Counted from the first letter of the stretch, positions 1 to 64,000 are shown. The stretch: DNA of 64,000 bases from a bacterium (GCA_965261595.1 CBDHDG010000006.1:1120001-1184000), one strand, 5' to 3'. The notes: generated by a model not told the origin, from the letters alone. Numbers and translations: made by a program.

Positions 1-177
1 TCTCCGGAATGGATACAGCCGCATGGGATTCTCATCCGGCATGCGTCCGGCCTTGAAACCGGCGGATTGGCGAGGGACAGGTCCGGGTCCGTTCCAGGCG
101 ATTGGAAAGGGGGCGATGAATTTTGTATGGTAATGGGTGAGAACTGAAATTCGCGTTTTGAGGAGGACTTTATCCGG

Positions 178-837
178 ATGTCTCGCGTTTATCTGGAAGA
201 ACTCGACCGCCAGCGGGCTCGGCTCAACAACGGCGGGATGCAGTGCGTAGAGGCGTTCTTCCAGGAAGATCCGGGTGTCAACAACATGCTGCGCTGGATG
301 GACCAGCGTAATCTCCGCGAGCTTCAGATCGCCCAGGCCATGTCGGCCGCTTTCATGAAGATGGGGCCCGACATCCCCCGGGACATCTTCGTCGCCATCG
401 GCAAATTCATCCACGACGAGGTTCGCCATTTCCGCGACTTCACGCGGGTCATCGGGAAATTGCGCGCCGAATACGGCGAGACCGGCGGTCCGGTGGCCCA
501 GCTTCCCGAAGAGAAAAACTGGCACGCGGTGACGCTCGAGAACCTCAAGAAGCATTTCCTCGCCGTATTTTCGGGCTCGTACGTGGGCGAGTCGGTGGCG
601 CTGGCCGTGAACGATATCCTCATCGAAGGGTGCAGGAAGTTCGGATACAACAAGGTCGCGGACCTCTACACCGGAATCGGCCGCGACGAGGTGTTCCACG
701 TCAACCTCAACCGCCTGGTCATCGAGAAGTACGCCACCACCAGGGAAACCCAGGAAATCGTCATCGAGGTGGCGACGAAGAAGGCCGACCGGCAAATCCC
801 CGCCTGGGAAAGCCTCTACCGGGTGGATCCGGCCTGA
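178..837 (+). CDS. Ferritin-like (diiron-carboxylate) domain protein
   Basis: 219-aa ORF preceded by a GAGGAGG RBS. Two D-E-x-x-H motifs (DEVRH, DEVFH), each with an upstream Glu (RELQ, GESV), match the four-helix diiron pattern. Confidence 0.7.
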   Translation: MSRVYLEELDRQRARLNNGGMQCVEAFFQEDPGVNNMLRWMDQRNLRELQIAQAMSAAFMKMGPDIPRDIFVAIGKFIHDEVRHFRDFTRVIGKLRAEYGETGGPVAQLPEEKNWHAVTLENLKKHFLAVFSGSYVGESVALAVNDILIEGCRKFGYNKVADLYTGIGRDEVFHVNLNRLVIEKYATTRETQEIVIEVATKKADRQIPAWESLYRVDPA

Positions 838-906
838 CCGCCCGGGACCCCTGCCGGGCGTCTCCCAACATAACCCGAACCCGCTGCATCCCCCCCTCCC
901 CCCGAA

Positions 907-965
907 AGGCACTTGCGTGCCGGCCAAGCTGCGGTTGAGGCGCTTGCGCGCCGGCCAGGCTGCGG
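907..965. repeat. Tandem pair of 28-nt hairpin-containing repeats, period 31
   Basis: aggcacttgcgtgccggccaagctgcgg (907-934) and aggcgcttgcgcgccggccaggctgcgg (938-965), 3 mismatches. Confidence 0.75.
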
Positions 966-1042
966 GTGGAAGCTTGTTGCGCTCATCACAACGTCTTGGC
1001 GCACGGAAGACCTATTGCCCCATATTGTGTCCCTATTCTTGT

Positions 1043-1079
1043 CCTTTTCCAATCTGTGTAATCCGCGAAATCTGTGGAT
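1043..1079. repeat. AATCTGTGTAATC-type dispersed repeat copy
   Basis: ccttttccaatctgtgtaatccgcgaaatctgtggat closely matches the reverse complement of 31155-31191. Confidence 0.7.
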
Positions 1080-1280
1080 CGCCTTGGCCTTTGGTTCTTG
1101 GCCCGCTCCAATCCATGTAACCCCCGCCCGCGCGGGGACCGCGGCGTCGCTGGATGAGCTTCATTTGAAGCGCGCTGTCGCAGAAGCCGGTTGACCGCCG
1201 ACAAAAAGGCATTGTATTGTGAGTTGAAGCCCAAATTGAGGCTTGAAGCGGACGGTGCGATCCCAACGGAGGGAGAGGCA

Positions 1281-2312
1281 ATGAGAAAAGTGCGTTCGAT
1301 TTTCGGGATTTTGGTGGTCCTGACGTGTCTCGGGCTCATCCTTGCGAGTCTTTCATTCGTGGGGGAAGTGTCCGCGGCCAAGAAGATCGTCTTCGGGTTC
1401 GACTGGGTTCCGTACGGGAAGTATGTGGGATATTACGCCGCCCGGGAGAAGGGCTTCTACAAAGCTGCGGGGTTTGACGTGACGTTTCAGCGGGGTTACG
1501 GGGGTGCCGGTACACAGGTTGGCAATGGGAAGCAGGATTACGGCATCGAGAGTGTGGGGGGGCTTGTCATCGCCCGCAACAAGAAGGTGCCCGTGAAACT
1601 GGTCTCCATGTGGCATGAGCGCCTGATGATGAACGTGATGTTCCTCAAGAGCTCGGGCATCAAGACAGTGAAGGACCTGGAGGGAAAGAAGCTCGGTGTC
1701 ACGATTGGGGACGCCATCCACCGAAACTGGCCCATCTTCACTGAGGCTGTGGGCCTGAAGAGTTGGAACCTCGTGCCCATGCGGCCCGCGGCGAAGAACC
1801 CCAGTCTCCTGGCCAAGAAGGTGGACGCCATTCTCTCCTACGCCACAATCACCATCGCCTTGGGGGTATTGGCCAAGAAACGGGGGGAAAAAATTGGCGA
1901 GTTCCTCCTGGGAGATTATGGAGTGAATGTGGCCCAGGACGGCATTATTGCCCATGACAAGCGAATCGCGGAAAACCCCGATGAGGTCAGACGCATGGTG
2001 GCCGCAAGTCTCAAGGGCAACGCCTGGGCCATTGAACATCCGAAAGAGGGGGTGAACATCTTTCAGAAGTACATCCCCGATCAAAGCCCGCAGATGACGA
2101 CGCTTTTCTGGAACCTCAGCAGTCACTACCAGGTTTGGGGAAGCCTGAAAAAGCATGGGCTGGGGTACATCGACCGGGGCGTCATGGAATCCACCCGGAA
2201 CTCGATTGCCAAGGTTTATGGGATGAAAAATCCTCCGACGTTGGCTGATCTCTACACGACAAAGATGCTTCCGAAGGAGCTTCCCAAACCCAAGCTGCCG
2301 CCACTGATGTAA
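1281..2312 (+). CDS. ABC transporter substrate-binding protein, NMT1/THI5 (SsuA-like) family
   Basis: Signal peptide ending in VSA-A, then FDW...YYAAREKGFY..AGFDV, GIKTVKDLEGKKLG and a C-terminal LYT. RBS GGAGAGG precedes ATG 1281. Confidence 0.85.
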   Translation: MRKVRSIFGILVVLTCLGLILASLSFVGEVSAAKKIVFGFDWVPYGKYVGYYAAREKGFYKAAGFDVTFQRGYGGAGTQVGNGKQDYGIESVGGLVIARNKKVPVKLVSMWHERLMMNVMFLKSSGIKTVKDLEGKKLGVTIGDAIHRNWPIFTEAVGLKSWNLVPMRPAAKNPSLLAKKVDAILSYATITIALGVLAKKRGEKIGEFLLGDYGVNVAQDGIIAHDKRIAENPDEVRRMVAASLKGNAWAIEHPKEGVNIFQKYIPDQSPQMTTLFWNLSSHYQVWGSLKKHGLGYIDRGVMESTRNSIAKVYGMKNPPTLADLYTTKMLPKELPKPKLPPLM

Positions 2313-2377
2313 GCGTGGAAGGTGGCGAATACACGCAGGCGGTCGATTGTTCGGGCGGGGGCGGGGAGAAATGAGGG

Positions 2378-3322
2378 CTATTCTTCGAAGAGCGCCTGGA
2401 TAAAGACCTCCGGGTCGAAGGGCTGCAAGTCCTCGATGCCTTCCCCCAGCCCGACATAGCGCACGGGAAGGTCCAGCTCGTCCAGGATGCTGAGGATGAT
2501 CCCCCCCTTGGCCGTGCCGTCCAGCTTGGTCAGGATCAAACCGGTGACGCCGGCGCCCGCAAGGAACTGCCGGGCCTGGATGACGGCGTTCTGCCCCGTT
2601 GTGGCGTCCAGGACCAGGAGGACCTCGTGGGGCGCGCCCTCGATGACGCGGCCGGCCGTTCGTCCGATCTTCTCCAACTCGTCCATCAAATTCCGCCGGG
2701 TGTGAAGACGTCCGGCCGTGTCCACGATGAGGACGTCGCACGCCCGGGACAGAGCGGCCCGGGCGGCGTCGAACACGACGGCCGATGGGTCCGCGCCCGC
2801 GCTGCCCTTGACGATGTCCACGCCGGCCCGCTCGCGCCAAACATCGAGCTGCTCCACCGCGGCCGCCCGGAACGTATCGGCCGCCGCCAGGAGCACCCGC
2901 CGGCCGGCCGAAGCGTAACGGTGGGCCAGCTTCCCCACGCTCGTGGTCTTCCCCGTTCCGTTGACCCCGACCGCCACAATGACGTGAGGCTTCGAGACCG
3001 TGGGGCTCTCCTCGGCGGGGCCGCCCGGCTTTCCGGCCAGAAGCTCCCGAATCGCTTGTTCGACGCGGGCGCGAACCCCATCCGCTCCCTCAAGCTCTCC
3101 GGCCCGCTCGGCCTCTTCGATGCGTCCGATGAGGCGCATCGTCAGCGAAACGCCCAGGTCCGCCCCAATCAGGGTTTCCTCCAGATTTTCCAACAACTCC
3201 GGATCGACGCGCCCCCGGCCCGCCGCGACCCGCGCCAGGGAGCCCAGAAAGGTCTCGCGGGTCTTGGCCAGCCCCTTCCGGAACAGACGGAGCAAACCCG
3301 GTTTTTGTGATTCACCGCTCAC
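2378..3322 (-). CDS. ftsY: Signal recognition particle receptor FtsY
   Basis: [31 protein letters not shown] and [10 protein letters not shown] motifs. Probable GTG start at 3322 with an RBS. Confidence 0.96.
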
Positions 3323-3410
3323 CGCGCAAACTTCTCCCGCCCGGGTGTGTTCATGCTGCCGGATCCATGGGGTTGAGTCGGTCGGGGGGACCTTGCCGGG
3401 CGGAAACGAA

Positions 3411-6400
3411 TCACCCGCCCGAAGGGAGCGGGGATTCCGCCGGAAGCTTTTCGGACGGCTCTGTTTCGGATTCATCCGGACCGTCGCCGGCCGCGGGGGC
3501 GCCGTTGGTCTCGCCCGACTCGATGGATGAAACCTTCTCGAGCGCCGGCGGGCCGTGCCGGCCGTTTCCTTCGGATTCATCGATCGGCTCGATGGTGGCC
3601 CACCGGTCTTCGGCCGAAGGCTCCGCGTCCGTTTCCACCGCGGGGGTGGGAAGCGGGTGAGGCGAGGCGCCGCTTTCGGCCCCGGGCGCGTCGTCTTCCG
3701 TCCGGGGGCTCATCCGGTTCAGGTCCACCGACACCACCCCGGAGACGCCCTTCTCGATCATGGTCACGCCGTAGAGGACGTCCGCGAAGGACATGGTTCG
3801 CTTGTTGTGGGTGATGATGATGAACTGGGTCTTCAGGGAGAGCTCGCGAAGGACATCGATGAAACGGGCGACGTTGTGGTCGTCCAGCGTGGCGTCCACC
3901 TCATCCAGCAGGCAGAACGGGCTCGGGTGATAGCGGAAGATGGCGAAGAGCAGGGAAATGGCCGTGAGGGCCTTCTCTCCCGCCGAAAGCAGAAGGATGT
4001 TTCCCAGCTTCTTTCCGGGGGGCTGGACCATGATGTCCACCCCCGTCTTCAGCAGGTTGCTCTCGTCCGAGAGGACCAGGGCGGCCCGGCCCCCGCCAAA
4101 CAGCCGCCGAAAGACCTCCGAGAAGGTTTCGCTGATCGCGTCGAAGGCGGTTTTGAAGCGCTGGCGGGTGGTCCGGTTGATCCGGTCGATGGTGTCGTGG
4201 AGGGTCTGAATCGACGAGACCAGGTCCTCCTGTTGGCCTTTGAGGAACTGATAGCGCTCGTTGAGCTGCTCAAACTCGCTCAGGGCGCCCATGTTCACGT
4301 CGCCCATTCGTCTCATGCGGTCTTGCAGGGAAGTCGCCTCTTCGCGCAGGGATTCCCGCTCCTCGTCCGGCAGATCGGCCTCCTCCGGGCTGATGGTGAC
4401 GGCGGCCAGGTCGACGCCGTACGAAATCTGGGCGCGCTGGCAGAGCAGGTCCCGTTCCACCTTGAGCTGCGATAGGCTCTCCGAAATCGCCTCCAACTCT
4501 TCCTGGAGGGCGGCGGTCCGGTCCTGGAGGCCGCGGGCGCGCTCCTGGGTTTCCCGCAGGAAAGCCTGGTCGGCGGCAATCGCCTCCTCAAGGTCCTTCG
4601 CCTCGGTCCCCCAGGTCTCCCGGTGGTCGTGGATCTCCCGGATCCGCTCGCGGGCCTGAAGGTCCGACTGCCCCAACGCCTCCAGCCGGGCGCGATCGGA
4701 CTCGGCGTTTTCCCCCAACCGATCCATCCGTCCGCGAATCTCGCGGCAGCGCTCTTCGAACCGTTGAACTTCGGCCGTCCGGTTGTTGGCGCGCGCCCGC
4801 ACTTCAGCGAGCGCTTCGCGCTGTGAAGCCACCGATTCGGCCGCTTGCTCGACTTTTTCGCGTCCCTCCGCCAAGGCGCTCGCGCCGTCTCGGACGCACG
4901 CCTCCGCTTCCGTGCACTCTTTGCCGATTTGATCGAGGGTTTCCCGCGTCCGGCGCATGCTCTCGCCCAGGGCGTCCCCTTCCTCCGCCATCCGCTCCAA
5001 TTCTTGGTGTGACGCTTCCAGGCCATCGCCGAGGCGGGAAACGCCCGCTTCCAGGCCCTCCATCTCCCGGCGGATTTCCGCCAGATCGGATTCCGCTTCC
5101 CGGGCCGCCCGAAGGCAATCCTCCAGCATCCCGGCGAGACCCGCCCGGTGTTCCTTTTCCCCCTCCCGGGCCGCCTCCGCACGGTCGATTTCTTCCCGCA
5201 GACCGGCGGTCTTGGTCTTCAGGCCCTCGATTTCCTTGCGGCGCTGAAGGGGACCGGCGCCCAGCGTTCCGGCCGACGTGATTCCCGAGGGGTGCAGGAC
5301 CTCGCCCGCCCGGGTCACCAGCACGCCGACCTCCCCGCCCCGTTTCCACAGGGAGATCGCCGCGTCGAAATCCCGGACCACCCGAACGCCGTCCAACAAC
5401 CTCCGGACGAGGGAAGCGAACTCGGCCGGCGCCCGGACGAAGTCGGCCGCATTCCCCAAGATTCCGGCGCCTTTGAGCTGCGGGGCGGCGAACGGCGGGC
5501 AATACCCTTCGTAATAAACCGGGGGGGATGACCCGCCTGCCGGCCGAACCCGGAGGTCCTTCGGAATCAGGGCGCCCCGGCCCGCGCCGGACTTGCGGAG
5601 GTGCTCGACGGCGTCTCTCACCTCGGACGGCCCTTCGACGACGGCCCCCTGGAGTCGTTCTCCCAGGACCGCTTCGATCGCGATCTCGTAACCCGGCTGA
5701 ACCTCCATGAGGTCGGCCAGGGGGGAGAGGATTTCGCCCGGCCACCCCTTCCACCCGGAGCCGTCCATGGACCGCGCCAACCCCTCTAGGGCGGTCAACG
5801 AAGAGGACTGGGAGGCGAGATCTTCTTTCAGCCGATACATGGCCTCCTGCGTCCGGGCGAGGCCGGCGGTCTTTTCTTCCAGCTCCCCGCGAAGCGCCGC
5901 TTCCCGGGCGCGCACGTCTTCGAGCGCGGCGGACGCCTCTTCCGAGCGGCGTTCGGCCGATTCCAGGCGGGACTGCGTTTCTTTTTGTCTCTGCCGGTCG
6001 CGCGCGCGCTCCGCGTCCACTTGCGCCTTGCGCCGGTCCAGCGAGCTCAGTTGATCCTGGAACGACTGGATCTGGATTTCCGCGCGGGTGAACCGGCCGG
6101 CCAGCTCGTGCACCCGGGATTTTTCAGCCTCTATCGATTCCTCACGGGCGGTCTGCCCGCTCCGGGTTTCCCGCAATTCGCTCTGGCGGCGCGACAACTC
6201 CTGTTCGGTCTCCCGCACGGTGTGGTTTTGCCGCTCCGCCTCTCCCCGGGCACGCTCAAGGGACTCGGCGGCGGCGGTGAGCTCGGCCTGGAGGGCGTTC
6301 CCCTCCTCCTTGCGCGTTTCGGCGGCGGTTTCCAGGGCTTCCCGCTGCTCCAGGTAAAGCTCGATCCGCGTCTCGAGCCGGTGGGCCTCGGCGTCCCCGT

Positions 6401-7283
6401 CCCGGATCCGCGTGAGCAGGCGGCCCAGGGTCTCCTCGCGCAGCGCCATCTGGTGGCGGCGCTCTTCGGCGGCCCCGTCCGCGGCGGACCATTCGGCGCG
6501 CAGCTCGGCCTCCTCGCGTTTTCGCTCGTCGTAGGCCTTTTGCTTCGGGGCGATGTGCTGATCCAGGGCCGCGTAGTCGGCGCGCAGGAGCCGGCCGTCC
6601 ACCTCCCGGAGCCGGTCCTGGATTTCCTTGTACTGGGAGGCCCGCTTGGCCTGGCGTTCCAGCGAGCGGGTTTGACGCTCCACTTCCCCTACGATGTCGT
6701 TGATGCGGTCCAGGTTGTCCTGGGCCGCCCGGAGCTTGCGGAGGGCCTCGTTTCGCCGGGTCTTGTACTTCATAATCCCGGCCGCTTCTTCGATGACCTC
6801 CCGGCGGTCTTCCACCCGGGTCGTCAAGAGGGCCTCGATCCGCCCCTGCTCGACGATGGAAAAGGAATGCGTGTTGAGCCCGGTGTCCATGAAGAGGTCC
6901 ACGACGTCGCGGAGGCGGGTGGTTTTCTGATTGATGAGGTATTCGCTGTCGCCGGAGCGGTAGAGCCTTCGGGTCACCCGGACGGTGTCCTCGACCGCCC
7001 ATTGGGCCGACAGGCGGCTTGAGATGTCCGACAGCGTCATCGTGACCTCGGCCATCGCGGCCGGACGCCGGCCATCGCTGCCGTTGAAGATCATATCTTC
7101 CATCCGCTTTCCGCGGAGAGTCTTCGGCTGCTGCTCCCCCAGCACCCAGCGGATGGCGTCCACGACGTTGCTCTTGCCGCACCCGTTGGGGCCGACAATG
7201 CCCGCTACGCCCGATCCGAACTCCAACTGGGTCCGTTCGATGAAGGATTTGAATCCCTGAAGCTCGATCCGCTCGATGCGCAT
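3411..7283 (-). CDS. smc: Chromosome segregation protein SMC
   Basis: GFKSF, Walker A GPNGCGKSN, long coiled coils, hinge, LSAGEK signature and Walker B LLDEVDATLD. Confidence 0.97.
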   Translation of the reverse strand: MRIERIELQGFKSFIERTQLEFGSGVAGIVGPNGCGKSNVVDAIRWVLGEQQPKTLRGKRMEDMIFNGSDGRRPAAMAEVTMTLSDISSRLSAQWAVEDTVRVTRRLYRSGDSEYLINQKTTRLRDVVDLFMDTGLNTHSFSIVEQGRIEALLTTRVEDRREVIEEAAGIMKYKTRRNEALRKLRAAQDNLDRINDIVGEVERQTRSLERQAKRASQYKEIQDRLREVDGRLLRADYAALDQHIAPKQKAYDERKREEAELRAEWSAADGAAEERRHQMALREETLGRLLTRIRDGDAEAHRLETRIELYLEQREALETAAETRKEEGNALQAELTAAAESLERARGEAERQNHTVRETEQELSRRQSELRETRSGQTAREESIEAEKSRVHELAGRFTRAEIQIQSFQDQLSSLDRRKAQVDAERARDRQRQKETQSRLESAERRSEEASAALEDVRAREAALRGELEEKTAGLARTQEAMYRLKEDLASQSSSLTALEGLARSMDGSGWKGWPGEILSPLADLMEVQPGYEIAIEAVLGERLQGAVVEGPSEVRDAVEHLRKSGAGRGALIPKDLRVRPAGGSSPPVYYEGYCPPFAAPQLKGAGILGNAADFVRAPAEFASLVRRLLDGVRVVRDFDAAISLWKRGGEVGVLVTRAGEVLHPSGITSAGTLGAGPLQRRKEIEGLKTKTAGLREEIDRAEAAREGEKEHRAGLAGMLEDCLRAAREAESDLAEIRREMEGLEAGVSRLGDGLEASHQELERMAEEGDALGESMRRTRETLDQIGKECTEAEACVRDGASALAEGREKVEQAAESVASQREALAEVRARANNRTAEVQRFEERCREIRGRMDRLGENAESDRARLEALGQSDLQARERIREIHDHRETWGTEAKDLEEAIAADQAFLRETQERARGLQDRTAALQEELEAISESLSQLKVERDLLCQRAQISYGVDLAAVTISPEEADLPDEERESLREEATSLQDRMRRMGDVNMGALSEFEQLNERYQFLKGQQEDLVSSIQTLHDTIDRINRTTRQRFKTAFDAISETFSEVFRRLFGGGRAALVLSDESNLLKTGVDIMVQPPGKKLGNILLLSAGEKALTAISLLFAIFRYHPSPFCLLDEVDATLDDHNVARFIDVLRELSLKTQFIIITHNKRTMSFADVLYGVTMIEKGVSGVVSVDLNRMSPRTEDDAPGAESGASPHPLPTPAVETDAEPSAEDRWATIEPIDESEGNGRHGPPALEKVSSIESGETNGAPAAGDGPDESETEPSEKLPAESPLPSGG

Positions 7284-7358
7284 GACACCCCCTAACCAAA
7301 AATCCTCAACTTACATCAAGACCATTGTATCCATGTGAGGCCCGGATGAAAAGCGCTA

Positions 7359-7406
7359 ATACAACAATTTGTGGATCGATCCGGATTTTTCCACTACATC
7401 TAGAGG
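7359..7406. promoter_or_regulatory. Tandem NrdR-box-like operators upstream of smc
   Basis: atacaacaatttgtgg (7359-7374) and ccactacatctagagg (7391-7406) fit the consensus acaCwAtATaTwGtgt. Their starts are 32 bp apart. Confidence 0.65.
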
Positions 7407-7604
7407 TTCGGTGATATCGCGACGGATCATGCTTCGTTGAGGCCCGGCGAGGAACAGCCTTGGGCAAGGGGGCGGGCCGGGAATAGGTCCGGGCCTTGAT
7501 GCGTCCTTGACCATCGGGGCAATGTCTTAGGATGAAGTCAGACGGGCAGTCCTGAAAATCGATGGACCTCGGGGGCCGCCACCCCTCGGGGGGCCCCGCC
7601 CCCA

Positions 7605-8306
7605 CTATTGCTGGAGGATCTCCAGTCCGTTTTTGGCGGCTTGCTGCTCGGCGATCTTCTTGCTCGTCCCGGCGCCGGTTGCCACCGTCTCGCCCTGAAT
7701 TTCCACTGCGATTTCAAACACCTTTTCGTGCTCGGGCCCGTCTTCGCGCAGGACTTTGTAAACCGGGATCGATTTCCTGGATCGCTGGACGAATTCCTGA
7801 AATTGACTCTTGAAGTCCAGGTGGGGGTCCATTTCGCGGTCGAACAGTTTCCGGATGAAGCCGGTCGCGCCCGCGTAACCGCCGTCGAGAAAGATGGCCC
7901 CCGTTAACGCCTCCAAGGCGTTGGCGCCCAGGGAGGCTTTGTGGCGTCCGCCGGTCGCGGTCTCCCCTTTGCCCAGACGCAGATAGGCCCCCAATTCAAG
8001 GACCCGGGCCATCTTCGCCAGGTGGTTGGCGCTCACGAGGCGTGAGCGGATCTTCGACAACTCCCCCTCGTTGGCGCCCGGGAGCTCCACGAAATATTGT
8101 TCGCTGAGGACAAGCCCCAGAACGGCGTCGCCGAGAAACTCGAGCCGTTCGTTGTGCGGCCGTTTCCGTCGTTTTTCGTTGGCGTAGGAACGGTGCGTCA
8201 GAGAGGCTTCCAAGAGGTCGATGTTGCGGAACTCATACCCCAGGCGTCGCTGAAGTACCGAAAGCTGTTCGATCCGTTCCGTGGAAAGTTCCGAATCATC
8301 CGCCAT
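7605..8306 (-). CDS. rnc: Ribonuclease III
   Basis: LTHRSY, NERLEFLGDAVL signature and a C-terminal dsRBD (GPEHEKVF...SKKIAEQQAA). ATG 8306 overlaps the end of fabF. Confidence 0.96.
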   Translation of the reverse strand: MADDSELSTERIEQLSVLQRRLGYEFRNIDLLEASLTHRSYANEKRRKRPHNERLEFLGDAVLGLVLSEQYFVELPGANEGELSKIRSRLVSANHLAKMARVLELGAYLRLGKGETATGGRHKASLGANALEALTGAIFLDGGYAGATGFIRKLFDREMDPHLDFKSQFQEFVQRSRKSIPVYKVLREDGPEHEKVFEIAVEIQGETVATGAGTSKKIAEQQAAKNGLEILQQ

Positions 8307-9549
8307 TGAGGCCGCGCTGAAGGACAATGGATGCGTTGGTTCCGCCAAATCCGAAGGAGTTGGTCAGAGCGAATTTCGCGTTGGTTTCCCGCGCCTCGTT
8401 CGGCACGTAATCCAGGTCACACTCCGGGTCGGGGTCTTCCAGGTTGATCGTGGGCGGGATCACGCCCCGGTCCATGGCGAGGAGGGTGAAGATCATCTCA
8501 ATGCCGCCGGCGCCGCCCAATAGATGACCCGTCATGGATTTGGTGGATCCCACCGGAATTTTATAGGCGGATTCGCCGAAAACGGTCTTGATGGCGTTGG
8601 TTTCATTGACGTCCCCTTGAGGGGTCCCCGTGCCGTGGGCGTTGATGTACCCGACATCTTCCGGTGCAATCCCGGCGTCCTTGAGCGAGCGCTGCATGCA
8701 CCGGGCTGCGCCGTCGCCGACGGGGTCCGGCTGGGTCATGTGGTGGGCGTCCCCGCTCATGCCATAACCCACCACCTCCCCGTAAATGCGGGCGCCGCGC
8801 TTCTTGGCGTATTCCAATTCTTCCAGGATGACGACGCCGGCCCCCTCGCCGATGACGAAACCGCTGCGGGAAGCGTCAAAGGGACGGGAGGCTTTTTCAG
8901 CCGGTTCATTGTGCGTCGAGAGGGCGCGCATGGCCGCAAATCCCCCAACCGCCAGCGGGGAGATCACCGATTCGCTGCTGCCCGCGATCATCGCCACGGC
9001 GTCTCCGCGCTCGATCAGCCGGGCGGCATCGCCGATGCAGTGATTGCCGGTGGCGCAGGCCGTGCAGATACAGGCGTTCGGACCCCGGGCGTTATGCCGC
9101 ATGGAGATCATGCCCGAGGACATGTTGGCGATGAGGCCCGGGATGAAGAACGGGGTGATCCGGCTGGGACCTCTCTCTTGCAGGACGGTGTGAATCTTCT
9201 CCAGCATCGGCAGACCGCCCAGGCCCGCCCCGACCATCACACCGACGTCATCGCCGTTGGAATCATCGATCCGCAGGCCCGAATCCTCCAGCGCTTCCTG
9301 TGTGGCCGCCATGGCGAAATGGATGAACTGGTCCACCCGCTTGATCTCTTTCTTTTCCATGAAATTTTCGGCATTGAAATCGCGGACTTCCCCCGCCACG
9401 TGGCAACTGTACTCGGAGCTGTCGAAATAGGTGATCGGGCCAATCCCCGATTTGCCCGCGACCAACGCCGACCACGTCGTTTCCACGTTGTTGCCAATCG
9501 GCGTGACCAAACCCATTCCTGTAATGGCGACTTTGTGTCCGTTTTTCAT
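8296..9549 (-). CDS. fabF: 3-oxoacyl-ACP synthase II
   Basis: TACATG, NAHGTGT, KSMTGHLLG and NSFGFGGTN motifs. Confidence 0.97.
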   Translation of the reverse strand: MKNGHKVAITGMGLVTPIGNNVETTWSALVAGKSGIGPITYFDSSEYSCHVAGEVRDFNAENFMEKKEIKRVDQFIHFAMAATQEALEDSGLRIDDSNGDDVGVMVGAGLGGLPMLEKIHTVLQERGPSRITPFFIPGLIANMSSGMISMRHNARGPNACICTACATGNHCIGDAARLIERGDAVAMIAGSSESVISPLAVGGFAAMRALSTHNEPAEKASRPFDASRSGFVIGEGAGVVILEELEYAKKRGARIYGEVVGYGMSGDAHHMTQPDPVGDGAARCMQRSLKDAGIAPEDVGYINAHGTGTPQGDVNETNAIKTVFGESAYKIPVGSTKSMTGHLLGGAGGIEMIFTLLAMDRGVIPPTINLEDPDPECDLDYVPNEARETNAKFALTNSFGFGGTNASIVLQRGLNGG

Positions 9550-9762
9550 CTTTCCACCCGCTGTTCCTTATGCGAGGTTCGTCCCGAAAGACCCTTTCCG
9601 CCCGAAGGACGATCCCGCAAGCCCGCTAGCCGGACGAGCCCGCGGCAGCCATATCCGAACATGCGCTCTTCACATGCGCTCTTCCGGCCCGTCCTCGCGT
9701 TGGAACCGCTTGATTGAGTTTTCGCTTCATTCACTTCTGAACCGCATATCAAACATCGGGGT

Positions 9763-10017
9763 TTACTTGATCTCGATCCTGTGTTCATCCACGTAAGCGA
9801 TCATATCCTTCACGGTCGTGACCTTCTCGACATCCTCGTCCGGGATGTCCACGCCGTATTCCTCTTCCAAAGCCATCACGAGCTCGACGGTGTCCAGCGA
9901 ATCGGCGCCCAGATCCTCGATGAAAGAGGCCTCGTTCGTCACCTTTTCGATGTCAACACCCAGTTGCTCAGCGATCAACGCCTTGATTTTCCCTACGGTC
10001 TCTTCCGGTAACGCCAC
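9763..10017 (-). CDS. acpP: Acyl carrier protein
   Basis: [14 protein letters not shown] phosphopantetheine site. AGGAGG RBS precedes GTG 10017. Confidence 0.97.
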
Positions 10018-10066
10018 ACCCAAACCTCCTTTTACGCTGACCTGACCGCCTCAGAGAAGCGGGAGG

Positions 10067-10810
10067 CTACATGTAGAGCCCCCCGTTCACGTGAACGACT
10101 TGACCCGTAATATACCCCATATTGGGGTCCGCAAGGAATCGAACGCAGCGGGCCACTTCCTCCGGACGGCCGATCCGGCCCAGAGGGATTGCGCGCAACA
10201 ACCCCTCCCGATGCTCGGCCGAGAGCGCCGCCGTCATGTCGGTTTCCACAAACCCCGGCGCCACCGCGTTCACCGTAATGTTCCGTGGGGCCAGTTCGCG
10301 CGCCAGGGACTTCGTGAATCCAATTTGCGCGGCCTTGGACGCCGCGTAATTGGTCTGGCCGGCGTTTCCCATCTCCCCCACCACGGAGGTGATGTTGATA
10401 ATTCTGCCGTATCTCTGCTTCATCATTGCCCGGGTCGCCGCGCGCGTCACCCGAAACGTGCCGCCCAGGTTGGTGTTCTGGACCACGTCCCAATCCTCGT
10501 CCTTCATCCGGACAAACAGGCCGTCCCGGGTGATTCCGGCGTTGTTGACCAGGATTTCGACCCCGCCCCATTCATCGAGAACCCGTTTCACGCCTTCTTC
10601 AACGGCCTCGGAATCGGCCACGTCCATGGGAACGGACAGAGACCGGCCCCCGATGGATCCCAAATGGGCGGCCCATTGTTCGGCTCCCTGGGAGGTGTGA
10701 AACGTAAAAGCCACGTCCGCGCCATCCGCCGCCAGGGTTTCGGCAATGGACCGTCCGATGCCTCTCAGTCCCCCCGTGACGAGGGCGCGCTGTCCTTTGA
10801 GGGACGACAA
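10067..10810 (-). CDS. fabG: 3-oxoacyl-ACP reductase
   Basis: TGGLRGIG, NNAGITRD, NYAASK and VNGGLYM motifs; fab operon context. Confidence 0.96.
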   Translation of the reverse strand: MSSLKGQRALVTGGLRGIGRSIAETLAADGADVAFTFHTSQGAEQWAAHLGSIGGRSLSVPMDVADSEAVEEGVKRVLDEWGGVEILVNNAGITRDGLFVRMKDEDWDVVQNTNLGGTFRVTRAATRAMMKQRYGRIINITSVVGEMGNAGQTNYAASKAAQIGFTKSLARELAPRNITVNAVAPGFVETDMTAALSAEHREGLLRAIPLGRIGRPEEVARCVRFLADPNMGYITGQVVHVNGGLYM

Positions 10811-10912
10811 GACATCTTCTCCGTAGATCGCCGGCCGATCCGGGCGGAGGCTCGAGACATTCGGACATCCCTCAAAACCGGATCGGGAGCTTACCTTCCG
10901 TCTTCCGGGGGA

Positions 10913-11845
10913 TCAAGCGAGGGCCCCCAGCGTCCGCTCCAGACTCGGCGGATCCCCGACCTGGAAGGTCTTGGCGTCCTCGACGATCCTGAAAACCAGT
11001 CCCGACAGCACCTTGCCCGGCCCGATCTCGATAAAGGTGTCCACGCCCGACTCGGCCGCCTTCCGGACGCTTTCCTCCCACCGGACCGGGGAGGTCACCT
11101 GGCGCCTGAGCGCCTCTTTGGCCTCCACCGGCAACCGGTTCAGCGTAGCGGACGCGTTGTCGATCACCGGAAACTTCAAGTCGTCGAAGTCCACCGCGTC
11201 CAGGTCCAGGGCCAGGCGATCCTCCGCCTCCCGCAACAGGGCGCAATGGAAGGGGGTGCTGACCTGGAGAAACTGGACGTAGCGGGCGCCCATTTCTTTG
11301 CAGGCATTCGCCACCCGCTCCACCGCCCGGCGCAACCCGGAGATGACGACCTGGGTTGAAGAATTGTAATTGGCGGCGACCACCTCTTCCTTGTCCTCTC
11401 CGCACAAACGGTCCACCTCCCGCGGCGCCAAGCCCATGATGGCCGCCATCGCCCCCTCCCCGGGGGGGATGGCTTCGCTCATGTAGACACCGCGCTTACG
11501 GACGAGGGCCAGGGCGACTGGAAACTTCATGGCCCCCGCGGCAAGCAAGGCGGAATATTCGCCGAGGCTGTGGCCCAAGGCCATCGTGGCGGCCACCCCC
11601 TGATCGGCCAACACGCTGAAGGCCGCATAGCTGTGCACGAGGAGGGCCGGCTGGGTGTTGATCGTGAGGCGCAGCTCCTCCTCGGGCCCTTCGAAGCAAA
11701 GGCGCGTCAAATCCATGTCCAAGGCGTCATTGGCCTGTTCGAAGATTTCACGGGCCCGCGGGAAACGCTCACAGAGCTCCTTCCCCATGCCCACCTTTTG
11801 GGAACCCTGGCCCGGAAATAGAAAAGCAACGCCATTCGTCGTCAT
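10913..11845 (-). CDS. fabD: Malonyl-CoA:ACP transacylase
   Basis: FPGQGSQ, TQPAL, GHSLGEY, PFHC and EIGPGKVL motifs. Confidence 0.97.
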   Translation of the reverse strand: MTTNGVAFLFPGQGSQKVGMGKELCERFPRAREIFEQANDALDMDLTRLCFEGPEEELRLTINTQPALLVHSYAAFSVLADQGVAATMALGHSLGEYSALLAAGAMKFPVALALVRKRGVYMSEAIPPGEGAMAAIMGLAPREVDRLCGEDKEEVVAANYNSSTQVVISGLRRAVERVANACKEMGARYVQFLQVSTPFHCALLREAEDRLALDLDAVDFDDLKFPVIDNASATLNRLPVEAKEALRRQVTSPVRWEESVRKAAESGVDTFIEIGPGKVLSGLVFRIVEDAKTFQVGDPPSLERTLGALA

Positions 11846-11914
11846 GGATTGCCTCTTTCGCGTGAAATCGGGGATTTTGGGGTCATTGGGTCTTTGGGCA
11901 GGTCGTCCATCGCC

Positions 11915-12898
11915 CTACAGGATGAGCACCGTGGCGCCCCACGTCAAGCCGCCCCCGAAGGCGGCCAACAGCAAGGTGTCGCCCGGGCGGATGCGGCCTT
12001 CACGGACAGCCTCGTCCAAGGCGACGGGGATGCTCGCCGAGGAGGTGTTCCCGTACTTGTGGATGGTCAGCATCACCTGTTCCTTGGAAAGGTGCAGGCG
12101 TTTGACCGCCGCGTCGATAATCCGGATGTTGGCTTGGTGAGGGATGAACAGGTTGATTTCCTCGGCCGTCAGATGGTTGTGCTGGAGCGCTTCCGTACAG
12201 ACTTCGGTGAAGGCCCGGACCGCGAACTTGAACGTATCCTGGCCGTTCATCTTCAGGGTGTGCAGGTCCTGATCGACGGTCTCCCGGTTGATGGGGGTGA
12301 CCCTGGACCCCCCGCCCGCCACCGTCAGCGTCTCGCCGTTGCTGCCGTCGGAGTATAAGTGGCTGGACAGAATGCCCCGGCCATTCTCCGAGGGCGCCAG
12401 CACCACCGCCCCCGCTCCGTCTCCCCAAAGGACGCAGGTGGCGCGGTCCTTCCAGTTGACGACGCGCGTCATGATCTCGGCCCCCACGAACAGCGCCCGT
12501 TGGACCGACCCGCTCCGGATGAACTGGTCGGCGACGCTCAGACCGTAAACAAAACCCGAGCACGCCGCGTTCACGTCGAACGCGAAGGCCCGCTTCGCGC
12601 CGAGGCGGCTCTGGAGCCAGCAGGCGGCGGATGGGCAATTGGTGTCGGGGGTGATGGTGGCGACCACAATCAGATCCAACTCCTCGGGGGCGACATTGGC
12701 GGCTTCCAGCGCCTGCTTGGATGCCGGAAAGGCCAGGTCCGAGACCGCCGCGTCGGACGCCGCCCTCCGCCTTTCGGAAATGCCCGTCCGCGTCTTGATC
12801 CATTCGTCGGAGGTGTCGACGAGACCTTCAAGATAATCGTTGGTGATCACTTCGTCGGGCACATAGGCGCCCGTGCCGATGATCATGGCGGAATTCAA
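11915..12898 (-). CDS. fabH: 3-oxoacyl-ACP synthase III
   Basis: AACSGF, PHQAN, YGNTSSAS and FGGGLTWG motifs. Probable TTG start at 12898. Confidence 0.96.
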   Translation of the reverse strand: MNSAMIIGTGAYVPDEVITNDYLEGLVDTSDEWIKTRTGISERRRAASDAAVSDLAFPASKQALEAANVAPEELDLIVVATITPDTNCPSAACWLQSRLGAKRAFAFDVNAACSGFVYGLSVADQFIRSGSVQRALFVGAEIMTRVVNWKDRATCVLWGDGAGAVVLAPSENGRGILSSHLYSDGSNGETLTVAGGGSRVTPINRETVDQDLHTLKMNGQDTFKFAVRAFTEVCTEALQHNHLTAEEINLFIPHQANIRIIDAAVKRLHLSKEQVMLTIHKYGNTSSASIPVALDEAVREGRIRPGDTLLLAAFGGGLTWGATVLIL

Positions 12899-12968
12899 AG
12901 GGCCTTCCTTTCTTCCCGGATTTGGGGCGGCGGCGGGACTCGGCCGCGCGGGTGAAGCGAGGTGAGGA

Positions 12969-14048
12969 TCAGGTCTCCTCCGAGTCATCGGAGAGGTGAA
13001 TGCTCTCTCGCAACTGCTTCCAAATTCGGTGCCCCACGCCCTCGCTGCTCTCGGCTTCCGCATTCCGAGCCACTTCGTCCCGGATGTGGTCGACCAAGTC
13101 TCCCCGGCGGGCGTTCCGGGCGGCGCCGATGGCGTTCTTGATGGCCTTGGCGTTCGATGTGCCGTGGGCTTTGATGCACACCCCGTTGATTCCCAACAGG
13201 GGCGCTCCCCCGTACTCGGTGTAATCCATCCGGCGATACAGGGAGCGCAGGCCGTTCTGGACGAGAAACATGCCGAGCCTGCCCCGAATCGACCCGGATT
13301 TTTCCTTGCGGAAGGCCTCGGTGAAGACCTCGGTCACACCCTCGGTGATCTTCAACGCTACGTTTCCCGCGAACCCGTCGCACACCACCACGTCGGCCGC
13401 TCCGCGAAAGACGTCGGTCCCTTCGACGTTGCCCAGAAAGTTGAACGTGCTGTTCTCCATCATTTCGAAGGCCAGCTTGGTGACCTTGTTCCCCTTGGAC
13501 TTCTCGGTGCCGACGCTGAGCAGACCGACGGTCGGATTTTCGATTTGAAGAACGGTCTTGCCAAAGGCGTGACCCATGATGCCGAACTGAAAGAGGTGTT
13601 GGGGTTTGCAATCCACGTTGGCACCGACGTCCATCATAATGCAAAAACCCTTCGCATTGGGGATCAATGCGCTGATGGCCGCCCGGTCGACCCCCTTGAT
13701 GGTCCGCAGAATCACCGTGCTGATGGCGAGAAGCGCCCCGGTGTTGCCGGCGCTGACGATGGCGTCGGCCTCGCCCTCTTTCAAGGCTTCGATGGCGCGG
13801 CGCATGGAAGAATCGGGCTTTTTTTTCAGGGCCTCGATCGGCGAGTCGTCCATCTCCACCACTTGCGCGGCGTGACGAACGGCGATGGGAAGCGATTCCG
13901 CCTCCAGGCTCCGGAGCGCCGGACGAATCAGATCCTCTTGGCCGACCAGGAGGATATCGACGCCGAATTCCCGGCAGGCGAGAACAGACCCTTCAATCAC
14001 CGCCGAAGGGGCGTTATCCCCCCCCATGGCATCCACGGCGATCTTCAT
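12969..14048 (-). CDS. plsX: Phosphate acyltransferase PlsX
   Basis: IAVDAMGGD, SAGNTGA, DVGAN, CDGFAGNVALK and GGAPLLG motifs. Confidence 0.97.
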   Translation of the reverse strand: MKIAVDAMGGDNAPSAVIEGSVLACREFGVDILLVGQEDLIRPALRSLEAESLPIAVRHAAQVVEMDDSPIEALKKKPDSSMRRAIEALKEGEADAIVSAGNTGALLAISTVILRTIKGVDRAAISALIPNAKGFCIMMDVGANVDCKPQHLFQFGIMGHAFGKTVLQIENPTVGLLSVGTEKSKGNKVTKLAFEMMENSTFNFLGNVEGTDVFRGAADVVVCDGFAGNVALKITEGVTEVFTEAFRKEKSGSIRGRLGMFLVQNGLRSLYRRMDYTEYGGAPLLGINGVCIKAHGTSNAKAIKNAIGAARNARRGDLVDHIRDEVARNAEAESSEGVGHRIWKQLRESIHLSDDSEET

Positions 14049-14065
14049 CTTCGGTTCTCCGTCCC

Positions 14066-14248
14066 TCAGGCTTCCTTGGGAGAGAACACTTCGCTGCCCT
14101 TATAGTAACCGCAATGCGGACAGACGCGGTGAGGGAGCTTGACTTCGTTGCACTGCGGACAGCGCGAAGAGGCCGGACCCGGAACTTTGTTCTGGTGGCG
14201 GCGCTTATCCCGCCGGGAGCTGGAGTGTTTTCGCTTGGGAAGCGGCAT
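14066..14248 (-). CDS. rpmF: 50S ribosomal protein L32 (Zn-ribbon form)
   Basis: PKRKHS...CPQC...HRVCPHCGYYKG. Confidence 0.97.
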   Translation of the reverse strand: MPLPKRKHSSSRRDKRRHQNKVPGPASSRCPQCNEVKLPHRVCPHCGYYKGSEVFSPKEA

Positions 14249-14251
14249 GGC

Positions 14252-14809
14252 TTAACTCTCTTTCGATGGAGACGCACCCTTCAGACGGGCCAGGGCCTCC
14301 CAGCGGGGGTCGGCGGACTCATGAACACATCCACACGACCCTTCGTTCAAGTTGGCCCCGCATTCCGGGCATAGGCCTTGACAATCGGTCCGGCAAAGGG
14401 GTTGGAGCGGAGCGGCCATCAACAGGTGATCCCGGACGGCGCCCCGCAAGTCCAACCGCCCGCCCCGGTAAAAGTACATGTCGGGCTCATCGGAGGCGAT
14501 TTCCACCACCTCCCCTTCGTCGGTTTCAGCGGATTGCTCCGGAACGAATGTGAACACGGTGTCCACCGAGAGCTCGACGCCGACCTTTCGAAGGCACCGG
14601 GAGCATGGAAACGACACCCCGGCGTTCGCCGTTCCCCGGCAGAGCACATCCGCGTCGAACCGCTGAAGGGTTCCGGTCCATTCGACGGGTCCCCGCCAAG
14701 CGCCCTCCTCCAGGTCGAATTCGAAAAAAGAAGGATGCCCAGAAAGATTTAGATCATGGCCTTCTTCGGGGATATCGTCAACATTGACAGTCCATTGCGT
14801 TTCGGCCAT
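14252..14809 (-). CDS. yceD: DUF177/YceD family protein
   Basis: CSRCL, LCRTDCQGLCPECGANLN and DPRWEAL motifs; directly upstream of rpmF. Confidence 0.92.
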   Translation of the reverse strand: MAETQWTVNVDDIPEEGHDLNLSGHPSFFEFDLEEGAWRGPVEWTGTLQRFDADVLCRGTANAGVSFPCSRCLRKVGVELSVDTVFTFVPEQSAETDEGEVVEIASDEPDMYFYRGGRLDLRGAVRDHLLMAAPLQPLCRTDCQGLCPECGANLNEGSCGCVHESADPRWEALARLKGASPSKES

Positions 14810-15008
14810 GCCTCCCATCTCCTTCGTGATCCCGAGAGGCCCCGTCAACACAAGCTTAACGCTTTTCTCCTGTCCAGCCAAACAAACACCCGTATATAAG
14901 AATTCGCGCCCGCCTTTGTCAAGCGAGAATCCCCACCCGGAAATAGGTGAGGATCGAAAGTTTATCAGGTTGATTATCAATGTGTTACATGAATTTTGTC
15001 CCTTGGAT

Positions 15009-16078
15009 TCATCTCGCCGGCCCATGAACCGTCCGCCCGCGAAGCAGGGCGTCCAGGATTCCCTCTCGAAGGCCCATGTGCGTCACGGTCAAGGTTTCGA
15101 GCCCGATCGCCCGAATCAGGCTCCGCAGGATTGAAAGTCCCGGGACGATGACGTCTTCTCGCCCCCGCTCCAAAAACGCCTCTTTCGAGCGCGCTTCCTG
15201 GTCGGCGCCGGCAAGCCGGCGGTAGATCGTCTCCAAATCCTCCCGGGATACGGAAGTCTGAAAAAAAGCCGGCGCTTGTTCAGGAGCCATTTGTCGCCGG
15301 ATCGCCGCGAGGTTCAGGGCCGTCCCGCCCGTGATGAGAACCGAGGCCACTCCATCTTTGAATGGCCCTATGGCATCGAACATCTTTTTGAGGACCCGCT
15401 CCACCTCTTTTTGAGGACCCGCTCCACCTCGGCTTCCAGTTTTCTGAGTGTTTCCGGGTCCGCGGGCGCCCCCAACGGGAAGCGACGCAGGAGGTCCAAC
15501 ACCCCCAGGCGCTCGCCGGCGTGTCGAAGCAGAGGCTCTTCCGCGTTCCCCTCGGGTTTCCCGACCCAAATGAGATCCAAGCTCCCGCCGCCGGGGTCCG
15601 CGATGAGGGTGGGGCCGTCCGGGTCGCGCGCCGTGAGGAGCGCCCCCTTCGCTGTCCATCGCGCCTCTTCCCCGGTCGAAAGGATCCGTGTGGGCAGGCC
15701 CGTTTCCACCTGGATTCGCCGCGCGAAGGCGGGTCCGTTCCGGGCTCCGCGCATCGCCTCGGTGGCGACGATTCGGGTCCGTTCAGGCGCTACGCCGAAC
15801 CGCTCGATGGCGGAGCGGAATTCTCCCAGGATTTGGAGCGCCCGGTCTTGTCCGTCCGGCGGGAGGTCTTGCCCCGGCGCCAGGTTTTCCGCGAGTCGTG
15901 AAATCCGGCGCGGCTGATGAAGCGACAGAAAAGGGACGGGCGGGCTTCCCGGCGGGGCCTCGGCGTCCCCCTCCCCCTCCCGCACCCCCTCCCCCCGCGC
16001 CGTTTCCGGGCGGGGCTCGGCGATGTGGAGGCGGATCGCCAAACTTCCCAGGTCGATGACCGCCGCGCGCCCGGACAC
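15009..16078 (-). pseudogene. ppx: Ppx/GppA exopolyphosphatase family gene, frameshifted by a 23-bp tandem duplication
   Basis: IDLGS, ATEAMR, GEEAR and DPGGGS lie in ORF 15368..16078; TGGT, REDVIVPG and GLREG lie in ORF 15009..15659. EVERVLKK occurs in both frames. Confidence 0.85.
15385..15430. repeat. Perfect 23-bp tandem duplication
   Basis: tttttgaggacccgctccacctc at 15385-15407 and 15408-15430. Confidence 0.95.
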
Positions 16079-16088
16079 AGAACCCTCG

Positions 16089-17324
16089 TTAGAAAACCCA
16101 CCGGAGAAGGAGATCGATCAAGATGGTGATGCCGGCCGCGATGGGAATAGTGGCGACCCACGATTTCAGGATGGTCCAGATCATTCCCAGGTTCAAGGCG
16201 GAGATTCCCCGGGCCAGTCCCACGCCGACCACCGACCCGACGAGCGTGTGGGTCGTGGAGATGGGCATGCCGATCTTGGAGAAGAGCAGGACGGTCGTGG
16301 CCGCCCCGAATGTGGCCGAGAACCCGCTTGAGGGGGCCATGTCCGTTATCTTCTTGCCGATGGTTTCGATCACCCGTCTTCCATAGGTCGCAATTCCGAC
16401 GACAATCCCAATCCCCCCCAACCCGAGCAGCCACAACGGCACAGGGACACTCAGAGAAACAACGGCCCCCCGGATCCCAGCGACGACGACGGCCAACGGG
16501 CCGATGGCGTTGGCGACGTCGTTGGCCCCGTGAGCGAACGCAACATAGGCCGCCGTCACAATCTGAAGCCAGCGGAAGACCCTTTCCGCGTAGTCCACGC
16601 CTTCCACGCCCCGAATCAGGTATTTCCGGATGATCCAACTGCCCAGCGCACCCAGAACGGCCCCGGAAAGCAGGGAGATGCCTATCGCCTCCCAGACGGG
16701 CAGATCCAGCTTCAGGTTCTTCAGGCCCTTATAGATGATGGACAGGGTGAGGACAGCGAAAACCAGCGCCATCAGATAGAGATCTTTGCCTCGGATGGCC
16801 TCTCTGGGGTCCTTGGCCGTGAGGATGGTTCGGCGGATGTACGTGAACATCGCGAACGAAATCAATCCCCCCATGACGGGAGAGAGAAACCAGCTTCCCA
16901 CGACGCTCCCCAGAACGCCGTAGTTGATCGCCCCGAAACCCGCGTTCAGGATTCCAAAGCCGGTGATCGCCCCGATGATGGAGTGGGTCGTTGAGACCGG
17001 CAGGCCGAAATGGGTCGCGATGTGAAGCCAGACGGCCGCGCCGACCAGGGCCGCGAACATGCCCCGCACCAGCGCTTCCGGGTCCTGGAGGAACGGTCCG
17101 GGGTCCAGAATTCCCTTGCGGATGGTGTTGGTTACGCTGGAACCGACCAAGAACGCCCCGGCAAACTCGAAGATGGCGGCGATGATGACGGCCTGGCGCA
17201 GGGTGATCGCCCCGGTGCCCACCGAGGTGCCCATGGCGTTGGCCACGTCGTTGGCGCCGATGTTCCACGCCATGTAGACGCCCACCAGCACCGCCGCCGG
17301 CAGGAGAAAGAAGGAGGATTCCAC
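16089..17324 (-). CDS. pit: Inorganic phosphate transporter, PiT family
   Basis: Two GANDVANA signatures, PVSTTH/PISTTH motifs and many TM segments. Confidence 0.95.
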   Translation of the reverse strand: MESSFFLLPAAVLVGVYMAWNIGANDVANAMGTSVGTGAITLRQAVIIAAIFEFAGAFLVGSSVTNTIRKGILDPGPFLQDPEALVRGMFAALVGAAVWLHIATHFGLPVSTTHSIIGAITGFGILNAGFGAINYGVLGSVVGSWFLSPVMGGLISFAMFTYIRRTILTAKDPREAIRGKDLYLMALVFAVLTLSIIYKGLKNLKLDLPVWEAIGISLLSGAVLGALGSWIIRKYLIRGVEGVDYAERVFRWLQIVTAAYVAFAHGANDVANAIGPLAVVVAGIRGAVVSLSVPVPLWLLGLGGIGIVVGIATYGRRVIETIGKKITDMAPSSGFSATFGAATTVLLFSKIGMPISTTHTLVGSVVGVGLARGISALNLGMIWTILKSWVATIPIAAGITILIDLLLRWVF

Positions 17325-17350
17325 GTTTCCGGCCACCCCTCGCTCGGCGA

Positions 17351-18025
17351 TTAACCTTTCGACAGGAGCGCCCGAAGGCGGTCCGCAGTTTTCTCGGAAA
17401 AGTTTGCCAGGTCCCCGATCTTCTGGAAGATCTTGGACCACTGGAAGATGGACACCGGGTCCATCCGGTCTTCAATTCTGTACATGTGCTTCACCAAAAC
17501 GAACTGGACCTTGTCGGTCTCCCATTCCAGCATCCCGATATCGTTGATGCGCTCGAAGAGCCGATCGGCGTCCGGGCCGCCAAAGGCCGAGCCGAGCAGG
17601 CGCTCCACCTCTTCGACGACTTCGTAGGTCCGGTGGAAGACAGCCAGGCTTTTCCCGAGGAAATCCCGCAGGTCCTCCGCAAGCTCCTCCGGAACGATCA
17701 TCTTCCGCAGGGTCAGCATGACGCAGAGGTCCTCGACCGAGTCGGGAATGGAGTCCATTTGAGAAAGAACCGAGAAAAAGTCGCTCCGGCTCACCGGCAT
17801 GAACAGGGAGCGGGGCAGGTGGTCCCGGATCTCGTTCTTGATGATGTCGGCTTGGTGCTCCAGCTTGGACACGCGGTCGGTGATCCGTTGAATCTCCTCG
17901 GTGTCCTCCTTGAACACGGCGTCAAACAGCGGAGGAACGAGGTCGATGCACGCCTTCGCCTTCTTGATGTGCTCATGAAGGGGACCGAACGGTGACTTGC
18001 CGAACAACTGGGCGATGGTTCTCAT
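17351..18025 (-). CDS. DUF47/TIGR00153 PhoU-like Pit accessory protein
   Basis: LFGKSPF, LEHQAD.IK..IR..LP and LEWETD motifs; directly upstream of pit. Confidence 0.9.
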   Translation of the reverse strand: MRTIAQLFGKSPFGPLHEHIKKAKACIDLVPPLFDAVFKEDTEEIQRITDRVSKLEHQADIIKNEIRDHLPRSLFMPVSRSDFFSVLSQMDSIPDSVEDLCVMLTLRKMIVPEELAEDLRDFLGKSLAVFHRTYEVVEEVERLLGSAFGGPDADRLFERINDIGMLEWETDKVQFVLVKHMYRIEDRMDPVSIFQWSKIFQKIGDLANFSEKTADRLRALLSKG

Positions 18026-18157
18026 GATGGAGCCTCCCCGGGAATGGCCCGAAAAGCAGGGGGGATCTTCGCCCGATCCAATCAGGGCGCGGAGGTGAAT
18101 TCTTGAGAGCGGGAAATTGGATGGAAAGAACAAGAGCCCGGAAGGTTTCAACCCCTT

Positions 18158-18679
18158 TCAAGATTGCTGACGGTGCGTCCGCGCGTATTCGATGTATTGA
18201 CGCGCGGATTTCCGGATCATCTCCAATTCTTCCGCCTTGACCTCCCGGCGGACATGGGCGGGCACGCCCGCAATCAGGCTCTTCGCGGGGACCCGGGTCC
18301 CCTCCCTGAGAACCGCGCCCGCCGCGACGATGGAACCGGCTCCGATCACGCACCCATTCAGGATCCGCGCGCCCATGCCGATCAACACCTCATCCTCCAC
18401 AATGGACCCGTGGATAATGGCCTGATGGCCCACGGTCACGTCGCGGCCCACCCGGACGTCATGTTGCCGGTTTTGGCCGTGAAGGACGCACCCGTCCTGG
18501 ATGTTGGTGTTTTCACCAATCGAGACCAGGGAAACGTCCCCGCGGAAGACGGCATGAAACCAGATTCCGGCATTTTCGCCGATCTCGACATCCCCGACGA
18601 TCACTGCCCCGGGAGCCAAGAATACAGAGGGTGGAATGCGTGGAGAAATCCCCAGATGGGGCAGGACGATTGGTTTCAC
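18158..18679 (-). CDS. Gamma carbonic anhydrase family (YrdA-like) hexapeptide protein
   Basis: RGDV, NIQDGCVLH and VTVGHQAIIHG motifs. The GTG start overlaps the upstream stop. Confidence 0.93.
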   Translation of the reverse strand: MKPIVLPHLGISPRIPPSVFLAPGAVIVGDVEIGENAGIWFHAVFRGDVSLVSIGENTNIQDGCVLHGQNRQHDVRVGRDVTVGHQAIIHGSIVEDEVLIGMGARILNGCVIGAGSIVAAGAVLREGTRVPAKSLIAGVPAHVRREVKAEELEMIRKSARQYIEYARTHRQQS

Positions 18680-20682
18680 CGTCCAACGGACTGGGCGGCG
18701 ACGATATCGGCGCCGGGCCGGGAATCGGCCTTCCGGATCCTCTCGTCCAACTGGTCGAACAGGAGATTCCAAATCCGCAAGAACCGCTTCCGGTCCGAGA
18801 TGGAGATGGGAGACCCCGAGACCCGACTCAACCGAAGCGGATTCATCGGCTTTCCTTCGTATCGGACCCGGAAATCCAGGTGCGGCCCGGTGGACAGACC
18901 TGTGGTGCCTACGTAGCCGATGACATCTCCGCGCCGGATCCGCTTGCCGCGTCGGACCCCCCTGGCGTACCGGGAAAGATGATGATATCGCGTGCTGAGT
19001 CTTCCCTGGTGTCTGAGCTCAATCGTCTTCCCGCCCTGACCGGCCCACCGCGCCGTAACGACCACGCCGTCCGCCGCCGCGCGCACCGGCGCCCCGTAAG
19101 GCGCCGCATAGTCGATCCCCCTGTGCGGCCGGTGAATCTTCAGGATGGGGTGGAATCTCCGACGGGAATACCCTGAGGAGATTCGGGTGTAATTCACCGG
19201 CGTTCGAAGGAAAAGGTTGTGCAGGGGCTTGCCCTCTTGATCGTAATACCGAAGTCGGCCGTTCTCGCCTGGAAATCCGATGGCCCGATGGACTTTGCTG
19301 CCGGTTTCCAATTTCGCCGCGAAAACCCGGCCCCAGCGCCGTCGCCCGCTTGAAGGCGAAATCCACTGTTCGGCGGCGATGGAAAACACATTCCCCGGCT
19401 GGAGATCGGAGCTGAAATCCACCTTCCAGCTAAAGACATTGGCCAGGGCGATTGCCAAGGCGCCGTTGCCGCCGGCCCGAACAACCGACTGGTAAAGAGA
19501 GCCCCGGATCTCTCCCTTCAAAATAGCCATGGTGCGGTCCGGTCTCCGGAGACGACCCCCCTTATTGCGGGACCGCTTGATATCCCGTCTCCCGCGGCGG
19601 CGCTTCGCACTCTCGGATGCGGGCTTAATCTTCAATTCATCCCGTTTGGGATCCCACTGGATGACTTCATCCCCGATTCGGATGTGTCTGACGTTAAACG
19701 TTTCCCAGACATTCCGCGCCAGGAGGCGAACCTCCGCGGATGAAGGGATCGTCGATTGATATCCGTTGGTGAGCCCGCGCCGTGGGGCGCCCATGGGCCG
19801 CACGCCGTCGGGTCTCGATAGGGAAGGCGACCCGCGATCTTGCAGGCGTGCGGACGCTGGAGCCTTACGGGGTATCGTCATGCGCGAGACGCTTTGTCTC
19901 ATTTTCCGCATGACGGGGATATTCCCGTTCGCTCGGGCCCGAGAGGGTTCACCCCCGCGAAGCGCCGTGGCCCGTAACCTGGCCGTCACAGGCTTGCGCT
20001 CCCAGCGTGCGCTCTTGGCGTACACAGGTCCGGGCCGCTTGACCGCTTCCGGCCATGGGGTCGGCTGGGGGGAGACAGGGACAGGCGGGGCGTAAAGCCT
20101 AGCCACCTCGGGTCCCCGCTTCGCGGACGCCTGAACGGGAAGTTTTTCTTCCACCGGCCAAGGCGTCGGCTGTTCCAACACGGGGGCCGGCGGGACGGGA
20201 GATTTCACCACCCGCGGCACCGGGATTCTCGGTTTTGTCTTTGGCGCTTGGTGGGCGGGACGTTTTGCCGGTTTCGACACGCGCGCCGCCGATCCTTTGA
20301 GCGTGTTCGAGTCCGAGGGAGGACCGGATTTTAAAGGCATGATTTGTTTGATGGACTTCGGAACGGCCGGCTCGGACGAAGAATCCACGCCGGACCTCGC
20401 CGGCGCCGGGAGATCGCGCCCTGGTTCTTTCTTTCCGGAAGCTTCGGTTTCTCCGGTCTTCGCGAGAGTGGGTGAGGGGGTGGAGGGGCGAATGGAGGCC
20501 GTCACGTTCGGAGGCGCCGGCCCTGCCGCGATCGCCAGGATCAAAAATATAACGATCCCCGCGAGATCCGCGATGTCGAGGCTGAAGGAACGGCCCTCTT
20601 CCCTTCGGCGCAACCTATTCGGCGCGCCGAGGATTCGGCTTATGCGATACACCCAGTGGCATCCTGTATGAGAAAGCGGCAT
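18676..20682 (-). CDS. M23 family peptidoglycan DD-endopeptidase (MepM/Csd3-like) with N-terminal TM and Pro-rich linker
   Basis: RISS.YS.RRFHPI, HRGIDYAAP, STRYHHL and GPHLDF motifs. Start uncertain. Confidence 0.88.
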   Translation of the reverse strand: MPLSHTGCHWVYRISRILGAPNRLRRREEGRSFSLDIADLAGIVIFLILAIAAGPAPPNVTASIRPSTPSPTLAKTGETEASGKKEPGRDLPAPARSGVDSSSEPAVPKSIKQIMPLKSGPPSDSNTLKGSAARVSKPAKRPAHQAPKTKPRIPVPRVVKSPVPPAPVLEQPTPWPVEEKLPVQASAKRGPEVARLYAPPVPVSPQPTPWPEAVKRPGPVYAKSARWERKPVTARLRATALRGGEPSRARANGNIPVMRKMRQSVSRMTIPRKAPASARLQDRGSPSLSRPDGVRPMGAPRRGLTNGYQSTIPSSAEVRLLARNVWETFNVRHIRIGDEVIQWDPKRDELKIKPASESAKRRRGRRDIKRSRNKGGRLRRPDRTMAILKGEIRGSLYQSVVRAGGNGALAIALANVFSWKVDFSSDLQPGNVFSIAAEQWISPSSGRRRWGRVFAAKLETGSKVHRAIGFPGENGRLRYYDQEGKPLHNLFLRTPVNYTRISSGYSRRRFHPILKIHRPHRGIDYAAPYGAPVRAAADGVVVTARWAGQGGKTIELRHQGRLSTRYHHLSRYARGVRRGKRIRRGDVIGYVGTTGLSTGPHLDFRVRYEGKPMNPLRLSRVSGSPISISDRKRFLRIWNLLFDQLDERIRKADSRPGADIVAAQSVGR

Positions 20683-20830
20683 TCCGCCGCGCCCTGCACC
20701 CTATCCGGCGGACAGAGCCAAAATCGCTTGAATCCTATCAATTCAGCCCAAATGAGGCAAGTCTTTTCCCTTGCGTTCAAGGGATCGGCCATTTGGAGAA
20801 GAGGGATGCAATTCGCGGACCGTCTTTTTC

Positions 20831-22114
20831 TCATCCGTCGAGTTGTTCCACGCCCAACAGGCTCCGCCGGAGGACATCCAAGGCCATGATGGCGGCCCGG
20901 TCCTGGAGAAAGCGGCCGCCCCCGCCAAAATGCCGCCGCGCGCTCACCGGGGGCGCCGATTCGTCTCCCGTGACGAGAATGGTGTGGGTCGCCTCCGCCG
21001 ATGAAGCCGCCAATTCCTCTCCGATCGGAATCGGTCCGAAGACCGCGAGGCCGATGTCCGCGGAGGCAATCTTTCTCACCGCGTGTGCGAGTTCCTCGGC
21101 CGCGCCGGCCGAGATCTCCACGGGCCCTTCCCGCCCCAAGAGGGCGGCGACAGCATCAGGGGAGGACGCCACCCAGCCTCCTTTAAAAAAGGGGGCGCCG
21201 CCGGCAATGCCGGTCAGACGGGCGGCCAACGCGCCTCCGGTGACCGTTTCGAGAATCGCCACGGTCTTGCCGCTTTCTATCATCAACCGTCCGACGGCCT
21301 CCTCGGCCGTGTCCTGTCCGACGCCGAAAATGGCGGCGCCGAGCCGCTCGCGGACCCGTTTTTCCAACGCGTCCAGCATTCCCTCGACCTCTTCTTCGCC
21401 GCTTCCCTTCGCCGTGAGGCGGATGTCCACCTGTCCGGGGTGGGCCAGGACCGCGATGGACGGGTTCCTCGACGATTCGAACAGGTCGTGGATGAGGTGA
21501 TCGACGTGGCTTTCTCCCAAGGCGCAGCTCTTGAGGACGCGGACGCGAATCAAATCACCCAGGGGAAACCTGGATTGCAAGTAGGGAAGGATGCGGCTTT
21601 CCATGAGAAATTTCAATTCGCGCGGTACGCCGGGAAGGACAATGATCACCCCCTTGTCGTTTTCCACAATGAAGCAGGGGGCCGTCCCGACGGGGTTTTC
21701 GATGGGTTTCGCGCCCTCGGGAAGGTAGGCCTGTTTGCGGTTGTTGGGGCTCATGGTGAACCCGCGGCTCGTGAAGATGCCCTCGATCTGATCCATCAGC
21801 TCCTGGCTGTACACCAGGGGGACGCCCGCGACGGCGGCGACGGCTTCCCGGGTGAGGTCATCGACGGTCGGACCGAGCCCCCCCGAGGTGATGACGACTT
21901 CGGCGCGCTCATGGGCGCTCGCGACGGCGGTCGTCAGGCGCTTGAGGTTGTCTCCCACCACGGTTTTCAGGTGGAGGTTGATCCCGAGCCCTTTGAGCTT
22001 CTCCGCCAGGTAGACCGAGTTTGTATCCACCAGGTCGCCCAGGAGAATCTCGGTCCCGATGGCGATGATCTCCGCTTGGGTCTGTGGTGAAGCGTCTTTC
22101 TTCGATCCACTCAT
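20831..22114 (-). CDS. cinA: Competence/damage-inducible protein A (MoCF-like + PncC domains)
   Basis: IGTEILLG...DTN, SGGLGPTVDDLT, NPVGTAP and LPGVPRE motifs. The PncC domain is divergent (ETVTGG instead of ESCTGG). Confidence 0.9.
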   Translation of the reverse strand: MSGSKKDASPQTQAEIIAIGTEILLGDLVDTNSVYLAEKLKGLGINLHLKTVVGDNLKRLTTAVASAHERAEVVITSGGLGPTVDDLTREAVAAVAGVPLVYSQELMDQIEGIFTSRGFTMSPNNRKQAYLPEGAKPIENPVGTAPCFIVENDKGVIIVLPGVPRELKFLMESRILPYLQSRFPLGDLIRVRVLKSCALGESHVDHLIHDLFESSRNPSIAVLAHPGQVDIRLTAKGSGEEEVEGMLDALEKRVRERLGAAIFGVGQDTAEEAVGRLMIESGKTVAILETVTGGALAARLTGIAGGAPFFKGGWVASSPDAVAALLGREGPVEISAGAAEELAHAVRKIASADIGLAVFGPIPIGEELAASSAEATHTILVTGDESAPPVSARRHFGGGGRFLQDRAAIMALDVLRRSLLGVEQLDG

Positions 22115-22353
22115 GAGAACAGTCCGGCGCCTCTGTCCGGGCGCGGCGTCACCTCGCCGTTCGGCTCGGAGCGCAACCAGCGGGTTTGACACCGATTGTC
22201 GAATGGCTCACCGAAGGGAAATTGTAACACAGTGTCATCCCGTCTCCGCTGCGCCTCCACCCGCGCCCACGCCCGGAATGCCTGTTGATCTTCCGTCCGG
22301 GCGGGGTCATATAAAAAAGAAACTTAATCCGCTTCCCCCAAGGAAACAACCGG

Positions 22354-22980
22354 ATGGTCGATTCAGCAGGGCCTTGCGGCATTGTCCTGGCCGCGGGACT
22401 GTCCCGCCGGCTCGGCCGGAACAAGCTCCTTCTCCCCATGGGCCTGAAGCCCATTGTCGTCTGGACGGTGGAGAACGCGTTGGCCTCCCCCCTGGATGAG
22501 GTCATCGTCGTCACCGGGCACCAGAACGAGGCCGTCGAGGCCGCGATTCGCCACCTCCCGGTGCGGATCGTCCACAATCCCGATTACGCCGAGGGCCAGT
22601 CCACATCCCTGAAAGCCGGCGTCCGGGGATCGTCTCCTTGGACCGAAGGGTTCATTTTCTTCCTCGGGGACCAGCCCCTCATCGGCGCCGACATCGTAAC
22701 GGCCCTTCTCGAGCGTTTCCGGCGCGATCACCCCTTGCTTGTCGCACCCGTCTTCGCGGGCAAGCAGGGAAACCCGGTCCTGATCAGCGCCAAGCTGCGC
22801 AGGGAGCTCCTGGCCCTGACCGGGGACGCCGGCGCCCGTCCTCTCATCGAAAGACACGCGGACGCGCTGGCCACGGTTGAAATCAATCAACCGGCGATCA
22901 GAATGGACATTGATCGCGAAGAGGATTACGAAGCGTGCCTGGCGTTGTTCGAAACCAGCCCGGTTCTGCCTTCCCCCTGA
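22354..22980 (+). CDS. mocA: Molybdenum cofactor cytidylyltransferase-like nucleotidyltransferase
   Basis: LAAGLSRRLGRNKLLL, NPDYAEGQSTSL, LGDQP, GNPV and GDAGAR motifs; adjacent to an XDH-family gene. Confidence 0.88.
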   Translation: MVDSAGPCGIVLAAGLSRRLGRNKLLLPMGLKPIVVWTVENALASPLDEVIVVTGHQNEAVEAAIRHLPVRIVHNPDYAEGQSTSLKAGVRGSSPWTEGFIFFLGDQPLIGADIVTALLERFRRDHPLLVAPVFAGKQGNPVLISAKLRRELLALTGDAGARPLIERHADALATVEINQPAIRMDIDREEDYEACLALFETSPVLPSP

Positions 22981-23000
22981 GCCGGTCATCCCCTTGAATC

Positions 23001-25304
23001 TCAGGAGTCTTCGGTGAGCCCCGCCTTCCCGCGGAGGGCTGTCAGAACTTTCTGCGGGGTGAAGGGCAGCGATTTGATCCGGACGCCGACGGCGTCGTAA
23101 ATGGCGTTGCCGATGGCCGCCGCCACCGGATCGATGGCCGTCTCCGACGCCCCTTTGGCCCCGTACGGGCCATTGGGCTCGTAGGTCTCGATCAGGGCGC
23201 TGTGCACCTTTTCCGGAAGGCACTCGGCCTTGGGGAGGGTGTAATCGGCGAAGTTCCCGTTCACCACCTGGCCGGCGTCGAGGATCCAGTTCTCGTACAT
23301 GGCGTACCCCATGCCCTGCATGACGGCGCCCTGGATTTGCCCTTCGACGGTGAGGGGGTTCAGGGTCCTGCCGACATCGTCCGCCACCCAAAAATTCAGG
23401 ATCTTCACCTGCCCCGTTTCGATGTCCACTTCCACTTCGGCGGCCTGAGAGCAGAAGGTGTACCCGGGCGAGACGTTCCCGTAGCGGTTCTTGTCGGCCA
23501 TTTCCGTGGGGTTGTCGACCGCCACGGAGACGGAGATGGGGATGCCTCCTTGCCGGAACATGCCGTCTTTGCACACCTCGCCGACGGTCAGGCGCCGCTC
23601 GGGCGCTCCCTTGACGTGGACGATCCCCTCGCGGATTTCCAGGTCCGACCGGTCCGCTTCCAGTTGTTCCGCGGCGGCCTCCAGGATTTGCTCCCGGGCC
23701 TCGGCGGCCGCCTTCTTGACCGCGTTGCCCGCGACCATGGTCAGCCGGCTGGCAAAGCCTCCCATGCACATGGGCGTCAGGTCGGTGTCGGGTTTGCTGA
23801 CGTCGATGTCCGCGATGCGAAGGCCCATCTCCTCGGCGCAGATCAGGGAGAAGACCGTCGAGGCCCCCTGGCCGATGTCCCCTTCGCCGATGATCAGGTT
23901 GACCCGGCCGTCCGGGTTCATCTTCACCGTCGCGGACGAGCCGTCCCAGTTGGTGTAATGGCGGTTTCCGCTCACGTGAATCGCGTTGGCCATCCCGATG
24001 CCGCGCCGCTTGACGCCGCCGCCCGCGCCGCGCGCCCGGTTCTGAACGATGCGGCTCCCATCGGCGACGAACCGGATGCATTCGGTCAGGCCGCAGCTGC
24101 TCATCTTCCAGCCGTGGATGCTCGTCTCGCCGGTTTTGATGGCGTTGACGAGGCGGATCTCCACCGGGTCCATCCCGATCTGCTCAGCCAGGTGATCCAG
24201 GGCCGACTCGAACGCGAAGATCATCTGAGGGTTTCCCAGACCCCGGAACGCGCCGGACGGCAGGCGGTTCGTGTAAACCAGCCGGGCGCGCGTCTTGAGG
24301 TTCCGCATGCGGTAGGCGTTGTCGATCCGCATGGCGGTGACGTTCATGATCTTCGCGCTCCGGCCGGTGTAGGCCCCGCAGTTGGAGATGATGTCGGTCT
24401 CCTTCGCGCAGATCGTTCCGTCCTTGCGGACCCCCATCTTGATGGTGATGACGGCCGGGACCCGGGGGCGGGTGCCCAGAAACTCTTCCGTCCGGGTGTT
24501 GCAGAGCTTGACGGGCTTCTTCGCCGCAATGGCCAAAAGCGCGCAAAGTTGGGCGTTGGGGTCGTCGTTCAGCTTGCCGCCGAAGGCGCCGCCCACATAG
24601 GGCTGTATCACCCGGACCCGGGACTCGGGGATTCCCAGGACCTTGGAGATTCGGCTGCGGGCGAAGTAGACCGACTGGCAGCTCGGCCAGACGGTCACCT
24701 TGCCCGAGACGTCCACGTCGGCCACGGCGCCGACGGTCTCCATGAATGCCAGATACTGGTTGGGGGTCCGGTAGGTGTCCTCATAGACAGCGGCGGCCTC
24801 CCCCCAGCCTTTTTCGACGTCCCCCCGCTCTAAGCGGGTCTCCCAGGCCAGGTTGCCGGGCCACTCGTCGTGGACATGGGGCGCGCCCGGCTCGAGGGCC
24901 TCGATTTGATCGAGGACGTAGGGCAGCGGCTCATACTCGACTTCGATGAGCTCCAGGGCTTCGAGGGCCGTGGCCTCGTCTATGGCCGCGACCGCCGCCA
25001 CCTCCTCCCCCATGAACCGGACCTTCCCGCAGGCCAGGGCCGTCTGGTCGTTGTTCTCGTGCCCCCACTTGATCTGCGGAATGTCGTCCCAGGTCAGGAC
25101 CGTCTTTACGCCCGGAAGCTTCCGGGCGCGGGAGACATCGAGCCTGGTGATGCGGGCGTGGGCGTGCGGACTGCGGAGCAGCTTGCCGATCAACATCCCC
25201 GGAAGGACGAGATCCGGCGCGTAATCGGCCGCGCCCAGCACCTTCTGCGGGGAGTCGACCATGGGGTGGGGCTTGCCGAGAAGCGTAAAGCCGTTTTCAC
25301 TCAT
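23001..25304 (-). CDS. Xanthine dehydrogenase family molybdopterin-binding (large) subunit
   Basis: LRSPHAHARI, VGGAFGGK, AFRGLGNPQ, DIGQG, VEGQIQG and GAKGASE motifs. Confidence 0.93.
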   Translation of the reverse strand: MSENGFTLLGKPHPMVDSPQKVLGAADYAPDLVLPGMLIGKLLRSPHAHARITRLDVSRARKLPGVKTVLTWDDIPQIKWGHENNDQTALACGKVRFMGEEVAAVAAIDEATALEALELIEVEYEPLPYVLDQIEALEPGAPHVHDEWPGNLAWETRLERGDVEKGWGEAAAVYEDTYRTPNQYLAFMETVGAVADVDVSGKVTVWPSCQSVYFARSRISKVLGIPESRVRVIQPYVGGAFGGKLNDDPNAQLCALLAIAAKKPVKLCNTRTEEFLGTRPRVPAVITIKMGVRKDGTICAKETDIISNCGAYTGRSAKIMNVTAMRIDNAYRMRNLKTRARLVYTNRLPSGAFRGLGNPQMIFAFESALDHLAEQIGMDPVEIRLVNAIKTGETSIHGWKMSSCGLTECIRFVADGSRIVQNRARGAGGGVKRRGIGMANAIHVSGNRHYTNWDGSSATVKMNPDGRVNLIIGEGDIGQGASTVFSLICAEEMGLRIADIDVSKPDTDLTPMCMGGFASRLTMVAGNAVKKAAAEAREQILEAAAEQLEADRSDLEIREGIVHVKGAPERRLTVGEVCKDGMFRQGGIPISVSVAVDNPTEMADKNRYGNVSPGYTFCSQAAEVEVDIETGQVKILNFWVADDVGRTLNPLTVEGQIQGAVMQGMGYAMYENWILDAGQVVNGNFADYTLPKAECLPEKVHSALIETYEPNGPYGAKGASETAIDPVAAAIGNAIYDAVGVRIKSLPFTPQKVLTALRGKAGLTEDS

Positions 25305-25857
25305 CCGCGGAAATCCTCCGGCGGCGTCCTCCGAGGCGGAAGCGCCCGAATCAGGCTCGTCATCGAGGGAAAAATCAACCGCCGCCGCGGGCGGGCTCTC
25401 ATCGTCTTGTGTAGTGCATCAAAAACAGGAGATGCAGGCGGGCAAGGGGTCAACCGACCCGCGCCCGCCCCACCTGTTTGAAAATGCCAGCTTCCCTCCG
25501 ATCCGGTAGGCCGGGCGTTTGGATCGGTGGACCCGTTGCCCGGCCGCAAGGGAGAATTCGGGCCTCGATAAGTAAACCGGGATTTCCCAGATGACCACTT
25601 TTAGCCATCCTGGTGTCCTAGTGTAACATCAAGCTCCTCCATTTTACCGCTAATTCAGGGTCTCTTTACTGCACCCTCCGCTCAATCGAGAGGCTATGGC
25701 CGTCTTAAAGGCGGTTCGGCCACAAGGCCGCTCGGCTGTACCCATGCTTGGGAAGGAGGGTTCAAACACCGAAAGGACCGCTAGGCTAAATTTGCACCTT
25801 GAGAAAACCGTCCAAGATGGACTCCCTCTGGCCCCGAAAACGACCCGGGCTTGGGAT

Positions 25858-26118
25858 TCAAGAAAGCTGCGCGGGTTGGCTCCGAAGGGATTTTCGGTAG
25901 AGGAAGATCGCCACTGACCATAGCGACAGAAAGAGGTGTGTGAGTGTGGGAAACATCGCCGAGACGCCCATAAGGAATCCGAAGTAGATGTTCTTAATAT
26001 GCTCGGGCTTTGAGGGGTTTTGGACGGCGTCCACCAGTTTCTTTTGGTAGATCTGGTTCCTGACGGCGAGCGTATCGACCGCCTTCGGCTCGGGTGCGAC
26101 ATTGGTTGAGACGACAGC
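25858..26118 (-). pseudogene. 3' remnant of a membrane protein gene cut by the IS3 element
   Basis: Stop-free frame from the IS boundary to TGA, with no start codon: AVVSTNVAPEPK...IYFGFLMGVSAMFPTLTHLFLSLWSVAIFLYRKSLRSQPAQLS*. Confidence 0.55.
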
Positions 26119-26164
26119 TGGACCGCCCCTGGGTTATTGGACACTCGGGTGAGGGTATTCGACC

Positions 26165-27082
26165 TCATGCGGCCTCCGCAACTTGAGCGAGTTTTTCCTG
26201 CCTTGCCTGGGCCGGCGTTCGGTAGCCGTAGCCCTCGAGAATCCAATGATGGTTGTACAGGTTCTTGAACTCAAGCAGCGCCCACCGCAGTTCCTCTACG
26301 GTGGCGAAAGAGCGCACCCACAGGAGATTCTCCTTCAAGATGCGGATAAACCACTCACAGTAGCCATTTCCCTCGGGCGCCCGCACGAAGCTGGGCGAAC
26401 TGGTCATGCCCAGGTAGGCGATCTCCCGCTGAAAGTCATCGGACAGATAGGCGGGGCCGTGGTCGTGACGAACTTTAAGCCCCTCGGCGACGTCCGCCTC
26501 CAAGCCGGCGAAGCGCTCGGCGACCCCCTGCCGGATCGGCTCCAGGGCCTCGAAGCGGTTGCCGCTCTTGGCCGCATGGATCCCCACGCAGTCCACCGAG
26601 CAGTGATCCACCGCCACGAACACCGAGGCCACCCCCTCCTCGGTGGTCACCGTCGTCGTCATGTCCGTGCCCCACATTCGGTCGGGCCGCTCGGTGCGGA
26701 TGGTCCCGTTGTGGGCCTTGGGACCTCGGGGTTTGCCCACCCGGTGGGGGGCCTGAAGCCCCGCCTCCCGCATCAGGCGACGCATCCGCTCCTTGCTGGT
26801 GCGGATGCCCGCGAAGCGCAGCCTCGCCCACACCTTGCGGTAGCCCTCGCCATGGAAGGGAGAGTCCTCCAGGACCTGCCGGATGTGGCCGAGGAGTTCC
26901 GCATCGGTGCACGGGCCCACAGGGCCGCGCTTATTGGGCGTGGGGCGTTCATGAACGGGGACCGCCTCTCGCCGCCGTTGCGCGTAGACCGTGGAGCGCG
27001 CCAAGCCCCAAAGGGCGCACACCCGCTTCAGGCCGTAGGCTCTGCCCGTGGAGGTGAAGCGGGCCTGACTCATCGCCTCCAC
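26165..27082 (-). CDS. IS3-family transposase OrfB (DDE/rve)
   Basis: GYRKVWARL, WGTDMT, HDHGPAY and GNGYCE motifs. Confidence 0.92.
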   Translation of the reverse strand: MEAMSQARFTSTGRAYGLKRVCALWGLARSTVYAQRRREAVPVHERPTPNKRGPVGPCTDAELLGHIRQVLEDSPFHGEGYRKVWARLRFAGIRTSKERMRRLMREAGLQAPHRVGKPRGPKAHNGTIRTERPDRMWGTDMTTTVTTEEGVASVFVAVDHCSVDCVGIHAAKSGNRFEALEPIRQGVAERFAGLEADVAEGLKVRHDHGPAYLSDDFQREIAYLGMTSSPSFVRAPEGNGYCEWFIRILKENLLWVRSFATVEELRWALLEFKNLYNHHWILEGYGYRTPAQARQEKLAQVAEAA

Positions 27083-27483
27083 CTCCTGCCGGCTAAAGGG
27101 CGGCCGGCCTCCAGGCGGTCGATCTTCTCCCGCAGGACCTCGCCCTCCATCGTGAGTTCGCCCACCTTGGCCTTGAGCCGGGCGTTCTCCTCGTCCCGCT
27201 CATCCGCCGGGCGGGCTTTGAGCGCCGCCTCGCCCGCGCGAAGGAACGCCTCGCGCCAGGCGGAAAGCCGAGCCGCTGTCGTGCCCAACTCGCGGCAGAG
27301 CGTCTCCAGGCTCTCGCCCCGCAAAAGACGCAGGACCGCCTCCCGCTTGCGCTGGCAGGAGAACCGACCCCGCTCACTGCGATGCCCTGGGGCCTTGGCT
27401 CCGTTCGCCCTGCGGGCGCCCTCCGCCAAAGCCCCCTCTTGCTTTTGTTCGTTCATCGCGACACCCCTTTCTCCATGAATCAT
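27070..27483 (-). CDS. IS3-family OrfA (HTH)
   Basis: RKREAVLRLLRGESLETLCRELG...LSAWR and LKAKVGELTME motifs. True start may be MNEQ. Confidence 0.88.
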   Translation of the reverse strand: MIHGERGVAMNEQKQEGALAEGARRANGAKAPGHRSERGRFSCQRKREAVLRLLRGESLETLCRELGTTAARLSAWREAFLRAGEAALKARPADERDEENARLKAKVGELTMEGEVLREKIDRLEAGRPLAGRRWRR

Positions 27484-27522
27484 GGATCAATCGAGTGTCC
27501 AACAAAACCCTAGAGCGGGGGA

Positions 27523-28157
27523 GAGAGAACTTCGCATGTCTCCCCTGGAATATTGTGACCGCCGTAATTAATTACATCCGGTACATTCTCCATAAGTATT
27601 TCTATAGGTTGAAGCTCTTTTACATAATGCAAATACCTCAAGTAAAGATTCGCCCGGGGATCCTGTTTGAACGCTTTTGGGTGGGTTGCTACCTCTCGAA
27701 GTTTTGCTCTTCCAACTCTCGCAAACGCCTGACAGGGAGGGCCACCAATAATTACATCAACTGCGCTTTCCTTCTTCGCAAACCCAAACTCAATCATTAA
27801 AGCGTCAGGCTCCACTCCGATTATGTCCCGCGGCCTAGCATGAATCTCTTTCAAATTAGGTGGCGAGTTGTTGTGGAAATTCAGAGCGTATGATTCTGCA
27901 GCAGGCGGATCAAGTTCAACTCCGCAAATAAGATTGAATCCAGCGCTGTGGAATCCGAGAGAAAGTCCACCGCATCCTGCGAACAGATCTAAGACACGTG
28001 GCTTACCACCCTGCGTTATTCTCTTCACCTTTTCTATCTTCGGATTTCGGCTCACGTCATTTCCAATAGTCAATTGGATTCCAATGCCAGTTGAAAGTTT
28101 TGTCTCACTTATGCCCGAGGTTTCCTCGTTTGTCAACGAGATTTTGAGGAAATTCAA
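27523..28157 (-). pseudogene. dcm: C5 DNA cytosine methyltransferase, 5' fragment truncated by IS3 copy 1
   Basis: Motif I (LDLFAGCGG), motif IV (GGPPCQ) and motif VI (MENV) are present. The frame ends inside the IS end; motifs VIII-X and the TRD are missing. Low GC. Confidence 0.9.
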
Positions 28158-28271
28158 GATGGGAGAAAAGGGGTCGGGAATCTATCCTGACCGAATAAGA
28201 CTCCCGACCTTTTCTTTTCAACCGGTGGATCGCCCCTGGGTTATTGGACACTCGGGTGAGGGTATTCGACC

Positions 28272-29189
28272 TCATGCGGCCTCCGCAACTTGAGCGAGTT
28301 TTTCCTGCCTTGCCTGGGCCGGCGTTCGGTAGCCGTAGCCCTCGAGAATCCAATGATGGTTGTACAGGTTCTTGAACTCAAGCAGCGCCCACCGCAGTTC
28401 CTCTACGGTGGCGAAAGAGCGCACCCACAGGAGATTCTCCTTCAAGATGCGGATAAACCACTCACAGTAGCCATTTCCCTCGGGCGCCCGCACGAAGCTG
28501 GGCGAACTGGTCATGCCCAGGTAGGCGATCTCCCGCTGAAAGTCATCGGACAGATAGGCGGGGCCGTGGTCGTGACGAACTTTAAGCCCCTCGGCGACGT
28601 CCGCCTCCAAGCCGGCGAAGCGCTCGGCGACCCCCTGCCGGATCGGCTCCAGGGCCTCGAAGCGGTTGCCGCTCTTGGCCGCATGGATCCCCACGCAGTC
28701 CACCGAGCAGTGATCCACCGCCACGAACACCGAGGCCACCCCCTCCTCGGTGGTCACCGTCGTCGTCATGTCCGTGCCCCACATTCGGTCGGGCCGCTCG
28801 GTGCGGATGGTCCCGTTGTGGGCCTTGGGACCTCGGGGTTTGCCCACCCGGTGGGGGGCCTGAAGCCCCGCCTCCCGCATCAGGCGACGCACCCGCTCCT
28901 TGCTGGTGCGGATGCCCGCGAAGCGCAGCCTCGCCCACACCTTGCGGTAGCCCTCGCCATGGAAGGGAGAGTCCTCCAGGACCTGCCGGATGTGGCCGAG
29001 GAGTTCCGCATCGGTGCACGGGCCCACAGGGCCGCGCTTATTGGGCGTGGGGCGTTCATGAACGGGGACCGCCTCTCGCCGCCGTTGCGCGTAGACCGTG
29101 GAGCGCGCCAAGCCCCAAAGGGCGCACACCCGCTTCAGGCCGTAGGCTCTGCCCGTGGAGGTGAAGCGGGCCTGACTCATCGCCTCCAC
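28272..29189 (-). CDS. IS3-family transposase OrfB
   Basis: Identical to 26165..27082 except KERVRR versus KERMRR. Confidence 0.92.
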   Translation of the reverse strand: MEAMSQARFTSTGRAYGLKRVCALWGLARSTVYAQRRREAVPVHERPTPNKRGPVGPCTDAELLGHIRQVLEDSPFHGEGYRKVWARLRFAGIRTSKERVRRLMREAGLQAPHRVGKPRGPKAHNGTIRTERPDRMWGTDMTTTVTTEEGVASVFVAVDHCSVDCVGIHAAKSGNRFEALEPIRQGVAERFAGLEADVAEGLKVRHDHGPAYLSDDFQREIAYLGMTSSPSFVRAPEGNGYCEWFIRILKENLLWVRSFATVEELRWALLEFKNLYNHHWILEGYGYRTPAQARQEKLAQVAEAA

Positions 29190-29591
29190 CTCCTGCCGGC
29201 TAAAGGGCGGCCGGCCTCCAGGCGGTCGATCTTCTCCCGCAGGACCTCGCCCTCCATCGTGAGTTCGCCCACCTTGGCCTTGAGCCGGGCGTTCTCCTCG
29301 TCCCGCTCATCCGCCGGGCGGGCTTTGAGCGCCGCCTCGCCCCCGCGAAGGAACGCCTCGCGCCAGGCGGAAAGCCGAGCCGCTGTCGTGCCCAACTCGC
29401 GGCAGAGCGTCTCCAGGCTCTCGCCCCGCAAAAGACGCAGGACCGCCTCCCGCTTGCGCCTGGCAGGAGAACCGACCCCGCTCACTGCGATGCCCTGGGG
29501 CCTTGGCTCCGTTCGCCCTGCGGGCGCCCTCCGCCAAAGCCCCCTCTTGCTTTTGTTCGTTCATCGCGACACCCCTTTCTCCATGAATCAT
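29177..29591 (-). pseudogene. IS3-family orfA, frameshifted
   Basis: Split into ORFs 29307..29591 and 29177..29485 by a 1-nt insertion relative to copy 1. Confidence 0.85.
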
Positions 29592-29693
29592 GGATCAATC
29601 GAGTGTCCAACAAAACCCTAGAGCGGGGGACCGGCGTTGTCCCGGATTGCGGCCAAATTCCTCAAAACCCCTTGATCCTCCTTGATTTCCCTC

Positions 29694-29747
29694 CACCGGG
29701 GTCACCAATTCACCGGGGTCACAATTCACCGGGGTCAGGTCTTGAAT
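29694..29747. repeat. Three tandem CACCGGGGTCA units ending in GGGGTCAGGTCTTGAAT
   Basis: Units at 29694, 29711 and 29727, joined by (C)CAATT. Confidence 0.85.
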
Positions 29748-29996
29748 TATCAGATTCGGTGTAAATGGTTCCACTACATCCTTTTGGCCTAAGATAACTC
29801 CACTCAAAAAGGAGCGGGGTCCCACATCGAACCTTAGGGGGTGGCTTGCGTCCCTCCAGATTCCATCAAACCTCTTCATCCCCTTGATTCCCCCTCACCG
29901 GCCTCCCATATAATACGAAAAATGCACGAAATTCAAGAGTTGGAGCGGTTGCATGGGGCGCGGTATCATTCAGCCATGACGAGAGGAGGTCTTACG

Positions 29997-30233
29997 ATGA
30001 GGTCATACGTGTTCCCGGTCGCCCTCGAACGCGATGAAGATGTCTGGCGGGCCTACGTACCCCAACTGGAGTCCCGAGGTACGGCCACCTGGGCCCACAC
30101 GAAGGAGGAAGCCCTCAAGAACATCCAGGAGGTCGTCCAGATGGTGGTTGAAGAACTCCTGGAGGACGGCGAGCCGCTTCCGCAGGGCGTAAGGGTCTCG
30201 GATGAGCCGGCCGTTGCCGTGAACGTCGGATGA
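29997..30233 (+). CDS. hicB: HicB family antitoxin
   Basis: YVFPVALERDEDVWRAYVPQL...TWAHTKEEALKNIQEVVQM...GEPLP. AGGAGGT RBS. Confidence 0.85.
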   Translation: MRSYVFPVALERDEDVWRAYVPQLESRGTATWAHTKEEALKNIQEVVQMVVEELLEDGEPLPQGVRVSDEPAVAVNVG

Positions 30234-30277
30234 TCAACTACTCGAAGCTCCGCTCCCCCACCGGCCTCCCATACTAA
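30230..30277 (+). pseudogene. Probable 5' stub of a hicA toxin gene
   Basis: ATGA overlap with the hicB stop. Reads MINYSKLRS, then runs into a direct repeat and stops after 15 codons. Confidence 0.45.
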
Positions 30278-30361
30278 CCCCATTCTCAAGACGTGTCCCC
30301 ACCTCCCACAAAGAGTCGGACGCCGCCTATGGCGCGTGGAACCTGCTTTCCCATCCGCCGC

Positions 30362-31051
30362 ATGGTGGAGACGGGGGTGTCGGACGCCGCGCCAGCGCGC
30401 CGCGCCAGCGCATGGCTCCTGCTGGCCTTGGTGGTTGTCGCGTGTTCAGCCGAGCGGGCCGGTCCGCTCCGTCCGGAAACCGACCGCCTCCCTTCCACCG
30501 CCGAAAGACGCACGATCTTCGTCACCTCAAACGGCTGGCACAGCAGCATCGTCCTCGCCCGGGCCGACCTGCCCCCGGGCCGCATTCCCGAGGCCGCCGA
30601 CTTCGCAAAAGCCCGATTCTTGGAATTCGGCTGGGGCGATGCCGAGTACTATCCGGCGAAGAATGTGACCCTCGGCATGACGCTCCGCGCGGCGGTGACG
30701 CCGACGCCGTCCGTCGTTCACGTCGCCGGAATGGCCGTCGCCCCGGGGCGGCGTTATCCGGGCACCGAGGTCGTCCCCCTTGCGCTCGATGCCAAGAGGC
30801 TGGGCCGTCTCGTCGATTTCATCGACGCAACCTTCGACCGTCGTGGCCGGACGCGGGCTACCTCAACCGGGCCGGGGCTTTACCCGGACAGCCGGTTCTA
30901 TCCCGCCACAGGCCAATTCCACCTTCTCAATACGTGCAACACATGGACGGCAAGTGGCTTGGCGGCCGCGGGTTTCGACGTGGCCGACCCGGGAATGGCA
31001 CGCGCCGAAGCCCTGATGCGTCAGGTGCGCCGGCTCCGCAAGCGCCGGTGA
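30362..31051 (+). CDS. DUF2459 domain protein (possible lipoprotein)
   Basis: VTSNGWHSSIVL, FLEFGWGD..YY and FYPATGQFHLLNTCNTW motifs; VVACS lipobox-like sequence. Start uncertain. Confidence 0.85.
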   Translation: MVETGVSDAAPARRASAWLLLALVVVACSAERAGPLRPETDRLPSTAERRTIFVTSNGWHSSIVLARADLPPGRIPEAADFAKARFLEFGWGDAEYYPAKNVTLGMTLRAAVTPTPSVVHVAGMAVAPGRRYPGTEVVPLALDAKRLGRLVDFIDATFDRRGRTRATSTGPGLYPDSRFYPATGQFHLLNTCNTWTASGLAAAGFDVADPGMARAEALMRQVRRLRKRR

Positions 31052-31154
31052 TGCCGATCCGGTCCCCCGCCGGATTCCTTCAAACTCCTTCAATCCGCTT
31101 GATTTCCACCCACTGGGCTCCCTTGCCATGCGAAAATAAACCGACAACAAGCCA

Positions 31155-31377
31155 ATCCACAGATTACATAGATTACGCAGATTGGAGAAGGCTAAGAACC
31201 GAAAGACGAGGCGATCCACAGACATCGTCCCCACGCAGGTGGGGATTACGCCGGTTGAGTGGGGGTAAATATCAGGGGCGCGAAGCGAGATTCCTCGTCG
31301 GGGCAGAGCCCCTCTGTCGGAATGACAATACAGGGATGTCGATCACGGATTTTTCAAAATCTGTGAAATCTGTGGAT
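31155..31377. repeat. Inverted pair of AATCTGTG-type repeats enclosing an AGATTCCTCG...CGGAATGAC palindromic unit
   Basis: atccacagattacatagatt (31155-31174) versus aatctgtgaaatctgtggat (31358-31377), 18/20 inverted match. Internal unit at 31288-31327. Confidence 0.7.
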
Positions 31378-31411
31378 AAATAAGGAAGCGATGGGTTTTA
31401 GGGTTTTGACG

Positions 31412-31891
31412 CTACGGTCCGCCCCATTCGTCGGGGACGGCTTTGCTGTCGCGTTTGGGGATCAGGACGTGGCGGCGAAGGGAGAGGACCTTCTCGCCCT
31501 TCTGGTTGTACGCCCGGGTCTCTACGTACACGATCCCCCGGTCCGGCTTGCTCTTGGACTCTCTGACGTCCAGGACCTCGGATTCCGAGTAAATCGTGTC
31601 GCTGTTGAAGACCGGGCCGTGGTGGACGATGTTCTCGTAGTCCAGGTTCGCGATGCACTTCTCGCTCACGTCCGAGACGCTCATCCCCACGGCGATGGAG
31701 AAGACCAGCGTCCCGTTGACCAGGATTTTTCCGATCTCTGTCTTCGCGGCGTAGTGGGCGTCCATGTGGACCGGGTGGGTGTTCATCGTCAGAAGGGTGA
31801 ACCAGGTGTTGTCGGCCTCGGTGATTGTCCGGCCGGGGGTGTGCTTGTAGACGTCGCCAACGCTGAATTCTTCCAGGTGTCTTCCGCCCAT
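31412..31891 (-). CDS. MaoC family (R)-specific enoyl-CoA hydratase
   Basis: LEEFSVGD..H..GRTITEADN..F...TMNTHPVHMD hotdog-fold motif. Confidence 0.92.
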   Translation of the reverse strand: MGGRHLEEFSVGDVYKHTPGRTITEADNTWFTLLTMNTHPVHMDAHYAAKTEIGKILVNGTLVFSIAVGMSVSDVSEKCIANLDYENIVHHGPVFNSDTIYSESEVLDVRESKSKPDRGIVYVETRAYNQKGEKVLSLRRHVLIPKRDSKAVPDEWGGP

Positions 31892-31945
31892 TTTGTTTCT
31901 CCTCCGACGAAACGGCTCATCAACAATATCGCGGACCAGGGAACC

Positions 31946-32022
31946 GGCGGGCAAGATGCCCGCCCTACCCGGATGGCGGCGCCCTTCATACCCGATTCGG
32001 TGGGCCGGGCATCCTGCCCGGC
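31946..32022. repeat. GTAG/GTGG-type REP doublet
   Basis: ggcgggcaagatgcccgccctac (31946-31968) and gtgggccgggcatcctgcccggc (32000-32022) are inverted, and each is palindromic. Confidence 0.8.
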
Positions 32023-32061
32023 GTCATATCGAGACCCGGAACGGCGCGATTCAGCGCCCCG

Positions 32062-33216
32062 TCAGATGGCGTATCGCTCCAACAGCCGCCGGGCGATGAG
32101 GAGGCGCTGGATCTCGTTCGTCCCCTCGCCAACGGTCAAGAGCTTGCAGTCGCGGAAGTAGCGCTCCGCGTTGAACTCGTTGATGTAACCGTAACCGCCG
32201 TGGATCTGGATACCTTCCGAGGCGCAGAATTCCGAGGTCTCCGAGGCGAAGAGCTTGGCCATGCCGGCCTCCAGGTCGCAGCGCTCGCCCCGGTCCTTCA
32301 TGGCCGCGGCCTGGTAGGTGAGCATTCGGGCGGCCTCGATGCGAGTCGCCATCTCCGCCAGCTTGATCTGAATGCTCTGGTGTTGGCAGATGGGCTTGCC
32401 GCCCTGCACCCGCTGCTGGGCGTAGCGGATCGAGTCCTCGAACGCCGCGCGCGCCAGGCCGACGCCCCGGGCGGCCACGTTGATGCGCCCGATCTCCAGC
32501 CCCGCCATGACGTAGTTGAAGCCCCGGCCCTCCTCGCCGATCAGGTTCTCGGCCGGGACCCGGCAATCCTGGAAGATCAGCTCACCGGAGCGGATGCCCT
32601 TGTATCCGAGCTTGTGGAGGTGGCGGCCGACGGTGAACCCGGGCATGTCCTTCTCGATGATGAGACAGGAGATCCCCTTGTGCCGGAGCGAGGCGTCGGG
32701 GTGGGTCCGGACAAAGACGCTGAACGTCGTGCCCATCTCCGAGTTGGTGATGAACATCTTCGTTCCGTTGACGATGAACGCGTCTCCCTCCCGGCGGGCC
32801 GAGGTCTTGAGGGACGCGGCGTCCGAGCCGGACTCGGGCTCGGTCAGGGCCATCCCCGAGCGGCGAACCCCCGCCGCCAGGTCGGGGAGGAACCTCCCCT
32901 TTTGCTCCTCCGTCCCGTAATTCTCGATGATCCAGCACGTCATCCCGTGGCTGCCGATAATGCCGCCCAGGCTCATCCAGCCTCGGGACAGCTCTTCCAT
33001 CAGGATGGCGTAGCTGACGTAGTCCATCCCGGAGCCCCCGTATTTCTCCGAGACCAGGAAGCCGAACAGGCCCATCTCTTTCAACCGGTCCGCCAGGGCG
33101 TGGGGGTACTCGTCCTTATGTTCCAGCTCGCTGGCGGTGGGGATGACCTCCTTGTTCACAAATTCGCGGATGGTCCGCTGCACCTGCCGCTGCACCTCGT
33201 TCAGCTCGAAATCCAT
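32062..33216 (-). CDS. Acyl-CoA dehydrogenase
   Basis: ALTEPESGSD, NGTKMFITN, IQIHGGYGY and GEGTNEIQR motifs. Confidence 0.96.
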   Translation of the reverse strand: MDFELNEVQRQVQRTIREFVNKEVIPTASELEHKDEYPHALADRLKEMGLFGFLVSEKYGGSGMDYVSYAILMEELSRGWMSLGGIIGSHGMTCWIIENYGTEEQKGRFLPDLAAGVRRSGMALTEPESGSDAASLKTSARREGDAFIVNGTKMFITNSEMGTTFSVFVRTHPDASLRHKGISCLIIEKDMPGFTVGRHLHKLGYKGIRSGELIFQDCRVPAENLIGEEGRGFNYVMAGLEIGRINVAARGVGLARAAFEDSIRYAQQRVQGGKPICQHQSIQIKLAEMATRIEAARMLTYQAAAMKDRGERCDLEAGMAKLFASETSEFCASEGIQIHGGYGYINEFNAERYFRDCKLLTVGEGTNEIQRLLIARRLLERYAI

Positions 33217-33328
33217 ATGCGTTTGCTCCCGATGCCGGCCGCCTATCCGCCGAAGCCACGAATACGACGGAGGGGGGCTATTGATCCCCTTATTGTTAAT
33301 GACCTATCTGCGTATCGCGTGAAATGAA

Positions 33329-33419
33329 AGGGCCGGTACAGAGCCCGGCCCCTACATGTCCATTGCGGGATCGCGCGTAGGGGCGGGTGCGAGAGTCGGT
33401 TGACTCCCGCACCCGCCCC
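33329..33419. repeat. GTAG-type REP doublet
   Basis: agggccgg...ccggcccctac (33329-33355) facing gtaggggcgggtgcg...cgcacccgcccc (33377-33419). Confidence 0.75.
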
Positions 33420-33498
33420 AGAAATGTCGGGTGATCCTCCGGACCTTTCGTTGAGCTGCTCCGTGTAGGACATTATTTATGCCATCCTAAATAGTCCT

Positions 33499-34692
33499 TC
33501 AGATTGCGCCTTCCCGGCGGAGTCCTTCGATCTCCTCGGCGCTGTACCCGAGTTCCGCCAGGACGGTTTCCGTGTGCTCTCCCAGCCGGGGCGGGGGGGT
33601 CAGGCGGACATCCGAGCGCGAAAACTTCACAGGAAACCCGAAGAGCTTCAAGGGGTCGCCTTCGCCGCCGCCCTCGGCCGCGTCAACCTCGCGGAGGAGC
33701 CGGCGGTGCTTCAACTGGGGATGATCGATGACCTCCGAAATTCGGTTGACCGCTCCGCAGGGAATCCCCGCGGCCCTCAGCCGCTCGAGCCAGGCGGCGG
33801 CGTCCTCCTTCTTGAAAGTCTCGGCCAGCTCCCGGTCCAGGGCCTCCAGGTTCTTCATCCGATCCGCGTTCGTCTGAAATCGCGGGTCTTCCTCCAGATC
33901 GGGCCGCTCGATGAGGGCGCAGAAAGTCTCCCACAACGCCGGCGTCGCCACCGAGATATTGACCCAAACGCCATCCTTCGCGGTCCACGGCCCGTAGGGG
34001 GCGATCAGGTGGTGCCGGAGGCCGACCCGTTGCGGCTCCTCGCCGCCGTACAGATATTGATAAGGAAGATAGCCCAAGAGCGAGACCAGGCAATCGAACA
34101 TCGAAACGTCGATCTCCTGGCCCTCGCCCGTCCGCAGCCGCTCCGCGATGGCGGCCTGGACGGAGATCGCCGCGAACAGCCCCGCCGAGGCGTCGGCGAT
34201 CGAGAGGGCGATCTTGGCCGGGGTCTCGGGCGGACCGTTCAGGTGGATCGCCCCGGCCTCGCCCTGGATCAACATGTCCAGGGCCTTCATGTCGCGGTAG
34301 GGGCCGTCCTGTCCATAGCCCGAAATGTGGCAATAAATGATCCGGGGATTGATCCCTTTCGCCCAGGCGTAATCGACCCCAAGCCTGGCCGCCACCCCGG
34401 GGGAGGCGTTCTCCAAAAACACGTCGGCGCCCCCCACGAGCCGGCCGAGGGCCTCCCGCCCCCCGTCGCTTTTCAGGTTCAGGGTGATGGAGCGCTTGTT
34501 GGGATTGCACCACAGGTGCGCGGAGCTGACGCCGGGAAGCACCTCGTCCCACCCGCGCGCGAAGTCGCCCGTCCCGGGCCTCTCCACCTTGATCACGTCG
34601 GCCCCCAGGTCCGCCAGGAACCGGGCGCACAGCGGCGCTGCGACCGATGATCCCAGCGAAACGATCTTCAAGCCTTCGAGGGCGCGGGACAC
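33499..34692 (-). CDS. Class III CoA-transferase (CaiB/BaiF family)
   Basis: LADLGADVIKVE, NKRSITLNLK, ISGYGQDGP and PRLGEHT motifs. Confidence 0.95.
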   Translation of the reverse strand: MSRALEGLKIVSLGSSVAAPLCARFLADLGADVIKVERPGTGDFARGWDEVLPGVSSAHLWCNPNKRSITLNLKSDGGREALGRLVGGADVFLENASPGVAARLGVDYAWAKGINPRIIYCHISGYGQDGPYRDMKALDMLIQGEAGAIHLNGPPETPAKIALSIADASAGLFAAISVQAAIAERLRTGEGQEIDVSMFDCLVSLLGYLPYQYLYGGEEPQRVGLRHHLIAPYGPWTAKDGVWVNISVATPALWETFCALIERPDLEEDPRFQTNADRMKNLEALDRELAETFKKEDAAAWLERLRAAGIPCGAVNRISEVIDHPQLKHRRLLREVDAAEGGGEGDPLKLFGFPVKFSRSDVRLTPPPRLGEHTETVLAELGYSAEEIEGLRREGAI

Positions 34693-35262
34693 GGGGCGCG
34701 CCTCAGGCGGGACGGCAGACGGACATCAATTCGGACATGCCGGAAACCGACTCCAACCGGCGGACCGTCGCAAGGACTTCATCCACCCGCTCCCCGGAGA
34801 GAACCCGGGAGGCGTTGTCGCGGAACTTGCGCTCGACCTCCCCGGGGGTGACGGGGTTTTCGGCGCACCCGCGGTTGCGGGGCTCCTCGCGCGTCAGCGC
34901 CCGGCCGTCCTTCATGCGCACGGTGACCGTTCCGGGGAAGAAGCGGGGAAAATTCTGGCTCTCGTCCCCGACGCACGTCGTTCGCGCCGCGAGGTCCAAC
35001 AGGCCGGCGGCCACAGTGTAGGGGACGCTGAACTGGGCGTCGTACGGCGTCTGGGGCCGGCGCTTGGTCTCGACCGGGTCGCACACGACGGGCATCTCCC
35101 GGGGGTGGATCCGGCACTCGACCGAATCGATCCCGGCGGGGTCGATCCGGTGCTCCTCCCGAAGGAACAGCGCGGCGTCGATGAAGGCGTGGGTGAAGTG
35201 GCAGCAGGGAAACGGCTTGTGGCAGAGCTCCAGGGTCTTCCATTGGGAATTACAAAGAAAGG

Positions 35263-35291
35263 TTGACATTTCCGCTCTCAATCCCTATATT
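35263..35291 (+). promoter_or_regulatory. Sigma70-like promoter for the IS1595 transposase
   Basis: TTGACA-N17-TATATT, 25 nt upstream of ATG 35317. Confidence 0.65.
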
Positions 35292-35316
35292 TCAAGTATT
35301 GGAAGGGAGAGCGGAA

Positions 35317-36285
35317 ATGGCGAAAAAAGCACCCGGAAAAGCGCACCGCAAGGGGATCACCATCGTTCAATTGATGGATATGTTTCCGACCGAGAAAGCC
35401 GCCACGGCGTGGTTCGAATCGGTAATCTGGCCGGACGGTCGCCACTGCCCCAAGTGCGGATCGCTCCGCACCAGCGAGGCCAGTCACGCGAAAATGCCCT
35501 ATTGGTGCACCGATTGCCGATCCTATTTCAGCGTCAAGACGGGCACGGCCATGCAGCGGTCGAAAATCCCACTCCGGAAGTGGGCCATCGCCATCTATCT
35601 CTGTCTGACAAACCTCAAGTCGGTTTCGTCCATGAAGCTGCAACGCGACATTGGCGTTTCGCAGCCCACGGCTTGGTTCATGCTTCACCGTATCCGGGAA
35701 GCATGGGGCGGGGATGGCGAAGGCCCGTTTGACGGCCCGGTCGAGTTCGACGAAACCTATGTCGGCGGGAAGCGCCAGAACATGTCGAACGCGAAGCGCA
35801 AGGCGACGACGGGGCGCGGACCGGTGGACATGGTGGCGGTCGTGGGCGCGAAGGACCGGGCGACGAACAAGGTCAACGCCCGCGTGATCGAGAGCACCGA
35901 CAAGGCCACGCTGCAAGATTTCGTGGCCGAGAACGCCGAGCCGGACGCGGTGGTCTACACCGATGACGCCGCTGCCTACGAGGGCATCCCGAACCCGCAC
36001 GAAAGCATTAAGCACTCGGTCTCCGAATACGTCAACGGCATGGCGCACACCAACGGGATCGAGTCCTTCTGGTCGATGCTCAAGCGCGCCCACAAGGGCA
36101 CCTTCCACAAGATCAGCCCGAAGCACATGCAACGCTACGTCTCCGAATTTGCTGGCAAACACAACGTCCGCGACTCAGGAACGCTTGCGCAGATGCGGCA
36201 CACCGTCGCTCGGCTGGTCGGGCGCAACCTTCTCTACCGCGACCTCATCGCGGACAACGGGCTTTCGTCGGGCTCCGGGGCGTAA
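35317..36285 (+). CDS. IS1595-family transposase
   Basis: CPKC...C..C zinc ribbon, EFDETYVGG, YTDD and HTNGIESFW motifs. Confidence 0.95.
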   Translation: MAKKAPGKAHRKGITIVQLMDMFPTEKAATAWFESVIWPDGRHCPKCGSLRTSEASHAKMPYWCTDCRSYFSVKTGTAMQRSKIPLRKWAIAIYLCLTNLKSVSSMKLQRDIGVSQPTAWFMLHRIREAWGGDGEGPFDGPVEFDETYVGGKRQNMSNAKRKATTGRGPVDMVAVVGAKDRATNKVNARVIESTDKATLQDFVAENAEPDAVVYTDDAAAYEGIPNPHESIKHSVSEYVNGMAHTNGIESFWSMLKRAHKGTFHKISPKHMQRYVSEFAGKHNVRDSGTLAQMRHTVARLVGRNLLYRDLIADNGLSSGSGA

Positions 36286-36378
36286 CGGTTCCGTGCGGCG
36301 GAACAGCGCCTTTGCCAGCGTCTCCGGAGTCGCGCCCGCCAAGTCCACCCTGGGGTCAAGCTTGGAGCGATACGGCAT
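36175..36378 (-). CDS. Small IS-borne protein overlapping the transposase 3' end in antisense
   Basis: 67 aa (MPYRSKLDPRVDLAGATPETLAKALFR...) with a GGAGGT RBS. Confidence 0.45.
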   Translation of the reverse strand: MPYRSKLDPRVDLAGATPETLAKALFRRTEPLRPGARRKPVVRDEVAVEKVAPDQPSDGVPHLRKRS

Positions 36379-36397
36379 AGCAGTCGACCTCCACCCG

Positions 36398-36835
36398 TTA
36401 GGTAATTTCGTCTTGGTGCGCGACGAGACAGCGCGCCGCATTTTTCTGGAACCACTGGTGTAGAAGCTGGCCGTTGTACTGATCTCCGATCTGCGCACCA
36501 ACCACCTTGTCAAACCTTGCGAGAATTTGCGCTCGCACGGCGATCAACTTGCTCGATGCCATGGTTTCATCGGGGTCGACGTAGCGATTCGCGATTACAC
36601 AGGCCGTCGTATAATCCACTTCCAATGAAACCCCCGGTTGGGCGATCTTGGATCGCCTTCTCCGTATTTGACGGTAAACTACCGGCGTGTAGATGGCGAG
36701 GATGCCTAATAGCCCGACGCCAGCGAGAATGCCCCATCTGTAATCGCCTAACGGGAACATCGGTTCCGTCCAGAATCCGACGCACAATACGACTGTGGAG
36801 AAGAACGTTGACACGACAGGGCCTCTCCAATCCAT
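36398..36835 (-). CDS. IS passenger: hypothetical protein with two N-terminal TM helices
   Basis: 145-aa ORF inside the IS with two hydrophobic segments followed by RRRR. Lower GC than the host. Confidence 0.7.
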   Translation of the reverse strand: MDWRGPVVSTFFSTVVLCVGFWTEPMFPLGDYRWGILAGVGLLGILAIYTPVVYRQIRRRRSKIAQPGVSLEVDYTTACVIANRYVDPDETMASSKLIAVRAQILARFDKVVGAQIGDQYNGQLLHQWFQKNAARCLVAHQDEIT

Positions 36836-37892
36836 CCGTCAAGCATGCGCGCCTCCCGCGCTGGCGTCAACCAATCTTTGTAATTCCCCTTCCATTCCGT
36901 CCCCAGCCCGGAGGTCAGGCGGTAGAGATCCCTTTCTTCTCCGTTTTTCCCGATGTAGAGGTTGTAGAACCCGAACCGCCCTTCGAAGACCTCTTTGGGT
37001 CCGGTGAACCCGCGCAGGGCCATCCGGGCGGCCACGAGGCCGCTGTGACCCGCCCAGCCGGGGTGGATCTGCTTGGTCCAGGCGCCGTCGGTCAGGAACT
37101 CCATGGAGCCCGCCGCCATGCTCCCGCAAAGACCCAGCGCGTTCGCCGTTTGCTCCGCGGTGCATCCCCAGAGCTTTGCCGCGACAAGGGCGGCGGCGAA
37201 GGGGCCGCAGACGGACGTGGCGTGAAACCCGCGGTCGTGGAATTGGCCGGGGCACACCAAGCCCAGCCGGACGAGAACCTCCCACCCGGCGACGGCAGCT
37301 GCCAGCAGGGCCCGGCCGTCCTTCCCCCCCGCCTCAGCGGCGGCCAGGGCGGCGGGGACGACGCAGGCGCTCGCGTGGATCACCGACTCGGCGTGGGTGT
37401 CGTCGTAGTCCAGGCCGTGGGCCAGGGTCCCGTTGGCGAGGGCCGCGTTGGGCGCGGGGAGGCGGTGGTCCGACCCCAGGACGGACGCTTCCTCCCCCGT
37501 CCCCAGGTCGCATGCGAGGGCGACGGCGGCCCGGCCGAATTTCATGCCGGAGGAAGCCAGAGCGATCCCCACGATGTCCAAAAAGGCGGTCTTGGCGCTC
37601 TCGACGACCTCGGGGGGGATCTCCTCATATTCGAGACCGAGGACCCACTCCGCCAACTGTCGCGAGTACGTTGCCACTACGGTTGCCTCTTCATTCCGGT
37701 TTCGTGATCCCCGACGCGGCGCGGTTTCCCGCTTTCCCTCAATCTTCTAATATACATCGGTCAAGGAAATCCAGGAAACCGCGAGGGCGCTCCGGTTCAT
37801 GGACCGGCCTGGGGTCGTAGGAGGGTGTCCCCCCAAGCGACCCGGCGAAAAGAATGTTTCGGATGAAAACCGGGAGAGGAGAACAATCCGCG

Positions 37893-38912
37893 ATGCGCGC
37901 CCAAGTGCTTCATGAGTTCGGCGGCCCCCTCAGGATGGAGGAGCGGCCCGTTCCCGAGCCCGGCCGCGGGGAGGCCCTCCTGCGCGTGCGCGCCTGCGCC
38001 GTCGATCAGTTCGACCTGACCATCCGGGACGGGAAATGGCCGGGGACAAAGCTGCCCCTCATCCTGGGGCACGAGGTGGCCGGGGAGGTGGAAGCCGTCG
38101 GTCTCGGCGTGGAGGGCGTCTCGATCGGAGACCGGGTGGCGTCCACACTCTACCTGACGTGCGGCGCCTGCAAATTCTGCCGGACGGGCCGGGAGACCCT
38201 GTGTCTCAACTTCGGCGGCCATCTGGGGGCCGAGGCGGACGGCGGCTTCGCCGAGTGCATGGCGCTGCCGGCGGACATGCTCGTCCGGGTCGCGGATCAT
38301 ATCTCCTTCGAGGCCGCCTCCATCCTGGCGAACGCCTGCGGCACGCCGTACCACGCCGTGAAAGTCCGGGCGGAGGTCCGGCCGGGGGAAACCGTCGTCG
38401 TGGTCGGCGCGGGGGGCGGCGTGGGGATCCACGCCGTCCAAATCGCCCGGGTTTGCGGGGCGAGGGTGTTCGGCGTCGAGCTGCCCGGCGAGAAGCTCGA
38501 CGGGGTGAAGGAGATCGAGGCCGACGCGGCGCTTTCGGCCGATTCGGACTGGGCGGCCGAAGTCTTGGAGAGAACGGACGGGGCCGGGGCCGAGAAAATC
38601 ATCCAGCTTGTCGGCGGGGAGACCTATGCGCCGAGCTTCCGGTGTCTGGCCGTGGGGGGCCGGATGGTCATTATCGGCAGCCACGCCGGAACCGACCTCG
38701 GCGTGTCGGGCGTCGATATCCTGGCCAAGGAGTGGGAGATCCTGGGCTCGCGAAACGTGACCAAGCAGGAGCTGGCCGAGGTGGCGGACCTGGCCGCGCG
38801 CGGGGAGATCCGCCCCGTCGTCAGCCGTACGTTCGCCTTCGAGGAGCTGGAGGAGGCCCACCGGCTGTTGCGGGAAGGCAAGATCGCCGGCCGGGGGGTG
38901 GTGCGGATTTAG
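37893..38912 (+). CDS. Zinc-binding alcohol dehydrogenase (MDR) family
   Basis: ILGHE, structural Zn motif CGACKFC...C and GAGGGVG. Confidence 0.93.
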   Translation: MRAQVLHEFGGPLRMEERPVPEPGRGEALLRVRACAVDQFDLTIRDGKWPGTKLPLILGHEVAGEVEAVGLGVEGVSIGDRVASTLYLTCGACKFCRTGRETLCLNFGGHLGAEADGGFAECMALPADMLVRVADHISFEAASILANACGTPYHAVKVRAEVRPGETVVVVGAGGGVGIHAVQIARVCGARVFGVELPGEKLDGVKEIEADAALSADSDWAAEVLERTDGAGAEKIIQLVGGETYAPSFRCLAVGGRMVIIGSHAGTDLGVSGVDILAKEWEILGSRNVTKQELAEVADLAARGEIRPVVSRTFAFEELEEAHRLLREGKIAGRGVVRI

Positions 38913-39044
38913 GAAGGTTCCGGGTCGGTGGACTCCTGAGTCGGTTAACTCTTTGGCCATCCGTGGATGAAACCGGTGCACTCCGTGTAATCTGTGGATA
39001 AATATTTGTGCGTGACCGTCCGCAGATGAGATTGGAGCAACTCG

Positions 39045-39350
39045 ATGACTTCCGCTGGGATTGACATCCCGAAAGAGAAAATCGCGGAGTTCTGCCGGAA
39101 ACACTACATCCGCAGACTGGCGCTCTTTGGCTCTGTCCTTCGGGAGGACTTCCGTCCGGACAGTGACGTGGATGTGCTCGTCGAGTTCGAGCCGGGGCGC
39201 CCCGTCGGGCTGATTCGCCTGTCCCGCATCGAGCGGGAGCTTTCCGACCTCCTGGGGCGGAAGGTGGACCTGAACACCGCGGGCTTTTTGAGTCCCCACT
39301 TTTACGAGAAAGTGCTAAGAGAGACCGAGGAGCAGTATGTCGCACCATGA
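39045..39350 (+). CDS. Minimal nucleotidyltransferase (MNT) antitoxin
   Basis: [17 protein letters not shown] (GS-x10-DxD). Confidence 0.93.
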
Positions 39351-39687
39351 GGACAGCGTTCGCCTACGGCACATCCTCGCTCACGCCCGGGAGGCCGCGG
39401 AGCTGGTCCAGGGCAAAACGCGTGAGGACATCAAAAGAACGCGCGTATTGGAGCTTGCGCTGGTGCGTCTGGTGGAGATCGTTGGAGAAGCCGCGTCGCG
39501 GGTTTCTCAAAAGACGCGGAAGAATCACCCGCAGATTCCTTGGGTGGATATTGTCGGGATGAGAAATCGCATCGTTCATGGCTATGATCGCGTGGACTTG
39601 GACGTTCTTTGGGACACGGTGACGGATGATTTTCCGCCGCTCATCGCGGAATTGGAAAAGATCCTCTCGCCCGAATCCGCCGGTTGA
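39337..39687 (+). CDS. HEPN (DUF86) RNase toxin
   Basis: EIVGEA, IPW and RNRIVHGY (R-x4-H-x-Y) motifs; overlaps the MNT gene. Confidence 0.93.
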
Positions 39688-39946
39688 GAGGGGTCGGCGG
39701 CCCGAGATCCTTATGGACCAAAGAGATCGTGCACGCCACTGAAATCAATGCCTGAATCTTTTTCCGGCTGAATCCATGTAATCAGCGGAATTAGATGGCT
39801 CGGTATCGCCGGCTGGTGCGTTTATCGAGCCTGACCCACCCCCCCCCCTCCAGCCAGTCCCCGGCAATCCGGAACAGCAAATCCGCAAATACCGCGTTCA
39901 CCCCTTCGGCGCACCATAGATGTCGTGATCGAGATTGTCCGTCCGG

Positions 39947-40996
39947 TCAACCGGGCGGCTCGGACGCTTCGGGAGCGGCGGCGGATTCTTCCGCCCGCGA
40001 CGCGGCCCAGGCCCCCTCCAAAACCCGCCCCAGGGCCCGCTCCAGGACCGAGATGAGGGCGTCCACGTCCTTGGCCTCGTCGATCTCCTGACGCAGGAAA
40101 CGCGCGGCGGGAAAGTCGGAGGCGTAATGGACCACGTGCTTTCTGGCGTGGACCAGTGCGCGGCGGGGAATCATTTGCCCGGCAAGCGCGCGGGTGTGCC
40201 GGAGGGCGCAGGCGAGGCGCTCGGAGACCGGAGGGTCCGGCGGAAGGTCTTCGCCCGCAATGGCGGCGTTCATCTGAGCAAAAACCCAGGGCCTGCCGAT
40301 CGCCCCGCGTCCGACCATCACCGCGTCGCATCCCGTTTCCTCCACAATCCGCCGGGCGTCCTCGGGGGTGTTCACGTCTCCGTTTCCGATGACCGGCACG
40401 CCCACGGCTTTCTTGACGGCGCCGATGACGCTCCAGTCCGCCCGGCCGTTGAACGCCTGGGCCCGGGTGCGCCCGTGAATCGCGATGGCGACGGCGCCGG
40501 CGTCTTCCAGCTTCCGGGCGAAACCGGTCACAGCCTCCACGTCCACGTTGTCCCAGCCCGAGCGGATCTTGACCGTCACCGGGCGGTCGACGGCGCGGAC
40601 CATGGCCGAGACAATCCCGGCCGCGCGGTCGGGAAACCGCAGCAGCGCGGAGCCGGCCTCGGTCTTGACAATCTTCTTGACCGGGCAGCCCATGTTCACG
40701 TCCACCACGTGGGCGCCCAACTCAACGGTGATCCGGGCGGCCTCGGCCATCTCGCCCGGATCACTTCCAAAGAGCTGCATCGACACCGCGCCCTCGGCGG
40801 GGTCCGTCCGAAGCTGCGCGCGGGTCTTCTCACTCCCGTGGACCAGCGCGCGGCTGCTGACCATCTCGGCGCACACGAGTCCAGCCCCCCGCTCCCGGGA
40901 CAGCACGCGATAAGGCAAATGCGAATACCCCGACAGGGGGGCCTGGACCACACGGGAGGTCAGGGTGACGTCTCCGATCCGGACCGGCGCCTTCAC
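39947..40996 (-). CDS. dusB: tRNA-dihydrouridine synthase B
   Basis: QLFG, DVNMGCPVKK, VTVKIRSGW, IHGRT and GNGD motifs. GTG start overlaps the tsaD stop. Confidence 0.93.
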   Translation of the reverse strand: MKAPVRIGDVTLTSRVVQAPLSGYSHLPYRVLSRERGAGLVCAEMVSSRALVHGSEKTRAQLRTDPAEGAVSMQLFGSDPGEMAEAARITVELGAHVVDVNMGCPVKKIVKTEAGSALLRFPDRAAGIVSAMVRAVDRPVTVKIRSGWDNVDVEAVTGFARKLEDAGAVAIAIHGRTRAQAFNGRADWSVIGAVKKAVGVPVIGNGDVNTPEDARRIVEETGCDAVMVGRGAIGRPWVFAQMNAAIAGEDLPPDPPVSERLACALRHTRALAGQMIPRRALVHARKHVVHYASDFPAARFLRQEIDEAKDVDALISVLERALGRVLEGAWAASRAEESAAAPEASEPPG

Positions 40997-42105
40997 GAGG
41001 CGAGCTCCCAGCCGGCCTGCGCCTCCATGGCGAGGGCTTCTTCCAGCGGCGGCCCCCCCCCTCCCGCCTGGAGCGCGGAATGGCCGGCGGAGGCGATCAT
41101 CGCCGCGTTGTCCGTGCAATACGCCGGGGCGGGGATGTGGACCCTGACGCCCTCTTCCCGTCCGCGCCGGACCATGGCCTCCCGCAGGCCCCCGTTGGCG
41201 GCCACGCCGCCGACGACGGCGACGTCATCCACCCCCTCGCACCCGGCGGCTCGAAAGGTCTTCGCCACCAGCACCTCGACGGCGGCGTCCTGGAACGCCC
41301 GGCAGATTCGCCCCAACAACTCCGGCGGGATCTCCCGGGCGCGCTCCCGGGGGCTGAGGCCCGGGTCGTCATCGTACAAACCCCGGCCTTTCAGGTCATA
41401 CAGAACGGCCGTTTTCAGGCCGCTGAAGCTGAAGTCGAACGATGGGTCGTTCAGCATCGGACGCGGGAATCGCGGCGTCCCGTCTCCGGTGCCGTCGATG
41501 GGGCCGTGCGCCCGGGCCAGCTTGTCCACCACCGGCCCCCCCGGATATCCGAGACCCAGGATCTTGGCGACCTTGTCATACGCCTCCCCGGCCGCGTCGT
41601 CGCGCGTCGCTCCGAGCAGTCTGAACTTCTCGGATTCATCAACCCGGTACAAATGGGTGTGGCCGCCCGACACCACCAGGGCCACGAAAGGGAATCGTGG
41701 CGGGACCGGGCCTCCCAGGCCGTCCGGCTCGCGCGTGGCCCCCTCGATGAACACCGAGGCCACGTGGCCCGCCAGATGGTGGACCCCCGTCAGGGGAAGC
41801 CTTCTCGCCAGGGCGATCCCTTTGGCGGCCTGCAAACCGACCAGAAGGGCCACCAGCAGCCCCGGCCCGCGGGTGACGGCCACGCCCTCCACGGCCTCCC
41901 ATCCCCCCGCCCGGGAAACCGCCTCGTCCACAACGGGGTGAATGCGCTCGATGTGCCGCCGGGCGGCCAGCTCGGGGACGACTCCCCCGTACGGGGCGTG
42001 CAGATCCGCCTGGGAGGCCACGACCGTGGAACACACGGTCCGGCCCCCTTCGACGACCGCCGCCGCCGTTTCGTCGCACGAGGTTTCGATGCCCAGCACC
42101 CGCAT
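40993..42105 (-). CDS. tsaD: tRNA N6-adenosine threonylcarbamoyltransferase
   Basis: LGIETSCDET, HHLAGH, SGGHT, DDAAGEAYDK, FSFSGLKT and CTDNAAMI motifs. Confidence 0.97.
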   Translation of the reverse strand: MRVLGIETSCDETAAAVVEGGRTVCSTVVASQADLHAPYGGVVPELAARRHIERIHPVVDEAVSRAGGWEAVEGVAVTRGPGLLVALLVGLQAAKGIALARRLPLTGVHHLAGHVASVFIEGATREPDGLGGPVPPRFPFVALVVSGGHTHLYRVDESEKFRLLGATRDDAAGEAYDKVAKILGLGYPGGPVVDKLARAHGPIDGTGDGTPRFPRPMLNDPSFDFSFSGLKTAVLYDLKGRGLYDDDPGLSPRERAREIPPELLGRICRAFQDAAVEVLVAKTFRAAGCEGVDDVAVVGGVAANGGLREAMVRRGREEGVRVHIPAPAYCTDNAAMIASAGHSALQAGGGGPPLEEALAMEAQAGWELAS

Positions 42106-42201
42106 GTTGTTATCCGTTCATCGAGAAGCGAGGACCATCCGCGGCCGTCCCGGCGGCTGCTCAAGCCCCGCCGGAGTCTCTGTCCACGCGGCGGAAGCCG
42201 A

Positions 42202-43557
42202 TCAACCCGTCTTGGTCCCCTTGTTCAGTGTCCGGCGGAAGATGTCCCAGCTCCTCAGCAGCTCGATTGCACGGTCCAGCTGCGTATCGCCCGTTTTTTT
42301 CAGCGGATTCCTGGGACCGTTGTGGGGGCTGGCGATGCCCGGCGTGCTCTCCGGGTCGTCCTCGCCTTTGAGCGTGCCTTTGAGATCACTTTCCTTCAGC
42401 CGCCGCCGCCTCTTGGTTGTGGGCGATTGCGTGGCCTCCACGACGATGTCGGGCATGATTCCCCGCCCTTGGATCTGCCGGCCGTTGGGGGTGTAGTAGC
42501 GTCCGGTCGTCATCCTCAGGCCGGAACCGTCGCTGAGGGGGATGATCGTCTGCACCGAGCCCTTGCCGAAGGTCGGGGTTCCGGCGATGAGGGCGCGCCC
42601 CATGTCCTGCAAGGCCCCGGCCACAATCTCGGACGCGCTGGCGCTTCCCCCGTTGACGAGGATCACCATCGGAAACTTCAGGGGGGCGTTTTTCCCCCGG
42701 GAATGGAACCGCATATTCTGCCTCGGGTCCCGCCCCTTGGTGTAGACCAGAAGGGCCCCCTCGCTCACGAAATGGTCCGTCACGGCCACCGCCGCCGAGA
42801 GCAGGCCGCCGGGGTTGTTTCTCAGGTCCAGAACGAGGCCCTTCAGGGAAGCGCCGCCGAGGGAATCGAGTCCTTTCTTGACATCCCGGCCGGTGTCCTG
42901 GGTGAACTGGCGGACCTGTAGGTAGCCCAACCCCTCTCCCAGCTTCCGGTGGCTGACGGTCTTGATCCGGATGACTTCCCGGGTCAGGGTGAAATCCCGG
43001 GGGGTTGTCCAGCCCGTCCTGATGATGCTGAGGGTGACCTTGGAATTGGGTTTGCCGCGCAGTTTCTTGACCGCGTCGAACAGGGTCATGTCCTTCGTGG
43101 CTTCACCGTCCACTTTGAGGATCCGGTCTCCCGACTTCACACCCGCGCGCTGGGCCGGGGTCCCGTCGATGGGCGAGATCACCGTCAGGACGCCTTGCCG
43201 GATGGTGATCTCGATTCCCAACCCTCCGAACTTTCCACGGGTCTCGACCTGGGACTCCCGGAAAACTTCCGGGGGCAGAAAGGTGGTGTGGGGGTCGAGC
43301 GTCCGGAGCATCCCCCGGACGGCGCCATAAACGAGCATGCGGTCCTCCACGTTCTCCACGTAATTCTTCCTCAGGTGCGAGAGCACCTCGGCGAAGGTCT
43401 TGAGTTCCTCGTAGACGGAGGACGGCGTCTTCTTGTCCGGCTTTTTCTGGGCGCCGGCTGTCTCCGGAGCGCCCGCGAACAGGCCGCCGATCAGGAAAAT
43501 AGACAGGATTGCGTTTTGCAGACATGCGGCCCCTCTTCGCACCCTCATCCTGCTCAT
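42202..43557 (-). CDS. ctpA: Carboxyl-terminal processing protease, S41 family
   Basis: LDPH, PDZ GGLGI, DLRNNPGG, SASASEI and FGKGSVQ motifs. Confidence 0.95.
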   Translation of the reverse strand: MSRMRVRRGAACLQNAILSIFLIGGLFAGAPETAGAQKKPDKKTPSSVYEELKTFAEVLSHLRKNYVENVEDRMLVYGAVRGMLRTLDPHTTFLPPEVFRESQVETRGKFGGLGIEITIRQGVLTVISPIDGTPAQRAGVKSGDRILKVDGEATKDMTLFDAVKKLRGKPNSKVTLSIIRTGWTTPRDFTLTREVIRIKTVSHRKLGEGLGYLQVRQFTQDTGRDVKKGLDSLGGASLKGLVLDLRNNPGGLLSAAVAVTDHFVSEGALLVYTKGRDPRQNMRFHSRGKNAPLKFPMVILVNGGSASASEIVAGALQDMGRALIAGTPTFGKGSVQTIIPLSDGSGLRMTTGRYYTPNGRQIQGRGIMPDIVVEATQSPTTKRRRRLKESDLKGTLKGEDDPESTPGIASPHNGPRNPLKKTGDTQLDRAIELLRSWDIFRRTLNKGTKTG

Positions 43558-43573
43558 AACCTTTCCTTTCACG

Positions 43574-44839
43574 TTACGGCGTTCGGACCCTGAGCCACCG
43601 CAAGGGATCCTGTGGCTTGCCCAGATGCCGGACTTCGAAATAAATGGCGGGCTGGCCCAGCGGGCCCCCCTCGCCCACCCGGGCGATCGGCTGCCCCTCT
43701 TCGACTCGATCACCCACCCGGACGGTCGCGATCGTCGCGTGGGCGTACACCGTATAGAGACTTTTCCCGTGGGCCAGCACCAGCAGGTTGCCGTATCCCC
43801 GCAGCCGGTCGGCGTACATGACCTTGCCCCCGCCCACCGCCCGGACGGGCTCGCCCCGCTTCGCCGCCAGGGTGATTCCCGTCTTGAAGGTCAGCGTGGA
43901 AGAGGCGGTCCCCCGAACCGGATCGAACCGGCTGAGGATTTTCCCCGACACCGGCCACGGCAACAGACCCTTTCGATCCTGGAAGGACCATTGATTTCTC
44001 TGCTTCGCCTCGGCCGCCCAGTCCTTCAGCAAACGCTGAAGGCGCCGCGCGGCGCGGCGGACTTCCGAATACGCCTGACGCTGTCGGTCCCGGCGCTTGC
44101 GGATCGACGCCAGGAGCCGGGCCTTTTTCGCCCGGGCCGCCCGAAGTCGTTTCTCTTCCTTCTCGACCTCCCTTTTCCCGGCGGCCAGGGCCCGCGTTTC
44201 AGATCGGATGACTTCCAGCAGGCGCGCGCGGGCCTTCCGCTCTTGCTGAACGTACCGGATGAGTCCGGCGTCGGCCCGGGCGATCCTGTCCGCATAGATC
44301 CGCATGCGGGCCGCTTCGGCGACCCCGCTGTTCAGCCAGGCGAGAACGCTCGGGGGCGCCCCCATCCCTTTGTAGAGAGAACGGATGCGGCGTCGCAGCT
44401 CGGCCTCCGCCTTCGCCATCCGGACTTCCAGGTCCCGCCGCTTTTGCTCCGAGGCGTCGAGCCTCCGGCGGGCCAGGGCGAAACTGTAATTCCGGATCCG
44501 GAGCTCTCCGCCGAGAATTTCCAGTTGGGCGTCGAATCCCTCAATCGCCTCCAGGACAGATCGTTCGGCTCGTTCGCTACGGACGATTCGCCGTTTCTGG
44601 GAATCCAGCCGATCTTTGAGACGGGCGAGCCGATTTCGCTCGGCGGCGATCTTCTTCTTGAGCTGGACGGACGTTGGGGACCCGGCCGTTTCCGCACCGG
44701 CGGATTCGGAAAGCGTAAGCGGACCGACCCCAAGGGCGAGAAAAACGACGACGATCCGGAGAAATGTCAACGGGCGAATCAGGCTGGGTCTCCAAAGGTT
44801 TGAAGTCCCGGAAACAACGAACGGGCCGCATTCCTCCAA
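43574..44839 (-). CDS. envC: Murein hydrolase activator EnvC
   Basis: Coiled coil plus degenerate M23 domain (LPWPVSG, GYGNL, IYFEVR); downstream of ftsEX. Start uncertain. Confidence 0.88.
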   Translation of the reverse strand: MEECGPFVVSGTSNLWRPSLIRPLTFLRIVVVFLALGVGPLTLSESAGAETAGSPTSVQLKKKIAAERNRLARLKDRLDSQKRRIVRSERAERSVLEAIEGFDAQLEILGGELRIRNYSFALARRRLDASEQKRRDLEVRMAKAEAELRRRIRSLYKGMGAPPSVLAWLNSGVAEAARMRIYADRIARADAGLIRYVQQERKARARLLEVIRSETRALAAGKREVEKEEKRLRAARAKKARLLASIRKRRDRQRQAYSEVRRAARRLQRLLKDWAAEAKQRNQWSFQDRKGLLPWPVSGKILSRFDPVRGTASSTLTFKTGITLAAKRGEPVRAVGGGKVMYADRLRGYGNLLVLAHGKSLYTVYAHATIATVRVGDRVEEGQPIARVGEGGPLGQPAIYFEVRHLGKPQDPLRWLRVRTP

Positions 44840-44911
44840 CCCATTGAAGATATGGAGAATTTAGCGGCGGATCCGGATCGTTGCAACCGAAATTCAGGTT
44901 GGAGGGCGGCT

Positions 44912-45823
44912 TCAGCCTCTATAGCCCGGATAACGCGACACGGACAGGAGCGACCCGATGACGCCCAGAAAAGTCCCCAGGACCAGGAGACCGATGCTGA
45001 GGGCGGGCTCCAGGAAGGTCACGGCGTCGGGACCGAGGCCCGGAAAGCCATGCGCGGCCCGAAGCAACACCAAACGATAAAGCCCGTAGAGCGCCCCGAG
45101 GGAAAGCGCGCTGCCGCCCAGCCCTTCGAGGAACCCCTCGACCAGAAAGGGCGATCGAATGAAGCCGGGCGTAGCCCCCACCAAGTTCATGATCTCGACC
45201 TCTTCCCGCCTAGAATACAAGGCCAGCCGAATGGTGTTCGACACGATCAGGACGATTCCGAGGCCCAGGAAAACACCGACCCCCACGATGATCCATTTGA
45301 GATCGCGGACGACCCGTTCGAAGCTCTCCACCCAATTCCGCCCAAAGTCCACGCTCTCCACCCCGGTTCGGCCCCGAATCGTGGCCGCCGTCCGGGAGAC
45401 GAACAGCGAGTTCCGATTCTCGGGGCGAAAACCCAGAGCAAAGGCGGCCGGCAGCGGGTTGGGCCGCAAACCGTCCAGGATCTCCGCCCTCGAACCCAAA
45501 TGCCTGCGGAAATCCCTCAGGGCCTCCTCCTTCGAGATGTACCGAACCTCAGCGACTCCCTCCATGGCCGTCAGGTCCCGCCGGAGGCGTCCCCGTGCGG
45601 AATCGCTCAACCCGTCTTCCAGATAAGCGACCAGGCGAATCTGCTCTCCCCACTCATTCAAAAGCCGCGTCATGTTGGACAGGGCCAAGAGAAATCCGCC
45701 CAGGATCAGCAGGGCGATGGAAATGGTGGCAATCGTCACCAGGGCCGCGCCGCCGCTCTCCAGGATTCCGCGGATCGCCATGCGCAGAAAGTAAGGGAGG
45801 GTGCGCAGCCATTTCACCGTCAC
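44912..45823 (-). CDS. ftsX: Cell division permease FtsX
   Basis: ISKEEAL, NPLP and SNTIRL...RREEVEIM.LVGAT..FIRSPFLVEG motifs. Confidence 0.95.
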   Translation of the reverse strand: MTVKWLRTLPYFLRMAIRGILESGGAALVTIATISIALLILGGFLLALSNMTRLLNEWGEQIRLVAYLEDGLSDSARGRLRRDLTAMEGVAEVRYISKEEALRDFRRHLGSRAEILDGLRPNPLPAAFALGFRPENRNSLFVSRTAATIRGRTGVESVDFGRNWVESFERVVRDLKWIIVGVGVFLGLGIVLIVSNTIRLALYSRREEVEIMNLVGATPGFIRSPFLVEGFLEGLGGSALSLGALYGLYRLVLLRAAHGFPGLGPDAVTFLEPALSIGLLVLGTFLGVIGSLLSVSRYPGYRG

Positions 45824-46557
45824 GCCTCCCGACGGATTCCGCCCCTGGCTCGCCGGCCGCCTCCGGCCGGAGCGGCGTCATTCAGGAACTCCGAAGCCGC
45901 ATCCTTCGCGGTCGCCCTCCCTCGGAGCATTCGTATCACCGGACGTTTCGACCGGTCCACCAGCATCTCATCGTGGGTGGCCACAAGGATCGTGGTCCCG
46001 CCGGCGTGGATCAGCGAGAACAGCTCGACCATTTCATTGGCCAGGTCCGGGTCGAGATGACCCGTCGGCTCGTCGGCCAGGAGGATGTCCGGCCGGTTGA
46101 CAATGGCGCGGGCGACCGCGACCCGCTGCTGCTCTCCGCCGGAGAGCAGGCCGGGTTCGTCATTCATCCGCCTTCCCAGTCCCACCTGATGCAATACGAA
46201 TCGGACGCGCCGCCGAATCTCGGAGGTCGGGGCGCCCATGACCCTCATGGCGAACGCGACGTTCTCGAACACCGTCCGCCGCGGCAACAGGCGGAAATCC
46301 TGGAAAACCACGCCGATTCGCCGTCTGAGGAAGGGGACCTCGCGCTCGGGCAGGTGCGTCACGTCGGAGCCGTCTACCAGAATACTCCCCCGGTCGGCGA
46401 CCTCGGCCCGGTAGAGAAGCTTGAGCAGCGTCGTCTTTCCCGCTCCGCTGGGGCCCATCACGAACAGGAACTCCCCCCGGGGCACATGGAGCGAGACATT
46501 CTTCAGGGCGTCCAGGCCGGGTCCGTAGGACTTATAAACGTGTCGAAGCCGGATCAC
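45820..46557 (-). CDS. ftsE: Cell division ATP-binding protein FtsE
   Basis: [25 protein letters not shown] and ADEPTG motifs. Confidence 0.95.
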
Positions 46558-46623
46558 GGATTGAATGGTCCCCTCTCTGGTTCTTCGAGGTCGGACCCGG
46601 GAATCCACGCCGGGCGAGCGCCT

Positions 46624-48263
46624 TTATGAATCCTCGCCCTCCTTTGGTTTCGCCCGAATCCGATCAAGCAGCCCCTCCAGCCGCTCGATGGTCGCCTCCT
46701 GTCCGCTCTCCGAGGCGGGGGACGATTCCACTCGGGTCTCCTCAGAGGGGGGCGCCGGAGCGGGGGGCGAAGCCTTCACAGCGGGCTCCGAGGCATGAAG
46801 CGCCGGCTCCTCGGAAGGCACCGGAGCGGCGGGGGGGGCGGCGCTTCCTGTTCGACCGCCCCGACAGGGTCGGCCACAGGGTCGGCCGCCAACGCATCGG
46901 GCTCTTCGTCCGCGTCGGACGCAACGTCGTCCAGATCCGTCAGCCAATCCGCTTCGGAGGTCTCAAGCTCATCTTCCAGGGGAGGGGGGGGGGATTCCGA
47001 CTCCGGCGGACTTTCCGCTTCCGAAACCAGCAGATCCTCCAACTCTCCCGGAAACGGCTCCTCCTCCGGGACCGCTTCGGCGAAACCCGTTGGAACCTCG
47101 GCCGGACCGTCCGCATCCACCGATCCGGTTTCCGGTTCGGCCGGGGAGGGCTCGCGGTCACCGGCGATATCCTCCAGGGCCGGGCCGGCGCCCGGAGAAG
47201 CGTCGTCCGCCACACCCTTTTCCTCCAGGTCATACAACTCCAAGGCGGGATCGGGTTCCCCGTCATCAAGCACGGCTTCTTCGGATTCCTGAGCCGATTC
47301 CTCTTCCACTGAGATCACGGAATCAACCTGAACCCCGGATGAGGCGAAATCGGGTTCCTCCTCATCGGGTTTTTCGTCTGCGCTTTCCCGCGCCGATTCC
47401 TCTTTCTCCGGGACCGGAGAATCAACTTCCACGCCGGATTCGGCGAGCTCCTGCTCGAATGCGATGGCCTGTTCCAATTCTTGGATCTTGACCGGAATGG
47501 TCTTGTCATCCGGTTTATCCTTCAGGACCATCCGGTAGGTGACCAGGGCCGCCTTGAGATTTCCCTGTCCTTCATAGAGACGGGCCAGCGTCGGTGTGTA
47601 CTGGGGGTCCGACATCTCCATGCCGGCGAGCTCTGGGAAAGGGCTACTCTCTAGGGCGACGGGGATTTCGACCTCCGAGGCCGGCTCTTCGGCGGTCCCC
47701 GCGTCCTCGGCCTCCGGGGGAGGCCCTCCCTCCTCGACTTCCGCGTTCTCCGGGGGAAGCGTTTCGACGCTTGACTCCGAACCCCCTTTTCGGCCCATCC
47801 CGCCTTCGGCCAGCTCTTCATCTAAAGAGACAAGTGTATCCAATGTCTCGGTGTTTCCGGGGAGCAGCCAGAGGAGCTCTTCGAATTGCAGCTTGGCATC
47901 TTTCAGGTTTTGGTCTTCGCGGTAGAGATTGCCCAGCGCTTGGCGGGCGATCAGGTTGGTCGGGGAGGCCTCCAGGATGATCTCCAACTCGGATTGGGCC
48001 TCCTCCCGGTCGCCGCGCTCGATCAGGATCATCGCCAGCGCGACGCGGGCGCTCAGATAATCAGGATGGCTTTCCAGACCCGCCCGGCAGACCTCGAGCG
48101 CCTCATCATACCGCTTGGCCTTTCGATAGCCGTTGGCGAGAATGAGGAACCCGAATCCCTCCGAGTCCTGCAAACCAACGCCTTTGCCCTTTTGTCCGGC
48201 CCGACCCGATTTTCGTTTTTTTCCAAACATTTCTGACTGACTCCCTTCGGACGGCATAGCCAT
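46624..48263 (-). CDS. TPR-repeat protein with long acidic linker; apparent frameshift in a C8 tract near the 3' end
   Basis: N-terminal TPRs (LANGYRK..RYDEAL..C..GL..HPDY.SAR) and TPTLARLYEGQG. The acidic composition resumes in ORF 46624..46947, ending IERLEGLLDRIR. Confidence 0.8.
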
Positions 48264-48417
48264 CCAAGGTTACCTCATACCCAACTTAGCAAACGGCATT
48301 CCCGGTTCGCAACATTAGTTTCTTTCGTGATTATGCCTTTGACGCAGTAAGACACAAGATATAGGTGCGATTTTGAGACACTACATGTTGTGGTTATCCA
48401 ACAGGAGGGGGTCACTT

Positions 48418-48633
48418 TTAGGGACCCGTGGAACCACATATCCTCCCATTGATGATGGCTGGTGGCCCGACGTAAGAGCCCCGAATTTCGAGTGGGATGC
48501 GTTTCTTCGGCGGTTTCTTATTCCTTATCCCCATCAAGTAGAAACCCGCATAGAAGAGAAGATCAATAACCCTAGAGGCTGCTTCGGAGATGAACCATTC
48601 AAAAACGTCAAATCCTTCGCATTTTGCTTCCAT
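48418..48633 (-). CDS. Cassette A cargo: small hypothetical protein
   Basis: 71-aa ORF with a purine-rich RBS-like sequence and one hydrophobic segment followed by a basic tail. Confidence 0.4.
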   Translation of the reverse strand: MEAKCEGFDVFEWFISEAASRVIDLLFYAGFYLMGIRNKKPPKKRIPLEIRGSYVGPPAIINGRICGSTGP

Positions 48634-48672
48634 TGCCCCAGTCCTCCTTCAAGGTTGGGTGGTGATGGAACC

Positions 48673-48704
48673 GCAGCGCCAGGGGCGGGATCCCCTGGCG
48701 CTGC
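48673..48704. other. Perfect 13-bp GC-rich hairpin between cassette A cargo ORFs
   Basis: gcagcgccagggg-cgggat-cccctggcgctgc. Confidence 0.7.
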
Positions 48705-48726
48705 ACTTGTAAATCTTATTTTCCAC

Positions 48727-49077
48727 TTATTTGCACGAGATGAACTCGCACAACGTCTCAAAAACCTTGAATTCCCCTTCAAAACGGAAAGTCGTAGAGC
48801 CAGGGATGCTCTTCAGGTATTGGAATCCTTTTGGATGCTCACTCACCATGAAAATACGCCATTTCTCCTTTGCGTTTCGGTATCCAAGTTTATACAAAGC
48901 TACCAAATCGCGATCGTCCAACATGCGAAGTATGAGTTTTCTTCGTTCCAAATCCACATAAGCGGGGCTGTACACCGCACCTTTTCCGATAAAACAGGCC
49001 TTGTTGGATTCTCCAGCCATGACGGCGGAAGATGCGATGAGGGCAGTTGTAAGTATGCAACCGCCGATAGTACGCAT
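48727..49077 (-). CDS. Cassette A cargo: predicted exported hypothetical protein
   Basis: 116 aa, starting with the signal-peptide-like MRTIGGCILTTALIASSAVMA. GGGGGT precedes the ATG. Confidence 0.6.
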   Translation of the reverse strand: MRTIGGCILTTALIASSAVMAGESNKACFIGKGAVYSPAYVDLERRKLILRMLDDRDLVALYKLGYRNAKEKWRIFMVSEHPKGFQYLKSIPGSTTFRFEGEFKVFETLCEFISCK

Positions 49078-49466
49078 GGGCAGACCCCCAGAAAATCGAG
49101 GTTGACACGGGCTTGGGGATTTGCTACAAGGAGGGTCTGTGAGGTCCTCTCTTGTAGCAACGCCCCGGGGTTCCCTCGGGGCTTCCACCCTTTGAAGTTC
49201 CATATACCACATGTAGTGGGTCGGATTCAATTTTCGAGGGACCACCATATCTTGTGTCTTACTGCGTCAAGGGCATAATCACGGTTTCTTTCGCCTCGCC
49301 GCCAGCCGCCGAACGCCTCCCTGAACACCGGAGGCTCTCCCGGAAGGCCATCGGTCCGGAGGGGGGCTTGATCGCCTGCCGTCAACACGATACATTGTGG
49401 TTCGCGTGGGTCCTCGAAGGCGCTTCGGCCGACACCTTTCCGACCCCGAGCAAGGGGAGGCTCTGA

Positions 49467-50525
49467 ATGAATCCGGCACCGGATGCCAAGGAGAAGGCGT
49501 TGGCGACGGCCTTTTCCCAGATAGAACGCCAGTTCGGCAAGGGCGCGATCATGCGGCTCGGCGACAAGCCCCTCCCATCGGGCGCATCCTCCATCTCCAC
49601 CGGGTCGATCTCCTTGGACGCGGCCTTGGGAATCGGAGGGGTCCCGCGCGGCCGCATCGTTGAAGTCTATGGCCCGGAGTCCTCCGGGAAGACCACCCTC
49701 GCCCTGCACATCGTCGCTCAGGCCCAGAAGCAGGGAGGCATCGCCGGATTCGTGGACGCCGAACACGCCCTCGACCCGGGCTACGCGAAGAAACTCGGCG
49801 TGGTCACCGACGACTTGGTCATCAGCCAGCCCGACTCGGGAGAGCAGGCCCTGGAGATCACCGAGGTGTTGGTCCGCAGCGGCGCCCTCGACCTGGTGGT
49901 TCTCGATTCGGTGGCGGCGCTGGTGCCCAAGGCCGAGCTCAGCGGCGATATGGGGGACGCGCACATGGGCCTGCAGGCCCGGCTCATGTCCCAGGCCCTG
50001 AGAAAGTTGACGGCCGTCATCAGCAAATCCAATACGTGCGTCCTGTTCATCAACCAGATTCGGATGAAGATCGGCGTGATGTTCGGCAACCCGGAGACCA
50101 CCCCGGGCGGAAACGCCCTGAAGTTTTATGCGTCCATCCGGATGGACATCCGCCGGATCTCGGCCATCAAGGAAAGCGGCGAGGTGGTCGGCAACCGTAC
50201 GCGGGTCCGCGTCGTCAAAAACAAGATGGCCGCCCCCTTCCGGCAGGCGGAGTTCGATATCCTCTACGATCAGGGAATCTCCAAGTCCGGCGACCTGTTG
50301 GATTTGGCATCCGAAATGGACTTGATCAAAAAGAGCGGATCGTGGTTTTCCTATCAGGATCAGCGCATCGGTCAGGGACGGGAAAATGCGCGGCGCTTTC
50401 TCGAGGACAACCCGGAAATCATGGACACGCTTGAAACCATTGTGCGCGAGAACCTCGGTCAGCCGTCCCAACCAGCGCCCGGCGCCGGGGAGAATCAGGA
50501 TTCCGAGGAAACCGACGTCGACTGA
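49467..50525 (+). CDS. recA: Recombinase RecA
   Basis: [29 protein letters not shown] and [10 protein letters not shown] motifs. Confidence 0.99.
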
Positions 50526-50544
50526 AGGGACGCGACGTTCACCC

Positions 50545-51177
50545 ATGTCCCGGACGCGCCCAACAAAACCACCTCCTTCTTCCTCCTCCCGACCGACCCA
50601 CAAAAAGGGGCGGGACTTGACGGCGCTCGAGTCCGCCAAGGCGGACGCTTATCGTCTCATCGCCCGGCGAATGAGAACCCGCAAGGAGATTCAGACCCGG
50701 CTCCGACAACGGGGGCACCGGGAGGCGGTTGTCGAAGAAACCATCAAAAGCCTCCACGAGCTGGGCTACGTGGATGACGCCGCGTTCGCCCGAGAGTGGT
50801 GCCGGCGCCGGCTGGAGGACCGCCCGCTGGGCAGGCGGGGCCTGCTCCGGGAGCTCTCGGAGAAGGGCGTGCCGCGGGAAATCGCTGAGGGCGCCGTGAA
50901 TGAGGCGTTCGCGGGCGTGGAAGAAAGCCGACTGGCCGAGGGCTTGATCCGCCGACGCGCCGAAAATGGAATCGACCTCCGCTCCCCCAGGGACACCCGG
51001 CGGCTGAAGGGCTATCTTCTCCGCCGGGGGTTTTCCATCGAGAGCGTGAACGAAGCCCTCGCGGCCGCCGCGGGGACGCAAACTCGAGACCCGGCGGATC
51101 TGGAGGCCATGAGCCAGGACCCGCCATGGGACCCGCTGGAAGAAGAGATCGATGCCGATCGAGAAGGCGCGTCATGA
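50545..51177 (+). CDS. recX: Regulatory protein RecX
   Basis: RMRTRKEI..RL, GYVDDAAFA, ELSEKGV and YLLRRGFS motifs; follows recA. Confidence 0.93.
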   Translation: MSRTRPTKPPPSSSSRPTHKKGRDLTALESAKADAYRLIARRMRTRKEIQTRLRQRGHREAVVEETIKSLHELGYVDDAAFAREWCRRRLEDRPLGRRGLLRELSEKGVPREIAEGAVNEAFAGVEESRLAEGLIRRRAENGIDLRSPRDTRRLKGYLLRRGFSIESVNEALAAAAGTQTRDPADLEAMSQDPPWDPLEEEIDADREGAS

Positions 51178-51502
51178 GCGGATTTTCCGCTTTCGGGGCC
51201 GGCCGTTTTCCCGCGGCTTGGCCGCAATCGGGCTTTTCGCATTGGCGGCGGCCCTCTGGGCAGCGGCCGCTTTCGCTCAGGGATCGGGCTCGACGCCTCC
51301 CGCCAACGGCGTCCGCGATCCGCGAAATCTCGGAATTCTGACCCCGCGGGAATATCCCCTCGTCAAAAGAGACGTCCGGTCCGCTTCGGACATCGTCCGG
51401 CGGGCCGAATCTCTCGGAAGACATCTTGCAAATCCCGAGGCGCAGTCCAATGGATCGAATCCCCGCGGCCGAGACCGTCCGCCGGCCGGAGCGGACCGCT
51501 GA
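51152..51502 (+). CDS. Hypothetical exported protein
   Basis: Signal-peptide-like GLAAIGLFALAAALWAAAAFAQ. Start uncertain. Confidence 0.4.
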   Translation: MPIEKARHERIFRFRGRPFSRGLAAIGLFALAAALWAAAAFAQGSGSTPPANGVRDPRNLGILTPREYPLVKRDVRSASDIVRRAESLGRHLANPEAQSNGSNPRGRDRPPAGADR

Positions 51503-52026
51503 AGGAGGGGACGATTCTCCCCGGTCTTCCGTCTTCCCGGACGAGCCCGTTCCGCAAATCCTGGCCGAGCCCGGCTGGCAAATCTGGTTCCGGGCGGGCC
51601 GGCGCGTCCCCTCCGTCTGGGGGGCGGCCCCGTCGGGGATCTATGTGTTGGCGCTGGACCTCGAGAAGGACGCCGAGATTACGGTGGGCGCTCTCGGGGA
51701 AAGAAAGTTTCCCGCGGGGCGGCACTTACTTCTATACGGGACGGGCCATGCGGGGGCTCGAGGCTCGGCTTGCGCGTCACGTGCGCAGAACAAAAGACCG
51801 GCCCCGGTGGCACATCGACCACCTTCGCGCGCGGGCAAGGCTTCTGACCATCTCGGTTCTCCCGGCCGACGACCCTTCACTGGAGTGCCGGACCGCCGGC
51901 CGGCTGCTGGCCGCGGGAGGAAGGATCGAGGTTCCCGGCTTCGGCTCATCGGATTGCGCTTGTCCCGCGCATCTGTTTTCTATGCCCCGTAGTGGCCGCC
52001 TCGGGGCGATTTCCCCAGGAGAATGA
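51450..52026 (+). pseudogene. DUF123 (GIY-YIG-like) protein, frameshifted near 51720
   Basis: GIYVL...VGALG..FPAG lies in one frame; YFYTGRA..GL..RL.RH, WHIDHL and PGFGSSDC.C.AHL lie in the next. Confidence 0.82.
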
Positions 52027-52030
52027 ATCC

Positions 52031-53347
52031 ATGACCAGGTCGTTGGCGATACGCGGCGCCACGCTTGTGACGCTGGATCCAGAGATCGGGGTCGTCCCGG
52101 ACGGACTTCTCGTTCTGGAGGACGGCCGAATCCGCGAGGTCGGGGAGGATCCCGGCGCGGACCCGCGGGCCGATGACTTCATCGACGGACGCGGGCTCAT
52201 CGCCCTGCCCGGCTTTGTCAACGCCCACATGCACACCCGCCCCGTCCGCGCCCTCGGCGACGAGCTCCCCGTCCCCGAGTGGCACGCCCGGTACGCCGAC
52301 GGCGTCAGCGTCCTCATGGACGACGAGGACTCCCGCAAGGGCGCTCTGTTGGCCTTCTCGGAATGCCTCCTCGCGGGCTATACGTCGGCGCTGGCCATGC
52401 CGGTGAAGCCGCAGGGCTGTTTTCGCGGGGCGGTCGAGATCGGCATCCGGGCCGGGGTCGCCCCACACACGGCGGACCAGCCGCTGATCGAAGGGTCATG
52501 CGACACCATCGAGGACAACGCCCGACTGATCGAGACGTGCGGCGTCTCCGCGGACGAGCGGGTCCATTCGTGGCTGGGCTTCGACGTCCTGGCGGGTTGC
52601 AGCGACGGGATGATCCGCGGGATGCGACAGACCGCCGGCCGGTTCGGCGTCCGCGTGCACGGCCACATGAGCGAGCACCGGGGAGAGGTCGGCTACGCCC
52701 TCGAACGGTGGGGGAAAAGACCCCCCGCCGCCTTGGAAGACCTGGGCCTCCTCGGTCCCGATCTGGTCCTGGCCCACTGCGTCAAGACCGACCGGGACGA
52801 CATCGAGGCCCTTGCGCGCACGGACACGAAGGTCGTCCACAATCCCGTTTCGAACATGAAGTTCGGCAGCGGGGGCGCGCCGGTCGCGGCGATGCTGGAA
52901 GCGGGCGTCACCGTCGCCCTCGGCACGGACGGGATGCTCTCGACCTACCGTCTCGACCCCTTCGAGACCATGCGCCAGGCATTGAATCTCCAGCGGCTCC
53001 TGGCGGAGGACGCGACCGCCCTCCTGACAGAAAAGGCCCTGGAGATGACCACCCTCCAAGGGAATCGGGCGCTCGGCTTCGACGGGGGCAGGCTTCGCCC
53101 GGGCCTGAACGCCGATGTGGTTCTCATCGACTCCCGGCGGCTTCAATGGACGCCCCGGGCGCGGGGAACCCACGACAACCTGATCGCCCTGCTCGTTTGG
53201 TCGGCCTCCGCGGCGGACGTGGACACGGTGATCGTGGATGGAACGGTGGCTGTTCGGAACCACACCCTGACGCTCGTGGATGAAGAGGTCGTCCGCCGGG
53301 AGGCCCAGGAAGCCTCCGATCGCCTCCTGGAGCGGCTGATTGTCTGA
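52031..53347 (+). CDS. Amidohydrolase family (MTA/SAH deaminase-like)
   Basis: PGFVNAHMH, HGHMSE, LAHCV, HNPVSNMK and ALGTD motifs. Confidence 0.92.
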   Translation: MTRSLAIRGATLVTLDPEIGVVPDGLLVLEDGRIREVGEDPGADPRADDFIDGRGLIALPGFVNAHMHTRPVRALGDELPVPEWHARYADGVSVLMDDEDSRKGALLAFSECLLAGYTSALAMPVKPQGCFRGAVEIGIRAGVAPHTADQPLIEGSCDTIEDNARLIETCGVSADERVHSWLGFDVLAGCSDGMIRGMRQTAGRFGVRVHGHMSEHRGEVGYALERWGKRPPAALEDLGLLGPDLVLAHCVKTDRDDIEALARTDTKVVHNPVSNMKFGSGGAPVAAMLEAGVTVALGTDGMLSTYRLDPFETMRQALNLQRLLAEDATALLTEKALEMTTLQGNRALGFDGGRLRPGLNADVVLIDSRRLQWTPRARGTHDNLIALLVWSASAADVDTVIVDGTVAVRNHTLTLVDEEVVRREAQEASDRLLERLIV

Positions 53348-53562
53348 TCCCCTAACCTGGATTTCGGACAAAGAGGAGATGCCAGCCTTGTTTCATTCTG
53401 ACAACTTGTTTTTGATCAGCCGGTTGCCGGAAGCGAACAGAACGACAAGGCCGGAACACCGTGTCATTCACGGAAGTGCCACATTCAATCGCGGTGTAGC
53501 GTTGGAGGCGCTCAGAGGAACAGGTCTTGGATGACCCTTGGGAGGGTTCGGGGCGTCCCCGC

Positions 53563-54073
53563 TCATGGGGCCAGGAGGGCCTGAAGCTCGGAGGTCAGGG
53601 TCCGGGCGGAGGTCGGGCCAAAATGCTCCCCGGCCACAACTCCCAGCTTGTCTACGAGAACGAACTTGGGGACAAACCAGACGCGGTATGTATCCTTGGC
53701 CCAGGTGTGAGCGACTGAGATCCGAGCCGGGTCGATGATGACGACATTGGCCCGACCGCCGAAGCGCCTCCTGTGCTCAGACATGGGCTCAACAGAGCGC
53801 AGGCAGACGTTGCAGAGGTGGTCGATGAAGGATGAGGGTGGGCCAGCCCTCCCCCACGAGTTGCCGCAGGCGATAAGGGTCCTTCTCCTCGATGGCCACC
53901 AGACGGCGGGCCATCCCCTCCAGATCAAAAGAAGTCCGCTGACCATAGAGGGGCGCCGCGCCCATCGCCGCGCAAAAGGCCGCGAGGCCCAAACACCCCT
54001 TCAGGACCCCGCTCCATTCCCCGAAATGTCTTCTCACCCCCGGCGTCTCTCCTATCGCCTGCGGGCGCGTCAC
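53563..54073 (-). pseudogene. Exported thioredoxin-fold protein (CxxC), frameshifted near 53830
   Basis: ORF 53789..54073 (hydrophobic leader...GWPTLI) joins ORF 53563..53946 (SFIDHLCNVC...YRVWFVPKFVLVDK.G). Confidence 0.7.
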
Positions 54074-54995
54074 TTGCCCATCGGGGCGATCTCTACGATC
54101 GCCTTGAGGTCCGAGTCGATGGTGAAGCGGATGCGGTCCCCCGGCTGGAGACCCTTGAGGAGCCCAGCCGGTTTCACCGGATAGCCCATGATCATCGCGG
54201 CCATAAAGCCCGGGATCTCCTTGTGGTCCACGACGATCTGGCTCTTGCGCATGTCGGCCAGGATGACCTTCCCCTCGCCCCTGAAGGTGAGGGGGGTGAT
54301 CTTCACGATGGCTTTCCGGTCGGCATCGATGGTGAAGCGAATCCGGGCGCCCGCTTCGAGGCCCTTGAGGAGCTTGGCAGGCTTGACCGGATAGCCCATG
54401 ATCATCTCGGCCATGAAGCCCGGGATCTCTTTGTGGTCCACGACGATCTGGCTCTTGCGCATGTCCGCCAGGATCACCTTCCCCACGCCCTCGAAGAGGC
54501 GACCGGCGGCGGCCACCCGCTCTTCTTTGGGCTCCCCGCCCTTTCCGACGATAAACGTCCCCTCCATCCCCATCTTCTGGTGGGTGTGGACGTGGCAGTG
54601 AAACTCCAGCGTGATGTCCTCATCGGGGGTGATGAACCGGGCGGTCCGCACACCGGGGCCTCGGAACTCCAGCATGAACATGGGGTTGAGGCCGGGGATC
54701 ATGAGGGCGTGGCGGACGGCGTCCTTGTTCTCCAGGACAACCTCCACCTCCTCGCACCGGCCGAGGCGGATCTCCTTGGGCTCAAAACCGACGACCTCCC
54801 CCTCGCCCGCGAATTCAACCCCTCCCTTCACGTAAATCCGGCGGAAACCCCGGGGCTTCTCACAGGAGCGGGCCACGGGCCGATGCTCCTCCAGGAGCCG
54901 CTGCCGTTCCGTGACTTTTGGCGTCTCGTCTCCGGCGTTGTCGGAGCGATGCCCGCGCCTCTCGCCCGGGGCATTTCCCTCTCCTTTTTTGGGGG
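54070..54995 (-). CDS. Cupredoxin domain plus two CusF-like domains (probable C-terminal part of the multicopper oxidase gene)
   Basis: RHALM...FHCHVHTHQKMGM type-1 Cu motif, then 2x VDHKEIPGFMAxMIMGYPV. No convincing start codon of its own. Confidence 0.82.
54075..54495. repeat. Tandem 210-bp domain duplication (two CusF-like units)
   Basis: ggatagcccatgatcatc and ttgtggtccacgacgatctggctcttgcgcatgtc recur with a period of 210 nt. Confidence 0.9.
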
Positions 54996-56323
54996 TGAGA
55001 GCCGTGGGGCTTCGGTTTGGCCTCCTTGCCCCATCCTTTTTCGTGCTCGGCGAAGGTTGAGTGAAAGATGGACGGGTCAAAGACGGGGACCTTGCCTCGG
55101 TAGTAATCGGGGTCAAAGAAGCGGTCGAGAGACGTGGCGACAAGGGGCAGGCCGTCTGGACCGATGAACTTCTCATAGGCGATGATCGTCAGGTCCCCGC
55201 CCGGGGAGATCCCCTTGTTCGTCACCCTCTCCTCGGTATGGTCGTGCATCACCCAGACGCCGGGCCCCGAGGCATAGGTATCGTCGGGTGTGGTGCGCAA
55301 CTCTAAGTCTATCCGCTGCGCGGGGGATATGGTGAAGACATCTCGGGCGATCCGCGCGGACTCCGGCACGGGATAGCCGTCCACGTGGGTCAGGATGGGA
55401 TGGTGGCCGTGTGTGTGCAGGGCGATGGTCCGCGCCCCGGCGTTCAGGATGCGGAGCTTGACCCGCTCGTTCGGCTTCACCTTGATCAGGGTGTCCCGGA
55501 GGGTGAAGGGAAAGGAGCGGCCGTTGAGCATGAAGATGTTGGGCTGCCGCTTTGTCGAGTCATACTCCCGGTGCATCTTCTTCTCGATCTGCCGGGGGTC
55601 ATCGTACTTCGTGGGCATGTCGTTGAGGCGGTCGTCGATGTCCGTGTTGACCAGGGAGCACTCCCGGTCGTAGCGCTCCGCCTGGGCCTTGGCCAGATCC
55701 TTGATCTCTCCGGCGCCCACAATGAGGTGGCGGAAGTTGTCGTTGGGCCGGTTGGGCTCAATGATGAACATCCCGACCAGGCCCATCAGGACGTGGACGT
55801 CGGGCTGAACGTGGCAGTGGTACCAGTGGGTGCCGGGGTTCTTGGCGACGAAATCATAGGTGAACTGGTCGCCGGGTCTTACCGCCTCCTGCGTGATGGT
55901 GGGAACGCCGTCCATGGCGTTGGGGTGGATGGTCCCGTGAGGATGGATGGTGTGGGGGAAGTAGTGGGTGTTCCGCAGGTGGATCTTGATCCGGTCTCCC
56001 TGCTCGACCCGGATGGTCGGGCTGGGGAACCGGGCCGCAGAGACCATCCCCTTCCCTTCGGGGGCGAAGACCCAGAAGGTGACGAACTTGCCGGGATAGA
56101 CCTCCTCCTGGACCTCGATGACCTCCAGGTTGATGGTGACCTCGTCGGGGTCTCCGTCACCGTCCAGGTCGCGCCCGAGAACAACGGCCTCCTTCGACAT
56201 CCCCGGGATCGGGGGCTCGATAAAGGCTGGGAGATCCTTGGAAGCGCCCGCCGGAGCCGGGAAAAACAGAAACAATGACAAAGAAAACAAGACCGTCCAC
56301 AGCCACGTCCGCGGGAATCTCAC
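54860..56323 (-). CDS. Exported two-domain multicopper oxidase (frameshifted before its probable C-terminal domains)
   Basis: Domain 1 has HTIHPHG and YHCHVQPDVHVLMGL; domain 2 has LHTHGH and MHDH. Signal peptide and strong RBS precede GTG 56323. Confidence 0.9.
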   Translation of the reverse strand: MRFPRTWLWTVLFSLSLFLFFPAPAGASKDLPAFIEPPIPGMSKEAVVLGRDLDGDGDPDEVTINLEVIEVQEEVYPGKFVTFWVFAPEGKGMVSAARFPSPTIRVEQGDRIKIHLRNTHYFPHTIHPHGTIHPNAMDGVPTITQEAVRPGDQFTYDFVAKNPGTHWYHCHVQPDVHVLMGLVGMFIIEPNRPNDNFRHLIVGAGEIKDLAKAQAERYDRECSLVNTDIDDRLNDMPTKYDDPRQIEKKMHREYDSTKRQPNIFMLNGRSFPFTLRDTLIKVKPNERVKLRILNAGARTIALHTHGHHPILTHVDGYPVPESARIARDVFTISPAQRIDLELRTTPDDTYASGPGVWVMHDHTEERVTNKGISPGGDLTIIAYEKFIGPDGLPLVATSLDRFFDPDYYRGKVPVFDPSIFHSTFAEHEKGWGKEAKPKPHGSHPQKRRGKCPGREARASLRQRRRRDAKSHGTAAAPGGASARGPLL

Positions 56324-56420
56324 GGCCTCTCCCTCCTCCGCAACATTTCGCCCCTCCCCCAGGATTGCCCTCCTGGAAAAGCGCGTCGGGTCCGGTAGCC
56401 GTACCCCCCCCATATTTTTT

Positions 56421-56978
56421 CTATTTCACGGTTTCAATCGCGACGATCTTCTTTTTGGCGGCGTCAATCTTGAACTTGACCCGGTCGCCCGGCTTGAAGC
56501 CCTTCAGGAGGGCCTTGGACTCCACCGCGTATCCCATCCCCTCGTAAATGCCCTTAGTCGCCATCTCCATTTTCATCCCGGGTTTCATCTTCATGCCCGG
56601 CTTCATCTTCATCTGGGCTTTCATTTTCATCCGGCCTGGGGCCTTTGCGCTCATTTTGCCTGCCATGACCTCTGCGGCGTAGGCGTACCCTATGGCGGCC
56701 TTGGCCTTCGCGACGGCGCGGGCGTGGTCATAGGCCCCCTGGGGCTTTTTGTGGTTATGAATGCCGCTCGTCAGCAACATCTTCGCGTCATCGATGAGGG
56801 TGTGGTCAAGCTGCATGTTCCGCCCCATTGACATTTGTTTCATGGCCGCCGTGGCCTTTGCAATCGCCGCCTTCGCGTCTTTGAAACGGGCGGGGCACTC
56901 AAAGGCGATCGCTGTTGAAGCAAAACCGAACGCCAAAAACACTCCGACAACGATTCCTGCGATGATCCGGGTTTTTAT
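56421..56978 (-). pseudogene. Exported Met/Lys-rich copper-binding-like protein with internally deleted CusF domain and ATA at the expected start
   Basis: Signal peptide (I)KTRIIAG...TAIA, FECP...DH helical region and MKMKPG repeats. The CusF-like tail lacks the VDH...M segment. Confidence 0.65.
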
Positions 56979-57647
56979 TTTGTTTCCCCACTTGGTGTCA
57001 AAAGATTGTCGGGATGGAGCTTCTGGAGGGCCCCTGCCCTCTGAACAAGCGGCAGCGGTGTTTCGAAGCGCTACAGGAAGCCCACAATACCGTTGGAGGA
57101 GGTGGCGGTCTGAAGGAAAGGCGCTGCCGAGGCCGCTAATTAGATCAACCAGAGCCAGTCTATTTAATTCTCCCTGTCGAGATGGAAGACGAGGTGCACC
57201 CTCCACTTGTGCCTTCGTCTCCGGCTTCGTGGTAACCGGCAAAGGGTATTTCCAACGCGCCCAGCAACAGCAAGAACAGGAGAGCACCGAGAATGATCTT
57301 CATTCCAGACTTCCCCCAATTCGCGAATGTGGGCGAGCGGTGGACGCTCGTAGCAGCCCTTCTCGGCTGGTATGGGTCATCCTCGACGGTCGGAGGGTCG
57401 CGGCCCTTGGTCTTGAATCCTTTGCTTAACCGGAATTTCCCATATCAACTTGCTTGCGTGGTTTCCGGTCCCCTTTCCCGATGAAAACCATTTGATCCCC
57501 TTCCAATGGGCTTGTCAACAGCCTTCCAACCCTCCGTAACAGGGGGCTGACGGCCATCGGCTGGCCCAAAGGGCGGACCCTCGCCCTTCGGTCTCCTTTG
57601 TCCACTTTCATTCCGGCCTTCATCTTCATGGCCGGTTTCATTTTTTT

Positions 57648-58555
57648 CGGAATTATGTACTTGACGCAGACGACCACAACATGTAGATCGTCCCCGCGTC
57701 TCGGCTGACCACAAGATGTAGGGGCATGCTTCAACTCAAGTCATGGTGGAGTTGGATTCGCAATTATGCGCTTGACTCAACCGAAGAGGGATCATACAAT
57801 GACTGAATCATGCTCAATTGGCTTCGCAAAGTCGCCCTCTTTTTGGCGGGTGAATTACTGCGGAGCTGGATATGGCCCATTGCGGTCACGGCGGCTGGCG
57901 TCATGATCGGTTTTGCGCAACATATCCAGTTGTTCAACCTATATGTTGGAGCGGTCATTCTGTTTTCAGTTTCCTCTATGGGATTGTTGCGATTCAGCGA
58001 ATGGCGGTATCGTAATAGAGTTGCGGATATGCTTAACTTTCATAGTGTGAGAACTGACAGAATAATCGACAAAGCTGGTGTAGTAAAATCACTGCGGATT
58101 GGTGCTACGTTTAACAACAAAGCTCTTTTCCCGGTGACATTTGAGGTTGTAAATGTCGTCTCAACATTTGATAAGTTGTACCCGACAAAAGAGCCATATG
58201 CCAAGAATAGCTATACCATCCCTGCAGGAGGGATGGGGTGGTTTGACGATCACTACATATCCTATAGAGCAGAAGAGAAGCGGCGTTTTTGAGGGCGGTC
58301 TTGAATTTGAGTTTAAGTACGGAAGAAAAGGAAAAACCAACAACACATTGCATATAAACAAAAAGTTGTTTTTACACTTCAATGAAAAGGGCGATATTCA
58401 GCGCGTGGATTTTATCGATCAATGAAACCGAACGATCTGATAGAGCGCATCTTCTGGAAACGGATCGATGGAAGCATGCCCCTACATCTTGTGGTCAGCC
58501 GAGACGCGGGCGCGACCTACATGTTGTGGTCGTCTGTGTCAAGTATATAAATACG
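57648..58555. mobile_element. Non-autonomous IS1595-like cassette B (no transposase, cargo gene)
   Basis: 85-bp TIRs with 78/85 identity (57648-57732, 58471-58555). Perfect 8-bp TSD ATTTTTTT (57640-57647, 58556-58563). Low-GC interior. Confidence 0.92.
57810..58425 (+). pseudogene. Cassette B cargo: membrane-anchored hypothetical protein, apparently frameshifted near 58270
   Basis: ORF 57810..58292 (two TM helices plus a beta-rich region) continues plausibly in ORF 58153..58425 (GVFEGGLEFEFKYG...). Confidence 0.6.
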
Positions 58556-58564
58556 ATTTTTTTA

Positions 58565-59464
58565 GGTGATTGTAAAAGATATGACACCGGATTAGGCTGG
58601 TGTCGTGGACCTGAAGAGCTTTGAAGTCCTTGTAAAATCGGAAGCTACAGCGAGACGCCATCTGCTCATGGCGTGTCAGAAAAACGGGCGTAAAATCTGC
58701 CCTCGTTGTGAGGGTCGAAAACGCTACGTTTTGGGCACGCGGGGGCGCTTTCGCTGCGCTGGGTGTCGGTACACCTTCGGGCCGTTCACGGGCCGCTGGC
58801 TGGGCCAACTTCGCCTCTCGGCCCGGCAGTGGCTTTGGGTGGTGAAGCTCTTTGAGCTGGAGGTCTCGGCCCGCAAGATGGCCCAGCAACTCGCCGTGAG
58901 CTATCCGACAGCGCTGCGGGCCGTGACGACGCTCAGGCGCAGTCTTGTGGCCGGCACGCCGGGGGGACAGGAGCTTCTTCGAGGGGAGGTGGAGGCGGAC
59001 GAGGCCTACTTCGGGGGCAAGCGCAAGGGCAAGAGAGGCCGAGGCGCAGCGGGTAAAGTCCCTGTTTTCGGCATATTGGAGCGGGGCGGCCGGGTGAAGG
59101 TGGAGGCGGTCGGCAACGTCAAGGCCCAGACCCTTTTGGCCTCCACCGTGAAGTTGGTCCGTCGGGGCAGCGTGGTCTACACCGACCGCTACCGGGTCTA
59201 TGACGCCCTGATGTTCTGCGGCTATCGCCACTTGCGGGTGGATCATGATCGGCGCTTCAGTCGGGGCAAAGTGCACATCAACGGCCTGGAAGGCTTTTGG
59301 GCCTACGCCAAGGAGAGGCTCATCAAACATCATGGGGTGTCCAAAGAGCGGTTCCCCCTCTACCTGAAGGAGATGGAATTCCGTTACAATCACCGACACC
59401 AGGATCTCTTTCCCCTGGTGGTACAACATCTCACTCAATTGGTGTCAAAACCTTTATAATCCCC
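58565..59464 (+). mobile_element. IS1595-family insertion sequence
   Basis: 24-bp imperfect IRs ggtgattgtaaaagatatgacacc / ggtgtcaaaacctttataatcccc. Near-perfect 8-bp TSD TTTTTTTA/TTCTTTTA. Confidence 0.92.
58605..59459 (+). CDS. IS1595-family transposase
   Basis: CPRC...CAGC, EADEAYFGG, YTD, HINGLEGFW and YLKEMEFRYN motifs. Confidence 0.95.
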   Translation: MDLKSFEVLVKSEATARRHLLMACQKNGRKICPRCEGRKRYVLGTRGRFRCAGCRYTFGPFTGRWLGQLRLSARQWLWVVKLFELEVSARKMAQQLAVSYPTALRAVTTLRRSLVAGTPGGQELLRGEVEADEAYFGGKRKGKRGRGAAGKVPVFGILERGGRVKVEAVGNVKAQTLLASTVKLVRRGSVVYTDRYRVYDALMFCGYRHLRVDHDRRFSRGKVHINGLEGFWAYAKERLIKHHGVSKERFPLYLKEMEFRYNHRHQDLFPLVVQHLTQLVSKPL

Positions 59465-59916
59465 TTCTTTTATTTGGGCTTATGCAGAGGGCACAACGCC
59501 GAAAACCAAAAACACTCCGACAACCAAACCCGTTGCTTAGCCGTGTTTCATTTCGCTTCTCCCCTGACGGCTGATGAACCACAAATCGGGCGCGCCGCGC
59601 GCACCACAACCCGCGTTCGCCCGGCGGAGTCGGCCGCATCTCCCACGAGCGCGAACGGCATGGCCCCGCAAACGACCGAGGTCACGGCGTTCCGAACGTC
59701 CAACAACTTACCGGACGCAAGACTCGCCATCGGATTCAGCCAATCCCCGCGTCGTCACTCGTCTTGAGCAAGAGAGCGACACCCCCCGGGCATTCCTGCG
59801 CCGCCGTTCGGCCGATCTTTTCCCCCTTATTATTTAACCTCTACCGGGAGTAAGAATTTCCAGACCCACATGCGGCGCAGGAAGTCCTTGTCCGCACCTT
59901 TGAAGGAACCCGGTTC

Positions 59917-60603
59917 CTAGACGTTCTCTATCCGCCGGGCGGACAGCCCCTGGAAAACGTGGAGCATGAACGCCGCCGAGACGACGGGCGCCAGGAGGTT
60001 CAGAAGGGGAACGCTGAACAGAAGGACGATGAGCAGTCCCGCCCCGATGATCCGCACCCGGTTGCCTTTCCGGACTCGGTGAACCGCTCTCTTATCCAGG
60101 CGTCTGATTGCGACGAGCTCGAAGTACTCCCGTCCCAACAAGTAAGCATTGAGCAGATAGGCGGCGACAGGCCCCAGCCCCGGAATCAAGTACACCGGCA
60201 ACGCGATCAGGTTGATCACGACCAGGGCGGCCGTCAACCGGACGACGATGGCGATACTTTCCGAAAGGGGCTGCGCCCGGGTCGGCGGCAAACCGGGGTA
60301 ATGGCGCGACTCGACGGCCGCGAAAATCTTTTCCAGAAACAGCGTCATCATCAGCGTCGCGACGGCGGGGAACAACAGCCATGTCAACACCAAGGCCGAG
60401 AGACCGCCGAGGATGTCGAGGGCGTTGTCGAGCCAACCGATCTTGAAGACGGTGACTTCCGCCAGGATCCACCAAACGCCGGCGATCAGGACGGCGAACA
60501 CGCCGGCCGTGATCAAAATGCCGCGCCGGACCACCTTCCAGCACGACCTTTCCGTTAAGATGGACAAGGCCCGAACGGCCGCGGTCAACATCGTCCATTC
60601 CAA
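59917..60603 (-). CDS. EI24/CysZ-like membrane protein
   Basis: FLE.I..AVE.RHYP, YLLGREYFELVA.R and VPLLNLLAPV motifs. Confidence 0.88.
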   Translation of the reverse strand: MEWTMLTAAVRALSILTERSCWKVVRRGILITAGVFAVLIAGVWWILAEVTVFKIGWLDNALDILGGLSALVLTWLLFPAVATLMMTLFLEKIFAAVESRHYPGLPPTRAQPLSESIAIVVRLTAALVVINLIALPVYLIPGLGPVAAYLLNAYLLGREYFELVAIRRLDKRAVHRVRKGNRVRIIGAGLLIVLLFSVPLLNLLAPVVSAAFMLHVFQGLSARRIENV

Positions 60604-60680
60604 TCCGGGTAGATCGTCACAGGCTCAATCTCAGAATCCACTTCGTATGGGCGTCCGTGAATGACCCTGGAGATTATCGC

Positions 60681-61943
60681 ATGCCCAACCGCTGGCTCAT
60701 CGTATTCTCCGCCGCGCTGATCAGCCTGGTCGGTTTCGGCAGCCGGGGCGTCTTCGGCGTCGTCTACGTCGAGATGCTGAAGGAGTTCCACTGGGACCGG
60801 GCCGCGTTGGCGGGCGTGTACTCGGTGGGGATGCTCCTGATGGGGTTCGGCGGACCCCTGGCGGGAAGCCTTTCGCGCAAAATCGGGTTCAGGCGGTACT
60901 ATCTGGTAAGCGGACTGCTCGTCGGGTTGACCTTTCTCTTGGCCAGCCGCGTCCAAACGCTCGCGCAGGTGTACTGGACCTACGGCCTGCTCGGCGGGCT
61001 TTCGCTGGCGGCGCTCGGCTTCGGCCCGACGCAGGGACTGGTCGCCCGGTGGTTCGAGACGCGGCGCGGCCTGGCCATCGGGATCGTCGGCGCGGGCGTG
61101 GGCGCTTATCCGCTTCTGGCGCCCCTCGCCCAGCTTCTCATCGACGCCCTCGGATGGCGAAACGCCCTGGTCGCCCTGGGAGTCTTCTTCTTCGCCGTTG
61201 TGACGCTCCTGGGAACCACCCTCATGCGGGAGCCGCCGAAGGAGGCGGGCGACCCGCAATCCTCCGACGCGCCCCGCGAAGGCGCCGCCGCGGGGGGGGG
61301 AGGGGGGGATTGGACGCTGCGCGGGGCCCTGGGAACCGGACCCGTCTGGTTGATCGGCCTGGCGTGGTTCTTCATGGCCGTCTCGATCCATTTCGTGAAC
61401 ACCCACCTCGTCGCCCTGCTGGTCGGGATCGGCCATCCCGCGTTGCTGTCGTCCAGCGTCTTGGCCTCGGTGGGGGTCTTTTCGGTGATCAACCGGGCCG
61501 TGAGCGGGGGGATCTCCGACCGTCTCGGGCGCGTCCGGATTTTTGTCGCGGGCGTCGTCGCGGCGTGCCTGGGCCTGTTGACGCTCTTGTTCCTCCTGAC
61601 AACCGGGGGGGGCGCCGGGGGAGTGGGGTGGTTCTATGCTTTCGCCGTCTTGTTCGGTCTCGGAACGGGGGCGCAGACGACCCAGGTCACGGCGCTGGCG
61701 TCCGATCTCTACCGGGGGCGGTTCTTCGGAAGTATCATCGGTTTTTTGACCATCGGTTTCGGCCTGGGGGGGGCGGTGGGGCCTTGGCTCGGCGGGCTCA
61801 TCTTCGAGTGGACCGGGAGCTACCGCGTTATGATAGGCTGCGTCCTGGCGACCCAGGCGGCCGCGGCGCTCTCCCTGATCGCGGCCGGCCGGTTGGGCCG
61901 GCGCCTCCGCGAACCGTTCCCGGCGGACGCGGGCGCGCGCTGA
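60681..61943 (+). CDS. MFS transporter (OFA/MCT-like)
   Basis: About 12 TM segments, RWFETRRGLAIG and GGISDRLGR motifs. Confidence 0.93.
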   Translation: MPNRWLIVFSAALISLVGFGSRGVFGVVYVEMLKEFHWDRAALAGVYSVGMLLMGFGGPLAGSLSRKIGFRRYYLVSGLLVGLTFLLASRVQTLAQVYWTYGLLGGLSLAALGFGPTQGLVARWFETRRGLAIGIVGAGVGAYPLLAPLAQLLIDALGWRNALVALGVFFFAVVTLLGTTLMREPPKEAGDPQSSDAPREGAAAGGGGGDWTLRGALGTGPVWLIGLAWFFMAVSIHFVNTHLVALLVGIGHPALLSSSVLASVGVFSVINRAVSGGISDRLGRVRIFVAGVVAACLGLLTLLFLLTTGGGAGGVGWFYAFAVLFGLGTGAQTTQVTALASDLYRGRFFGSIIGFLTIGFGLGGAVGPWLGGLIFEWTGSYRVMIGCVLATQAAAALSLIAAGRLGRRLREPFPADAGAR

Positions 61944-61988
61944 CGGCCCCCGCCGCTCACCGAATCGGCAAAGGCATCGAGTAACCCC

Positions 61989-63209
61989 ATGAACGACATT
62001 CTCGCGGGACTCCGGGTCGTCGAAGGCTCGGCCTTCGTTGCCGCGCCCCTGGCCGGGATGACCCTGGCGCAGCTCGGCGCCGATGTCATCCGCTTCGATC
62101 CCCCCGGCGGCGGAATCGATTATCGGCGCTGGCCCGTGACGAGCGGCGGCATAAGCCTCTACTGGGCCGGCTTGAATAAAGGCAAGCGGTCCATCGCCGT
62201 GGATTTCCGCCGTCCGGAAGGCCGGGAGCTGGTGACGGCCCTCATCACGGAACCCGGACCGGACGCGGGGATCTTCCTGACGAACTTCCCCGCCGCCGGC
62301 TGGCTCGGCTACGAAGCCCTGAGAGAGCGGCGGCGCGATCTGATCATGCTCGCCATCACCGGCAACCGCGACGGCTCCTCGGAGGTCGATTACACGGTCA
62401 ACTGCGCCACGGGCCTGCCCTTCATGACGGGCGGCGAAGGCGAAGCCGGGCCGGTGAATCACGTCCTTCCCGCCTGGGATCTGGTGACGGGCCTGACGGC
62501 GGTGAACGGGCTGTTGGCCGCCGAGCGCCGCCGCCGCCTGACGGGGGAGGGCCAACGGGTCAGCCTGGCCCTTTCGGACATCGCCTTCGCGACCATGGGC
62601 CACCTGGGCCTGATCGCCGAATTCCAGGTCAACGGCGAGGAGCGGCCGAGATACGGCAACGATCTCTACGGGGCCTTCGGCCGGGATTTCAAGACGAAAG
62701 ACGACCGGCGGATTTATGTCCTTGCCATCACCCGCAGACAGTGGAAAGCCCTCGTCGAGGCCACGGGTATCGGCAGCCGGCTCGGGCGGATCGAGCGGGC
62801 GCTCGGTGTCGACCTGGACGAGGAAGGGGACCGGTTTCGCGCCCGGGACGAAATCGCCGGACTCCTGGAACCCTGGTGCGCGGAGCGGGGGTTGGACGAA
62901 ATCAGCAAGACATTTAAAGGTTCCGGCGTTTCCTGGGGACCGTACCGGACGATCGGCGCGATGTTGAGCGAGGATGAGCGTTGTTCCACCGCGAGCCCGC
63001 TGTTTGAAACCGTGGAGCAGCCCGGCGTCGGCCGGTTCCTCATGCCGGGGTCGCCCCTGGATTTCAGCGGGGCGCCGCGCAAGGCCGTGCGGCCGGCCCC
63101 GGTCCTGGGACAGCACACGGACGAAATCCTCGAAACCGTGTTGGGACTCAGCCGCCGCGAGATCGGCGACCTCCACGACAAGGGGGTTGTGAAGGCCGAG
63201 ACGCCCTGA
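61989..63209 (+). CDS. mct: Class III CoA-transferase resembling mesaconyl-CoA C1-C4 transferase (2-methylfumaryl-CoA isomerase)
   Basis: Subfamily-like motifs EGSAFVAAPL.GMTLAQLGADVIRFD..GGG.DY.RWP, VDYTVN, PVNHVLPAWD and GNDLYGAFGRDF. Confidence 0.78.
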   Translation: MNDILAGLRVVEGSAFVAAPLAGMTLAQLGADVIRFDPPGGGIDYRRWPVTSGGISLYWAGLNKGKRSIAVDFRRPEGRELVTALITEPGPDAGIFLTNFPAAGWLGYEALRERRRDLIMLAITGNRDGSSEVDYTVNCATGLPFMTGGEGEAGPVNHVLPAWDLVTGLTAVNGLLAAERRRRLTGEGQRVSLALSDIAFATMGHLGLIAEFQVNGEERPRYGNDLYGAFGRDFKTKDDRRIYVLAITRRQWKALVEATGIGSRLGRIERALGVDLDEEGDRFRARDEIAGLLEPWCAERGLDEISKTFKGSGVSWGPYRTIGAMLSEDERCSTASPLFETVEQPGVGRFLMPGSPLDFSGAPRKAVRPAPVLGQHTDEILETVLGLSRREIGDLHDKGVVKAETP

Positions 63210-63350
63210 GCCGCGCCGGGCGTCGGCCGGCCCGTGGATCTTCCGGCGGGAAGGATCCTGGGACCCGGTTCCCGAACAGAGCGTGAAACAGATTTCATCG
63301 CGCGGGATTGAGGCAAAAAAGTTGACTTTCTTCCAGAGGGGACTGCCCGG

Positions 63351-64000
63351 GTGGCCGCTCATATCCCGTTCCTCACCGCCCGCTGGTCGAACCTGGCGCT
63401 CCTGACCTACGCCGTGCCGGCCCAGGTCCTGGAGCCGGCCCTGCCGCCCGGGTGCCGGTTGGACGAGCGCGAGGGGCGCGCGTTCGTCAGTCTGGTCGCC
63501 TTCGACTTTCTCGACACACGCGTGTTGGGCATTCCCTGGCCGGGTTTCCGCGATTTCCCGGAAATCAACCTCCGGTTTTACGTCCGGCGCGGGAAGGACC
63601 GCGGCGTCTGCTTCATTCGCGAGTTCGTCCCCCGGCGGTTCATGGCATGGGTCGCCCGGACGCTCTACAACGAGCCTTACCTCGGCGCACCGATGAGCAG
63701 CCGGACCGAAGAAGGTCCGGCCGAGATCACCGTCCGGCACACCCTGCGGTTCGGCGGCCGGGAGCACACGCTGCGCGTGACCGGCCAAAAGCCCCCGGTC
63801 CATCCATCCGAAGGCAGCGTCGAGCATTTCTTCAAAGAGCACCAGTGGGGGTTCGGCAGGACCCGGGGCGGAAGGCTCATCCGCTACGAGGTGGCATCAT
63901 CCGGCCTGGGACATCCACTCCGTGCGCTCGGTGGACCTGGACTGGGACTGGGCGCGCGTCTATGGCCCCCGGTGGGCGTTCCTGGAGAACGCGCCGCTTT
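63351..64000 (+). CDS. DUF2071 family protein (runs off the window; apparent frameshift near 63895)
   Basis: FLTARWSNL, VSLVAFDF, FPEINLRFYV, YNEPY and FFKEHQWG motifs; the expected HPAW continues in the +1 frame. Confidence 0.85.
   Translation, partial: MAAHIPFLTARWSNLALLTYAVPAQVLEPALPPGCRLDEREGRAFVSLVAFDFLDTRVLGIPWPGFRDFPEINLRFYVRRGKDRGVCFIREFVPRRFMAWVARTLYNEPYLGAPMSSRTEEGPAEITVRHTLRFGGREHTLRVTGQKPPVHPSEGSVEHFFKEHQWGFGRTRGGRLIRYEVASSGLGHPLRALGGPGLGLGARLWPPVGVPGERAA

Follow-up and report, generated by a model that had tools for sequence, protein, structure and literature searches.

Two multi-copy insertion cassettes with IS1595-type ends carry paired NrdR-box-like motifs

The 64,000-nucleotide stretch of bacterial DNA that we analysed (the window) contains two separate elements, A and B, that are multi-copy, recently mobile insertion cassettes with IS1595-type ends. 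From their structure, copy number, target-site duplications (TSDs), empty site, shared termini and box register, and from the transposase family of their relatives, we consider it probable that A and B are IS1595 mobile insertion cassettes (MICs) moved in trans by those relatives' transposase, and that the paired NrdR-like boxes belong to the transposon end. The original prediction had instead proposed that the boxes wire cargo expression or end accessibility to NrdR and host dNTP status, a link that is mostly not supported.

Structure and copies of the cassettes

Element A (48326-49283, 958 bp) lies between two copies of the octamer GTTTCTTT (48318-48325 and 49284-49291). Its left terminal inverted repeat (TIR) spans 37 bp (48326-48362, plus strand) and matches the right TIR (49247-49283, minus strand) at thirty-six of thirty-seven positions. 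Two open reading frames (ORFs) are present, both on the minus strand: one of 71 aa in the left arm (48418-48633), for which no family was found, and a cargo ORF of 116 aa (48727-49077) with a hydrophobic N-terminus. The latter has no family in Pfam, NCBIfam or PADLOC and no database homologue, and the A2 and A3 variants of the element carry a diverged paralogue of it. By blastn, A is one of six identical full copies in the genome, which also holds four cargo variants: three copies of a 1315-bp form with two cargoes and one of a 958-bp form with an alternative cargo.

Element B (57648-58555, 908 bp) is one of eleven full copies at 99.8-100% identity, and its TSD reads ATTTTTTT on both sides (57640-57647 and 58556-58563). 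The TIRs are longer, at 85 bp, with seven mismatches between the left (57648-57732, plus strand) and right (58471-58555, minus strand) copies, and the left TIR encloses both of its boxes. The cargo gene (57810-58425, plus strand) is frameshifted, with a 160-aa ORF from 57810 to 58292 followed by a tail in another frame that ends at 58425. A 907-bp copy at C7:234873-235779 yields an uninterrupted protein of 204 aa, predicted to have two N-terminal helices and a beta-sandwich. Eight database homologues of the B ORF have 56-87% identity, with the genome's own entry excluded.

Both elements have a lower GC content (0.495 for A and 0.458 for B) than the window (0.631), and their interiors show no cross-match by blastn. 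Neither contains a transposase-like ORF, and a Pfam scan of their ORFs gave no match. Because they have no transposase gene of their own, A and B are IS1595 derivatives rather than insertion sequences proper. The terminal motif that they share, CGNNWTTATNNNYTTGACRCAG, occurs forty-seven times in the 6.17-Mb genome, and their tips read CGTGATTAT and CGGAATTAT, with ATTAT present and C rather than G as the first base. The original prediction had described two transposase-free elements with TIRs, a shared terminal motif, perfect 8-bp TSDs and unrelated, low-GC cargo, and this description proved correct to the base.

It had also claimed that the elements form a mobile family, and a search for further copies and empty sites bears this out. 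Copies of A and of B sit in different flanks across the genome, and in another genome of the genus (G001) the target of A is uninterrupted, with a single GTTTCTTT. Because the elements are repeated (six full copies of A and eleven of B, at 99.8-100% identity), the pattern is far beyond chance. The cassettes range from 908 to 1315 bp and contain ORFs. Of thirty-one family elements, twenty-two have a perfect 8-bp TSD, and the AT fraction of the TSDs is 0.74, compared with 0.37 for the genome. Counting against the reading set out here, TSDs are absent from five of the eleven B copies and from one of the ten A-type copies. The B copies without TSDs pair as swapped flanks, which we read as probable recombination between copies rather than misassembly. 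None of the nine two-box element types encodes its own IS1595 transposase; nested within one of them is an IS that has a TIR and a TSD of its own.

Autonomous relatives and the architecture of the ends

The same genome carries three types of autonomous IS1595 with the ends of A and B, as the original prediction had suggested might be found. These are a 2101-bp element at C6:703409-705509, a 1751-bp element at C7:637984-639734, and an element of 1815-1817 bp in three copies (one at C5:10860). Each encodes a transposase of 295-296 aa, has 8-bp TSDs and, next to the transposase gene, carries passenger genes of its own. One of these enzymes, that of C6:703409-705509, was scanned against profiles and matches PF12762 (DDE, 9.6e-35), PF12760 (zinc ribbon, 1.1e-10) and NCBIfam NF033547 (1.9e-61); the others, compared by tblastn, are 74-81% identical to it.

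The autonomous ends start with CGTGATTATGCCCTTGAC or CGGAATTATGCCCTTGAC, as in A and B, following the pattern CG(T/G)(G/A)ATTAT...CTTGAC. What the autonomous elements have in common with A and B is the first ~19 bases of the end, an AT-rich 8-bp duplication and a box at position 27. Over those first nineteen bases, the left TIR of A matches the ends of C7:637984-639734 at seventeen positions and the right end at eighteen. Beyond base 19 the two groups diverge, with ACA or AAA in the autonomous ends versus GCAG or ACAG in the MICs.

This divergence, and the lack of an inner box in the autonomous ends, would fit a different enzyme moving the cassettes, either another of the ~45 IS1595-type transposase loci in the genome, two of which lie within the window (35359-36252 and 58605-59456), or one since lost. 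However, the other IS1595 elements with definable ends start with GGGAATTA or GGCAACG and lack a box at position 27, and among all those with definable ends only the three named types match both tip and box. We regard a different enzyme as very improbable.

All eight 16-bp boxes of the original prediction are present, with matches of 10-13 of 16 positions to the NrdR consensus that it quoted, and with its start-to-start spacings of 26, 38, 35 and 35 bp. In A, the left end has an outer box at 48352-48367 (ACACAAGATATAGGTG, 13.1 bits on the NrdR matrix described below), which starts at position 27 from the tip, and an inner box 26 bp after it at 48378-48393 (ACACTACATGTTGTGG, 20.7 bits). At the right end the inner box (49204-49219, 15.6 bits) is 38 bp from the outer one (49242-49257, 19.8 bits). 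As had been claimed, the inner boxes of A lie outside the collinear 37-bp TIR, at unequal distances on the two sides. In B, the left outer box (57674-57689, 12.2 bits) likewise starts at position 27 from the tip and is followed at 35 bp by the inner box (57709-57724, 16.3 bits); the right end has its inner box at 58479-58494 (16.3 bits) and its outer box at 58514-58529 (9.2 bits).

The position of these boxes relative to the tip is nearly constant. The outer box begins 26-27 bases from the tip in fourteen of fifteen MIC end types, and the inner box at 53-65 in all fifteen. Autonomous ends have a single box, at exactly position 27 in four of six cases, and a second box in none of the six. Because of this fixed register from the tip, we read the boxes as subterminal transposase sites. 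They are also asymmetric: in most ends, CCAC is conserved on just one of the two sides.

We also considered that the boxes have no function now, the outer one being a decayed remnant of an inward promoter and the inner one a neutral duplication. Positions 14-42 form a TTGACA-17-TATATT-like promoter in five of six autonomous ends, where the box fills the spacer and the -10 hexamer. The same scan found a sigma-70-like promoter in none of the four ends of A and B, so that a near-consensus promoter has been lost there from the very same bases; the copies within this genome are also too similar to reveal selection. Yet the box is kept in A and B nonetheless. Across the diverged end types, the core CCACWANATRTAG is preserved at fourteen of fifteen outer sites and fifteen of fifteen inner sites, whereas the sequence between the boxes and beyond them varies freely. 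In addition, a second genus of the family has two-box ends with the same layout, spaced by 35-36 bp and with no transposase nearby, and the inner boxes of A persist outside its collinear TIR despite their unequal distances. This reading is unlikely, though the likeliest of the alternatives that we weighed.

Our preferred reading is that A and B are non-autonomous IS1595 derivatives whose only genes are passengers, with ends of the form CGnnATTATnnnCTTGAC and AT-rich 8-bp duplications. They would be mobilised in trans by the zinc-ribbon and DDE transposase of 295-296 aa that their autonomous relatives in this genome encode. The outer box would be an ancestral segment of the TIR, serving in autonomous elements as the spacer and -10 of the inward promoter, and the inner box would be a duplicate of it, confined to the lineage without transposase. 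As an extra docking site, the inner box may help an element that has no transposase to recruit the enzyme. One point against docking is that the autonomous elements have a single box and another sequence beyond TTGAC; A and B may thus be moved by a different enzyme.

Resemblance to NrdR operators and box spacing

The resemblance to NrdR boxes is real. We built a matrix from ten boxes in the nrdJ promoters of five genomes of the family, on which the eight boxes score 9.2-20.7 bits; the 99.9th percentile of 200,000 random 16-mers from the genome is 3.8 bits. One further 16-mer in A and B reaches at least 8 bits, at 58250. Every one of the eight boxes retains the upper-case positions of the quoted consensus (C4, A6, A8, T9, T11 and G13), and of the 104 16-mers in the genome that score at least 14 bits, seventy-one fall in IS or MIC ends. 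To judge from the matrix, the match is much better than a reading as transposase sites needs, which counts against the docking model. The genome also carries nrdR itself (C2, ~158.4-158.9 kb), with a zinc ribbon (PF22811, 2.4e-21) and an ATP-cone (PF03477, 1.8e-19), downstream of an ORF that by eye resembles serine hydroxymethyltransferase. As in the ends, where the outer box follows TTGAC, the first box of the nrdJ promoter comes directly after TTGACA.

Neither of two outcomes that the original prediction named as refuting the link, a genome without nrdR and matrix scores at background, was observed. These observations favour the original model, in which each pair of boxes acts as an NrdR operator, but the spacing of the boxes does not. 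Across all ends in the genome, the start-to-start distance is 26 bp (eleven pairs), 35 bp (twenty-nine), 36 bp (three) or 38 bp (eleven), with four odd pairs at 17, 18, 53 and 55 bp, and never 31-32 bp. Elsewhere in the genome, seven of nine high-scoring pairs are spaced by 31-32 bp. The genes downstream of such pairs are nrdJ, vsr, HU, smc and mutL/mazG (assigned by Pfam) and a likely dcd (identified by eye); one more pair, next to a further MIC, element F, has no assigned gene. Nor does any of the eight boxes have a partner scoring above -0.8 bits at 30-32 or 41-43 bp. Expressed as spacers between boxes, the distances are 10 and 22 bp in A and 19 bp at both ends of B. NrdR operators have a spacer of 15-16 bp, with 14-18 or 24-27 bp tolerated; in Table 5 of PMC12051234, synthetic pairs with spacers of 19-20 bp were bound 13-280 times more weakly by four NrdRs than the best spacer, and the set listed there does not include the 10 and 22 bp of A.

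The cargo of B argues in the same direction. It has a predicted sigma-70-like promoter of its own (57772-57800, plus strand; TTGACT-17-TACAAT, ten of twelve matches) about 50 bp interior to the inner box and overlapping neither box. Moreover, the cargo is frameshifted in ten of the eleven copies, so regulated cargo expression cannot maintain those ends. A fixed distance from box to tip in both MICs and autonomous elements would be needless for a host repressor, and the autonomous elements have one box rather than a pair. Thus, we consider it very unlikely that the boxes are working NrdR operators. Given the wrong spacing for NrdR, the motifs are more likely transposase docking sites, and the alternative raised in the original prediction, that they are subterminal repeats bound by the transposase that merely resemble NrdR boxes, fits better.

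A bolder idea is that the likeness to NrdR boxes is no accident and that NrdR contacts more than forty transposon ends in a non-canonical way, for example with a zinc-ribbon dimer on each box or by bridging the ends. The high-scoring boxes in the ends number seventy-one, against about seven chromosomal operators. If NrdR did make such contacts, the dATP/ATP state would be coupled to transposition or to the accessibility of the ends; alternatively, the amplified cassettes would titrate NrdR as decoys and thereby shift the expression of nrdJ, dcd, mutL/mazG, smc, HU and vsr. We hold this to be a long shot.

Comparison with known systems

Like the NrdR operators of ribonucleotide reductase promoters (PMC9110341 and PMC12051234), the boxes of A and B are paired, partly palindromic 16-mers with C4, A6, A8, T9, T11 and G13, near TTGAC. 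They differ in having spacers of 10, 19, 20 or 22 bp rather than 15-16 (or 24-27) bp, in their asymmetry and fixed register to a transposon tip, and in occupying the two ends of a mobile element, not the promoter of a DNA-metabolism gene.

A and B resemble MITEs in being non-autonomous and multi-copy, with the TIRs and TSDs of a parent IS. We rejected this classification, since MITEs are short and non-coding whereas A and B are at least 0.9 kb long and have ORFs and a promoter of their own.

In the ISfinder scheme, elements of the ISNwi1-like subgroup of IS1595 carry passenger genes and have the end consensus ggnnatTAT. PMC12561309 describes AT-rich 8-bp repeats for another member of the IS1595 family. 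The partner elements described here agree with that subgroup in their PF12760 and PF12762 domains, AT-rich 8-bp duplications, ATTAT at bases 5-9 and passenger genes. A and B themselves differ in that they have no transposase and in that their tips are CG, not the GG of the consensus.

Known MICs include the Tn3-family MICs of Xanthomonas and, in the Bacillus cereus group, MIC231, a derivative of IS231. A and B are elements of this known kind: IS ends surround one or a few passenger genes, there is no transposase, the duplication has the length of the parent's, and mobilisation is presumed to occur in trans. What sets them apart is that the parent is an IS1595, that the cassettes have a second, internal subterminal motif absent from their autonomous relatives, and that the lineage spans two or more genera and nine or more cargo types.

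Structure, copies and insertion sites of elements A and B

Element A (48326-49283, 958 bp) is flanked by two copies of GTTTCTTT, and element B (57648-58555, 908 bp) by two copies of ATTTTTTT. The terminal inverted repeat of A is 37 bp long with one mismatch, beyond which its left and right ends diverge, and that of B is 85 bp long with seven mismatches. Both elements are low in GC (A 0.495, B 0.458, whole window 0.631), and a blastn comparison of their interiors gave no cross-match. Examination of their ORFs, including a Pfam search, found no transposase-like ORF and no Pfam match. A 301-aa ORF across A (48373-49278, plus strand) was considered as a hidden transposase and rejected as spurious, since it belongs to no family and lies antisense to cargo ORFs that are supported by a paralogue. 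tRNA and Rfam scans of window positions 46000-60000 gave no matches. All eight 16-mers resembling an NrdR box (hereafter boxes; the outer box is near the tip, the inner box further in) are present, at 48352, 48378, 49204 and 49242 in A and at 57674, 57709, 58479 and 58514 in B. Each matches 10-13 of the 16 consensus positions, and the six upper-case positions of the consensus quoted in the original prediction are kept in all of them. The sequence agrees exactly with that prediction's description of two elements with shared ends, target-site duplications (TSDs), no transposase and unrelated low-GC cargo.

The terminal motif shared by A and B occurs 47 times in the 6.17-Mb, seven-contig genome. 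By blastn, this genome contains six full copies of A (99.9-100% identity) and eleven copies of B (99.8-100%). A single 958-bp variant of A (A2) differs in the middle, and three copies of a 1315-bp variant (A3) carry the A2 cargo and the A cargo in tandem. Remnants of A comprise one 221-bp right-end fragment and one solo left end of 57 bp. Perfect 8-bp TSDs flank 9/10 A-type copies, 6/11 B copies and, across the whole family, 22/31 elements; the AT fraction of the TSDs is 0.74, in a genome that is 37 per cent AT. AT-rich 8-bp repeats are also reported in one account of another IS1595 member (PMC12561309).

B copies that lack a TSD pair with one another via swapped flanks (e.g. ATCATCCT/GTTTTTTC versus GTTTTTTC/ATCATCCT). 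Copies with such reciprocal or chained flanks are located at C6:1667271-1668178 and C7:905605-906512, and also at C3:129361, C7:8746 and C7:29393. This pattern points to rearrangement by recombination between copies; alternatively, the swapped flanks may be a misassembly, with joins made at repeats during assembly.

In a genome of the same genus (G001), the sequences that flank A on either side (91 and 96 per cent identity) adjoin each other and the octamer is present once; this is an empty site. In silico, inserting A here lengthens the adjacent ORF on the minus strand from 452 codons to 470. An empty site of B was sought in contigs of four public runs across 57400-58700, which contained no joint across B, and only 0.04-0.09 of sampled words were present in public RNA runs. 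The copies, the TSDs and the empty site for A uphold the view that these are members of a mobile, transposase-free family.

Some octamers were used more than once. ATTGAAAT was duplicated by three independent insertions (one A and two B, at C5:343476, C7:219749 and C7:234873) in the similar context GGATTGAAAT(G/T)G, and GATTAATC is the TSD of both an A3 copy and an autonomous element at C7:637984. This repeated use is a hint that target choice involves more than AT-richness. The family's larger cassettes are in turn targets for other elements, as in loci L002 (C5:447433-450663) and L001 (C7:790727-793347), at C5:124000-131200 and from C6:1032665 onward. Several of them contain nested copies of two elements: a 1405-bp IS3-type element, whose copies are 99.3-99.9% identical, and one of 1677 bp whose transposase was judged by eye to be IS1380-like. 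A short way left of B, at window positions 57427-57602, lies a repeat of about 175 bp with about thirty copies in the genome (91-94% identity) and several in a genome of the same bacterial family (G003, up to 95%). This repeat has no tRNA or Rfam match, and may be a MITE or other dispersed repeat.

Autonomous relatives and the design of the ends

A profile built from the cassette ends identified further ends, among them the ends of three kinds of complete, transposase-encoding element. One is at C6:703409-705509 (2101 bp, TSD AAAGGAAT), one is at C7:637984-639734 (1751 bp, TSD GATTAATC), and the third is 1815-1817 bp long and present in three copies. Each type encodes a 295-296-aa protein, and a passenger gene lies at the opposite end of the element. 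The transposase at C6:703409-705509, which is the one we scanned, carries the IS1595 DDE domain (PF12762, 9.6e-35) and the IS1595 zinc ribbon (PF12760, 1.1e-10) and matches NCBIfam NF033547 (1.9e-61); by tblastn, the other autonomous transposases are 74-81% identical to it. The tips of the autonomous elements (CGTGATTATGCCCTTGAC, CGTGATTATATACTTGAC or CGGAATTATGCCCTTGAC) read like those of A and B, and the guess that the cassettes belong to the IS1595 family was therefore right. The term mobile insertion cassette (MIC) denotes an element in which insertion sequence ends enclose passenger genes but no transposase; A and B are almost certainly MICs derived from this family. The subgroup may be ISNwi1, which has its own end consensus in ISfinder.

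By tblastn, the genome has about 45 loci with an IS1595-type transposase, and the window contains two of these (35359-36252 and 58605-59456). Other IS1595 loci with definable ends have the tip GGGAATTA or GGCAACG and no box. The gene at 35359-36252 (PF12762, 8.9e-39) encodes a transposase that shares about 40% identity with those of the autonomous elements. The second locus is part of a compact IS1595-family IS of about 0.9 kb (58565-59465; transposase ORF 58605-59459, PF12762 5e-38), which begins no more than 10 bp from B's right TSD and has at least 17 genome copies (94.7-99.9% identical).

We compared fifteen end types from nine transposase-less elements (A to I) with six autonomous ends. 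Counted from the tip, the outer box begins at position 26-27 in 14/15 cassette ends and the inner box at position 53-65 in 15/15, with a start-to-start spacing of 35 in eight end types, 36 in three, 26 in two and 38 in one. Among the autonomous ends, four of six have a single box at exactly position 27, and none of the six has a second. Five of the six have an inward promoter at positions 14-42 (TTGACA, 17 bp, then TATATT, TAGTAT or TAATAT), and its spacer and -10 contain the box. A promoter scan found no such inward promoter in the four ends of A and B, where the box is nevertheless kept; it placed a B cargo promoter at 57772-57800 (10/12 matches). None of the nine two-box elements encloses its own IS1595 transposase. 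One copy of C contains a nested IS, which has its own ends and duplication.

The exact end pattern is found in 2/51 genomes of a phylum sample, with 43 sites in this genome and one in G006; its absence from G001, a 190-contig assembly, is a weak zero. A looser 34-base pattern, which itself requires the box and so cannot show box conservation, was scanned over 185,579 species genomes and gave 14 loci, four of which have an IS1595 transposase within 2.5 kb. Locus L096 is autonomous: its transposase is 81% identical, and its end has the same layout of one box and a promoter. L085, L090 and L092 are alphaproteobacterial elements with transposases that are 36-42% identical. Another genus of the bacterial family contributes three loci, all from a single record (L084, L088 and L089); these are two-box ends with spacings of 35, 36 and 36 bp, and none has a transposase within 2.5 kb. 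The remaining seven loci probably matched by chance, and six of these lie in AT-rich DNA (GC 0.22-0.42).

Cargo genes

Element A has ORFs of 116 aa (with a hydrophobic N-terminus) and 71 aa. A diverged paralogue of the 116-aa ORF is present in A2 and A3, which speaks for the A cargo ORFs being real genes. The change in cargo between A2 and A3 is the gain or loss of whole paralogous genes. No homologue of the A cargo was found in a search of 5.8 billion proteins, nor any Pfam, NCBIfam or PADLOC family.

The B gene is frameshifted in 10/11 copies, and the 907-bp copy encodes a 204-aa protein. Apart from the genome's own entry, the databases contain eight homologues of this protein, all unannotated and 56-87% identical; two are full-length (204 and 208 aa). 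The one-base-shorter form of B was also found on contigs of two public runs, which share insertion flanks with this genome and are thus not independent. An AlphaFold model of the protein (mean pLDDT 65.2, nine aligned sequences) has two N-terminal helices and a beta-sandwich. Foldseek searches of the PDB returned only generic beta-sandwich matches (TM 0.23-0.35), so we did not assign a function from the fold.

At least nine cargo types travel on the one end design. D carries a fusion of a DNA methyltransferase with an Mrr-like nuclease domain, interrupted by an IS3-type insertion. The cargo of I (locus L060, 700-1587) belongs, at 2.8e-08, to the PADLOC candidate phage-defence family PDC-S42, also NCBIfam LAPAL (NF053583), and the autonomous element at C6:703409 has a passenger gene of this PDC-S42/LAPAL family too (locus L053, 1302-2051, minus strand; 1.1e-40). 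The same kind of cargo therefore travels with and without a transposase. A HicAB-like reading of the C cargo, made by eye, was unsupported by the Pfam, NCBIfam or PADLOC libraries and was dropped.

Predicted NrdR sites and the subterminal boxes

The genome encodes nrdR (zinc ribbon PF22811 plus ATP-cone PF03477) and one ribonucleotide reductase, the class II nrdJ; a class I small subunit and a class III enzyme were sought in the genome (estimated 96.7% complete) and neither was found. The nrdJ promoters of five genomes of the bacterial family have TTGACA, a box no more than three bases after it, and a second box 31-32 bp on. We built a symmetrised NrdR matrix from the ten boxes of these promoters. 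The eight boxes of A and B score 9.2-20.7 bits, while random genome 16-mers average -21.3 bits with a 99.9th percentile of 3.8 bits. Of the 104 genome 16-mers scoring at least 14 bits, 71 lie in these transposon ends. The original prediction made its case for NrdR depend on the gene and on such scores; with nrdR present and the scores far above background, the resemblance to NrdR boxes is real.

We then considered pairs in which each box has at least 7 bits and the sum is at least 24 bits. Outside the ends, pairs are spaced 31 (n = 5), 32 (n = 2), 42 (n = 1) and 45 (n = 1). Inside the ends, the spacings are 26 (n = 11), 35 (n = 29), 36 (n = 3) and 38 (n = 11), with one pair each at 17, 18, 53 and 55, and never 31 or 32. 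Genes that follow a 31-32 pair are nrdJ, Vsr, HU, SMC and MutL/MazG (gene families by Pfam) and a likely dcd (dCTP deaminase, read by eye); a seventh such pair is beside MIC element F, without an assigned gene. Judged from sequence, these pairs are a coherent and self-consistent DNA-metabolism regulon with strict spacing, which validates the matrix. Within the window, a canonical tandem site at 7359-7406 (11.6 and 19.3 bits, 32 bp apart) is about 80 bp upstream of the SMC gene (4857-7283, minus strand). Together with the similar pairs elsewhere, it suggests that the NrdR regulon extends beyond the reductase. At the HU gene, the upstream tandem boxes (C2:98756-98802) are 31 bp apart, and the sequence around them bears a weak resemblance to a two-box cassette end (nhmmer E = 1).

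For none of the eight boxes of A and B does a partner at 30-32 or 41-43 bp exceed -0.8 bits; across all the ends, the spacers are 10, 19, 20 and 22 bp. In the published data cited here, the binding of four NrdRs to synthetic box pairs was 13-280 times weaker at 19-20 bp spacers than at the best spacer, with a second, weaker optimum at 24-27 bp; those data do not include 10 and 22 bp (PMC12051234). The NrdR tetramer is described as having two DNA-binding sites about three helical turns apart (PMC9110341). The pair geometry thus does not support the predicted wiring of the cassette ends to NrdR. Although the motif match is too close to be set aside, control of the cassettes by NrdR through these boxes is very improbable given the wrong spacing, the fixed register of the boxes from the tip, the autonomous elements with a single box and the broken cargo of B. 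A DNA-reading head common to NrdR and the IS1595 transposase was also rejected. In a single BLASTP comparison only CxxC...CxxC aligned (E 0.038), NrdR scores 14.7 bits against PF12760 (below the 25.4 cut-off), and the transposase is gapped where NrdR has its D15/R17 and RRRR contacts (described in PMC9110341).

We favour, with some reserve, reading the boxes as putative transposase docking sites. An autonomous IS1595 transposase would recognise the cassette tip together with the box at position 27, and would then cut and paste the cassette, leaving an 8-bp duplication at an AT-rich target. For the inner box, which is confined to the transposase-less lineage, the simplest reading is a second docking site, which would make up for having no transposase made in cis. 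We infer the acting enzyme and its binding to the boxes; what we observed are the structure, copies, TSDs, empty site, tips, register and transposase family.

This locus is a clean and apparently still active case of IS1595-type ends carrying small gene cargoes without a transposase, and the extra subterminal box suggests a testable rule for non-autonomous elements that compete for a transposase made elsewhere. The analysis also provides a self-consistent NrdR regulon for a little-studied lineage, and illustrates that a match to a regulator's motif is insufficient without the right geometry. An IS1595-derived MIC is a known kind of element; the notable twist here is the duplicated subterminal box.
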